A DNA stretch of 64,000 nt from Marsupella aquatica (Eukaryota; Plantae; Marchantiophyta). Position 1 is the first letter of the stretch; the number at the start of each line of letters is the position of its first letter. Of the stretch, positions 1 through 64,000 are shown piece after piece. The stretch covers positions 17,514,563-17,578,562 of the forward strand of contig OZ316894.1 in assembly GCA_973895155.1 (NCBI GenBank). Reading direction: 5' to 3'. Both the position numbers and the translations under genes were made by a program. The notes below the pieces were generated by a model. The model did no database searches. It saw only the letters and a list, made by a program, of their open reading frames with translations, and was not told where the DNA came from.

Positions 1-501
1 TGCAAATTGCAGTATAAATTTCAACACCACAATAGGAAGGGTCGGTATAGAGGACCTAAGTTGTGCTTATTTAAAATATGGTCAAGTTTATTGACGAAAT
101 ACTGCTTACCACAGCAAGATTTACAAGGGCTTGAGACTGGACTAGTGTAGCTTTCCAACTGTCATTCATACAAAACAATCTATCTGTGAACTTTCTCTTA
201 TATTGAGAGGTGAGGAGGAATCTGGAGTTCCTTTGCATACCTGGTCCCATGGAAGAAATTTGAATGTCCCCCATCCAAGGCCCCACCAGGCCAGGTGAAA
301 TAGGGGCCCTTGGTTATGAGCTATGACCTCATGATCAAAATTTGCAACATACAGATGACTAACATGAATTAGGACAAGTTGAGAATAGTTGATTAAATTG
401 TGCAATGTTTGGCAATTTATTGTGGGTATTGGCGTGTATGCCTGAGCTTTGCTCATGAATTGATGATGATTCCTCATAATAGATGGTGAATACCATGATG
501 A

Positions 502-837
502 GTCTTTCCATTTCCATCGCAACTATAGTTGTGCCCCTATAATCATAGTCTAAAGGTTTCCTAGCTTCAATCCCTTTATTAGATTGATTGTCACTCTTGA
601 TTTAGTTGAAACATAAGTGACAATGTGTACACAAGAGCCATTCTTTGAGCACCTTTGTCATTTTTTTGGAGTTAATTGGTCTTTCCAATTCCACCGCAAC
701 CATAGTTGTGCCCCCCATAATCCTAGTCTAAAGGATTTCCTAGCTTTGAAGGCCTTTATTAGATAGATTGTCACTCTTGATTTAGTTGAAATATAAGTGA
801 CAACTTGTACACAGTGAGCCATTCTTTGAGCATCTTT
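502..837. repeat. Direct duplication of about 155 bp, period about 180 bp
   Basis: gtctttcca...gattgtcactcttgatttagttgaaa...gagccattctttgagca occurs at about 502-656 and about 679-837 with scattered mismatches. Confidence 0.85.
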
Positions 838-2366
838 ACCCCCTACTGTCACTCCGTTGTTGATACCAAACATCAGAGCAAGGAAATTCATGGCAATCAA
901 TGCTGAAAACAGAAACAGACGAAAAACAAGCAAAATGCATCAAGAATACAGAAACACAATAAAAGGCTTTGACCAAATTGAGCTTTCAAAAAATTGTGCC
1001 TCAATTTCATTGGTCCTGCACCACGTTCAAATCGTCTTGTATGGCCCTCAGTCTTGATAGGTACTTGATTCAAAAATATAAAACGTGAGGGTTCTCCCCT
1101 CAAGTCAGTTCCACAGGATGAAGTTCAGGAAAAAAGTGCCTCAATCCCCCTGAAACAAACCTATTCCTGACTTTATTATTATCCAGAGCTTTTCAATTCA
1201 AATCTGAAATTTATTGTAGATTGATGAGTGATAGTGAATGTTCTAGTGTTTAGTTTGAGAGCCAATTACTTTTTTAAATAGGGACTTTAACAGGAAGGCA
1301 GGCCTCATATTTGCAGACTTCACAATTTGAGAAGTGAAATTGTTGTTGGATGGGACACAAATGCTTAATGAACCCCCACGTACAGATTTAAAGTCACCCC
1401 AAGACCCTAGTTTATTTAGTAAACTATAAAAAACAACACAAAACTTGGTATAGTATACGATGTGGCCAATCTTTACAGCGTAAGACCCCCAATTTTGAAA
1501 CTGAAGTGGATGAGGAGGTGGGTTAGCAAACACAACATTTATCCCTGTGTGCATTTGACCAAGCCATGAGCAGACCGTGAGAGTCTTTGACGGAACACAA
1601 ATTTTGAATTCTGTGAAGAAAGCTTACTCCACTTTTTCTAAGAAACAACTCAGTCTAATCTAGGACAAACAACAGCCTATGTGTAGCATTTTATGTCATA
1701 CAAATCAATTTAAATTAGCGCGTCTACAGAGATGTCTTGACTTGGATGTAATCCTATTTGCTGGCAGCCATCGATTTAAATTAGCTTGTCTAGGTGACTT
1801 GGTTTGCTTGTAATCCTTCTTGCTGTACAGTGCTTTTGTCGGTATTGCTGTACTTTTGTGACAGAATGAAAGCTAAAGCTCACTGGGGCTTGTCCCTTTA
1901 GTTTTCCAACAAAAAAAAACAAGTTCTGTTTATATGCATTAACTTAAAATACATTCATTATCACTCACATGGTCCTTTGGTGACTCATTATGCGCAGTCC
2001 AATCGGAGAGGGAAAATTCAATTTTGCAAGATTGATGTATGTGTATCAAGGTCATGGTTGAGTTCTGAGCAATCATAGTTTGACAGTGCTAGATTTCTAA
2101 TGCATCTGACATGCTCACATTGCACATGTCTTAGAGATGGTTGAACTTTTGATTACTTTATGAGGCCCTATTGTTGACAGTTTTTCATTCAAAATAATAT
2201 AGGAGCTACCTCCTTTAATTTATTTAAGAATTTGATCTTCAGAAGCCCTTAACATTTGAGTTTAACTTTCATTTTCCTCTTTTGATGATGGAGTCATTCA
2301 GAATGCTCTATTTATTAAAGCTCCAATGGGGACCAACCTTGGCACGCCGGACTCCTAACGATATGG

Positions 2367-2528
2367 GTTAGAGTTCAATTCTATGTCCAAGTACAGAATG
2401 TTCATTGCACTTACATTTTTTCACCTTGTACCTTTTAATTTCGAAGCCTAAGGATTGTGTTAGAGTTCAATTCTATGTCCAAGTACAGAATTTTCATTAT
2501 AAGTACGGTTTTTCACCTTGTACCTTTT
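2367..2528. repeat. Direct duplication of about 70 bp
   Basis: gttagagttcaattctatgtccaagtacagaat...tttcaccttgtacctttt at about 2368 and about 2459. Confidence 0.85.
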
Positions 2529-2975
2529 GATGTCAAATGAGTATACTTTTGTTACGTGATCTCTCTCTCCCAAAAGTACATGTACCTACTATGATTAACA
2601 TTAATTGTCATTCTCATTTCCAATTATATGAATTGATAGTTTATAAGAATCTGAAGTCTCCATGGATCACAAGGTTGGTCTTAGAAAACCCAACAGAGCA
2701 CATTTCCCAAAATTTGACTATAATTATAATAGCTTGATATTCAAAAAATTAAATATTTTTTAGGTTTGGGGACATGCTAAATGAGTAGGTAAGCTACACA
2801 TCCATCAAAGTGACAGGGAAGCTTCGCCAATTTGGTTCAGTTTTTATTATAGAATGGAGAGGGGTATGTTCCACTACATTATTTTTCATTGTGTTAATTT
2901 GAAATATTTAGGCTTGTGTTTTTTTAAGTCTTTTCTCTAGTTGCCTTGCAGGTGCAAAACTAAGAATTATTGTAA

Positions 2976-3181
2976 GACTCATTTGTCATTGCACACCAGG
3001 GAGATGGCACATTTGAGACTCACTTTGAGAGAGATCATGGCCTCGGGCAAGATGCCCTTTGCACACTCCACTGGCTTGCAAGGCGAGAATGTCTAGCCTA
3101 CTGGACTCATTTGTCATTGCACACCAGGGAGATCGCACGCTCCACTGGCTTGCAAGGCGAGAATGTCTAGCCTACTGGACT
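2976..3181. repeat. Local patchwork duplication
   Basis: gactcatttgtcattgcacaccagggagat at about 2976 and about 3105; ctccactggcttgcaaggcgagaatgtctagcctactggact at about 3066 and about 3140. Confidence 0.8.
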
Positions 3182-3479
3182 TGCAAATGAATTGACGCAT
3201 GAAAGTAGTGCTTTCAAAGCTATGTGTATCAATAATCATGCATTAGTTCCTTTGGGGACATTGGATAAAAAATAAATCATGCATTAGACTTCATTTGGGA
3301 GAGCCAGGTGATTTAGCCTAAGCGGGGGAGAGTACACACATTGTGTAGACCAGAGAGTTGGTAACAAAGAAAGAAGAGTATTCAAATACCATGCACAGGG
3401 CATATATCTTTACGTCAAATTTCAGCTGCCCAGATATTCCAGGCACATGGCTCATGAGGGAGAGGTCTTGTGGTCAAAT

Positions 3480-3990
3480 ATCACTTAGTTAGTTTGCTCC
3501 CTGCCATCCCAACTCTTGAGAGAGTGTGGTGTGCAAATGTCTGGTTGTGGTGGCATGTCCAGATACAATGTGATCTCGCCCTGTGAGATGCCCTGTAATG
3601 GAAGGCATTCAAGTCAAGCTCCACCTGGCTATGTTCTCTGTCCCCCTTGAAATGCCCTGCAGGCATATGGACATATTGGCCATCTGGTGCCCTGGCTCTG
3701 CTCGGGAATGAGCAATATACACCCTGACTGAGCTACTGAACTGTGTTGTAGGGACAAGTAAGGCTTGAATGTAAAAAGCCTAAGAGCAGTAGAGCACTAG
3801 CTGTATTGTGGGAACCATCAGGTTTGTGCATGTCCTGCATGAAAAACATAATATTTTTATCTTTCATATTATAGTGCAACGAGCCCTATGCCTGTGCAAC
3901 AAAGACTGTGCACATGTCCATAGGGAGTCAGGCCAGGGCATTTATGGGGTAGCGGGAAACATATATGTACAGGGGTGCACATTTTTTCCA
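3480..3990 (-). mobile_element. Highly degenerate Ty3/gypsy RNase H relic
   Basis: Stitching across minus-strand frames gives PWPD...CCTGIGLVAL (compare P-D...DAS-GIGAVL) and NIARWSL...LNAFHYRASHR...GRDHIV (compare IARWSL-L--FDY-I-HR-G--H-V). The region is TG/CA-rich, as expected after methylation decay. Confidence 0.4.
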
Positions 3991-5059
3991 TCAATGATCA
4001 AGGAAAACAGCTAATAGAATCCAACCACTGTGGATGTTTCCCGCCTAGGAGCTTTTTTGTATTGGGATTAAGGACGAAAAATGTTGGGATCTCTTGTTTT
4101 AGTTGTAGATTGCCATAAAAATATCAGTATGTTTAATTATTTTTCACTTGGAAATTGATAGATCACGGTTTCACATGAATTTTCTTAGAATATTCTTGAA
4201 ATATGCATTGTAATTGTTTTCCAGAGTTTCACAAACTATTGACGTATCGGTCATGAGGTTTTCAGTGCACCTATATCAAACAAATTAAAAAAAACACAAT
4301 CCGTTAGCTTTTTTAACCAGAGATGACTGATGCCTCTGTTTTTAATTAAGGTTGAAAGGAAACAATGGAATTTAAAAAGTGCTTCAATGAAACTTTTCGA
4401 GAATGTTGTTTCCAACGAAATCATATTCAAAACTGGTTTTGAAACCTTTGCACTTTACCGGGCTTTTCAGTTTATTGTGGAGTACTAATTGTTCAGTAGG
4501 GTTTTTAGTTCTTGTGTCCTTGACATGTTGAGGCTCTCTGACTTTTTGGTCTTTCTGGGTTTCCCCTCATCATTGTTTCTCCTAGCTTTGGGATTCCGTT
4601 TCCAGCTTTGACAATTGTTATTCTTGTTTTTTGTTTGAGGCTCGACAATTTGGTTCTTGGGTTTTTTCCAACCTTTTTCCAAAACAAGTTACTAAACTAA
4701 ACATGCAAGTCTAAGTAATATTCAACTCCTATCTCAGAAAATTGCCATAATTGTTTATTTACTGGGCGAATCTGCGCGTCCCACGGGTCAGGTACACAAT
4801 GAGTCCGGCTCTGACACATCTGTACTGACCACCGACGGTGCGCCCAAACGCAGTCATCTTTGGCCATAGGGCGACGGTAGAGCAGAGGGAGGGAGAGCAA
4901 CGGCAGAGACAAGAACGACGTGACAGCGTGACACCCAACGAGTCGAATTACACACAAGAACTGAAGTGACAGTGTGACACCCAACGGGTGAACAGGGGGG
5001 ACGAAGTGAAGCGGTACAGAACTACTACTACTTATGCTGCTGCTTCTTCTCCTGCTCAC

Positions 5060-5122
5060 TCCTTTCTTCGAGGCCCCAGGGGACTGGAGTGACGCCTGGG
5101 CCTGGAATTCTGCTTCGTCCAT
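5060..5122 (-). CDS. Possible first coding exon of a gene divergent from PGAP1 (MDEAEFQAQASLQSPGASKKG)
   Basis: ATG at 5122 on the minus strand follows a CT-rich, UTR-like leader (about 5130-5450) and is followed by a candidate donor GGA|GTGAGC. No downstream exons were identified. Confidence 0.3.
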
Positions 5123-6163
5123 CTTCGTGACAGCTGAGTGAGGAATTCGATCAAGCCACTAGTGAAGAATCAGACGCTTTTGAGCGGGCTGACCGCCTCG
5201 CTGGAAGGAGGAAAGTAGGAAGGCAAGTAGGCAGAGCCGGCCTTCTCGTCGAGAGATGGCGGTGGTCGAGTAGGGTAGGCCAACGAGAAGCGACGAGCGG
5301 ATGGAGGCTGAGGGCTGAGAGAAACGGGGAGGGGGAGCGAGCGAGCGAGCTAGCTCGATCTTGGAAGGTTGCAGCTTGTCCGTAGCAGGGAATCAATCGA
5401 TGGAGGCCGGAGCTTTTCTTGCAGATCTAGGAGCGGAGAGCGCGGGAGATTTTGAATGGATTTTACACGGAAACGGAGTGTCGTCGGTTCAGTCAGTGGT
5501 CACCGGTTAGCTGGGTGGCTGATCAGAGGGGAAAGATTTCAGGTGGAAGGGAACAGACTTAGGTCTTCCAAGACGTTCTGATGAGCTCGAGCTCGAGCTC
5601 GGAGAGCTAGTGAGCAGGTAATTGGACTGTTGATCGGGCCGCGTCGGATCCCCTCGGGCTGTAACACCGGTGATGTTCGATGCCAGGCATGCACAGGCTG
5701 TGCAAGGATTTTTTACTCCGAGAAGTGGGAGCAGCCTGCGGCAATTAAACACAGGTTCAGTGGCACTGTAGCGGTGTTGCAAGGTCGGTGTGGGACTTTA
5801 TCGTGGCTGTGCGTCAGAGGTCGCCGACTCCCATTCTGCTATTTGTCATTGCTTTTGGCAAGAACAAGTAAGGCTTTTGGCAGCTGATGCTCTAGTGCTA
5901 CCTTTCAGCGCTGCGTCTTTTTACCTCAGCTCAACCGATGATCTCGCTCTTACGAGACCGAAATACACACGACGAGGCTTCCACACCATTTTTACGCATG
6001 ACTCAAGTTGGAAATTAATCTATAGTCTCCGCAAGCTGAAGGGTATTCGCAATCTTGATGAATTCTTTAGATATAGATGAACCAGTTTGAAGGTTGAAGG
6101 CGACACAGATTAGTTCGGGAAGTAATACCAGGAAGATCAGAGCGGTATTGGATAGAAAGAAAA

Positions 6164-9100
6164 ATGGGAGGAATGACTAGAGGTTTCGGATGCTGGGCAT
6201 TCATAGCTATAATTCTTGGAGGATGGATCTTGAAATCTGGGATCACGTGGTTAGTCACACCAGTCCCAAACGGATGCATAATGACTTACATGTATCCTAC
6301 CTACATTCCAATCAGCGCTCCGCCCAATATTACCTCGAGTAGGTATGGTCTTTTCAAGTATCACGAAGGATGGAAGAAAATTGACAATGAACTACATCTG
6401 CTGAAGCTATCTGGAGTTCCAGTGCTTTTTATTCCTGGGAACGGTGGCAGCTATAAGCAGGTACGATCTTTCTTCTCTCTTTGCGCATTGAGATAATTCC
6501 AGCAATAAATTAATGGGAGGCGTTAAGGGTGGGATTTGTCTTACTGTTCTTGCATTTTTAGCCTCCTTGCTGTGTGGAGGGAATTTGTAGCAGTATTGTC
6601 AACCTTACGAACCTTCCAGGCGCGCGATGTCAGAATTCGGGTCTTTGTCTTTGAAATTGTTCCCTGGTGAAGGTACCTTGGCTTTCAGAGTTGGGTAACC
6701 CCACTATTTGAACTGTTCGTGAAGGGCCCCTTGTCTGAGAGAAGGGGCAGAGCGCGCAAGGCCAATTATTGTGAAGCATCATCATTCGATGGGATCCGAC
6801 AACAATTGCGCTCTATTTCGAACCGCGTTCAAAATCTTTAAATTCCTTCATGCAGTGACGCCCTTGTAGAACTTCTTATTGAGCCCAAAGACTTTCTCTG
6901 ACGCTAAGAAAAACGTTTGTTACGAATAGAAATGAAAGTAAATTTAGGCGACTGTGTTACCTCATCTTGGAAATACATTTTCAGACCTCAAGCTTACCCA
7001 AACCGTCTTCTGTAAGCTATAGGGAGGAATGTGGCTGGAACGTTCTGCTGAGATTTGCTCGATCCGTAGCATTCCTAGGTTATTTTTTCTGGTTACGCCG
7101 TTGGGGTTCTCACTCTTACATTTCACACAGGTTATTTATTGTGCGGGATAATTAGGTCATTTAATTTCGGTCAAATACGCTTCTTAAGATCGGGTGGTCT
7201 CTGCTGACCAGCTGTTTTCTGTCTGCTTGAAACATCTAGACAGTGAATTTTACGAGAGAACTCATTTGTAAGCAAGTTGTGATGTTTCCTCACCGCGAAT
7301 GTTCTCTTTCACAGGTGCGGTCGATAGCCGCGGAGTCTGATAGAGCATACAATGGGGGTCCACTTGACGAGAGCTTTTTCCAGGAAGCTGGCTTCACAAC
7401 ACTGGAAGCTGGCTCTAACAGTGGTCAGACGTTAGGAGGCCTTCGTAAAGAGCTTCTCTACACTGCGCAAGAACAATATGCCAATAAGTTAGATTGGTTC
7501 ACTGTTGACTTGGAAGAGGAGCATTCTGCTATGGATGGACGGATTTTGGAGGAACACACTGAATATGTTGTCCACGCCATCAACAGGGTAAGTTATTTAC
7601 ACGACTTCTGTTTTGCACGAGATGTATGTATGGCGGGCGCGTCATTTCTTACTTGCATGTGGGACAATTGCTGTCTTTCGTACGTATAAATAAACGTTGT
7701 TTACGAACTTACGTTACGGAGAAATTTGTGAGTAGATGTGGTATTGTTGGTGTTCCGTTTGCATGAATTGGAGAAACCTCCATGTTTTGGAAAATTGGGC
7801 ACGAGTGCTGCAATCTTTCTAGTGACTATCCAGAAGAGATGGAGTCTACAGACAACTTTTTTGTGTTGAATTTTTCACCCTACGGGATTGATAGAACTTA
7901 GCCAGAAACATGCCTCGTTAAAGATCCCAAAGCTGAATGCACTTCTTCTGTCTTGTGTGGGGACTAGTTGAGATCTGCACAAGCGCTATGAGTACGAGAG
8001 CTGGGTCTTTATATGTATATGAAACCTGCGTTTATAAGGTTAGGAGTGACCATGTGAAACTTACGGTATAAGATCACCGCGGACTCGCTGTTTGTTAAGA
8101 ACGGCATTCTGGCGACCACAAGAAAGATCATTCTTGTGGATTTTTTCACAACAATTGTTATGAGCCAACTAAGATGGAAGAACTACATATGAGCACTTTA
8201 TCCTTTACGCAGAGCTGCGCTCCTAAGTGACAATTTTAGTGAGGGAAATTTATCTGATTATTGTTAACTGTTGAACGAATCTCCAGGTCTATCACAAAGT
8301 CTAATTTGGAATTTTGAATAACATACAGCATGATGCAAGGAATGCCAGGAAGTTTCGAACCTGAATTGTAAAAGGTTTGAGATTTTGTGAATTCCAAGAC
8401 TGGGATATATCTTGAATACTGGGAAGCCCGTATTTTTCTGAAACTTTGTCCGGCCCTAAGTTCTGGGTTGCTTCTATGTAAATCATCGGTTGTCAATATT
8501 TCTCCGAAGGTCGCAGAATTTTTCAATATGAAAAGCTGTCTCGTGTTCTTACCAATTTCAAAAAAACTGCAGATTCTTGATAGGTACAAGGAGTCCTTGG
8601 AAGCTAGGTCACTGCAGACGCAGGAGGTAGGAGATTTCTTGCCTACAAGTGTGATTCTGGTGGGCCATTCTATGGGAGGGTTTATTGCGAGAGCTGCTGT
8701 TGTTCACCCTCTACTTAGGAAGGGTGCCGTTGAGACCATCCTTACCCTTTCAAGCCCTCATTTGTAAGTCTATCTGCGGATATAATTCTCTTCATCCTGA
8801 AACAGCACTATAGATTAGACATCTCAGAGAAGTCTAGGTTGTTTCAGTGCTTGTTGGCTTAATTAATTCCTTCAGGACCTGTTAGGCTCATTCTTTGCTT
8901 TCCATTTTGTGATTTTCAGTCACAGGGCAGCATACTGCATGGCTTTGTGAGTTCTGCTGATAAACATCAAGTTCGTAACTTTCATTGTCACTTTGTAATC
9001 CGACAGGTTAGCACCTCTACCATTACAGCCCTCATTGGGCCATTATTATACACGAGTGAATGATGCTTGGAGAAAAGGTTACGAGATCCCTCGCACAAGA

Positions 9101-12100
9101 ACTGGGCACTTGAAGCATAACGTCGAACCAGCTCTTAATCGAGTGGTGGTGGTTTCCATTTTTGGCGGCACTCAAGATTATCAGGTACCTTTTTGCCCGA
9201 GGACGTCTGTGGTTTGTCTTCTTCTTTGGATTTTACGATTTCCTAACTAGTTGCCTACTTAAAGTCTTAAGATTTGACCGCATCATTTACTCAGCGCAAG
9301 GGTGTTGAAGGCAGTCCTAGAGGAAATCATGTTGTATATACAGTTTTTCTAGTATAATAACTGCTGATTATAAGTGACAGTCAGCCAAAATGGGGCAGGT
9401 TTTACCGCTGTAAGTGATTGCGAGATATGTGCTTCCAACAAAAGAGATTGTGTTGGTTGCGTAGTTCCTTCATCTGATTTGCTTTTGCCGCATAGCACTC
9501 CTTAAGTGGGACGTGGGTCAGACGTATGTCTTCTACATTCATCAAATCAAGTTCGATTGTGTTCTGTTGCGGATAAATCAGACAGATGGCAATCTCTTCA
9601 AACGTTCTGATCGTTTTTGCGAGGACTCGTTCAAGAGGTTGTTTGGGTGATTATCGACTAAAATGAAACGGATTACAAACTATGTAACTACTCCTGGGAT
9701 TTGATATCACTGCTACTTTGTACAGGTCAGGTCGAGGTTTGCTTCCCTGGATGACATTATACCTCCAACTCATGGACTCACTGTCGGAGCTCCTGGCATG
9801 CTTAACGTGTGGCTTTCCATGGAGCATCAAAGCATCCTCTGGTGCAACCAGCTAGTAGTGCAGGTATTTCAAACCTAAATTCTTTTGCCTCCCGGTTGTC
9901 AGACTTCTCTCCCATACAGCTTGGTAATATAACTGAGAACGTGGGAGAGGCTAATATTCACATATTCTCGTTTACAGGTATCACACACCCTTCTGCAGCT
10001 AATCGACAAGAAAACTGGGCAACCTTTTGAAAAGCCGCAGATGCGGCTGGCAGTTTTTGTAACCAAGCTAAGAAGTTCTCTGCCTCAAGTCTTTGGCTGG
10101 CTGCCGAGTACAAGCTCGCAGGGAGCCGCACGGGCCCTTCCGGAGAAAATTAAGGACTCAGGAGAATGTAGCATCACATCCCGTTTACCTTCTATTTTTG
10201 GTGGTGTGTGGAAACGGTTTTTCGTTGTTGAATCTGTTCGGAAATAATTAACGGTGGAACTATGCTTTTTCTCTTCTTGCAGTCTTATACTTAACCCATG
10301 TTTGTGCAGATGGGTCTAAAACAGAAGAGGAAAAGAGGAAATTAGCTCTCGATGATATCGAGGTGCTTAAAGAGGAAAGTGCGGTTGATGTTGCTGACGA
10401 AGGAGACGAAAGCAGTATATATGCTTGTCCCAAGTCTACACACTGGATTGGGGAAAGCAAGGAAAAAGATCTGTATATTGATAGCCCAACCATGACAGTC
10501 CTTGCTATGGATGGAAAACGGCGCTGGCTAGACATTAAAAGGATGGTAAGCACAAAATGGTTTTCTAAGTCCAGGACTACTATGGCAGAAATGTTTCTCT
10601 AATGAAAGACTTGTCACTTCAAATTCAGACATCTGATGCCAGTTTTTGGTCGCTTTTCTAGGTTTCGAATGGGAAGAGCTGGTTTACACTCGTCACAAAT
10701 TTGGCCCCGTGCACTGGAGTAACGGTGCATTTATGGCCAGAAATGGGTGGGCAGGGTGACCACAGGCTCACTGAAGTGACCATGAAGATGGTTGAACTTC
10801 CAGCTGGCCCTGCCAAAGAACAGGTAGAGAAATGGTCGAGATGCAGTATTCTGCAAATAATCAGCCAAAGTGAACCGGCTTCTTCTTTTGTTCCTGTTAT
10901 GTTGCCATCATTACTTGAGGGTGTGTTGTCTCTAGTCTATCAAGGTCTGAAATCTATTTAAAGCTCTTGCTATTCGAAACTCTCAGAGAGGTTGGGAAGG
11001 TCGCTCATGGCATTTTGGTCATGAGCTACATTTCCAATCGAAATTTCCCCCCCATCGTTTCAGGCTTCTGCATTTGGTTATACTTACCTCTGTTCTGGAA
11101 GTTGTAATGCAGATAGAGCCAGGAGGACAGTCAGAACAGCCCCCACCTTCAGGAGTGCTTCATTTAAGTCCTCACGATCTGCAGGGATATCGATTCTTGA
11201 CTGTATCTGTCGCACCTCGTCCGGTAGGTCTTATCTGCTGACAGGCGCATGATGTTTGCAAGCCATAAACACAAAAATAAGCATTTGCCTGCTGACATAC
11301 ATTTCTCAGTGCTGCTTCTGGCACTTTTTTTTCTAGTTTGTGAAGCGTTTTGCGACCTTTGTCTCTAGTTTCTCAAACGTAGCCTCACCTCTGGAAATAG
11401 ATAAGTCGAGCTACCAGTACTTCGTTGCCTGTGCTCGGAATGACCCCGAGACTTTGGTTTTGCAGAGCATTTCAGGACGACCACCTCCAGCAGCCTCGAT
11501 GGCCGTAGGTCAATTCTACAAGTCTAAAGATGGAAAAAATGTTTTCTCTCCCTGGTGGTTCGTGTCTTCTATCTTGAAGAAGAAGGTCAACCTCCTTGCT
11601 GCTCCTGTCTGAATTTCCAGTATTTAGTACTTTTCTCGTGGAGTACTGTTACTCTTGCTCCAAGTAGATGCAGATTGGACCCGCACTGTATGAAGGGTGT
11701 TGGATCTTGATGGCATGCCTTCGTGTTATCCCGTGCTTCCATATCACGTAGAAATTTACGAGCTCTAAAAAAGCCAGGCACATCTGTTGGGCTCTTCCCA
11801 GGTTGAAGGGCGTTTTTGTAATGAAATACAATGTCTTTTGAGCACCATGCAGGGATTATTATTAAAGGAAAACCATCCCTTGGTTGCTGATATTACAATG
11901 GCCGTCAGTCTCGGAACGTTGCCCATGGTCCTGGAGATCAATGCAACAAGTTGCGGGTCCACAGACTCGGTTTTAGCAAAACAAAAGCCAAGTGGAGCTG
12001 AACTTGACCGTGAGTTTTATCTGTGAGACGTCTGTTTCGAAGCACTGCTATTTAGAAATGCCGTTACAGTGAGCTTGATTTTGTTTTCTGAACTAAAATA

Positions 12101-15056
12101 TATACTTTATGTCCAGAGTGACTGTTTATCCATTCCCTTGTTTATGTTTTTAGTGAAGTCCCATCTGGAGAAATCTTGAATGCGTGTAACATGGACCGTC
12201 AGCTGCAATACCTTGCACTCAACTTTCTCAGGCTTTGTCGTGTTTGTATGGGTAATACAGGACTATGCAAATTGCGGTGCTTCCCACCGGTAGCACTTAT
12301 CTGGGATCCTTCAGGGTTAGAAGTCTTCCCCAACCTTTACCATAATATTGTGACGGTGGATTCATCACCTGCGATGTGGGGATCTAAAACGAGTTCTGAA
12401 AGTACAACTGTGCTCCTTCTGGTGAGTTTCAGCTGCTCTAGGTGGTTTCAAGTCTATATACGTGTTTGATTTGTAGTATTTAAGCCTCTCGATGACTGTT
12501 GAGATTCCCCGACGCTGAGGTAATCGGCTTAGTGGTATAAAATAGCCACAGATAGATTTCTCTGAAAGGAGATTGTGATGTGCAATCTCAAGAGGTAGAA
12601 GAATGAGACTGTTCGGTTTTTGTGTGGAAAGTTACAGCTAAGCTTTCTGGCTGGTACTAAGTTTATCCTCTACCGGTAGACACAGTTTGTCGTCTTATGT
12701 ATCTTTTTGAGCAAGCTGACGATTTGGCTCTGATATTCGTCCAGGTTGATCCTCACTGCGAGTACCATGTTGGCATGAAAGTCTCACTTTATGCAGCTGC
12801 AAGCAGATTCCTTCTAATGCATCTATTGCAGGTCGGCATAATTAGCTTCTCTCCTACTGCAGCGTATCTTTCCTTTTCGTTTGGGTCATGTTTCTGTGGG
12901 AGATCTTGTAGGGCCTGGGAAATGCAGGGTTCCTAAGTAATTATGAGTTGTCCTTTGGATGCAGGTCGCGGCAGTTATTGTGGCGGTCCTGTATTTCGCC
13001 ATGATGAGGCAGGCTAGGGCATGGGAACTAGATGCCCCAGTGCCATCAGTTTTTGCTTGTATCGAGACCAATCTGATGGTTCCTTTCCCTTACGTGACTC
13101 TGTCGTTGGGTCCGTTGGCAGTCTACGTGATGTTGACAGTGTTTGGGACTCATGTGGTTCCGCCTCTTCTAAGTTTTGTGCTCGTGTCAAGTGTTTGTTA
13201 CATCTTTGCCAATGCAGCGGTGGCCATTTTGGCTTTAGCCAGCATGGCTATCTTCTATTCGGCTGCTTTTCTGCAAGTCTTTTTAAAGCTCAGGTATAGT
13301 ATATCAGAGCTAGGAGGAGAAACTTGTTATACGCTGAAATGCATTAGGCATTAGCTTCATGCCATCCGAATAGAAACACTACAGATGAAAGAATTTTCAT
13401 TCATGCTCTTTAATTGTGACATAGTAGTCATCTATTCCATTGTGAGCTTGACAAATGTGGGCCTTTTCAGTAGTAGTAGCCCAGTCTAGTAATGTCGGAA
13501 GTAGTTTGTTTCAAAGTTCTGAGAGTAGGCACGATGGACTAGCTGTTGCTCAAATTGGAAGCTGCAAGAGGAATCGAAGCTAATTACTTTCATTGACAGG
13601 TGGCTAAGTTGGGAGAAGCGTTGGCGTTTGCGGGGACCACGATGGATTTTCTCTCGTGTGCCAGGAATCTCCACACTGCAGGTTTTTAATGGAACATGAC
13701 CTTCTTACCATTTTACTTCAAATCAATTTTCCAGTGGCGTTACTAAGAAAGAATCTTTTGAATCCCGGTGTTGTTGTTCTCTATGTAAGCAGATCATCTG
13801 TACGCTCCCTGTCTCTTTTATCTGTGACATTTGTAATAATCTGTAAAAATCTGCTGGGTATTCTTGCCAGGTGGTTAGGACGTTGCAGAGTAAACCTACT
13901 TTGACTGTGGCTATTGTGGCTACTGTGTTGGTGTTCTTTGTACATCCTGCTCTTGGCCTTCTTGTCCTTCTTCTTGCTCACGCATGGAACAGCCATGGTG
14001 CAATCTACAGTTATACTCTAAGGTGACCCGCATTTCTTGCTTCAGGAGCAAATATGACTATTGTCTTCTCCACCCTCTCATGCTTTATTTTGCTAATGCA
14101 ACTTTTGTTAGCGCTGTTTATGGCTTTGTGAATGCTAACACGCAAACAGTAGTCGCGAAAAGAGTAAGAGGCCAGTGTGACTAATTTCGGACCTCGTACT
14201 CTGTTTGCAGCCGTCAACAGACCAGTTTGTCCAGACAAGGGAAGAGGGTAAATTCTGTTGGCAATGGCATGGACATCTGGAGAGAGCCAGTTCTGGATGG
14301 TAGTGATGGTTCCGAGTTGAACGGTATCAGTTATGCAGAATCACAGCTTGAAGTGTTTAATCAACGCCAGGGATTGCTTATATTGCACCTCGCTGCAACT
14401 ATCATGTTCATTCCGTCACTGGTGGCCTGGATCCAGGTAGACGATGAATTTTCACCACAAGATGTGATTACCCAATGCTTTAATTAATGCTTCTATCTAT
14501 TTACTGCAGTAGATTTATTTCATGCAAGTCATAGACTAACCAGGTAGTAAGTTTGAATTAAGTAGCGTTGATGGTCCAAAGTTTGCTGGCATACAGCCGC
14601 TGGTTGTAAGGCTTATTCGTAGCACTGCGTTGTCTAGCTCTCTCAATGCAAAGTATATGGTAATTTGTTGTGCTGATCGGTCGCCACTTTGATCTGTTTA
14701 CTTCTGTCTTTCAGCGTCCAGGAATGGATCGGAGTTTGCCAGGGTTTTGGGACTCGTTTCTTTCCTTCGGGCTCATCCTTCATGGCCTTTACACCAGAAA
14801 TGCAGATGCTAATATAGCTCTCTTCTCCAAACTTAGGTTAACAGGGTCACTACTTGAATATTCAGGTCTCAGTTTCATCTATGGGATCGCTGGTCTATAC
14901 TGCTACATCTCAGGATTGGCTCTGGCTCCTTACAGGACTTTTCATGCCATGGCATTGATTGGTTACTTAACTACTGTGTTTAGACTGTGGGCGAAACGTG
15001 TTAGAGGAAATGAGGAGCTGGGTGTGAGGAGAAGATATTATCACAGACATGATTGA
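6164..15056 (+). CDS. PGAP1: GPI inositol-deacylase (PGAP1/BST1-like) with alpha/beta-hydrolase domain and multi-pass C-terminus; about 18 exons
   Basis: N-terminal TM segment, then C-MTYMYPTY, GVPVLFIPGNGGSYKQ|VRS, DWFTVDLEEEHSAMDG, lipase motif GHSMGG, TLSSPH, WLSMEHQSILWCNQLV, and a hydrophobic C-terminus. Exons with GT-AG boundaries include 6164-6460, 7315-7587, 8573-8763, 9007-9185, 9727-9863, 12966-13293, 14211-14436 and 14715-15056. Some internal boundaries are approximate. Confidence 0.93.
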
Positions 15057-16199
15057 TGCCCCAGGCATAGAATACTGCCTGCCGTCTAAATTCCAATGAT
15101 GGAAACTTAAGATAGATATCTGATCCAAACGAGAGCAGGGGTTTGTCTGGAAAGATCCGGCTTAGATGTAAATCTTTTTGTTTGTAGCAATTCCGATGAC
15201 GGTGGACTCAATTGAAGCTGAAGACCGTCCCGCCCATAGCAACATTGAGGTTCTGGGGTCACTTAGGTGAGATAAGTAGAGTTTAGAGTTAAAAAGTACA
15301 ATTCTTGAAGGGCAATTTTCATACTAGCCAAATATGTGTTTGGGAGGATAGAGTTCTTCTGTCCAGTCTACGATTATGAACTAGAGCCTTTGCATCCTGA
15401 TGTGAATTGTGATTCTTTCCTGAAGTCAAGAAGATTATTCAAAAGATCCATATGGACAAAATCTATCTCGAGTTGTTGACTTCACCTTCCCAAAACAGAC
15501 TGAACGCAGCTGCTTTTCCGAGTCCTGATAGCCCGATACCAAATATTGTGGGGTGCTTCCTGAGTTCAACGTGTGATGCTTTCAACCCGAGAAGCAACAA
15601 CGCGCGATTGTTGGTGGCCTTCCCGTTAAGGAAGGTATTCAGAGATCCCAGAGCAGTATGGAATGTTTGGTGGTCTCGAACTTCATGTGTCCTCTTTCAG
15701 TTCTATCATGTTTGTATCTTTCATTGAACGTGGAGACAAAACGGGTTTTTGCGGAGGATGCTCTGAACACTGGAGGTATGTAATTTGAAGAATTTGATCA
15801 GCATATCAATGTTCAAATGACTACGGTAGATGCTTGATTGTTGAATGTCAAAATTGGAACTTGAGTTGGAGTCTGTTCTATCTTGGGCTAAGTTTATTTT
15901 ATTAGCTACGATACATCTGATTGGGGGTTACGAGTAACGCTCCCCTATTCTTGCAATCATGAAGTTCTCCCGATTATTCGGAGGAACATCTCTCTTTCCT
16001 CAATTCTTGCGCTCCTCCGCTCAACGCCACAGCAGAGTCTTCCATTTCTCAAGCGCACATTTCAGTAACGATAAGAGTTCATGTCCGTAATGGTTCCAGA
16101 TCCATTTGTTGGCCACGCTCTGGAGCTTTGGCGATCAGAACCCACCGCTTTCATATGTGCGGATCCCTTTTTTGAAGTCCTTTGGTCAGAGTCCTCCTC

Positions 16200-16492
16200 T
16201 AAGGGCTATTGATAACATTGTCAACAATTGGAATGCGACTGCAGTCATTCGAATTTTTTCCCCTCAATGGGCTCGAAAGCTTGTCGTGTAAATCCTGGAT
16301 CAGCTTTTAAGTTCTTTGCCACTAAAGGGCTGTCGATAACATTGTCAACAATTGGAATGCCACTGCAGTCATTCGATTTTTTTCCCTCAATGGAAATGCA
16401 ACTGCAGTTATTCGAATTTTTTCCCTCAATGGGCTCAAAAAGCTTGTGGTGTGAATCTTGGATAGGCTTTTAAGTTCTTTGCCACTAAAGAT
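16200..16492. repeat. Tandem duplication of about 125 bp specific to copy A
   Basis: aagggct..gataacattgtcaacaattggaatgc...gcttttaagttctttgccactaaag occurs twice here and once in copy B (about 44919-45044). Confidence 0.8.
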
Positions 16493-18558
16493 GGTCTAAT
16501 TGACAGTAGTGCCATGGTTATACTAAATATAAATATGTCATAGTTTTTATATAATTCTTTTATTATGTTGTTAACTTGTCATCCTTCCTAATTATAAATT
16601 GAAATATCTTTAGTGGCAATATGTGCTGAATGTATTTCCAAGTTTTTCATGTGCTCAATTGTGTTATTCCTAGCAATTTCTCATCCAAGCTTCTTATGAG
16701 CTCAATTGTGCCCTTTCTAGCCATTTATAGAAGCGGAACTTCCTTTGGTTTCTAAAGTGTATTTTGAGATACTCGCATTTCTCTCCTAGTACAAAACACA
16801 TCTTCCTCCTCCTGCATCTTGTTTACTTGAAAAATAATGTATACACTGATACATCAGTGTTTCACATAGAAATGCTTAGAATATTTTACCAAGTTTAACA
16901 AAGACTACCTGAAACTTGGTCCCTTGAAGTTTTCCGGAATACTTGCTGGACCCTGATTATTGTACAGACTGATACATCTGTATTTCACATAAATGCTTGG
17001 AATAGTTACTGAGATATGCATTGTAAGTGGTTAACAAGTTTTACAAACACTCCCTACCGCTTTGTCTCATTTTGCCCATTTTGCCCTGCTTAACTGAAAT
17101 TTCCATAATAATTTTATATGATGCAGGAACTTGATTATCCCTAGTGTAGTCACCAACTGCAATTGCTTCCACCCCAGCAGGGATCTTGAAGCATGTTTCT
17201 TGGAGCCCTATTTCTTAAAGTAATCAATGCTTCGCCTACGTAAAGAAAACAGGAGAATAATATTCTAGCCTTGCCCTATTCTCAAAGTAATGAATGTTTC
17301 TTATGTATTTGTCAAAGTAATTGATGCCTCCCATAAGCCTGCTCAAACCGGGATGACCTTACAGTTCTATATCATACAAGTCCACCAGCTATTCTGGAGT
17401 TGTTGAGCTGTTTAGCTTTAAGCAATTAAATTTTCTGTCCAGGTTTGAAGAGGTCAGCCAACAAGGTGACGAGTAATCTTCGTAGCCAGAGTGGCATGAC
17501 AATGGATATTATCGGTTGCTAAACGTGTTTAGCTGCAGTCCAGGCAGTGAGACATGGTTTAAAAAAAGCCAAAGGCACTTAAGAGTTTCATGTACAAAAT
17601 TTGACGCAATTACAATTGTCTTGTAGACCTTGTCGTTAAAGTAAAATCAGTTATCATCTAGGCCTTCTGTAAGACCAGCCGTCCTACAAATTCTAATTTT
17701 GGTTTCTCCAGCGCTGATTTGGTCCCTGCCTGATTGCACTCAAGAGACTTCAACCCACTCACAGCCTATACCAAAGCTAGAGAATGAGGTTGCTCCAACT
17801 TAAAACCTTCCCGAAAGGATAGTAAAAAGTTTTTAGGTCTATTATTGTATCTACATAATTTAAAAGAAAAAATTATGCTGGCGTAAGAAGAAAGTAAAGT
17901 AGCTTGTCATGTAGGGCTTCCAACTAGGAAAGATGCTAATGTAAAGAGAAGTTCTTAATTAATCAGTCCTTTCGGAGTTGAGATGAATTTTGTATCAACC
18001 CCCTCAGAGCAACAATAAATTACTTTTAGGGGACTGGCCGGACCCTATGCCCTCTCTGCCCACTGTCTTACAAAGTGTTGACCCCACTTTTGTCCCCATG
18101 TGTCATTCTTTTAATCGACAACGTACTGTTAGATTCTAAAAAGACTATCAATCCCGTTCAAAAACATGGTGGGCCTCTCCTATTTATCTCATAATGACCT
18201 TAGTTAGCAATATGTAACTACGTAATTGACTCAAAACCATAAACTTGGGAACTCTGCTGAGTAGTTAAAAACCATAATTTTTTTTTCTTCCGCTTCCTAG
18301 GTTTTCTGGGTTGCATGTGCCTCTTTTCAGTGCTTGTCCTCTTTGGACCTCTTTTGCTTCCCTTGATAGTACTTTAGTTGTTCCAGTTTTTGGTTAAAAG
18401 GAAAGGGGTTGGCATTATCTTTGTAGCTTGTTCTCACACTCCTTGGACTTTTCACCCTCTTGGGAAGAGATGGCTTGGGGGATAGGTATCCTTGAATTGT
18501 GAACTATGAAATCCCAATTTATTACAACTTGAATCTAAGCATGCAAATATTATATTCT

Positions 18559-18851
18559 AACAGAGGATGGAAAAGATTAAAAAATAAATATAAACTTAGA
18601 GGGGGTCACAAATTAAAATTGAAACAAATACATAATAAAAATTCTCAATAATGCAAAGTACTGTTATTAGGTTTCTGGACAAGGTAACACTATTATGGCA
18701 TTGAACAGAGGATGGAAAAGATTAAAAAATAAATATAAACTTAGAGGGGGTCACAAATTAAAATTGAAACAAATACATAATAAAAATTCTCAATAATGCA
18801 AAGTACTGTTATTAGGTTTCTGGACAAGGTAACACTATTATGGCATTGAAC
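18559..18851. repeat. Near-perfect 145-bp tandem duplication specific to copy A
   Basis: aacagaggatggaaaagatt...acactattatggcattg starts at 18559 and 18704; copy B has one diverged unit at about 47476. Confidence 0.9.
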
Positions 18852-20804
18852 AAGTTCATCCTGAACTTGCTTGATTATTTTGCCCTGTAGCAAATTGAAA
18901 GGAAAAACTTCTATTGCATTATTCATCATGGCAACAACAACTTTTTTACAATCTTTACCATGTGAAAGTAATAATGAAGCCTATGAAACTGAGTATTATT
19001 ATGTGACTACTAGCTCAATACCTGTACATTGCACAATAGATGTTATTGCAGAAATGATATTGCTGTTCAAATGATGTTGTTGTGCCAAAGACGTCATTTA
19101 AAAATGATGTTGTTTGCACAAAGGTCATTCCCAGGTACGCAACTCCCCTTTTTATAAGGCAAACTTTTAATTCCTTATAATGACTTTATGCCAAATTGAC
19201 CATGTGAAGTTTAATTCATTTTAGTCTGACTACTAAACTCATGTACCTCTCAATTCAAAGAATCCAAATATGTAACATTAAAAATAAAACAAAATTGTCC
19301 AAAACAAGTTTGTAAAAAACCAAATTATATGGATTTTTTTGAATACAGGGTCTGCAGCCAAACTAGCCAGACCCGTAGCCAGCTTTTTAGCATAATTTCA
19401 AAAATCTTTTTAATGAAAATTATAGCAAGTTTAGGATTCGTTTGTAAACTTGTGTGGAAAAAGAAGAAAACCAAACTTCATGTATGACTCGTAAAATTTT
19501 TAAAAGTGGAAAAACTCAACTTTTTTCAACTTTTAATATTTATTATAGCCAATGTTTTAGTCCATATAAAAATATAGACTCTTGCCTATTATACAAGAGT
19601 TGCTTACACAAGAGGTCATTCCACAAAGAGGTGGTTGGATTGAGTGTTTTCATGGGTAAAAACAATTATTACATAATGATCTGCTCAAAAAATCTACTTT
19701 AATGAATGAAAATTTGTGGAGAAAAGGTCACAACGTACAAAGTGAAGAGAAATATACGTACTCAATATTGCAAAGTGAAGAGAATATTTCACATGAAAAA
19801 TATTCTTTTTCCATTGTCTAATTATTTGAAGTAATTAAATAATGTAATATGGAAAGAGGCCTCTCATTGGGTGACCCAGGTAAAGGTTTTGAGGATTGCA
19901 TGTTATGGACTTATCTGTAGTGAAGTGACCCAATGTACTCAGTTTTATTACAACATTTGAAATAGAGATGCACAAAACTTGTCATGCATATAAGTGATAT
20001 ATATATTGTAAACAACGTAGTGTCTCTGATTGAATGATCAATGCTGAGGGGAGGCGAGGGCCCCACATAAATACACGCCAGGAAATGAGATGGATCAAGA
20101 TCCATAAAGCAAGGCAAGGAGATCAACGGTAAGAGATACAGCGTACCACTAACTAACAACTAATCACTACTACATGGGAGCGGATAACACGGTAGTGGGA
20201 GCGGATAACACGGCGTGATATCCGGGGAGTGGGCAAGATACTAAGGAGAAATACAATGATGCTTAGGCACTTAGAAAGCGCACCATAAGTACTTTACAGT
20301 AATGGTAAAGCTACTGTCAATATATATATAGGTAGGCTTTTAGTGTCTGATTGATTGTTGCTCTGAGTTGGCTCTTTGGTCTTCTTGGAGTTTTCGTGGT
20401 GCCTTTTCTGTTATCGAGAGTCTCGTACCTGTGCGTTTCCCACGGTTTTTCCTGGTGGCTTTCCCTTTATTGGGTCTCTTGCGTGTGGGATTGTGCCTCC
20501 AGGATATATGGCCCTCCGTTTGTGTGGGATGGTGTCTCCATCTGGATGCCGTGGGTTCAGGTTGCCCTCCTCTTGTGTGGGCTGGCTCTTTTTGTGTGGG
20601 TTCAAGATAACCCGCCTTTGTGGGGGTTCAAGATGGCCCTGCTTTTGTGTGGATTCGTCCCTCTACTGTAGGATGGCTCTCCTTTGTCTTTTGGCTGTCT
20701 GATATGTATATATGGTTAGTTCAGTTAGACATCTAATATTGGAGTGTGCCACATTGGAGGGTGAACACACAGCCTATTATTGCAGGTTTCTAGGGGACCT
20801 CCAC

Positions 20805-23108
20805 ATGATGAGGTTGCTCCAGAGCTTTCAGAACTGCACTATGTCGATTTCTTCACCTCAGATGTCTTATCTGTGGAAGTCCATCCTGAAGGATAAATCC
20901 CACGTTCGCAGAGCGGCCTTGCTTCATGCAATTGAATCAAGTACGACAGAGTTCAGTGCTCAGGAAGCAGCTGTGAAGGTGAGTAACTCAAGATCAGCTG
21001 TTATTCGAGCTGCGACTTTCGAGAACCAAAGTCAGTTTAAAATGGAGAGAACACAGGAAGAAGTCATCACAGAAATCCAGTCCATGAAGGCACCGGAGTT
21101 CGTCCCTCCCTACCCATCAAGACAGAACCGTCATGCAGCAAAGGCCATCGCCAACAGCCTCACCTGGTTCCATCAGCATTCCTTGGCAACAGTCTTATCG
21201 GATCCTACAAAAATGCAGAAATTCATGCGGGGCAAGGTGAATGATTTTTTCACAGGGATTTACGTGGATGCGGAGGAGCAAGAGATGTCATGGCTCTGCT
21301 GCTATGCCTTATGGGCATTCTTGCTGGACGATTTGTTTGATGAAAATATGTACGCTCGCTCACCAGACAAGGTGGCTCCCCTCTTATTGGAGCTGAACAC
21401 GTTAATGATGTGGTCTTTCCCCGACGATCCTAGTCTTTACAGCATCTTGTTGGAATTAGTAGACCTGTATCCCGAGGAGCAACAAGAGACCGTGCTTGAC
21501 AACGTCGACACCAAGCTAGCCAACGCTAGACTACATCCTGGCTCAGGTGAAAAAATTAATGCTGCAACCAGCACCCCGCAAAATTCCATTTTCACGATTT
21601 CAAAACATTGATTTAGCCCTATGTACATGGTTGCCGAGGTTCTGAACGTCAGCTTGTCATTATTGTGGTTGCGGTATTTGTTTTAGTGAAGATAGTATTT
21701 ATAATAGAATGCCCGCCTTCTGGTACCCTGGTGCTGCATTTACAGTAACAGAATTTATCTCCTTTTCCGTCAGTTATTCTGTAGTAAATTTATTTGAATG
21801 CTGAAATTTGAAGACGTCGAGCCATGTTATCGGTTTGGATTATACTATGTACTTCAGATTTTTGACTTTACAAACTTATACCGTTCGAATGCAGCTTATG
21901 ATACTGCCCATCTCGGGCCGATGATAGTATCTTTCAAAGACCTGTGGGACAAGCTTTTGACAGCAACGCCTTCCGATTCTGTGATCCGATGGGGCAACTC
22001 AGTGCAGCGGTTTTTCTTGGGTAGCCTTCGCGAGACAATGAACCGGAATCACAAGAACATTCCGTCTCTCGACGAGTACATTGTTATGCGTAGAAACACC
22101 TCGGCAGCGGAGTCGGGCATGGTAATTCACAGATATATCACTACCGATAGTAACGACACTGAATTTAACTCAAGAGCTTAATTGCTTTGAATGATTTGAA
22201 AACTGAGAAGTCAACTGATGGTTACATAATTATACGTTCTCCGGGCCCGAGACTGGCAATTATATATCCATCAGAAAACCATATTCAATCCTCTTCGTGG
22301 TTATCATTTACAGCTCTTGTTGAGGCTAGGAACGATTACTACAGGCTGTACATATCAGGCATGACTGAGGCAAATGTTATTTTTGTCATAAACGCAGTTG
22401 ATAGTCGACTATGCGGCAAAATTCAGTACCAGTTTGCCTAGGGAGATATTTGACAGTCCTGAGATGAAATCTTTTCTGGCTGCTCTTAACGATATTCTCT
22501 CCTGGCACAACGACATGTTTTCATTCAAGAAGGTAACTATATTGCGCTGTATTCCACACATTTTACTATTTTGGTGGAAAACTCTGGAAAGCTAACATGC
22601 GTAGGCCCATAATACCATCCTCAATACTATTTATTCTACAGTATGAATAATGCCTCTCAACGGATAGATATATCATCAGTTATGTTCTTGTCCGACGAAT
22701 CCGCAACACTTTCTTAAGATGAACAAAAGATGACACGGTGAGTCCTGAGCTGCAGTAAGTGTACACCGAAGACTACGTAGGATAAACTCATATTTGAACT
22801 GTTACTTACAAAGTTGGGGGAACTAATTGTGGGCTGCATGACTATTGTGGCAGGAATTGGTAAATGGCGAAGTGCACAACTTGGTGTTTTTGGTCAGCCA
22901 CGAGTCTAAGTGCTCGTTCTCAGACGCTTTGGTGATTGTCCAGGGAATGCTTCAGGAACGAGTACAGGACTTGGACCGAGCCTTTCGTGATTTGGAGGCA
23001 ATCTCAACGCAAGAAAATCAATGGGCTGCTGCCGCATACATTAAAACCGCACAATATTGCATTTCTGGGATACATGATTTCACGCTGAGGAGTCAACGGT
23101 ACCACTAG
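20805..23108 (+). CDS. Microbial terpene synthase-like protein (MTPSL), copy A, 452 aa; exons 20805-21546, 21895-22121, 22398-22532, 22854-23108
   Basis: DDLFDE (DDxxD), RRNTSAA (pyrophosphate-sensor region), NDMFSFKK|E (NSE/DTE motif split by an intron) and C-terminal RY. All introns are GT-AG and the spliced length of 1359 nt is in frame. Single alpha-domain class I TPS architecture typical of MTPSLs of non-seed plants. Confidence 0.92.
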
Positions 23109-24265
23109 ATGAATCATGTACAGTGTAGTCAGCTACAGTAGTTATTATATAAGTAGGACCTGGCAGTATTGCAGTCAGTGCAGTCTAGATCTTTTGCTTC
23201 TAGCTACCGCCAAGGCCAAAATGTTTATATATTAAACCTATCCGTAAACTGGTCTAACCCTGGACCAGTCGTGCGCGATGAGCAAAAATTGGTGCACGGA
23301 ATCCAAAATTAAGCATCAACATTTTCCCGCAATCCAATGCCGCACGAAACTTTTTTTCGGACCAAATTTACTCAAAAAAACTTTCGCAAAAGTTAACCTT
23401 AGTTTGTTGACTCGGGTTAGAGTATGAGTTTAGGGCATCGTTCAGTTGTTCCCCTCTTCTCCTCCCGGGCCCCGCACTGGCTTTCTTTGGGATCAGGAGC
23501 TGATGAGCGACCGGGCCCCGCACTGGCTTTCTTTGAGAGCTGATGAGCGACGGGAAGAAAAGCGAGCGCGAGAGCAAGATTGAAGCTATGGATCCAAGCA
23601 CAGGTAGAATATCCTCAATCTGGTTCAGGTGCATGGCTAGATGATTGAATTGTTTTCCTTCAATCTGGCTACCATTGGTGCATTTTTTGCGCTTTTTGGC
23701 TGTCTGTGGAAAGGTTCACTTTGAGTATCCGTTGTCCAGTTTGAGTATCATGGGATTGCAATTGGTAGACACAGGAGGTCTTTCTCTTTCTTGGTGCACA
23801 AAGTAGGACCTATCATGAATCACTTGTCTAGCTAGCGGAGTGTGTCTGTCTCGGTGTCCGTGATCAAATTAAAAAACTCTTGCTGGATGGAGCCGTCTCG
23901 AAATGGATTTTTTTGGAAAACTGAAAAACTAATCATTAATCTAGAAAACTCTCTCGCTGTAGCTTGATTGAATGACAAAAGATAAGCAGAATCTTTGGGC
24001 CCTACTCTGGCTACTCTGAAGCACTCACTTCACTTTAGTGGTTAGCTCAAGAATCTTGGGGCCTACTCTTGCTACAGTTCACAAACTTTGGACTCTCGGT
24101 ACTCTTTGTTTACTTAATTAAGTACTCATTTTCTATGGCATGTCGGTTGAATCCAAGCTTGACTTTGTAGCTTCTGTCTAAGTACTAAATCTAGGCTTTG
24201 ACATGTTGTATTTTGCAGCTAGCAGGGTAGACAGGATCTCACATGGTGGAGGTAGAATTCAAATA

Positions 24266-25228
24266 ATGAGTGCTCCGCCTTCATTGGATTATGATGAATT
24301 CCAGTCAGGATCTGAGGAGGAGAACGGATCTGAGTCAGAGGAGGACGTGGATGGGGCCGGATATGAGGAGGCAGCAGTGGTAGCCCCTCAACAAGTGGGC
24401 CCTCAAAAGCAGATTCCACAGAGGCCACTAAAGAAGGCGAAACCAAATCCAACTTCTCGTGCAATTGTTGACGAATTTCAGATGATTCAACTTGTCAAAG
24501 CTTACAGACATGAGTTTTCTATTTTTTGTCGAGGGAAGAAACGGGCGCCCAAACAAATGATTCCTAAAAAGGTCTGGGTAAAGGTCTACCGTGAGCACTT
24601 CTTGCCTTTATTTCCCAATGTTGGATTTGAGGAAGATACACTTAGGAAGCATCTTAGAGAGCAGCTGGCTGAATTGAATACAGGAATTGCAGATGACGGC
24701 CATACACCTGTACTGCAAGATGAAATTATTGCCTCTGAGGTCAGGGCGACTGATTGCTCAGCCACCAGGAATATTTTAAGGCTCAGGCGAGGATTTGTTG
24801 ATGCTGTTTCAACTTCAGCTGATCGCAATCCTTCCATGGGTGCTACTCGTGGTCCAGGTGCTCATGGTCCTACACCATTGACCAGGGTAGCATCAGCACC
24901 AGCTACCCTATTTTCTGGGCCAAGAACTCCAATTCCAGCAGCACAAGGTATAGGCCAGGCATCACAGACACAGCCTAGACCCACACAGGCTACCACAAAT
25001 TCAAGTGCCGATAGTCACAGACCAACGAAGGCAGATATGCTTCACAAACAAGCAGATGCTGTTTGTTCAATTGCCAAGAACTTTCAGGATGCTACTGACA
25101 GGCAAGGTTTGCTGATGGATGCCAAACGGGCTAAACACGAACTTGTGCTATTGAAGGAAGCAAAGGAACATGGGCTCCTTGATGAAAATCAGTTTAAGGA
25201 GAGGCTTAAACGAATCTTAAAGTTCTGA
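24266..25228 (+). CDS. Transposon accessory protein with Myb/SANT (trihelix)-like DNA-binding region and SHOCT-like C-terminus
   Basis: Uninterrupted ORF with an acidic N-terminus, a helical segment IQLVKAY...KKVWVKVYREHF...TLRKHLRE, and C-terminal LKEAKEHGLLDENQFKERLKRIL. Its position fits the second ORF of PIF/Harbinger elements. Confidence 0.7.
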   Translation: MSAPPSLDYDEFQSGSEEENGSESEEDVDGAGYEEAAVVAPQQVGPQKQIPQRPLKKAKPNPTSRAIVDEFQMIQLVKAYRHEFSIFCRGKKRAPKQMIPKKVWVKVYREHFLPLFPNVGFEEDTLRKHLREQLAELNTGIADDGHTPVLQDEIIASEVRATDCSATRNILRLRRGFVDAVSTSADRNPSMGATRGPGAHGPTPLTRVASAPATLFSGPRTPIPAAQGIGQASQTQPRPTQATTNSSADSHRPTKADMLHKQADAVCSIAKNFQDATDRQGLLMDAKRAKHELVLLKEAKEHGLLDENQFKERLKRILKF

Positions 25229-25995
25229 ATCAGCAGTACGTCTCCATGTTGAGTAGCATAGATGATGATAGCACTGTTTTTGACCATGTATTCCAGCGAT
25301 TTCATAAAGTTACACATAGCTACCTTTTGGAGAAAAATAGTGAAGTAGTTATTTTGACTCTAGCCTTAGTGAACTTCAGAGTATTATGTAGCCTATGTGA
25401 CATTTGGAACTTTGGAAAATAAATATAAATAATCTTTAGCTTTCTGCAATGTGTTCTTGTTCGTAACAAATGATTGAGTTGAGAATGTGCATACTAGGAG
25501 CAAAGTGCATTGAGAAAGCATTGAGAAAGTTTGCTGGCACAAGAGACGGTTTGTGATTAAAGTTTCTGAAATTGAAGATGAAATCAACCAGCCATTTATT
25601 CTCTGTAATTTATGTCGGCTTCTTATTTTGTCTCATCATAGAGGACTCCTGAATTTTGTAACGAACGCACAAGTAGCAGAAATTGCAATTTGTAAGGTTG
25701 AAATGGTCTTAATTGACTTTGTCCACACAGGGAATGTGTTCATTGTTTATTGGAATCCATTGGTTGGTGGATTTATGTGCAAGAGATGTCAACAATGAAG
25801 AGTTTGGTCCTGCAAGAAGAGGTGGGTCCCTCGGGCACTAAGTCTCAGGATTCAGACTACAGTGCCTATTGCTACTATCCCTATTGCTCTAGTCTAGACT
25901 TTCAGCTGTCCACTAATGATGACGCTTAGAGACTTGATGATTCTACTTGTCGCTGATCCTCCTGCTTTTCAGGACTATTATCATCTTCTCAGGAC

Positions 25996-27156
25996 CTAGT
26001 AGTCGCCATCCCATCCTCCATGCCTCCCACCTTCCCTGTCTTCAGCAACGTGCATGGTGTAATCCCGCCGTCGCCGATGAAGGAAGTTAGTAAGTAAAGC
26101 TGCAGCATAAAACAAAACAACAAACTTCTTCTTCGTACAGTCGAATCTTGTGCTCAGTCTCCGCCACTTTCTCTTGATTCCTCCAATGCCCCATTCCACG
26201 TGAACACGGTAACCAGCGTGTAACTTGTTATATGCTCTGATTGCCGGTAAGTCTGCTGTTGGGGCAATCTCCTTCTTGCCAATGCGTCTCACTATGTACT
26301 TATCATTTCCAATATAACCAGGGTCTCCTAATAAAAACTCGATCTGTGGAGGATCATGAACAAAAAACTGCCTCCAGTTCTGATCGATCTCAGAGTACTT
26401 CAGTATTGACGAGTCATGCATGGACCCTGGATATCCCAAGTCCAAATGAGTAATCAATCCGTGATGATCAACAATGATGGTGTTGTTCATTGAGTGCATC
26501 TTCTTGCGTCCATTGAAGTAGATCTTCTGTCTACCTGAATCCTTTGGTCTCCTGATTTTCACCAAGGTGCCATCAATGATACCAACACAACCAGGGAACT
26601 CAGGAATCATTGTTGCCAGCTCTCTCCTCTCAAGAGGAGTTGGCCAATGAATTTCATTGCAAATTGCATCATTGAGGCAAGAAGCTATGAAAAGTGCATC
26701 ATCACACAATGAGGACTTTGACCAGTTCCACTCAAATGCATCAAGTGCAACAGAGTTTGCGTGCTTCATATAAACAATGAAGCTGAGTAATCGTTGGGCC
26801 AGATCCAACTTGTTTGGTCGTCCTCCAGGCTTCCGAAGAATGCCTGTATGTCGTGCATGATCTGTTATCGTTGGCACAACCAATCCACATAACTCCTCAA
26901 ACTCACTAATGCTGAAGTTTGTGAGGGTCTTAAAATAGTCAGGCATTGCTTGCATACGACCCAACCGGTCATGCACCCCAAGGTCAGGGTTCACCCAACT
27001 CCGACCCTCTAACAAAAACTCAGTGGGGTCAAAATACTCATGACTGCTAATAGCCGCAAGTAAGCATGCCATAAGCAATAAAAATTGACACTCCAACCAA
27101 TCCCACTCTTCTTCATCACTAGAAGAAGAAGAGTCTGAATCATAATCATGATCCAT
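25996..27156 (-). CDS. DDE transposase, DDE_Tnp_4 / Harbinger-IS5-like family, about 386 aa
   Basis: Catalytic motifs GIIDGT, FLLGDPGY and RVHVEWGIG...KRKWR, plus GSMHDS and an N-terminal HTH-like region. No stops. ATG at 27156 follows a minus-strand acceptor. Confidence 0.92.
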   Translation of the reverse strand: MDHDYDSDSSSSSDEEEWDWLECQFLLLMACLLAAISSHEYFDPTEFLLEGRSWVNPDLGVHDRLGRMQAMPDYFKTLTNFSISEFEELCGLVVPTITDHARHTGILRKPGGRPNKLDLAQRLLSFIVYMKHANSVALDAFEWNWSKSSLCDDALFIASCLNDAICNEIHWPTPLERRELATMIPEFPGCVGIIDGTLVKIRRPKDSGRQKIYFNGRKKMHSMNNTIIVDHHGLITHLDLGYPGSMHDSSILKYSEIDQNWRQFFVHDPPQIEFLLGDPGYIGNDKYIVRRIGKKEIAPTADLPAIRAYNKLHAGYRVHVEWGIGGIKRKWRRLSTRFDCTKKKFVVLFYAAALLTNFLHRRRRDYTMHVAEDREGGRHGGWDGDY

Positions 27157-30100
27157 AGTCACACTAACACCTGGCAAAACAAGTAAAGTGTTAGTCAAGG
27201 GTAACTCCAAACCTTGAGAACTACTTGCTTCAGAAAATTGCTTAGTGCTGGACTCAACAGTCCATTGATGGTGGTGCTACAGTTGCTGCGGACGACAACA
27301 GTGAGAAGGGAAAATCCTAAGCACTAAATTGATAGTGTGACTTGCACTTTAGACAACTACTGTACCTGTGCATCTACATTAGTCCATTCCCTTCCGCCAG
27401 ACATCCGAATAGCCTCAATAGTCCGAATCCATGTAAGCTGGCAAGTGTCTTTTGCTGCACAGACCAACAATGAACATTCATCATAAAGTATTAAAAAACT
27501 CGTATCTTATCTAAAAGGCAGTTTTGTTCATGTAAGAGTTTGTCTTTGAAAAATCCACGGAAACAGCAAAGCAAAAAAGATTCCAAGAAGTAACACCAAG
27601 CAATGATGATTGCATCCAGCTGAGCCCTTACAAAAGTGTTTTCAGTTTGTTCCCTTACGAGAATATCTTTCCGCCAGAGAAATCCTCTCAAATGCAACAA
27701 ATTAACAGACAGACTGATTCCTTTTGTCTGGACTAGGCTCCCCAAAGTGTTTTGTCTTTGCGTCAGTAAACAAAAGTTTGATTCCAATCCATTGGTGAAA
27801 GCGGGGGTGAAAGCGACCTTTCATATGGAAACCAGCAAACATTGAAACTATTATGAAGTCCTCACTCAGGTATAACAAGAATTTCTTTAGTAAACGAGAA
27901 TAAAGTAAGTTCCACTTGTCGGATTCATCCAGGAAAACCATTCAGCCACTGCGGTGTTCAATGCGATTGAGTTTCACGTACATAAACTTGCTACTAGCCA
28001 GCGGATCAAAATTTACCAATTGCTTGCTTTGTGCAAATCAGGATGAATCAATTTTGATGTACGTCTGCAGTCAGGTTCCTCTTGATCTCAATTCCTATTG
28101 CGCTTCCATCACACTGCCATTAAGCTTCTATTCGAATTAGCATTTCCTATTGCACTTCCATCACACTACCAAGCTTCTATTCAAATTAGCACTTACTAAA
28201 GTCCCGTTGCTGAATCATTCCCTGCTCCCGCAAGCGAGGGGAATTAAGCGATGCGGAAGGCAAGCGCAGGGCAATTCTCATTCATTCTTAATTAAGAGTC
28301 GAAGATTGTCCAAAGTCTTTGGAATCATCAACGCCATTCCAAGAAATCCCATCCACTTAGAGACTTACATGTGTCGCACTCTGGACTTGCCCATGGTTAC
28401 ATTGAGTCAAAGTTAATTAACCTGGGTCAAATTTAACTACTAGTTCGAACTCTTTTCAAAGATGTATGAAACGTGCTGGCAGTTTACGTATAGTAAGGGG
28501 CTGACAAAGTTTAGGAGAAAAAAAGCAAAAACGTGCACTGAACAATGGATTAAGTTTACGGATAGGTTTATTGTAAGTAAAGACTTTGGTCATTTTTGTC
28601 TTTGTATTTTTGAGCCCAGTAATTTTCCATACAGTATCCTTTCTTTAGAGTTTCCCATACCGTCTCCCTTCTTTCAAGTTTCCCATACATTCTTTTTTCT
28701 TTCAAGTTTCCCATACATTCTTTTTTCTTTTGAGGAGAACATTATGTGTTCTTTTGAGGAGAACATTATGTGAAGTATCACAAAAAAGTAAAATACAAAT
28801 ATTATAAAGTAAAGTAATATAATAATTTGTATCAAAATCACAAAACTTGTTTTTAACTTATTTTATGCCTTTGGCCAATTGGAGTACTTTTGGCTTGGAT
28901 TTTTTATTCAGAGATTCACTTCTTTTTTTTGTTATCTAAAAATCACTCAAGTTTTTACAGATATTAATGTCCTAATTACTGACATTATAAGAATAATGTC
29001 CTCAAAATTTAGGCTACCGCCCTTGTTTTTCAAGGCATTATATCTCATAATGCCCTTTTTTAAAAATTTTAAAAGGCGCAATGGCCGTCAATAACACGCA
29101 AGGGGACGAAAGCCACCCAAGAAAGAAACAACAAGCCCCACGCCCGGAAGCCGAGAAACCCGGCAGGCCGAAAACCCCCTAGTCCGGGCAGGGGGTACGG
29201 CACAGCCACCAAACACCCTCCTCACTAGTATCCTGATGGTACACTCTACTACTCTGAAAAGCGCACCTATGGTTCCAACTTGGGCTCATAATCTCATTAT
29301 ATCTCATAATGCCCTCTAACCAGGACATTATCCTATTCACAAAAAACACTAGCAAGTGGTGAATCCATATCAGGGCCTCTTTAGCCTGAAACCCCTCAAA
29401 AATATTGGAGTGGTGCATTGCAGAAATGTATAACATTATCTTTTCAGTGATGGATCTCAGAGACCTTTTGGTGGAACGAGCCAAAACTTTGTGTGCCTCT
29501 TTCTGCACGAGATTAGTAGAATTCACAACGTATTTCGAATGTAGTAGGTCATATTGTTTATCGTTGATCTACATAATGTGAATGTCAAGCTGCCAGCAAG
29601 CCCTAAGCTCCGCCATGCAGTTGTCCTTTGTTGTTCTTCGATGCATTTAATTTTGCTCGCTCAAAAACAGAAAAGCCGGCTCTAGGCCACCTACAACCTA
29701 AACTATAAATTGAATGTAACGGTTTACACGGTCCTGCTCTTCACCATCGATTGAAAATTTCCAGACAGGAATCCTGCACGATGAACTGGCAGAAAGGTTT
29801 TGAATAAACCTCTAAGAAACGACTAGAGAGTTCCAAAACCCTTAGACTTCGCTCTCTCAGCAACATGGCTGTCTAGCTCGAGAATCTGAAACCAATCAGC
29901 GCATTCGCCCGAATCAGAAAACTCAAGATATTCATGCTTTCTCGACGATATTGACTTGCCCGAACTTTCACAGGCTCTTCTTCCAGCTGAAACTTTCATG
30001 GGCATCAACAACTTTTGATATTGCGGGTTCCCGTGACAAAACGCTGCAGACTCTACCGTAAGCCATGGACTGATCAAATTGCAGTGGTGGAAAACGCCCT

Positions 30101-30705
30101 GTCCTTCCACATCCACTGAAAAGTCATTCATCTGACTCAAAATTTTCATTCAGCAGAAACAATGCTGCCGGACGGCCACACAGGTCAATCCACTCCCTCG
30201 AATCCCGAACAACTCTACCGCTATAGAATGTAAGAAATTCTCACGTGGCAGGGGGAGCGAAGGCCACCTCATACCTTCCCAGCTACGGGATTTCCGCTCA
30301 CGATGTACGGTGCGATCCCGAGTTACTTCGACCCTAAGTAAACATTTTCTTGACTTTTTTCTTTGTATATTTGAGTGCATTAATTTGCCTTAATGCACCC
30401 TTTTTTTTTTAGGAAGTGATTATTCAAAATACTATAAATATAGTAAAAGGAAAATTAAAATAATTTTACCATAAAAAAATTAAATTAAATTTAGTTAAGA
30501 TATCAAAATGATAATCAAATTTTATATGGTGATAGTATCAAAATATCTATGAATAGAATCTAATATAATTAAAAAATGCATAGTTTTGGCCAATTCTATA
30601 GCAACCACTTCTTGGATGACAGTTTTTTATTTTAGTGATTCACTTTTTCTTGTTTGTTATTGAAAAGTCACTCATGTTTTTACTTACATTAATGTCTTAG
30701 TTACG

Positions 30706-30995
30706 GGCATTATATCCCAAAATGCCCTCTAACCAGGACATTCTCCTATTCATAACTTTTTGGGCATTATATCCCACAATGCCCTCTAACCAGGACATTA
30801 TCCTATGCATGTCTTAGTTATGGGCATTATATCTTACAATGCCCTCTAACCAGGACATTATCATATTCATAACTTTTTGGGCATTATATCACACAATGCC
30901 CTCTAACCAGGACATTATCCTATTCATAACTTTTTGGGCATTATATCACACAATGCCCTCTAACCAGGACATTATATATCCTATTTATAACCTTT
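30706..30995. repeat. Minisatellite, about five copies of a 57-60 bp unit
   Basis: Unit gggcattatatc-cacaatgccctctaaccaggacattatcctattcataactttt; related single units at about 29035 and about 29295. Confidence 0.9.
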
Positions 30996-31259
30996 TTTTC
31001 TAGTAGTTGACAAGTCCAAATCCAGATTTTCAAAGCATCTCCACCACTTCAGGGGCACAGGTTGGTCCAATTTGCCATACCCAAACCAATTGAATATTTA
31101 TGTCATTGACTGTCCGTTGGATTAAAACCAGGCCGTCTCCAGGCTAATTAATGTGGATTATCATTACTTAGCACACACTTTGTGACTTAGCTGCCTGTTG
31201 CCCACCTATACCTGACAAAAATATAGGATAAGTAGTTGCAAAGCAATCCTGAAAAAGTG

Positions 31260-31341
31260 TCCCATGCTAGTGCAGTGGTAGGCTGTTCTAGTGGGGTCAA
31301 GTGGGGTTGGCCAGATTCTGGATTCAAATTCTGCTGGTGGG
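31260..31341 (+). pseudogene. Degenerate tRNA-like sequence (tRNA pseudogene or tRNA-derived SINE head)
   Basis: A-box-like tagtgcagtgg (31269), B-box-like gattcaaattc (31321) and complementary ends tccca/tggga. No clean anticodon arm. Confidence 0.35.
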
Positions 31342-32996
31342 AGTCTTTTCACACAGACCCCACCCAAAAGTGGAGTTCATTGAGAGCTAGTTAGAGTTAG
31401 GAAAATTTTGGGGGCAGAGGAAATGACCCTGGCAGCAATGTACAAAGGCTCATAAAGCTTGAAATTGCTTCATGTGCTGACTGTTGTCTGGTTGCTGGGT
31501 TTTGATGTGCAATTACCAAGACACCAATTTATGTGTCTTTCTTCTCTGATGAAAATGAATCATCTGCCCACTTTGTTCCCCAGTTCCTTCATCATTTTGC
31601 GCCAGGCCGGGATTCTGTGTACAGGTGTCCTCAAATTGAGTGCCCCTGCAAGGTTTTACAATTGCGGGTCTGGGATGGAGCCTCCCTGGAGGTGCAACAA
31701 AATGGATATGGGGCATGGATTATTGTCCAGGTTCTGATAGCAATACAGTGAATGGGTCAGGCATGAATTTTTGCATTCATTAGGGATTCTGTCACCAGTA
31801 GGGGAGTTAAGTGAGACTTTCTGTTGGAGATCCTCTAGGACTAGTTAAACCACAGTTGTCATTATATAAGGGCCCCAGCCAGTGTTCATTTGCCCATGAA
31901 TAGTAGGCCTGCCCTCCTGCACTCCCATCACTTCTCACCATAGGACCCATACTCTTAAAACTTTTCTGTGGTTCTTAAAACTATGAACTGTTTTTAGTTG
32001 CTGTTTTCTCTGGAAGGTAGATCTACACAGTGAACAGCAGATTGCCCCCTATGACAAACTAGTGAGATACCACTGATACAAGAATATAGTAGGAAATGCT
32101 ATTTTGTCTACATGGCAATTGTACTATCTGTAAAATGGCTACTACAGGTTGTTCAGAGTACTCTAATGTAAGGAACTTATGGTTCAAAACCATGGTGAAC
32201 CAATGACTTGACATTGATATTGAAAAGTTCCCAAATCTATGAAATGTTCTTTTGTGTCCAGGACTACCTGTTCCTTGAAAGTAAATAGAGGTGACAACAA
32301 CAGAAGACATTGAAAGAAAAATCATTACTATTTCTCATTCATCTTTGCACCCTCACTTTCAGCTATTGGTTTCCCAGAGTCACTGTCTACCCATATTGAT
32401 CCATGTTTTTTGTCTGCACTCTCACTTTCAACTATGTCCTAAGAATCACAGTCCAGAGCCATCAATCTAGAAGATAGGATGGCTCTAGAAAATAGGCCCC
32501 GGCAATTGCTTTTGATTGCCATCATATAGATATATAGATGTGAAATGAGTGATGCCTATACAATATTTGATATGAGTACTACCGATCTTTTATGTGAATT
32601 TACTGTTGGTTTCCCAGAGTGCTTTATATGAGAGCTGTATGTGACAGAAATGAGTATTAAATGCTACACGGAGTACTTTACATGGGAAATGTAACTGAAA
32701 TGAAATGAGTAAGACATATTCCCGACGTACTTTCATATGGAAAATGTATGGCAAACGAGCACTATACCCAGAGAAATTCATATGTGACTCCGGAGTACTT
32801 TATATTGGAATATACAAGGAGAATTGGCCAAATTTTTTACCTTTTTCACAGTCCTCTCTTCTATAGTGACTTTTTCTCCACAATTTCAGGGAAAAATGCT
32901 AAAAAAAGGTGAAATGTATGGAATCAGGTTTTTGTCATGGGCTAGTGGCTCTTGATAAAAAGGTAGACCCATTATAAAAGAAAAGTAGACCCATTA

Positions 32997-33290
32997 TAAA
33001 ATACTCCGTCTGCATCGTTACTGTAAAAAGGCAGACGGAGTATTTTAGAAAGGAACTTGTGCTCAAAAAGAAGGCAGACTGAGTGTTTTAGAACGAACTT
33101 GCTACTAAAAAATGAAAGACGCAGTATTATATGCAGATATAAGTGTGCTTTAAAAAAAGAGACACAGTGAGTAGTTTATAAGGGAAGTTGTTATTAAGAA
33201 AACGGGCAGACGGAGTATTTTATGAAGGTACTTGTGCTTAAACAAAAAGGTAGGCTGACTAGTTTGTAAGGGAACTTGTGGAATTAGCAC
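32997..33290. repeat. Degenerate tandem array of about 50 bp, starting with a 17-bp inverted pair
   Basis: Unit aaaaggcagacggagtatttta...ggaacttgtgct occurs about 5 times, with further units at about 34615 and about 34790. taaaatactccgtctgc (32997-33013) is the perfect reverse complement of 33031-33047. Confidence 0.75.
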
Positions 33291-33979
33291 AACCCGGCAA
33301 TCAAATTATTGCCAGGCTGGACTGCCACATCCAAAGCTATTACGAGCCCTCCAAACCCCATCACCTGATGGGTTATTTCCCCAACTTGACATAGTACTTA
33401 TTTTGGTGTCTTTGAGGAGACAATGATCCAGAAGGGTTTAGGCCCCTGCGCAATTAGCTGATCTCTCAGCTTATTATAAAAAAAGGTACAGACAGGAGTG
33501 TTTACAGACCCCCATTAGGGGTCCTTTGCAAAATTCCTGGCTCCATAGTGCGCCACATCATCATGACACGCTGCAAACCCCTTGTTTTTGGATAAAATCA
33601 ACTTATGCATACGTGTTTGTGGCAAGTTTTTTGTAAAAATTGGGACGCCATGCCATAAAAAAGAATGTAAAAAAAACTGACATGCAAATCAAAAGACAAA
33701 AAGATTGAGGTAAAATTGTTCCCAGTAATGGTTTTATTTACATTTTGATTTTGATTTTATTCACACCATAAAATTTTCCTGGTATGAATTTTTGATTTGA
33801 CATTGCTGAGTCAAATCACAATGAAAACTCACGTATAATATGGCGTTGGAAAGATCTTGGAGAGACAGTCCTGATGAGCTCAGCATTGTCACCATTCGAT
33901 AAGAATTGAGTAAGTAATTTGAAAATTAGATTTTACCCATGATTTCATAATCTCTAACGTGAATATAAATTTTTTGTTG

Positions 33980-34450
33980 TACAACCCCTGAAATGTTGAC
34001 CCCTTCCATGAGAATGAATTTAAAATTGACAGATTTTATCCAGTACTAAGGAGATTATGAATCTTAGAATTTCTTCAGCTTTTTAATGAACTTAACATTG
34101 ATAAATTTGTATCTGAGTTCTGAGGAGATTATAAGTTTCCAATGTTCTATAGCTTTCTAATGAGTGTAACATTGAGAGATTTTCTGAAGTACTAAAGTGG
34201 TCATGAGTTTCTAAATTTCTCTAGCTTTCGATCGATTTTGAATAACACAATTGGAGATTTGTTTCCATGAAATTTTTTGTCGTAAATGATTATGCAAAGT
34301 TAGTGATTTGATGACATCGATGACTTCTTTCTCTTTGTCTATCTGCGTGTAGGAATTGAAAAAGTGATTACTTTCTATGCAACTTGAGTGCATCCAGCAT
34401 CCCTTCGGTACCGTGAAGGAAATAGTCGAGCACCGTTTTGCGGAAGTGGA
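33980..34450 (-). pseudogene. Possible degenerate leucine-rich-repeat gene fragment
   Basis: Minus-strand translation across frames gives periodic ENLSMLHSLES, NLSMLSSLK and NLSILNS, plus IKSLTLHN; many stops and frameshifts. Confidence 0.3.
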
Positions 34451-35093
34451 CAATTAAGCTACCGGCCCACACATTAAAGAGTAGTTCACATTGTAGCTGG
34501 TTTTGCGATTGACGAGGCGATTGATGTTACTTATGGGTGCCTTAATATATGTCACTATTGGGGTGGAGAGAGTCTACTGAGTGTTCTTCCTCATTTCCTT
34601 TGAAGCCAAAACAGAAAAAGGCTGACTGAGTATTTTATAAGGGAACTTGTGCTTAGGGAAAAAAAGATGGAATATTAATCCACAAATTAATGCCCCTATA
34701 GAGAGCTATGGGTTACCCGATAAAGTCTGCAAGTTCAGGAATGTGCCAAGGTGGTGAGACATATTTATATGGGCAGGTGTGGTTTAAGTATAGGGGAACT
34801 TGTGCTGAGCAGAAGGGAAAAAAGAGGCAGACGAAGAGCTATTGGTGCACATAGCTAGGTCTTGCCCACACTTGTCAAAAATGTGCCTGAATATCAGGGA
34901 AAAAAGGCGAGAAGACTGGTCAAATTTGAGATGCTTTTTGCTTCTAAAGTTGTCATGGTCTTGCAATGGTGTTGCAATGACCCGAATGCGAAGTTTTTCA
35001 CTTTGCAAGTTGCGAGGGGTTTGCGATCAGCGTCTGTTTGCAACCGCCAGAATTCTAGAAACCGGACGCTTGTTAGTTGTGATGGGTTTGGCT

Positions 35094-36734
35094 TGTTAGG
35101 TATTTACTCAAGGTCTAGGGTTACGACATGTAACTGTAGTTAGGCTAACCATAGTCGAAGACATGGTTAGGTTAACTAGGATGCACACTATATGCCAAAC
35201 GGTGTTTGCTTGGATAAGTGGAACTTAGGCTCATTGTTATGGAGCCACTTGAGAGATGAGGAGAGCTTACACTGTGGAGACTTGGCATCCCTGGGCCCTT
35301 AGCGTTACTAATGCAGGGAGGACGTGTGAACAACACAAGGGTATTTTTAATGTAATGCAAACTAATTTTTATAATATTTTTTAAAGTAGGCAACATCCAT
35401 GTATATACATTCATCACAATATTAGTAATAAGGCTCTTATCAAATACATGTCACATTAATCTTATGCAAGGGTACCTAAAATGCCAAGGACATGTGTCAC
35501 TATATGGTTGGCACACATGTCATCACTTCATTGGCACACATGTCCATATAGTAAATCAGACATTTAATTATTTATCCTCTTAAGGCAAGTTTGGTTTCAT
35601 GGGTTTGCATGGTAGACTTGTTTACCCGCATGTGTTAAGTTGGGAGTTAAGTAAATGTTGGGCCAGGATTTTGGGACCCAACTCGTTTGGGGTTCTGGGA
35701 TTGATGGGGACCCATGAATCAATCCCACATAGACAAACAAGATTACTTTTGAATTCCCTTGAATAAAATGGCCAGGTATGAGGCCAGGTGTGTTTGTGTG
35801 TGGGGTGGTGTACTCCCTTGATCATTGGGTTTGGGGGGTACCCGGTGCTCACAGTTGTTTGATTGCAGAGATGACAGGAAAATTACCCACCATGTCTAAG
35901 TAACAATTTCAGCCAAAGGAGATTTGATGGTATTACTCTCCACAATTTTCAGTAGTCATTTTTTGTATTATTAGTACTTTGTGTCTAGAATATGTATGAT
36001 TAATGTGTGGTTTGATGTGTCAGGTTGCATGAAAGAAGTTGCCAAAAACTCTACTTATCATTTGGTGTTAATGGTTGATGTCATACCATTCTTAGTCAAG
36101 ATAGAATAATTTAGCAATTGGAGTTTACATAAGTAGTATATATGCAATTATTCCTCCAAGGATATAGCATAGCATAATAATGCATTTGTACTAGTTCAGT
36201 TTATCTCTATGAGGTCTACAAGTTGCTTGAGTTATAGTTATATACTCTAGGAAGAACTATAAATCTTTAGTACTAATTTTGTTATGATCTATATAAAATA
36301 TGTACCGTGAACATCAGCGTAACATAATATTCCCCTATGCAAAATAGAATCTTTTATGTTTCAGTATGATATTTACAATTTTTAAAAATTCAAGGGTTTT
36401 TTTAATTCCTTGAAAAACTCTGTTATAATTTACAAAAGGATAAATTTTTATAGGAAAAAATCATGTTTTTACATTAACAAGAGATTTTTTTTGTGAACAA
36501 AAATATTAAGAAGGGGTACACAGGGGGCGTCTGTTCTCAGGGGGGTTCACTTAATATAGTAAGAGTGAGGGCCCAGGGCTTGGCATAGCCGATGGGCTTA
36601 GAGTTTAGTAAAGCTCTCTTGCGTGTTCCCGTGGATGTAGCCTCAAGGAGGTGAACCACGTATCTCTTGTGTCGACTACTTGTGCGTTGGATGTGTCATG
36701 TGCTTATTGTTGCGAGTGTCATCTATGCTCAACA
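35094..36734 (+). mobile_element. Copia solo LTR (TG...CA) with 5-bp TSD TGGCT, split by a DNA transposon
   Basis: TGTTAG at 35094 and CTCAACA at 36734, with tggct on both sides. The two halves (35094-35288 and 36579-36734) align to the reverse complement of the LTR at 37472-37819. Confidence 0.88.
35289..36578. mobile_element. Non-autonomous TIR DNA element, 1290 bp, with 8-bp TSD CTTGGCAT (hAT-like by TSD length)
   Basis: TIR ccctgggccct(n5)ttacta at both ends; cttggcat at 35281-88 and 36579-86; no coding capacity recognised. Confidence 0.88.
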
Positions 36735-37471
36735 TGGCTTTGCAAAATGGGCCAATACTGTTGTAGCGACTGCATGTCTTGTGGGGACCCAAGAGCAAAG
36801 GCTAGAAACTTTCCGGCCCTTAAAGCTTGCAGGTCCCAACCTCGGGGCCTCACTCTAAATGGGGTCTCATATCATGCTCAATATTTTAGCTAATAAACAC
36901 TTTAAAAAATAAGAACAAAAAGTGTTTTAAAACTATTTTTCTATTTCCAAAATATATTTCTGAAACACTATGTTTTCTTATAATTCTCAGCATTGGATTT
37001 TAATAAACCTATAGTAATGTTCTTCTACAGAAAAGAAAAATATTTTTCTCAACCCAATAAACAAACACTATAGTTACTTTTGCGTAAGGGTAGAAAGTAA
37101 ATAAGTGAGTAGCGCGGGCCCAATCTTTGCTTTGCAAATAAACAAACCCTGCATAGTGCTGCCACTTCCCTACATAATGCTGCCACTTCCCTGCATAGTG
37201 CACTCCATAATCCCTTGTAGTTAACTACAAAGATGAGTGCAACAAAGATGAGTGTCGCACTGTGTATGGGACTGTGATATGACACCTAGCAAGAAAAAAG
37301 ATTTTGTTTTTTTCAAAGGCAATTAAAGGGCAGCAATCTGAAGGACGGATGACATGCGAGTTGGCACTAAGTGTTCTTTCTTGTTTTTTTTTTTGCCTTG
37401 AAAATCAAAAGCTGGCCCATCCAGTAGAGGATAGACATCCTGCTTTGGAGCATGCATTTCTATGTAGGGTA

Positions 37472-37819
37472 TGTTGAGCATAAACGACATTCACAATGGC
37501 AAGCCCATGAACTATCCAACGCACAATAGTCGACACAAAGAGATATGTGGTTCACCTCCACTTGAGACTATGTCCACGTGAACACACAAGAGTTTTACTG
37601 CACTCTAGGCCAACTGGCCATACCAAGCAGCCATCCACAACACAAGCTCTCCCTATCTCTCAACTAGCTCCGTAACAATGCGCCTAAGTTCCACCAGGGT
37701 CTAGCATCAGCCCTGGCTATATGCAAAACAACACTACCGCTAACATTAGCTAAGTCCTAACCCGAGTTAGCCTAACTGTAGCTAGCTCATGAGTCATAAG
37801 ACTAGAGCAATATCTAACA
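37472..37819 (-). repeat. 3' LTR of the copia element (348 bp)
   Basis: Reads TGTTAG...CTCAACA on the minus strand, immediately preceded by the polypurine tract aagggggagtt (37820-37830). Confidence 0.9.
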
Positions 37820-38026
37820 AACTCCCCCTTGACTCCTGTCTTGGGGATTGGACTAAATGCTACCATATGGAATCCTCAACGGGAAGTTCTAGACAATCAC
37901 CAAACCAGGTCTCCCCCTAAAAACCACAAGGGTTAACTAAGGGTTAACTAGAACTAAGCCGTAGCCAAACTGGAATGAGTAATCCATATACAAATAGTCA
38001 CACATTGCTAAATAACTCTACTTGCA

Positions 38027-41000
38027 CTACAACTGCAAAACCTGCAAAGTAGCACGGTGTCTTGAGAAACTCTCCAAAAGAATCACTTTGGTAAAAGCAT
38101 TAGCGGGATTGAGCTTTCCATCAATCTTGACTAGCTCAAAAGTTTTATCAGACACTGCTTGCCTGATAAAATGGTACCTGATATCAATGTGCTTCACCCT
38201 GCTATCCATCACTTGGTTAGCAGCCAAGTGAAGAGCACTCTGACTATCACAATTTAGAGTCATTTTGCCATGCTCTAAACCCATCTCCACGATCAACTTA
38301 TCCAACCAAATTACTTCCTTTGCTGCTTCTACTGCTGCAACATACTCTACTTCTGTAGTAGACTGAGATATACACTTCTGCAAGGTAGATTTCCAACTGA
38401 TACGTCCTCCTCCAAGAGTAAATACAAACCCAGTGGTAGACCTCCTTGTATCCAGACAGCCTCCATAGTCAGAATCTACATAGTCAACTAACGTTCTATC
38501 TGATCTGTTATCAAATAGTAATCCATAGTCTTGTGTTCCCTTGAGATACCTGAGAATCCACTTCACAGCTTCCCAATCTACCTTCCCTGGATTTGACATG
38601 AATTTGCTAACCTTGCCCATCACTAGGGTCAAGTCAGGCCTAGTACAAATCATCAAATATATTAGACTGCCTACTCCCTTCTCATAAGGAATCTTAGCAA
38701 TCAAACCTTTCTCCACAGCATCCGTATAGTAGGAGAGAAAGCCGATGATAACTTGAAATATGAAGCTAAAGGAATACTCACTGGCTTACAGTTTTCCATG
38801 TTGAATCATGCAAGTACTTTCCTCGCATACTGGCCTTGACTCAAACACAACTGTCAAGTATTAGAGTTCCTAAAAATCTCCATCCCTAATTAAGATCCCC
38901 TTGGCCTTACCAAGATCCTTCATCCTGAATTCAACACTCAATTTTGCCTTGAGATTGTCAACCTCAGATTGATCTTTAGCCACAATCAGCATGTCATTCA
39001 CATAGATCACCAGAATGATGAAACCAAATACATCATTCTTGACTGATTTTGTATACACACAAGGATCATACACCATCCTTGTAAAACCTTGAGCAAACAT
39101 GAATCATTAAACCGCTTGTTCCACTATCTTGGAGACTGCTTCAATATATCCATACAAGGACTTGAGCAATCTGCAAACTAAGCTCTCTTGGCCCTTCTTC
39201 ATAAAGCCTAGCGGCTGTCTCATGAAGATAATCTCTTCCAAGTTGCCATAGAGAAAAGCAGTAACAACATCCATCTGATCCATCACCAGATTAAAAAACA
39301 CAACAAGCTGACACAAGATCCGAATTGTGGAATACTTAGCCACCAATGAAAAGACCTCATTGTAGTCCACTCCTTTCTCCTGAGTGAACCCCTTGGCAAC
39401 AAGCCTTGCCTTGTAGATCTTATCTCCACCCTTTGAAGGATTGTTCTTCAACTTGTAAATCCACTTGCTGTCCACCACTTGTTGACCTCTTGGAAGCTCC
39501 ACCAGCTCCCATGTCTTGTTATCACTCAAAGATTGCAACTCCCTCTGCATTGCTGCATTCCACTCATGCTTCTACTCTGAAGCACAAGCCTCACTGTACA
39601 AAGAAGGCTCTCCTTCTTCCAAGATCAAAGCCATATCATCATCATCAGGTGCAATGTCAATATCATCTAGTTTAGATGAGTCTGCCCATTGACCATACCT
39701 GGTAGGAGCTCTAGTAGAACGACTGGAAGTTCTTTTAGTAGATGACTCAGGATGATCTGCTGCTGCTGCTGGTTCAATTTGAGGTACCCCAGCAACAATT
39801 TGCTCCTCTTGTTCCATCACAGAAACCAGCTCCAAGCCCGAAGCTTCTCCATCTCTCTTGTCATGAATAGCATCATGACTAATCTCCCCCTTAACCCGGT
39901 CTGGGATGAGAGATTTCTCCTTGTCAGTATGGGAGTCCTGAGAACTCTCCCCCTCCTTTGATGATCTGGATTCATTAAAGGACACATCTCTACTAACAAT
40001 TAGCTTACAGGTTACTGGATCCCATAACCTATAGCCCTTCACACCTTTCTGATAGCCAAGGAAAATGCACTTCTTTGACTTGGACTTCAGCTTGGATCAA
40101 AGCTGAGAAGGTGTAAGCACATAAGCATCGCATCCAAAAATCCTTAGATGTGAGTAATCTGCTGGACGCCCTTACCTCATTTCAAATGGCGTCTTGAATC
40201 CAATAGAATTGGATGGAGAAAAATTTACCAAATAAGCTGCAGTGTTGACAGCTTCAGCCCAAAACTCATGTGGTAAGCATGATTGACTCAACATACTCCT
40301 CGAGCGGTCCAATAGTGTTTGGTTGAGTCTCATAGAAACACCATTATGTTGAGGAGTATAACTTGTTGTGAGATGGTGGGTAATCCCCTGCTCCTTATAG
40401 ATACGTTCCAAATTCCCCGGAACTGTATTCATCGCCGTTACCAGTCTGATTCTCTACTTTTGCTTTCCACTCCTTAAAAGTGGCAAAAACATCAGACTTA
40501 TTGTGTAGAAGTATATCCACACATACCTTGAGTAATCATCTATGAACGTGACATAGTATAACCGTCCAGAATGTGAGGGAGTAGGGGCTGGACCCCACAC
40601 ATCACTATGTACATACTCAAGTACCTTCTTGCTGGTGTGAGTTTCATGGGGAGTTCCAACTCCGAAGGGTTTCCCATGCTGCTTCCCAAGCACACAGTGC
40701 TCACAAAATTCCAACTTACAAGATTGTAAATTAGAAAATAATCCTTTCTTCTGAAGAATAACCAATTAAACCTTTTTCACTCATGTGACCCAAACAGAAG
40801 TGCCACAGCCGGGCCGTCTCCTCATGAGACAAGGTTACATTGGCTTCATCACAAACTACACTGCCCTCCAAAACGTATAGATTGCTATGTCTCTTTCCCT
40901 TCAATACAACTTTAGTACCAGTTGAAACCTAAAGGACAACATTAGTAGAACTCCATTGATGGCCATTTGCTTCTAAAACTCAAGTGAAATGAGATTTTTC

Positions 41001-41246
41001 ATCATGCTGGGAATATTGTCTCACATTCCTCAATGTTCTTACGGCACCATCAAACATCTGAAATCTAACAAATCCAAGTCCAACAACTTGACATGGGATT
41101 CAATTTCCCATCAACACTGACCCGTTGGAAACTGTTTAAGAACTGAAAAAATCTCTCCTAGAGCAAATGTGAAAAGTACATGCACTATCTAGAATCCAGT
41201 CATCACTACCTGGATTTGACACTACGTTGAGAGCATAACCTTGACA
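38027..41246 (-). pseudogene. pol: Copia pol (protease, integrase, RT, RNase H), broken by stops and frameshifts
   Basis: Domains are split over ORFs 40454-40765, 40172-40432, 39572-40042, 39107-39550, 38870-39100 and 38027-38716. The RT YVDD motif reads YVND. Confidence 0.9.
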
Positions 41247-42107
41247 TCACAATATGTCATCATCATCGAGTAAATCTACCTCATGCGAGCTCGATGCCGC
41301 GTTAGCAGATGCAGTAGGGACCTTTACTCGACAATCCCTTTTCATGTGACCAGGCTTGCCACAATTCCAACATGCAAGAGGCTTCCTCTCTTGCGATTTC
41401 CCTCTGGATTTAGATCTCCCCCGTGATGTAGATCTAAATCTGTTTAGCCCATTTGTGCGCTGCGCTGCTCTTCCCCCATTCACGTTCAGCGCAGTGCCAG
41501 AAGAAGATGCTGTCTGTGATTGATCCAGCTTCTTCTGAGCATCATCAGACAGTAAAGAGCTCATCACCTTATTATACGAAATGGACTTCAGATCTCTATA
41601 CAAGAGCACCTGTTTCAAGCCCTGATATGATGGCGGTAAGGAGCTTAGTAGAAGCAAGGCCTTATCCTCATCTTCAACTCCTTTTCCCAGGTTTGACAGA
41701 TCCACCGCTAGACTGTCAAACTCATCCAGGTGATCCTGCATCTTGCTCCCTTCTTTGAGCCTGAGGCTCATCAAGAGAGATTTCTTGTACAGCCGGTCTA
41801 ACGCATCTTCCCGGTAGTACTTCTCTCTTAGAGCCTTGAACAATGACACACAATTCGCATAATCATCCAGCTGTTTGATGATGTGCGGCTTGAGATATAG
41901 CATCACTGCATTGACAGCAATCACCTGCTCCTGTCTCCACTGCTTCTCTGAGATCTCCTCCTCTCCATCATACTGCTCTCGCAAAGAAAGCAGATGAGCT
42001 AAGCCCATGGCCCGTAGAACACCCTTCACTTGCTTCTCCCAGAGCAAGTAATCAGTACGACCATAGTACTTCTCCACTTCAAACTTCACTCCTCCAAATC
42101 TAGCCAT
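41247..42107 (-). CDS. gag: Copia Gag (UBN2-like region and CCHC zinc knuckle), open frame
   Basis: MARFGGVKFEVEK..., EDKALLLLSSLPPSY, CWNCGKPGHMKRDC. Confidence 0.88.
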   Translation of the reverse strand: MARFGGVKFEVEKYYGRTDYLLWEKQVKGVLRAMGLAHLLSLREQYDGEEEISEKQWRQEQVIAVNAVMLYLKPHIIKQLDDYANCVSLFKALREKYYREDALDRLYKKSLLMSLRLKEGSKMQDHLDEFDSLAVDLSNLGKGVEDEDKALLLLSSLPPSYQGLKQVLLYRDLKSISYNKVMSSLLSDDAQKKLDQSQTASSSGTALNVNGGRAAQRTNGLNRFRSTSRGRSKSRGKSQERKPLACWNCGKPGHMKRDCRVKVPTASANAASSSHEVDLLDDDDIL

Positions 42108-44144
42108 CTCCCTCTTCTTCCCTACCACCGACAGCTCTGGTAGTAGTACAGAGTCGCGGAACTCGACTACCTTAACACTTAGCTTCGGCGCCGCTGACTC
42201 CGACGCCGAGCTCCCTTATGGTCCAGGCTCGGATAGGCCATCCGGGGAGGACTTAGCATGGGGAGACTTGTGGGCAATGAGACGTGGCACTGGCGAGGCA
42301 AGGGGCCAAGCTGGGGACACAAACTAAGGACTTGGACTAGCCTATGGCTGGTCGGGTCAAGGGGAAATGGGCCGGGCTCAAGGATGGCCGTCTGGACCGT
42401 CGGATGGACTTTGAGTTCTGAGGGCTTTGGAGTGAGCTCCTCTTGGGCCCAAGGCCAATGGAGTTGACGCCATTGGCAACGGACGCTTGGGGTGCAAGTT
42501 GTGGCCTGATCCGGGTTGGGCCAGTCGGAGGCCCCGAGCGGCGATCAGACCTAAGGGCCTAGGCATGAGCACTGGGTCGGCCCAGTCACAACGGGCTAAG
42601 ACACTTCGCTTGCGGATGCCTATCAAGAAAGTTATGGGCATTGCCAGTTGGTGGCGCGCCCATTATGCGCGATGGGATCCGGGTTGGGGGCCAAATGTTT
42701 AGGGACCAAAGCTAGTCCGGGGGTGGCAGGTCTCCAGAAGCATATATGAGGGGAGTGGTGTCTCCCTGGGGGCTAAGGCCGAGCCGAAGTCGTGAGCCGC
42801 GGCGATCGCGACACTAAGGGAAATCGCCAAACGGAAATGATGATATCTTCCCAACGGGAAGTCCGTTGGAGGACTTCTTGGGTGCGTTGGAAAGCTCTTG
42901 AGGAGGGCTATGCCCTCTTGAGCTTAGATGGGTCCGGGGGTGCCATGGGTTCTCGTGGTTTGCGGATGTTAGCTCGCCCGCTTGCCAAATCCTGCCGAAC
43001 AGCAGCCAAGCCGCGTTCAGCCTCCCAAGGGAGCTTGCGTTGGGGAGGCAAGGCCAAGTAGGTATGGAGGCTGAGTCCCAAGGGCGCTCAGTCCCTAGAC
43101 CATTAGTGGGGCAAACCGAGTGCGGTTGTTAGAGTCGGGGCCGTTCTGGTCCCGGCGTGTGGAGACAAGCTTGGGACAAGTTTTAGGACAAGCTACGCTA
43201 TTTGGGCCATGAGCATGTCCTGAGGTCAGGGCGGTCAGTTGGTGATGGATAGGTACAAGGGGGAACCCGGGCCGCGCCCAAGGAAGGAGCTGTCCTGGAC
43301 GGACAGTGGGCGTGGGTTCTGGTTCCGGCTTATGGCATCGGGAGGACCTATCGTTGACCTATTTACCAACGTCTATTGAGCTTGAGTTAGGATGCTAGAC
43401 TGGGCGAGTTCTAGATCCGGAGGGGTTATGTACCGAGGTGCTTGGTTGTTTGTGCAGATAGTGAGGACCGTTGAGTAGCGGTCGAGTAGGTGAGCAAGTG
43501 CAAATTTGTATGGGCGTGGCCGCAGGTGGTGCTAGAGGCACTTGGATGCTTGCTCAAGGTATTCTGTGGAGGCATTCGGGCACCAAGGGCACTTAGGCGC
43601 AAGTGCTGGGATTGGTGAGGGCGCTGGGTGGCGAGGTCCACCACTTACAGCTTCCGCCATTGCACGCCGCACCGGTGATCATACCGGTGTTACTAGTTCT
43701 TCCTCAAACGGTAGCAGCTCCTCCTCAGACACTTTGTTTGACCGTCGCGATCCTGAAGCTCCATCGACGCCAATTCTTCCAATATCCTCCGAGTCACTCA
43801 TATGAAACAATCACGAAAAAACATCTTTTTTTGAAACTTCTCATAAAACTCAAAACTCAACACCGCCGCGTAGCCCACAAAGCTAGGAGTCCAATACTGA
43901 AAGCCGAAATCAAAATCAAAATTTGACGGAAAAGTTATTCAAATTTTTGTTGGGTGGGTAAAACCTTGGGAAACTCCCCCGTTTTGACCACCTCGGAGAA
44001 TAACCAAAATACCCAGTACAACCCGTCGTCGGAATCGCGATGTGATCGGTGCACCGCATTGCTAACTCCAGTGGCAACGTCCTCGCCAAAAAAGAACCAA
44101 AAAAGTTACCGTTCGGCGGACGGAATCTTTGTCGGACGGCCAAA

Positions 44145-44176
44145 TTTAGGGTTTAGGGTTTAGGGTTTAGGGTTTA
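44145..44176 (+). repeat. Interstitial telomeric repeat (TTTAGGG)x4
   Basis: Four perfect Arabidopsis-type repeats followed by ttta. Confidence 0.9.
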
Positions 44177-47100
44177 TTCCCGCACAGTCCGATAGGTCTC
44201 ACAGGGGGCCGTTCCCCCTGTTGGAGCGGTTAAAATGGAGGGCGGCAGGTCCCTGCACGAAGGGAAAACAAGAGGAAGAAAAAATGGCTTAAAATAGGCC
44301 CTTAAAGGGGGTGCTAAGCTCCTTAAAACCAAAAATACAGGTATAAGACAAAAGGCGCATCCGCGTATAGGCGACACGAGGCGGGCCAGGGGGCGTACAG
44401 GGTATTGAGGCGGGGGCCAGGAGTAAAAAATACAGCCGCCAGGGCAGGCAGCCGGTGCCGCGAAGTAGCGAGCACCTGCAAGGGCGCGTGGGGCCAGGTA
44501 GGAGTCGCAACAGCCGGCCGGCAGTCGCGAGGGCGTTGAGAAGGGTCGGCAGCCAAAGGGCGACCGGAGGGGGAGTAAGGGGGGCACGGGGTATACACGG
44601 GGGCGCGTAAGGACCAGCTTCCGGGTGGCTGCTATTGCGCCGGCCGGCGCTGCGCAGGGCCGAGGCGTGAGTAAAATACGGGGTGCGAGGGGGGGGAACA
44701 ATCGGGGTCACGAGGGGGGCCGGGAACGAGGTGTGTGTATACACCTTGTGTGTGTATACACAAGGTGTATACACAAAAGGGGCCCCAAATAACCCCTTTA
44801 AAATGCCAAAACACTCCCCCGGGAAAAAAATGAAGAAAAGACTCACCTAATTGCCGCCAATTTAAGTGCGGATATGTGCGGATCCCCATTTTCAAGTCCT
44901 TTGGTCAGAGTCCTCCTCAAGGGCTGTCGATAACATTGTCAACAATTGGAATGCCACTGCAGTCATTCAATTTTTTTCCCTCAATGGGCTCGAAAGCTTG
45001 TCGTGGAAATCCTGGATCAGCTTTTAAGTTCTTTGCCACTAAAGATGGTCTAATGGACAATAATGCCAAGGTTATCCTATATACAAATATTCCATGTATT
45101 TTATATATAGTTCCTTTATTAAGTTTGTTGAACTGTCATCCTTCCAAATTATAAATTCAAATATCTTTAGTGGCAATGTGCTTTAGTTCCTTTATTATGT
45201 ATTTAACAATTATCCTTCCTAATTATAAATTCAAATATCTTTAGTGACAATGTGCTGAATCTTGTCATCCTTTTGAATTATAAATTCAAATATCTTTAGT
45301 GACAATGTGTTGAATCCTGGATTTCCAGGTTTCTCATGTGCTCAATTGTGTTTTTCCTAGCAAATTCTTGTCCAAGTTTCTCATGAGCTCAATTTTGCTC
45401 TTCCTAGCCATTTATAGAAGCGGAACTTTGGTTTCTGAATTGTCTTTTGAGATACTCGCATTCTCTCCTAGTACAAAACACAACTTCCTCCTCCTGACAA
45501 TGTAGTGTATTACATCTTGTTTACTTAAAAAACAATGTACACACTGATACATCAGTTTTTCACACAGAAATGCTTGGAATATTTCACCAAGTTACACAAA
45601 CACTACCTAAAGTTTTGTCCCTTGAAGTTTTCCGGAATACTTGCAGGACCCTGATTATTGTACAGACTGATACATCGGTATTTCACATAAAATGCTTGGA
45701 ACATTTACTGAGATATGCATTGTAAGTGGTTAACAAGTTTCACAAATACTCCCTACCGCTTTCTCATTTTACCACATTTTGCCCTGCTTAACTGAAATTT
45801 CCATAATAATTTTATATGATGCAGGAACCTGATCATCCCTAGTGTAGTCACCAACTACAATTGCTTCCACCCCAGCAGCAATCTTGAAGCATGTTTCTTG
45901 GAGCCTTATTTGTTAAAGTAATCAATGCTTCGCCTACATAAAGAAAACAGGAGAATATATTCTAGCCTCAAGTGCCTTATTCTCAAAGTAATGAATGTTT
46001 GTTTTGTATTTGTCAAAGAAGTTAATGCCTCCCAGAGGTCCTGCTCAAACCGGGATGACCCTACGGTTCTATATCATACAAGACTACAAGTCCACCAGCT
46101 ATTCTGGAGTTGTTGAGATGTTTAGCTTGAAGCAATTAAATTTTCTGCCCAAGGTTGAAGAGGTCAGCCAACAAGGTGACGAGTAATCTTCGTAGCCAGA
46201 GTGGCATCGGGAGTGGCATGACAATGGATATTATCGGTTGCTAAACGTGGTTAGCTGCAGTCCAGGCAGTGAGACATGGTTTACAAAAAGCCAAAGACAC
46301 TTAAGAGTTTCTCATGTACACAATTTGACGCAATTACATTTGTCTTGTAGTCTTTGTCGTTAAAGTAAATTCAGTTATCATCTAGGCCTTCTGTAAGACC
46401 AGCCGTCCTACAAATTCTAATTTTGGTTTCTCCCTCGGTCCTTATAAGCGCTAATTTGGTCCCTGCCTGATTGCACTCAAGAGACTTCAACCCACTCAGA
46501 GCCTATACCAAGCTAGAGAATGAGTTGCTCCAACTTAAGCAAAATTCCCCAAAGGATAGTTAAAAGTTTTTTAGGTCTATTATTGTATCTACATAATTTA
46601 AAAGAAAAAATTATGATGGCGTAAGAAGAAAGTAAAGTAACTTGTCATGTAGTGTTTCCAACTACAGTAGGAAAGATGCTAATGTAAAGAGCAATTCTTA
46701 ATTAATCATTCTTTTGGAGTTGAGATGAATTTTGTATTAACCACCTTAAAGCAAGAATAAATCACTTTTGGGGGACTTGGTATCTATGCCCTCTCTGCCC
46801 ACTGTCTTACAAAGTGTTGACCCCACTTTTGTTCCCATGTGTCATTTTATAATAGGCAACTGTTTATAATAGGCCCGTTTCAAAATAATTGGTGGGCCTC
46901 TCAGATTGATCTCATAATGACTTTAGTTAGCAATATGTATGTGACTCAAAACCATAAACTTGGGAACTCTGAGGAGCAGTTAAAAACCATTTTTTTCCTT
47001 CCGCTTCCTAGGTTTTGTGGAACCTTGCATGTGCCTCTTTTCAGAGTTTGTCCTTTTTAGGACCTCGTTTGCTTCCCTTGATAGTACTTTAGTTGTTCCA

Positions 47101-47811
47101 GTTTTTGGTTAAACCACACCTGCCCCTATAAAGGGCTACGGGTAACCCGTAGCTCTCATTCTAAGGAGTAGAAGTTCAGAAATGGGCTTTGAGCTCCACA
47201 AAAGATGCTGACTGCAAAATCTTTTTTTGGCAAGTACTAACTCCACAAAACATGCTAGTGTTCCACCTTTTATAGTGAGTAGTGAGACATGGAATGAAGC
47301 TTTTATAGTGGCAGAAAAGGGGTTGGCATTATCTTTGTAGCTTGTTCTCACACTACTTGGACTTTTCACCCTCTTGGGAAGAGATGGCTTGGGGTTTAGG
47401 TATCCTTGAATTGTGACCTATGAAATCTCAATTTAGTACAACTTGAATCTAAGGATCATACATATATTATATTCTAACAGAGGATGGGAAATATTTAAAA
47501 ACAAATATAAATTTAGAGGGGGTCACAAACGGGGTCACAAATTAAAAACTTTTTTTCAAAGGCAAATTGAAACAAATACATAATAAAAATTCTCAATAAT
47601 GCAAAGTAATGTGATTAGGTTCCCGGACAAGGTAACACTATTATGAACAAGTTCATCCTGAACTTTCTTGATTGTTTTGCCCTGTAGCAAATTGAAAGGA
47701 AAAATATTCTGCCGGTCCACCTCTGCCCATCTTTACCATGTGAAAGTAATAATGAACCCTATGAAACTCAGTATTATGTGACTACTAGCCCAATGCCCGT
47801 GCATTGCACAA

Positions 47812-48600
47812 AATATGTCAAGGTGAGAAAAGATATCGAGGTGAGAAAAAGATGCTGAGATGAGAAAAAGATGTCGCGGTGAGAAAAAATATGTTGAGGA
47901 GAGATAATGATATCAAAGTGAGAAAAAGGTGCAAGGAGAAAAAGATTTTGAGGTGAGAAAAAGATATCAAGGTGAGAAAAAGATGTCGATAAGAGAAAAA
48001 ACTTGTCGAGGTGAAAAAAAGAGGTCCAGGAGAGAAAAAGATTTGGAGGTGAGAAAAAGATGTCAAGCCAAGACAAAGATGTTGAGGAGAGAAAAAGATT
48101 TTGAGGTGAGTAAAAGATATTGAGGAAGAAAAAGATGTCAAGGCAAGACAAATATATTGATTGAGGTGAGAAAAGACAGGGAAAAAGATGTTCAGAAGAG
48201 AAAAAATGTTGAGGCCAAAAAGAGATGTCAAAGGAGGGCAAAGATATTGAATTAAAAAAAGATGTTGAGGCAAGAAAAAATATTGAGGCAAACAAAGATG
48301 TTAAGGCAAGAAAAGATGTCAAGATGCAAAAAGATGTTGAGGCAAGGCAAAAGTCAAGGTGAAGCAAGAAAATATGGGCTTTGCAAGGTATACATTGAGG
48401 CATGTGATCATGTGTCATTGCAGCCATGTCAAAGCAAGGCAAAATTGTTGAGGTGAGGCAAAGATGTTAAGGCAAGACAAAACTGTTAAGGCAAGTTTAG
48501 ACTGATGTTGAAGTGAGGCAAAAATGTTGAGGCATGCAAGACAAAAAAATGTCATCCGCCAAAGAAATGTAGACAATGCAAAGAAATGCAAGTAGGGCAA
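47812..48600. repeat. Degenerate purine-rich minisatellite (unit of about 18-20 bp, aaaagatgttgaggtgag)
   Basis: Dozens of variants of aaagatgtYgagg(t/c)(g/a)aga; absent from copy A. Confidence 0.85.
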
Positions 48601-50559
48601 GAAAGTTGTTTAAACATCTCAAATGTTATTGCGACCATGTTGTCATTGTTGTGATAGCTATGTTGTTGAGGAGAGCAAGAGAGGTGATGCCCCCCTGGGG
48701 CTTTGCAGGGTCAAGGTGTGGTTTGCACAATGGTATTGGGAGGGGAGCATTTTAATTTTTCTCTTCATCCCCTTTTCACTATTTCTTTGCTCCCTCGACA
48801 CTCCATTCCTCCCCTCTTTCTTACCTTAATTTGGCACCATCAAATAAACCAAAAAAATGCAAAATTAAATAAAGAGAAGAAAAAGGGAATTAAAAGCAAA
48901 ATTAATCCATTTTGCTTCTTTTTAAAGTTTCATAATTATACTCTTTGAAAAAATCCCAAAAGTTTGTCAGCCCCAAAAGTTTTTCCTATGTGTGTACTTT
49001 AATAAAAGAAAAAGCAACATTTAAAATGATTTCACATAAAATAGAATCATCACATTTTGGATGATGTTACATAGGACTAATGTTAAATGATGTCAAGTTT
49101 CTCCTTCCTATGTGTACTATAATAAAAGAAAAAGCAAAATTTAAAATGATGTCACATGAAATCACTTGAACCATCACATTTTGGATGATGTCACATAAGG
49201 TCGAAGCGTCACATTTTGGATGATGTCACATAAGACTAATGTCATGTACTGTGTATTCTACTATAATGCCAAGTATATCACTTGACAGTCCTGGTTAATC
49301 ACTCCAAGAGTACACAAAAAATTTAAAACAAATTTGACGGCTGAGGTTGATTCACTCCATTTTCAATTGTGTATGCAGACGAAAATAACTTTTTGGTTGC
49401 ATTGCATATTATAGAAGTGGACATGGCTAGTACACATGGCTAGTCCACTTCTATATGCAATGCAACCAAATATAATATGCAATGCAACTCCCCTTTTTAT
49501 AAGGCAAACTTTTAATTCCTTATAATGACTTAATTTATGCCAAATTGACCATGTGAAGTTTAATTCATTTTAGTCTACTAAACTCATGTACCAGCCTCTC
49601 AATTCAAAGAATCCAAATATGTACCTTACATAATTAAAACTAAAACTAAATTGTTTTGACTTGCCAGAACTTGTTAAAAACCAAATTATATGGGTTTTTT
49701 TTAATACAGGGTCTGCAGCCAAACTAGCCAGCTTTGTAGGATTTAAAAAATATTTTTAGTGAAAATTAATTACAGCAAGTTGAGAATTGTTTTGTAAACT
49801 TGTGTGGAAAACGAAGAAAAACCAAACTTGATGTATGACTCATAAAAATTTTAAAGTGAAAAAACTCAACTTTTTCCAATTTTTAATATTTATTATAGCC
49901 AACGTTTTAGTCCATATGAAAATATAGACTCTTGCCTATTATACAAGAGTTGCTTAAACAAGAGGTCATTCCATCATTCCACAAAGAGGCTGTTGGATTT
50001 AGGTTTTCATGGGTAAAACAATTATTACATAATGATGTCATTGCTCAAAAATTGTACTTTAATAAAGGTAAATTTTTGGAGAAAAGGTCACAATGTACAA
50101 AGTGAAGAGAAATATATGTACTGAATATTGAAAAGTGAAGAGAATATTACACATGGCTCTTCTTGGGGGTTTTCGTGGTGCCTTTTCTGTTATCTAGTCT
50201 CTTGCCTATGTGTTTCCCACTGTTTGTCCTGGTGGCTTTCCCTTTATTGGGTCTCTTGCGCGTGGGATTGTGCCTCCAGGATATATTGCCCTCCTTTTGT
50301 GTGGGTTCAGGTTGCCCCTCCTCTTGTGTGGGCTGGCTCTTTTTGTGTGGGTTCAAGATAACCCTGCTTTTGTGGGAATTCAAGATGACCCTGCTTTTGT
50401 GTGGATTCGTCCCTCTACTGTAGGATGGCTCTGCTTTTTCTTTTGGCTGTCTGATATGTATATATAGTCAGTCAGTTAGACACCTCACATTGGAGTTTGT
50501 CACATTGGAGGGTGAACACACTGCCTATTATTGCAGGTTTCTAGGGGACCTCCGCATAG

Positions 50560-52869
50560 ATGATGAGGTTGCTCCAGAGCTTTCAGAACTGCACTATGTC
50601 GATTTCTTCACCTCAGATGTCTTATTTGTGGAAGTCCATCCTGAAAGATAAATCCCACGTTCGCAGAGCGGCCTTGCTTGATGCAAGTGAATCAAGTACG
50701 ACAGAGTTCAGTGCTCAGGAAGCAGCTGTGAAGGTGAGTAACGCAAGATCAGCCGTTATTCGAGCAGCGACTTTCGAGAACCGAAGTCAGTTTAAAATGG
50801 AGAGAACACAGGAAGAAGTCATCACAGAAATCCAGTCCATGAAGGCACCGGAGTTCGTCCCTCCCTACCCATCAAGACAGAACCGTCATGCAGCAAAGGC
50901 CATCGGCAACAGTCTCACCTGGTTCGATCAGCAATCCTTGGCAACAGTCTTATCGGATCCTACAAAAATGCAGAAATTCATGCGGGGCAAGGTGAATGAT
51001 TTTTTCACAGGGATTTACGTGGATGCGGAGGAGCAAGAGATGTCATGGCTCTGCTGCTATGCCTTATGGGCGTTCTTGCTGGACGATTTGTTTGATGAAA
51101 ATATGTACGCTCGCTCACCAGACAAGGTGGCTCCCCTCTTATTGGAGCTGAACACGTTAATGATGTGGTCTTTCCCCGACGATCCTAGTCTTTACAGCAT
51201 CTTGTTGGAATTAGTAGACCTGTTTCCCGAGGAGCAACGAGAGACCATGCTTGACAACGTCGACACCAAGCTAGCCAACGCTAGACTACATCCTGGCTCA
51301 GGTGAAAAAATTAATGCTGCAACCAGCACCCCGCAAAATTCCATTTTCACGATTTCAAAACATCGATTTAGCCCTATGTACATGGTTGCCGAGATTCTGA
51401 ACGTCAGCTTGTCATTATTGTGGTTGCGGTATTTGTTTCAGTGAAGATAGAATATATGGAAGACATGCCCGCCTTCTGTTTTATACCCTGGTGCTGCATC
51501 TACAGTAACAGAATTTATCTCCTTTTCCGTCAATTTTTCTGTAGTAAATTTATTTGAATGCTGAAATTTGAAGACGTCGAGCCATGATATCAGTTTGGAT
51601 CATACTATGTACTTCAGATTTGACTTTACAAACTTATACCGTTCGAATACAGCTTATGATACTGCCCATCTCGGGCCGATGATAGTATCTTTCAAAGACC
51701 TGTGGGACAAGCTTTTGACAGCAACTCCTTCCGACTCTGTGATCCGATGGGGCAACTCAGTGCAGCGGTTTTTCTTGGGTAGCCTTCGCGAGACAATGAA
51801 CCGGAATCACAAGAACATTCCGTCTCTCGACGAGTACATTGTTATTCGTAGAGACACCTCGGCAGCGGAGTCGTGCATGGTAATTCACAGATATATCACT
51901 ACCGATATTAACGACACTGAATTTAACTCAAGAGCTTAAGTGCTTTGAATGATTTCAAAACTGAGAAGCCAACTGATGGTTACATAATTATACGTTCTCC
52001 GGGCCAGAGTCTGGCAATTATATATCCATCAGAAAACCATATTCAACCCTCTTCGTGGTTATCATTTACAGCTCTTGTTGAGGCTAGGAACGATTACTAC
52101 AGGCTGTATATATTAGGCAAGACTGAGTGAGGCAAATGTTATTTTTGTCATAAACGCAGTTGATAGTCGACTATGCGGCAAAATTCATTACCAGTTTGCC
52201 TAGGGAGATATTTGAAAGTCCTGAGATGAAATCGTTTCTGGCTGCTCTCAACGATATTCTTTCATGGCACAACGACATGTTTTCATTCAAGAAGGTAACT
52301 ATATTGCGCTGTATTCCACAAATTTTACTATTATATTTTGGTGGAAAACTCTGGAAAGCTAACATGCGTAGCCCCATAATACCATCCTCAATTATACTAT
52401 TTATTCTACAATATGAATAATGCCTCTCAACGGATAGATATATCATCAGTTTATGTTCTTGTCCGACGGATTCGCAACACTTTCTTAAGATGACACGGTG
52501 AGTCCTGAGCTGCAGTAAGTGGACACCGACGACTACGTAGGATAAACTCATATTTTAACTGTTACTTACAAACCCTGGGGGAACTAATTGTGGGCTGCAT
52601 GACTGTTGTGGCAGGAATTGGTAAATGGCGAAGTGCACAACTTGGTGTTTTTGGTCAGCCACGAGTCTAAGTGCTCGTTCTCAGAAGCTTTGGTGATTGT
52701 CCAGGGAATGCTTCAAGAACGAGTACAGGACTTGGACCGAGCCTTTCGTGATTTGGAGGCAATCTCAACGCAAGAAAATCAATGGGCTGCTGCCGCATAC
52801 ATTAAAACCGCACAATATTGCATTTCTGGGATACACGATTTCGAGCTGAGGAGTCAACGGTACCACTAG
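50560..52869 (+). CDS. Microbial terpene synthase-like protein (MTPSL), copy B, 452 aa; exons 50560-51301, 51653-51879, 52160-52294, 52615-52869
   Basis: Same exon lengths as copy A (742, 227, 135, 255 nt). DDLFDE, RRDTSAA, NDMFSFKKE and RY are intact. About 17 amino-acid differences from copy A by manual count. Confidence 0.92.
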
Positions 52870-53334
52870 ATGATTCATGTACAGTGTAGTCAGCTACAGT
52901 AGTTATTATATAAGTAAAACCTGGCAGTATTTCGTCAGTGCATTCTAGATCTTTTGCTTCTAGAGCTCGCCAAGGCCAAAATGTTTTATATATTGTACAT
53001 AGAAAACACTAGCGAGTGGTGAATCCATATAAGGGCCCTGCATGTGTGGTGCGGCTGCTCGAATCATTGAATCAAATCTATCTACTGTAGTTCCATAATA
53101 TTTAATGCTGCCAAAGAGTTCTTTTAGTCAAAAAGTTCGTTTCGTCTGCTTATAAAATTGAAAATGGAGGGAATCAACTCAAGCCTTCAGATTTCTTTAA
53201 AAAATTTGTGTACTCTTGGAGTGATTGACCAGGACTGTCAAGTGATATTCTCATTATAGTAGAATAGAGACTACATGACAATAGTCTTATATGACATCAT
53301 CCAAAATGTGATGACTTGACTTTATGTGACATCA

Positions 53335-54500
53335 CGTTGGTACATATTTCGGGTTTTTCCGATGCTCTGTTTTCGGTCGGCAACACTTTCCGATACAGAT
53401 CCGATCGGTATCCTCCGATTGTTTCTAAATCAGACATTTACCATACTTTTCACATCGGACAACTACTGTCCTGTTCTCTTACAATCGGACATACTATCCC
53501 ATTTAGAAACTATCAGAAAAGTTCCCATTCAACCTGCATCGGACAGTGAGACTGCCGCGAGGCAGGAGGCGTCCGATAATTATAAAAACGATATTGCATG
53601 GTGTTTCCAATGGAGTGAGGGCCTCATTCACAATTGGAGGACCCAAAAGGAACGTCACACTCAAAAGTGACCATAGTTTATTATGCTTTAGGATATCATT
53701 TTTAGGGTGTAATGAGATGATATAGAAAATTTGATGTACTATACTTAATAAACATCCTATAGGTTGGTAGTATTCATTAAACTATCTAGCATTTGAGACT
53801 TTGAAGCTTTCCTTATATGTCCTTCAAAGATTGATAAAAGGACTTGTCACGCAACGGGTCACATCATTTCAGGACTCAAAAGGACTCTAAAAAATGCATT
53901 TTAGACAATAAAATTTTACCAAAGCATGCATACTAATAGCATAATCTCATATTTCAAAACTTAAATAGTGACACACACTAAATCTTTATGTACAGGACAA
54001 AAATAATCAATAATTTTGGCTTATTTAGGGCCATCAATAACAGGATCCCTTAAAACAATTGAAAACTTGATGTATCTACATGGTGAGGTAGGTTACACCA
54101 TGTAAAATAGTCTTGTGAAAAAAAATAGACTTAAATGTCTTGAGATAAAATCAAGATGAACGTTTTTCCATGTTACAAAAGTCATTTTTCACTAAAAAAG
54201 CATATTTTTGAGTCCTGAAAGTGGTTCCTGCGAGGTACACCCAATTGTGAATGAGGCCTGAGGGACGAATGTTATCCGATATTGTTTATATTGGAAATGG
54301 GTTCCGACTTTCTTCTGAAAAAATTACACGTACAGACTTTGTGTCCGATGTGAGAAAAATGGCAAGAGTTCCCGATACGTGGAGTATGGCATATGAGTTC
54401 CATTTCTTATAATATCAAAAATCTGGGTTTTCAGTAGAGTAGGGGTTTTTCTAGAGGTTTATCATTTTTCTTGTAAGGCATGTTGTGTTTCCGATTGGTT
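53335..54500. mobile_element. Transposon terminal-region relic rich in tccgat/atcgga motifs, split by a MITE
   Basis: Dense tccga/tcgga motifs in both orientations at 53345-53580 and 54270-54495; similar motifs at 63700-64000. Confidence 0.45.
53619..54258. mobile_element. Tourist/PIF-like MITE, about 640 bp, TSD TGA
   Basis: TIR ggcctcattcacaattgg at 53620-53637 and its reverse complement at 54241-54258; tga at 53616-18 and 54259-61; AT-rich interior. The left end has one extra G. Confidence 0.82.
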
Positions 54501-55229
54501 TTTGATTCCATTCCATTTGAAGTATGTGGGAACCCCGTTAACACTAGTAGAAAATGGGGCCTTTTATGACTATGACACATATGACTGTTGTGCCCAAATG
54601 ACAATATATTTTAATGACAGGACATGAATGACACATAAATGACTGTCTATAATGACAGCCCGGTGAAAAAAATGACTAATAATTGCAATAGGGTCATTTA
54701 AACCAATGAGCCAAATGACCGTGACTACTATAATGACAACACCAATGAGTTGTAGTCATTTTGGACAATCTTTGTCAATGACAAAAATGACAATAACCTT
54801 GTCATATCAATGTTTGACATTTGGGAAGTCATTTAGGACAACGGTGACTAATGACTACTAAAACAAATATGGAAATATCAATGTTTAAAAATTTTAGTAG
54901 TCATTTAAACCTAAAGTGATAAATGACATGATAAACAATATATGACTATTTTGAGGTCTAGAGTTTTAGTATATGATTTAACTTTGTAGGGTATTATATA
55001 TTAGCTATCCAACACGCATGGTACTATAAAGACTAGGGGCACACACAAATTAGATTTTAAGTATATTTAGAGACTTAACAGATAACATTATCTGGTGTAG
55101 GTTTAGGGTTTAGGTGCTAGATGCCTGTATTTGCTATTGTCATTTTTCCAATTACGCGGACTGTTATTTGCAAAGAATTGTAAGTCATTTATGCTTTCAC
55201 TCAACTTTCTAGTCATTTGACAAGTGCCA

Positions 55230-56800
55230 CTAAATGACATGAAAACAAGTCATTTGGGATGTCAATGTTGTGGTCATGTATGTCATGCACAATATGACTC
55301 CTAAGGGCCTCCGGTGTCTGATTGGCCATAATGATGATAGGGGCCAACCATTAGGGATGCTACCCACTCCACATGGTGCGGGATGTAGAAGGCATAAACT
55401 CTGGGCCACTAGTTATCGGGATTTGGCCTCGCTATAGTTTTTATGACCCAACTTTTGCACCTTGAAAGGGCATCACCCAACTTTTGGCAAAACACTCACA
55501 AGTTGTATGACTTTGGAGTCATTTGCCCAAACAGTTGCAAACCACACTCATTTTGTCATTTGTAAAGGATTTTGGGTCATTTGTGCGTGTGAATGAATAT
55601 TTTTGTCATTTATGCAGTCTTTTGCACCTTTAAAACACACATTTTGCACCTTGGAAGAGCATCACCCAACTTTGGGCAAAACACTTCCAAGTTGTATGAC
55701 TTTGGAGTCATTTGCTTGAAGGGGTGCAAACCACTATTGCTTGGTCATTTGGAAAGGAATTAGAGTCATTTGTGCACGTGACTAAGGGTTTTTGTCATTT
55801 TTGCAGTGCCTGGAGACGTCATTTGTGCAAATGACACATAAATCAGTCATTCATGATGTCAATGTTGCAGTCATGCATGCCATGGGTAATATGACTTGTT
55901 TGGGCCTTCGGGGGCTGATTGGCAATATTTGTGATCGTAGCCGGCCATTAGGGATGCTATCCACTCCACATAGTGCGGGATAGGGTACTCTTGAACCTTG
56001 CGCCCGCCACTAGTTATGCCACTTTGCCTCCTAAAGGTTTTTTGTAGCCAACTTTTTGCATCTTGGAAGGGAATCACCCAACTTTGGGCAAAACACTCCC
56101 AAGTTGTATGACTTTGGAGTCATTTGCTTGAAGGGGTGCATACCACTCACATTTGGTCATTTGGAAAGGATTTAGAGTCATTTGTGCGCATGACTAAGGG
56201 TTTTTGTCATTTTGGGAGTACTGAGAGACGTCATTCGTGCAAATGACACAAAACTCAGTCATTCATGATGTCAATGTTGCAGTCATGCATGCCATGGGTA
56301 ATATGACTTGTTTGGGCCTTCCAGGGCTGATTGGCAATATTTGTGATCGTAGCCGGCCATTAGGGATGCTATCCACTCCACATGGTGCGGGATAGGGTAC
56401 TCTTCAACCCTCGACCACTAGTTATGACACTTTGTCTCCTAAAGGTTTTTTGTAGCCAACTTTTTGCACCAAGGAAGGGCACCGCCCAACTTTGGGCAAA
56501 ACACTCCCATGTTGTATGACTTAGGAGTCATTTACCTAAAGTGGTCCATATCACTCCCATTTGGTCATACCCAAGGGATTCCGAGTCATTTTGCAAGTGA
56601 GTGCACTTTTTGGTGAATTGTGGAGTCCTCTAATACGTCATTTATGCATTTGATATGAAAATGAGTCATTGTTGATGTCAATGCGGCAGTCACGCATGCC
56701 ATGGACAATATGACTCTTTGGGGGCTTGGATGTGGGATTGGTCAGATTGGTGATAGGAGCCCACCATTAAGGATACTACCCACAAAGAATGTATTGCATT
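55230..56800. repeat. About four tandem units of about 410 bp inside the CACTA left arm
   Basis: gatgtcaatg..g..gtca.g.atg.catg...aatatgact recurs at about 55258, 55855, 56267 and 56674; ccattagggatgcta.ccactccacat recurs in step. Confidence 0.85.
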
Positions 56801-59800
56801 TGGCTATTATGGAGTGCCGTGAGTTTAGGTTTTGGGCAATGACATCAAAACAAGTCATTTATGTTGTCAACCCTAGGACTGAGGACTATGAGATTAGTGA
56901 TTTAATATGTGAGTGACTAATTTTATGAGAATGTCCACCAAATGACTTCCTCACTTAGGTAATTGTGACCTGTCAATGAGGATGTACATCCTAAACCTAG
57001 ATGCATATGTTTGTAATTTGTTTTGTGTTACATGCATATACTATTTGGGAATTTTGGCACCTAGGTTTCCACATCAATGGGTTTCAAAGGCCACCAGTAC
57101 ATTAAGTTTTTGAGTCACTGGTTATTGTAAATGGTAATACATACTTGTGACAAGTATTTGTGTCATCAAAAAAGCATTTGGCCCCAAACTTCCTCCATCT
57201 CCTAAAATTGATTGGCGAGGGGATAATAATGTTAGAGGGGTATTATGGAACCTGGAGATTGACTCCATTACTACCCTCAACATCCCAGTAAAATTCCCGT
57301 TGGTGTCCCAAAGCCTTATTTGCCAACCATGTGTCATCCTGTCATGCCCTGGCCCTATCTTCCTTGGATCCCACGAAACAATGCCCGGCCACATTGGATC
57401 CCATTTTCCCATAAGAAATTCAGACCTGGGTTTAGGGTCGCCCGTTCAGTCACACCGGTCACACAAGTCACAAGTTCACGTTGGGAGTTAAGGTATTCTT
57501 GTGAAGTTGAGCAGCGACTGGAGGTGCGAGTCAGGTCACTGCTGCGAGTTGAGGTGCAAGGTCGCTGCTGAAGATCGGGGCTGAGTGGTGAGTTGAAGTG
57601 CAAGGTCGCTGCTGCGCGCAAGCTTGGTGCTGAGCAGTGAGTTGAGGTGCAAGGGCACTGCTGTGAGGTCGCTGCTACAAGGTTGTTGTGAGGTCATTGC
57701 TGTGAGGTCGCTGTGAGGTCACTGTTGTGTTTTAGGGCAAAGGAGTTGAGGTCCGCTGCGCCTATGTTTCTTGAAGGTCGTGCGTGCTGCTCCCCATCTT
57801 TTCAGTGTGGATGGAGTGTGGCTCGGTCTCTTGCGCTTAGTCTCTGCATTCCATCCGCAAGCCATTTGCGAGGTGGGACTGATCGGTGAGGACAGTGGGA
57901 TTGATTCGAAGCTGTGCACTGTGAATAGGGAGGCATTTGCGTTTGGGACTAGCTTTGGCCGTGGGTTGTCATTAGGGAAAAACCAGGTGAAAGGGAGCTC
58001 AAGCTGCGCGCACTTGGGCATTAATGCTAATCGTCCTGCATGTTGGAGCTGCAACGTGAACGAGAGTTCTGCTCTACGCCTTTGGCTAGAGCTACGGAGG
58101 GAGTTGTTGCAACACCACTGCCTTTACCTGCTACCATTTCATCCACGTCGAATACAACGCGTCTCTGAGGTATCTTGGATAGTTGTGCATTCTTTGTCCA
58201 CCTGCTGTGCTTCTTTCCCCTGCCGGCCATGCTTTGATTTCATGCTTCCTGTCCCCTTTGCCATGCTGCAAATTTAGCGCTTTTGCTTCCCCTTTGCTGG
58301 ATGCTGCCAGTTACAATCGTAAATTGAAGTTCTCCCTTTCCAATGCGCCTAGTATTAGTCCCAACCTCATTTGCCATTCAGTTATGTACATCAAGCTTGT
58401 GTAAGTGTGTCACTATTTCCGACCCCTGCCTAAATGTTCTACCTTGGGTACCTTGCTATGAGGTACTTTGTTGTCTCTCATTTCCGAGTCCTTGTTTGCT
58501 GGAATTTGCTCTTCAATCATGAAAAACAAAGATACCAGCATTTTGTACCAAACCTGAGCTGCTGGAATGTTATTGATCTCTGTAGGGTTGGGATTGTTGC
58601 TTTGTTGGCTTGGGATTCACAGTCCCTGTATAATGTTCACTGATTTGTTTCTGTCATTGTCTGGCCATGGTCCAAGTTTTGTCTTTTGGTATACTGCGCT
58701 TACTATGCAATGTCGTGCAGTATACTTGTTTCCTGCAAATTGAACATTGAGCCAATTGGAGGTGGACATTGGAGTTGCAACAACCTACAAGGTTAGTTGT
58801 GCTAATCTTGAATCCGTTGTAGTCAGCGCCCCCCTCCCTCACAAAAAGTTGCGGTCCTGTCTATCCCCGGTCTCTTTTGAATTGAAGACCAAGCTCTGTT
58901 TGACAACATCTAATTTCCTATGTAGCGGTAGGTCTCTGTTGCTTTTCCGACGGATTGCTTGCTCAAGCTTAGGGAAAGAATTGATATATTTGCCTTCTAT
59001 CCTACTCCTTCACCTGCAAGCATTGACTTTTTTTAATGTTTTTTCAAAGTAGCCACTAAATACTGTGTGACTACTAAGGTTTGCTCGCTGTGAGGAGATC
59101 CATGATAGTTTTGACTCTTCCCAAATCTTACCTATGTTGGAACCACATTGGACATACATATCTACAGACACTAGTTGTTGCCGAGGTGCGATTGGAGCTG
59201 CATTCCTGCTTGCATTTCCGCTTGCATCAATTTTGAGGATTCTAAGGAAGATTGGACCTCTGTTTGGTAGTGGTGCTACCTAACAAGGGTCCAGTGGAGG
59301 TGGGCTTGCTCCAGTTTTGCTTGCATTATTGTCGTGTGTCTATTGTCATTATTGGTTTGTTGTTGAGATTATCTGAGAAACCCCCATTGTCTTGAGAAGA
59401 GATGCTGGGAGTGATTTGTAGGATGTGTTTGAATTGCAAACTTTTTCGGATTAATTTTTGCTATTCAAAATTACCTTGTCTGTCTGTTGATCCCATCAAA
59501 TATAATATGTCTTTGTTGATCCATCACTGAAAAAAGCCCGACTCTACATGGAGTTAAATGAACCAAAGTAAGAGTTGTTGCTGAGGTTCTACCTGAGCCA
59601 CTGCATTGAGCCATGTTTGCTCTTCTACTCGTATTTTTTTTGTTTCTCAACACCTCTAATAGAAATCGAGTACATAGGAATTTAGAGGCAGCATTGGTAA
59701 TTCCTTGATTGATCACTACACTTACCAAGTATGCTTATATTGTTGCTCTCTGCGCAGAACACATAAACCGGAGCCAAGTTATTTTTTACATTGCTTCTAC

Positions 59801-59962
59801 TCCGTGAGACTGAGTTGGGCAGGACATCTTTTGACGTGTACTTAAACCTCAGATTACGGTAAGTACACTACGCATACCATCTTTGTACTTGTTTGTTGCC
59901 CTTCTCCAAAGACTTCTTGTAATATTTAAGGTAATTAAGCAGATCCACACATCACATCAGGC

Positions 59963-60660
59963 ATGGCACGGGCTGCTGCTGCCTGGCTGGATCCAAAGTT
60001 TGCCCATAAAGAGCACCTTCGCATGGATCCCCTTGTTGTTTTGAATGTGATGAGGGAGGTACTGTTTTGTTCTGCGATGGGCCTTGCAGTTGTCATTTCC
60101 ATTACTTAGTTGCTGGGCAGGATCCCGAGGAGCCTGATGGCCATGGGTCTGAGTGCACACGCATTGCCATTTCTAAAGGGCATGATTGGGCCAAGGAGTG
60201 GCTCTATGAACTCTGCCAACAGAACCGAGGTCGTTGCTTTGCTTGTGGACTACTTGGCCGAACCCTAAAGCTCACTATAGATGAGCCCCTTGTGGTTCAA
60301 TGTGCACAAGATGATTGCTTTTCTTTCTATCACGTGGATTGTCTGCGGACCATACTGAGGGCAAGGGAGTTGCCTCTCTTGGGGTATGCAGAGAACTTAG
60401 ATGCACATCCCGCTGCTCTGATATGCCCAAGGCATTATTGTGATGTTTGCAAGGAGTATCGGGATGGCATCTAGGAATTTATCCAGTGTCGTAGGTGCCC
60501 TCGTGCGTGGTGCAGGGATGAGGGACCAGAGGCAAACAAACACCTCAAGAGAGGGGTGAAGGGTAGAGAAACGTGGGATATTGGACCATGGCGTATGGTG
60601 TACTGCAATCGCCATGTCATTCCAGAGGGTTCTGAGGTGCCACCACATGATTTCAAATAG
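59963..60660 (+). pseudogene. EDM2/NSD-type composite PHD finger protein carried by the CACTA element; one frameshift and one in-frame stop
   Basis: Reconstructed: MARAAAAWLDPKFAHKEHLRMDP/(shift in cccc near 60030)/CCFECDEGGTVLFCDGPCSCHFH...CFACGLLG...CAQDDCFSFYHVDC...CPRHYCDVC...GI*EFIQCRRCPRAW...RETWD...YCNRHVI. The Cys/His spacing follows the EDM2 PHD1-3 region as recalled. Confidence 0.75.
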
Positions 60661-60849
60661 ATCCTAATTAAGCCTTCAGTTGTGTAGAAAACACTGCATA
60701 GTACAAAGTATACTGAACTTAAAATGGGCTAAGGACTTATGGAAGTATACTAGACATAAAAAAATGGACTAACTTAGGGGCACAGTGGAGCACCTGAGTT
60801 TTTGGTTGGATGAAAATGGAGTACTGTGTCAAGTTGGATTCAATGCCAG

Positions 60850-61010
60850 ACTAAGCTGAATTGGACTAAAGTTATAGGATGATTGTATGAAATGGACTAA
60901 ATTGTTTGATTGTATGAAAAGGACTGAATTGTCTGATTGTATGAAGTGGACTACACTGTCTAATGGACTAAACTCAAATGGACTAAACTGTGTGATTGTA
61001 TGAAATAGTT
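60850..61010. repeat. Short tandem repeats (tgattgtatgaaatggactaaa-like) between CACTA ORFs
   Basis: Four copies of gattgtatgaa with interleaved ggactaaa. Confidence 0.7.
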
Positions 61011-61087
61011 GAATGCTAAATTGTTACATGAAATTCATTGAAGCGTTTGGGTTGGATAAGCTATTGCTTCTTGTATTTGTTACAGTG

Positions 61088-61534
61088 ATGCCAAGGACGC
61101 GCAGCAGCTTGGGAGCTGACCTTGAAGGTAGAGCTAAGAGGCTACGCCTGAAGCTGAGTGGAATGAGGTTGGTCCCTGCCAGTTCTGCTGTGCAATGGGA
61201 GTTTTCGCCTGTAAATAGAGACACGTACAGTCGGCCCATTACTCTGCATGCTCCACCCTTGCCCATAGGTTTTTGTATTGTGGCAGTTGATAATGGAGAG
61301 GTACAACCAGAGCAGATATGCTACTCTGCCTGTATCCACAGTTGTGAGGATTTTTGCCCAAAATGTCGAGTGCGTCCAGGGGATATATATAGGCGGGATG
61401 GATACAATAGGCTGCAGAGGAGGTGTGCCTGTATAATGTTCCACCATGATGAGCTAGTCTTGGGACCAGGGGTTGAGACTGTTTGCCCTAGAGTAGAGCA
61501 ACACTTCGTGGAGAAAGACCAGTATCAATTTTGA
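61088..61534 (+). CDS. Unknown Cys/His-rich protein (148 aa) within the CACTA element
   Basis: ATG lies 2 nt after acceptor ttacag. Basic N-terminus (RAKRLRLK); CYSACIHSCEDFCPKC...CACIMFHH...C; open frame. Confidence 0.5.
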   Translation: MPRTRSSLGADLEGRAKRLRLKLSGMRLVPASSAVQWEFSPVNRDTYSRPITLHAPPLPIGFCIVAVDNGEVQPEQICYSACIHSCEDFCPKCRVRPGDIYRRDGYNRLQRRCACIMFHHDELVLGPGVETVCPRVEQHFVEKDQYQF

Positions 61535-62508
61535 TTGTATGATGACTGTTAAAAGTGTCAGTGGCAAACATGTGAAGAGCCTGAATGGAGATACATAACA
61601 AAAAAACTAAAAAACATCACACTGACCTGAGCAAGACCTAAAATCCACCCAAGGTCTTAAAAATTTTGTTGTCCCTTTTCAGGGATCTGGCCATAAGAAG
61701 GCAAACTTCACTTAATGTCTTTCAAGTATTGTAGTATTGCCTTTCTAAACCCACAGCCTTAAGAACGCTCTCAACCCGGGTCTCTGAACTTTCTCAAACT
61801 TTCTCATTTTTGATAATTTTGAAGACTGAGTGTGTATTTCATTCTTACTACTGCACAAAAACACTATATATGCTTAATTAAATATGTACATTACATGAAA
61901 CCCTTCTGGAATCTATTCTAGTACCTGCCCACAACAAACTGCCTTGATGAAGAGGATCATTTCAACAAATGAATTCAAAAGACAAAGAATGAAGGAGGGG
62001 ATTGTTGGACATTATGATTAATGTTTGTTATTGTACTCACTGTTTTGAAGGGTCCGAGATTGCTGACTACTGTGAACACCCTTGCCCTAAATCTGGTTGA
62101 GGTAGGCCTTTATTTGGTTTTGTAAACTTTTGTCATTTTGATTTGTACAATTCAGGTCTCCTTCAAATACCCAATGCCACTTACAATATGAAATGAGATT
62201 AGGTAACGTACCCCAAGTAAATAATTTCTGACCAAGTTGCTAATATGTCATCTGTTTACCTGTTGTTGGCATGCATGAACTATTCTATTGGCAAACGGGG
62301 CTAAAGTGGGAGCTGCCTTTACCTCAGTTGGAGTCCAGTACCTCAAATGTATGTCTAATTCTTCACTTGTGCATACATTTGCTTCACATGACGCTCTAGA
62401 AGATGGTATGGAAGGGTTTTGGAGTTGTCTAGAACAATTCATATGCTCTGCAAGATGTCAAAGAAGAAAGATGTGCAACTGTGTTTTTGATTAGGTAGTG
62501 CTGCAATC

Positions 62509-62970
62509 ATGGCTTCTTCTAGCCAGGTTGGGTCACATAACACTGCATATACAACAGAGGCAGACAACCTGAGAAGTTTACCTCTTTCCCATCCACGTCA
62601 AATACAGCGTCGTGATGATAACTTATGGGCTCGGGAACAGACAACTTGCTCTGGTAGTGCTGATCATAGAATGTATTGCTCTTGCATGGAATGCAAAGGG
62701 ATTGTTAAGACTACTCGAAAGACCAGTCGACAACATCTTCTTAAATATGGCCGCTACCCTGCCTGTCGAGTGTGGGTAGGAGAGGGTGAAGACTCTTTTG
62801 ATGAGGAGTGGAGATCCAATTACATCCGTAACTCTGGTCCAGAGGCACTGAGGGCAGGAATGTCTCGAGAGGCATTCCACTCAGGCCAGCCATCAATAGA
62901 TGTTGAAGAGCAGGTCAGAGTTTTACTTCAGGAGACATTGGCAAGAGCTTCTAAAGAGTCTGACGAATAT
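62509..62970 (+). pseudogene. 5' part of CACTA TnpD/Tnp2 transposase (transposase-associated domain), interrupted by a nested CACTA
   Basis: MYCSCMECKG...RQHLLKYGRYPACRVWVGEGE matches the C-C-x2-C...HL---G---Y--W--HGE pattern at the N-terminus of En/Spm transposases. Confidence 0.75.
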
Positions 62971-64000
62971 CACTACAACACTACCTACACCTTTTGCAAA
63001 CTTGAAAGCATCGCAAACAACAAAGGAAATCGAAAAACAAAACTCGCCTTTGTGAAGTATCGCGCATCGCAATAGAATCGCGAACTGCAAAGCCCAAAGG
63101 TTCGCATCCGGTCTTTTGCAAGACCTTCGCAAGCCCTTTGCAACTTGCGACACGAATAGAATCGCAAAGGACTCACATTTAAGCAACTCCATGGGCATCG
63201 CGATAGGCTTGCGATAATAATCGATCAGTTCCATATTTGCGATTCCACGAGTTTGGTAATATTTTTGCGATATTCAATGAATGGTTGTTATGCCATGAAG
63301 ATCGCTTCGCATTTGTGTGAAGTTATGTGGTTCGCATAATGTTTGCGATACCTTTAGTATGGTAAATATGCGATTTGGGTTGTTCGCATATGTTTTGCAA
63401 GCTGTCTTGAGGCTAGGATTTAGATTTAGAGTTTTGAACTATGGTTGGGGTCTTGTTGTCCAACACGGAGAATGAGGTCTGAATCAAAATTGCTTTATAG
63501 AAAATTGATAGGTACACAGAAATTAGGGTTTCCTAAACCCTAAACCCTAGATGGGTGTCATATGACAAGCTAGGTCCCTATAAGACTACCCATATCAAAA
63601 CTATATACTACACTAAGTAAATGGGCATCCCATGGGCACTACACCACCAAGCTCTAGCACTAGTACATTTTGAGGCATTTTACCGATTGTATTTCCATCG
63701 GACGCCTTCTAGAAATCCGACGCGGAAATCTCACCTGTCTGATACCAAAAAGAATCGCATTTTCCGATATACTTTTTATCGGAAAATGACAATCGGAAAC
63801 TAATCAGAACTACCGATACCAAAACATTCGGGAGTTCCATCGTCTAAACTGTCGGGAAACACTATGTCCGATGCCCGCTTAATCGGATGTCTGTTCCACG
63901 CATTTTCTGTTAATGGAGGCGTTCGATTCTAGACCGATATTCTGGACATGGAAATGCCCGATTGTTTTAACATCGGAATTGTCCGATGTTATTTGGAACG
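62971..64000 (+). mobile_element. Second CACTA element nested in the first; right end not seen
   Basis: CACTACAACA at 62971 followed by dense tcgcaa/ttgcga subterminal motifs up to about 63400; abrupt compositional switch within the transposase ORF. Confidence 0.78.

Follow-up and report, generated by a model that had tools for sequence, protein, structure and literature searches.

A broken triple-PHD gene near the left end of a CACTA-like element

The window (the whole stretch of 64,000 nucleotides from Marsupella aquatica analysed here) carries at 59963-60660 a decayed copy of an EDM2/NSD-type triple-PHD gene, which has suffered a one-base loss, an internal TAG and a Cys-to-Tyr exchange and lies behind the left end of a CACTA-like element. 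The features of this locus are as follows.

54542..54554, +: left end of the CACTA-like element, with the sequence CACTAGTAGAAAA (sequence; contig break)
54542..57100, no strand: subterminal repeats, ATGAC/GTCAT in both orientations and repeats of about 190/410 bp, families D3, D4 and D8 (motif counts, repeat search)
57100..59962, +: T-rich leader, probably non-coding and with introns (AT skew -0.21; no tblastn match to the N-termini of host paralogues)
59963..60660, +: intronless but broken ORF for three EDM2-type PHD fingers, about 232 aa (translation, Pfam, BLASTP, homologues)
60028..60031, +: frameshift, the window copy being one C short in a run (sister depth; homologues read MDPPCC)
60037..60216, +: finger 1, C4-H-C3, with the seventh ligand changed to Tyr in the window copy only, codon 60205-60207 (ligand table, sisters)
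60235..60435, +: finger 2, PHD_NSD (PF22908), 8 of 8 ligands kept (Pfam, ligand table)
60439..60615, +: finger 3, PHDvar-like, containing the TAG at 60472-60474 (Pfam, ligand table, sisters)
61088..61534, +: second accessory ORF (ORF2), 148 aa, with a Cys/His-rich C-terminal half (one homologue, no Pfam family)
62509..62970, +: N-terminus of a probable CACTA transposase with the transposase-associated zinc domain (PF13963)
62971..63657, +: nested element starting with CACTAC, with ATCGC/GCGAT repeats, in or just behind the first exon of the transposase (sequence; contigs)
63658..64000, +: first part of another, third element, CACTAGTAC, with ATCGGA repeats (sequence)

As judged from the six-frame translation, the ATG at 59963 opens frame +2 (MARAAA...EHLRMDP), and the zinc motifs continue in frame +1 (CCFECDEGG...CDGPC..FH, CFACGLLG, C....C..FYH..C, CPRH, CDVC, CRRCPRAW, WD and YC..H.I), which is interrupted by the TAG and ends with the stop codon at 60658-60660. 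With one base restored, the gene comprises 233 codons for 232 amino acids and needs no intron, in agreement with an earlier note on this DNA, which had described an intronless triple-PHD frame of about 230 residues after one frameshift repair and read-through of the TAG. The product, with X read at the TAG, matches the Pfam family PHD_NSD at an E value of 3.8e-9, above the family cut-off, and shows a second, weak match to PHDvar_NSD. BLASTP aligns it with residues 225-428 of Arabidopsis EDM2 (P0166) at 29% identity over 224 columns (pairwise E 5e-19), and the three tandem NSD-type fingers with the ligand spacing of EDM2 identify it as an EDM2-family PHD module, as the note had recognised. A phmmer search of P0001 against the PDB yielded no match at E values up to 1. 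The match to EDM2 seen in the note needs correcting for finger 3, which retains 6 of 8 EDM2 ligands and in all three family members has exchanged a His for a Cys and lost the following Cys.

The element resembles those of the CACTA/EnSpm group in having a terminus starting with CACTA and short subterminal repeats in direct and inverted orientation. Between 54542 and 57100 there are 32 ATGAC and 35 GTCAT motifs (shuffle maxima of 8), which amounts to 12.5 and 13.7 per kb versus 0.9 and 1.3 per kb upstream in the window. A contig of sequencing run X3 matches from 54541 on, whereas its remaining 29 letters differ from the window. The leader contains a candidate splice acceptor (CAG, 59940-59942) 20 bases before the ATG. 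ORF2 has no Pfam match, and its sole homologue is P0180 (57% identity over 99% of the length, E 4.7e-49); its atlas look-alikes are unnamed clusters of low recognition and were set aside. The putative transposase is represented by the PF13963 Transpos_assoc match at 62491-63072, which scores 25.4 bits (E 1.6e-5), below the curated cut-off of 27.7, and is the only part inside the window, where the catalytic core does not occur. A contig of run X2 matches up to 62970 and then shows 70 unlike letters, and a contig of run X6 also stops at 62970; a possible splice donor is found near 62914, so the insertion at 62971 may be intronic. The repeat-rich stretch at 53335-54541, just to the left of the CACTA end, contains TCCGAT motifs, which recur in reversed form after 63658; with such motifs on both sides, the PHD element may have inserted into one that was already there.

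The position of the PHD gene inside a CACTA element, as claimed in the note, is supported on the left by the end at 54542, the ORF lying between this end and the transposase start at 62509; the right end lies beyond the window. With the right end and the target duplication located there, the linkage of ORF and element rests on one copy and on matching depth: relative to the upstream interior, summed contig depth rises at the PHD and transposase bins by factors of 8.9 and 12 in run X1, 4.0 and 3.9 in X2, 5.9 and 16 in X3, and 15 and 21 in X6. These similar rises fit, without proving it, that both genes travel together; no contig spans both.

Intact homologues, sister copies and selection

A search among proteins of similar length returned 3 matches from 32 candidates, namely P0003 (247 aa, 68% identity, from a cluster of three members), P0004 (226 aa, 56%) and a 128-aa piece; the intact stand-alone homologues of the PHD ORF comprise 211-247 aa. 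The start and stop sites of P0003, P0004 and the window ORF coincide. All three lesions are absent from the homologues: both read MDPPCC across the frameshift position, both have an aromatic residue in place of the TAG (W in P0003, Y in P0004), and both keep Cys at the position of the Tyr in the window copy (WLCE in P0003, WFCE in P0004). In spite of only 56-68% identity, P0003 and P0004 retain 22 of the 24 zinc-ligand positions, including all 16 of fingers 1 and 2, which are complete in the intact family members. Finger 1 shows the pattern C-x2-C-D-[ED]-G-G-x-x-x-x-C-D, which is common to the transposon family, EDM2, NSD and AIRE PHD1, whereas the residues preceding the first Cys are MDPPCC in the transposon family versus FFESVC in EDM2. 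The C-terminal H-x-x-F-P motif, kept in some form in 12 of 12 aligned host proteins, is absent from the transposon family. Two metagenome scans with 201 and 29 pattern matches yielded no confirmed match and no genomic context for P0003-P0007.

The profile of the family matches residues 608-803 of NSD2 (E 7e-22) and PHD1-3 of NSD3 (E 7e-21), and weakly AIRE PHD1. A structural model of P0003 predicted from 55 sequences (pLDDT 73, pTM 0.72) has its top fold match in the PHD5-C5HCH tandem of NSD2/NSD3 (Foldseek E 7e-4, Z 7.6, rmsd 3.4, 93 aligned residues), and the tandem PHD of Ehd3 follows with Z 6.0 and rmsd 4.2 over 107 residues. As all Z-scores remain below 8, they possibly reflect just a common arrangement, and a shared fold does not show function. 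Many of the structural matches of finger 1 are H3-bound fingers. Searches of the PDB gave no structure of the EDM2 PHD module itself.

The region is partly present in seven sequencing runs from four coded organisms, none of which contains at least half of the window's words; the best one reaches 0.36, so the sisters may come from other species. No RNA run is listed among the seven, which is not informative on expression. Positions 54400-63100 were compared with four of the seven runs (30 of 30 bins covered in X1-X3, 29 of 30 in X6). On 741 bases of the ORF lie 383 contigs of X3, 80 of X2, 14 of X6 and one of X7, with up to 24 contigs at a single variant site; the summed contig depth given below does not equal copy number. 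The extra C behind 60028 is present in 1690 of 2019 (X1), 243 of 376 (X2) and 8176 of 9828 (X3) depth units and is not shown in X6 and X7. A G at 60473, which removes the TAG, accounts for 324 of 446 (X2), 43530 of 48771 (X3) and 29.4 of 29.4 (X6) units, and a G at 60206, which keeps the Cys, for 513 of 798, 16516 of 17819 and 27.6 of 27.6 units in the same runs. Each lesion is therefore absent from most of the sister depth, which together with the unbroken P0003 and P0004 supports the expectation of the note that intact copies may exist.

Silent and replacing changes were counted from 40 of 63 differences, without a formal dN/dS. Among the 26 differences segregating between sisters, about half of which come from one divergent X6 contig, 18 are silent and 8 replacing, and 22 lie at third positions; at an expected silent share of 0.22-0.30, this is an excess (binomial p 3e-6 at 0.25 and 4e-5 at 0.30). 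The 14 changes private to the window copy, defined by a difference from the whole of X6 and from 85% or more of X3 in a split chosen after seeing the data, include 2 silent and 12 replacing ones (Fisher p 0.002 versus the segregating set). C>T or G>A exchanges make up 10 of these 14, and 7 of the 10 fall in CG or CHG contexts compared with a background of 0.26 (p 0.005); the TAG and TAT lesions are both in CHG context. The predominance of silent changes among sisters and of replacing changes in the window copy indicates a family under purifying selection and a dead, methylated copy in the window, which has decayed through its methylated cytosines, as the note had supposed from the lesions. As far as sequence comparison can tell, the CACTA-like family is likely to keep the PHD protein under selection, and a recent passive capture of the gene is unlikely.

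Relationship to EDM2 and its short liverwort paralogues

A family-profile search over 1.84 billion representatives gave 219 matches at E values up to 0.001. The best ones outside the transposon family (E 4e-28 to 1e-21) are short EDM2 paralogues of Marchantia polymorpha (MPTK1_1g03210 and MPTK1_4g03050), M. paleacea, Riccia sorocarpa and Calypogeia fissa (P0008-P0012, P0014), which consist of 280-768 aa and carry the PHD module at the C-terminus, without a methyltransferase-like motif. Full-length EDM2 also exists in the same liverworts (P0015, P0017), and named EDM2 and EDM2-like proteins are among the 150 best matches of the family profile. A SET-like motif occurs in none of the 148 matches listed; the nearest relatives are EDM2-like and not SET-bearing NSD/ASHR3 proteins. 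The PHD assignment on which the note depended is thus upheld by the Pfam and profile matches, with EDM2-like proteins as the relatives. The motif DPPxC before finger 1 was found in 10 of 127 proteins, every one of them a member of the transposon family or a short form. The identity between the PHD ORF and every host paralogue found, all from other species, amounts to about 30%.

A quick tree with 81 of 123 rows and careful trees with 28 author-chosen rows were calculated. The transposon family forms one clade (100/100) with a stem of 2.4-4.6 changes per column versus 0.2-0.55 inside, and three trees join it to the short forms and separate both from the full-length proteins (support for this split 93 SH-aLRT; 94/96; 90/86). 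Placement beside host EDM2, a point raised by the note, is thereby obtained with the short liverwort paralogues, but AU tests leave descent from full-length EDM2 unrejected, be it that of liverworts (p 0.096), of the seed-plant type (p 0.19) or of all land plants (p 0.12). A short liverwort EDM2 paralogue is accordingly the favoured donor, at a level that the statistics do not settle. P0038 appears as sister to the transposon family (96/92), and P0135, P0140, P0164 and P0165 constitute a second long-branched clade of short EDM2-type proteins (100/99).

The N-terminal RFD and C-terminal methyltransferase-like ELP parts of EDM2 gave no tblastn match in the window, and with intact homologues of just 211-247 aa the PHD ORF does not qualify as a full EDM2 orthologue. 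The note had proposed that the transposon took the reader module without the methyltransferase-like domain; the domain is indeed absent, but as the short liverwort paralogues also lack it, it was probably lost in the host before capture. Partly spliced fragments of Arabidopsis EDM2 stop matching at residues 273, 303, 384 and 414, which we read as introns of the PHD region, and their apparent presence there next to an intronless transposon ORF suggests capture through mRNA. The capture would have happened long ago, probably via a spliced mRNA, with all parts except the fingers being lost.

Further short EDM2-type PHD proteins occur in environmental or run assemblies (P0038, P0135, P0140, P0141, P0149, P0164, P0165 and P0028). 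P0012, the 280-aa product of Marchantia MPTK1_4g03050, is nearly a stand-alone PHD-module gene and has a long branch. No functional study of the short liverwort EDM2 paralogues was found in the open literature; the present finding points to these apparently unstudied proteins.

Possible roles of the PHD protein and other features of the window

EDM2 belongs to the AAE complex, binds H3K9me2 and contains an ELP domain besides two and a half PHDs (PMC7472560, PMC3632883, PMC7529245, PMC10241880, PMC4980392, PMC9910501, PMC4788410); reviews describe its PHDs as binding H3K9me2 and other marks (PMC7472560, PMC4980392). The transposon protein shares with Arabidopsis EDM2 (1297 aa), a member of the ASI1-AIPP1-EDM2 complex, the composite PHD module and, in its intact forms, 22 of 24 ligand positions, and differs in lacking the DNMT1-RFD and methyltransferase-like domains, in being intronless, multi-copy and located in a transposon, and in its altered finger 3. 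With the short liverwort paralogues it has in common the DPPxC motif, the C-terminal module and the lack of a methyltransferase-like motif; unlike it, these possess an N-terminal region (RFD-like by eye, no Pfam call), 24 of 24 ligands and the terminal H-x-x-F-P. The PHD1-3 regions of NSD1/2/3 resemble it by the Pfam PHD_NSD assignment and the profile match to NSD2, but the transposon protein contains no SET, PWWP or other domains. Given the 29% identity to EDM2, the altered finger 3 and the exchange of FFESVC for MDPPCC, the mark specificity of EDM2 need not carry over.

Accessory genes of DNA transposons tied to chromatin control are known from VANC and KIU of VANDAL and TnpA of Spm. VANC and TnpA are motif-directed anti-silencers (PMC13317346; 10.64898/2026.08.24.746577), and KIU carries a captured host domain (PMC13317346). 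VANC, KIU and TnpA act via sequence motifs of their own families; in the PHD protein, Pfam recognised no domain for binding DNA, and homology to these factors was not detected. TnpA-like regulators are apparently restricted to flowering plants (10.64898/2026.08.24.746577), so that in liverwort elements other accessory proteins could have a place. Chromatin modules reported in other transposons include a PHD in the Gag-Pol of Chlamydomonas Gypsy-7a, SET in oomycete HarbingerS/MuDR and TET/JBP in fungal EnSpm and others (10.1101/2022.06.16.496473, PMC12730594); each of these is either an enzyme or a lone PHD within a polyprotein, in contrast to the free-standing three-finger EDM2-lineage module in a land-plant CACTA. 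No report of a transposon-borne EDM2/NSD-type PHD module was found in the open papers covered.

By its sequence relationships, the PHD gene derives from the EDM2 lineage and has been retained by a CACTA-like family as an accessory gene, in a putative role. The reading which we hold to be the best, at somewhat less than an even chance, is that of a kept triple-finger gene in a CACTA end, likely descended from a short paralogue, whose product would be an adaptor that reads histone tails on behalf of proteins encoded by the element. At the subterminal repeats, the PHD protein would attach to the ORF2 product or to the transposase, and finger 1 (and 2) would engage the H3 tail; either the chromatin of the element itself would stay open to transcription and excision, or the complex would be biased towards one chromatin class at insertion. 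As neither a catalytic part nor one recognised as binding DNA is present in the protein, it could benefit its own family specifically only through a partner; selection within the family is most readily understood if this advantage depends on other proteins of the same family. Beyond a conserved gene inside a CACTA end, we infer every step of this scheme. A complex prediction of P0003 (residues 30-247) with the ORF2 product of the window, run without alignments, gave scores of 0.00 and 0.00 but no verdict and is not counted as evidence.

Rather unlikely, in our estimate, is a role as anti-silencing decoy, in which the unattached reader, independently of the transposase, would blunt silencing by covering tails with H3K9 methylation (or a related mark) or by sequestering a partner of the host short paralogues. 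The reader-only architecture would suit this, and there is a precedent in the captured nxf2 fragment that TART reportedly carries and directs at the piRNA machinery. A decoy lacking sequence specificity would, however, help all transposons alike and thus create weaker selection on one family, and about 30% identity to each host paralogue found is low for a mimic. The repression of the DNA transposon Mu1 by EDM2 in Arabidopsis is in favour of the decoy, but EDM2 affects Mu1 and COPIA4 in opposite directions, making the sign of a decoy effect ambiguous (PMC3632883). The very long stem branch of the family, the ligand changes in finger 3 and the loss of H-x-x-F-P would also be expected if the fingers had ceased to read histones and now served the life cycle of the element as a scaffold, stabilised by zinc, that binds proteins or nucleic acids; this appears improbable, as finger 1 keeps the pattern of EDM2, NSD and AIRE PHD1 and many of its fold matches are H3-bound.

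Two further alternatives concern the gene itself. That the conserved ORF is not a stand-alone CACTA gene, but belongs to a longer spliced product as its final exon or to another element nested at about 59.9 kb, is considered quite improbable. The candidate acceptor before the ATG would permit an in-frame upstream exon, depth steps up at about 59.9 kb, and the locus is a nest of insertions with its right end beyond the window; on the other hand, the ATG position is common to three family members, a motif scan and repeat search revealed no further CACTA-type terminus and no long inverted repeat within 54542-62971, there is no upstream coding match to host paralogues, and no longer forms of the ORF were present among 155 candidates, which is weak evidence. 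Passive Pack-CACTA-style capture of host exons followed by neutral drift is very improbable and largely refuted: CACTAs are known to take up host DNA (PMC13317346) and the window copy itself is decaying, but frames have stayed open and ligands were kept at 56-68% identity, and silent changes are in excess among sisters. The single-copy cassette, near-identical to host EDM2 and evolving neutrally, which the note had named as the contrary case, is not what was found, since the gene is multi-copy and constrained, and its closest host relatives, which come from other species, are only about 30% identical.

A bolder extension of the adaptor reading, possible but doubtful, would be that liverwort CACTAs without TnpA took a host EDM2-lineage heterochromatin reader and kept it across species, freeing their own silenced copies for transcription or mobilisation, and that P0038, P0135, P0140, P0164, P0165 and P0028 represent further captures. 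If kept under selection, the gene would offer a histone-mark route to counter-silencing, unlike the DNA-motif route of VANC and TnpA, in a liverwort setting where transposon chromatin differs from that of flowering plants; in Marchantia, H3K27me3 is found on many transposons (10.1101/2022.10.24.513474). Being small and foldable, the intact 230-aa proteins may substitute for the EDM2 PHD module, and Marchantia is available as a transformable host.

The remainder of the window holds several unrelated features. A segmental duplication of about 8 kb (16153-23233 and 44872-52994, blocks 84-94% identical) contains two microbial-type terpene synthase genes with weak matches to pentalenene synthase (Terpene_syn_C_2, E 1e-13), and a purine-rich 19-bp tandem array occupies 47810-48495 in the second block. 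Such terpene synthase genes, like the nearest relatives of the PHD ORF, point to a liverwort as the probable host. Only the second terpene synthase copy is surrounded by 210-bp inverted repeat arms (49186-49395 and 53129-53334, 85%), which could be a Pack-MULE-like arrangement, although no target duplication was established. A convergent two-gene Harbinger-like element is located at 24182-25228 (+) and 25996-27276 (-), in which an open frame of 426 aa matches DDE_Tnp_4 (E 1.6e-27) and the partner ORF encodes 348 aa. A multi-exon PGAP1-type host gene extends from about 6098 to 15056 (+; one exon at E 3.4e-8), and remnants of a Copia-type LTR retrotransposon lie at about 38027-42215 (-), with gag and zinc knuckle recognised by Pfam and pol-like frames by eye.
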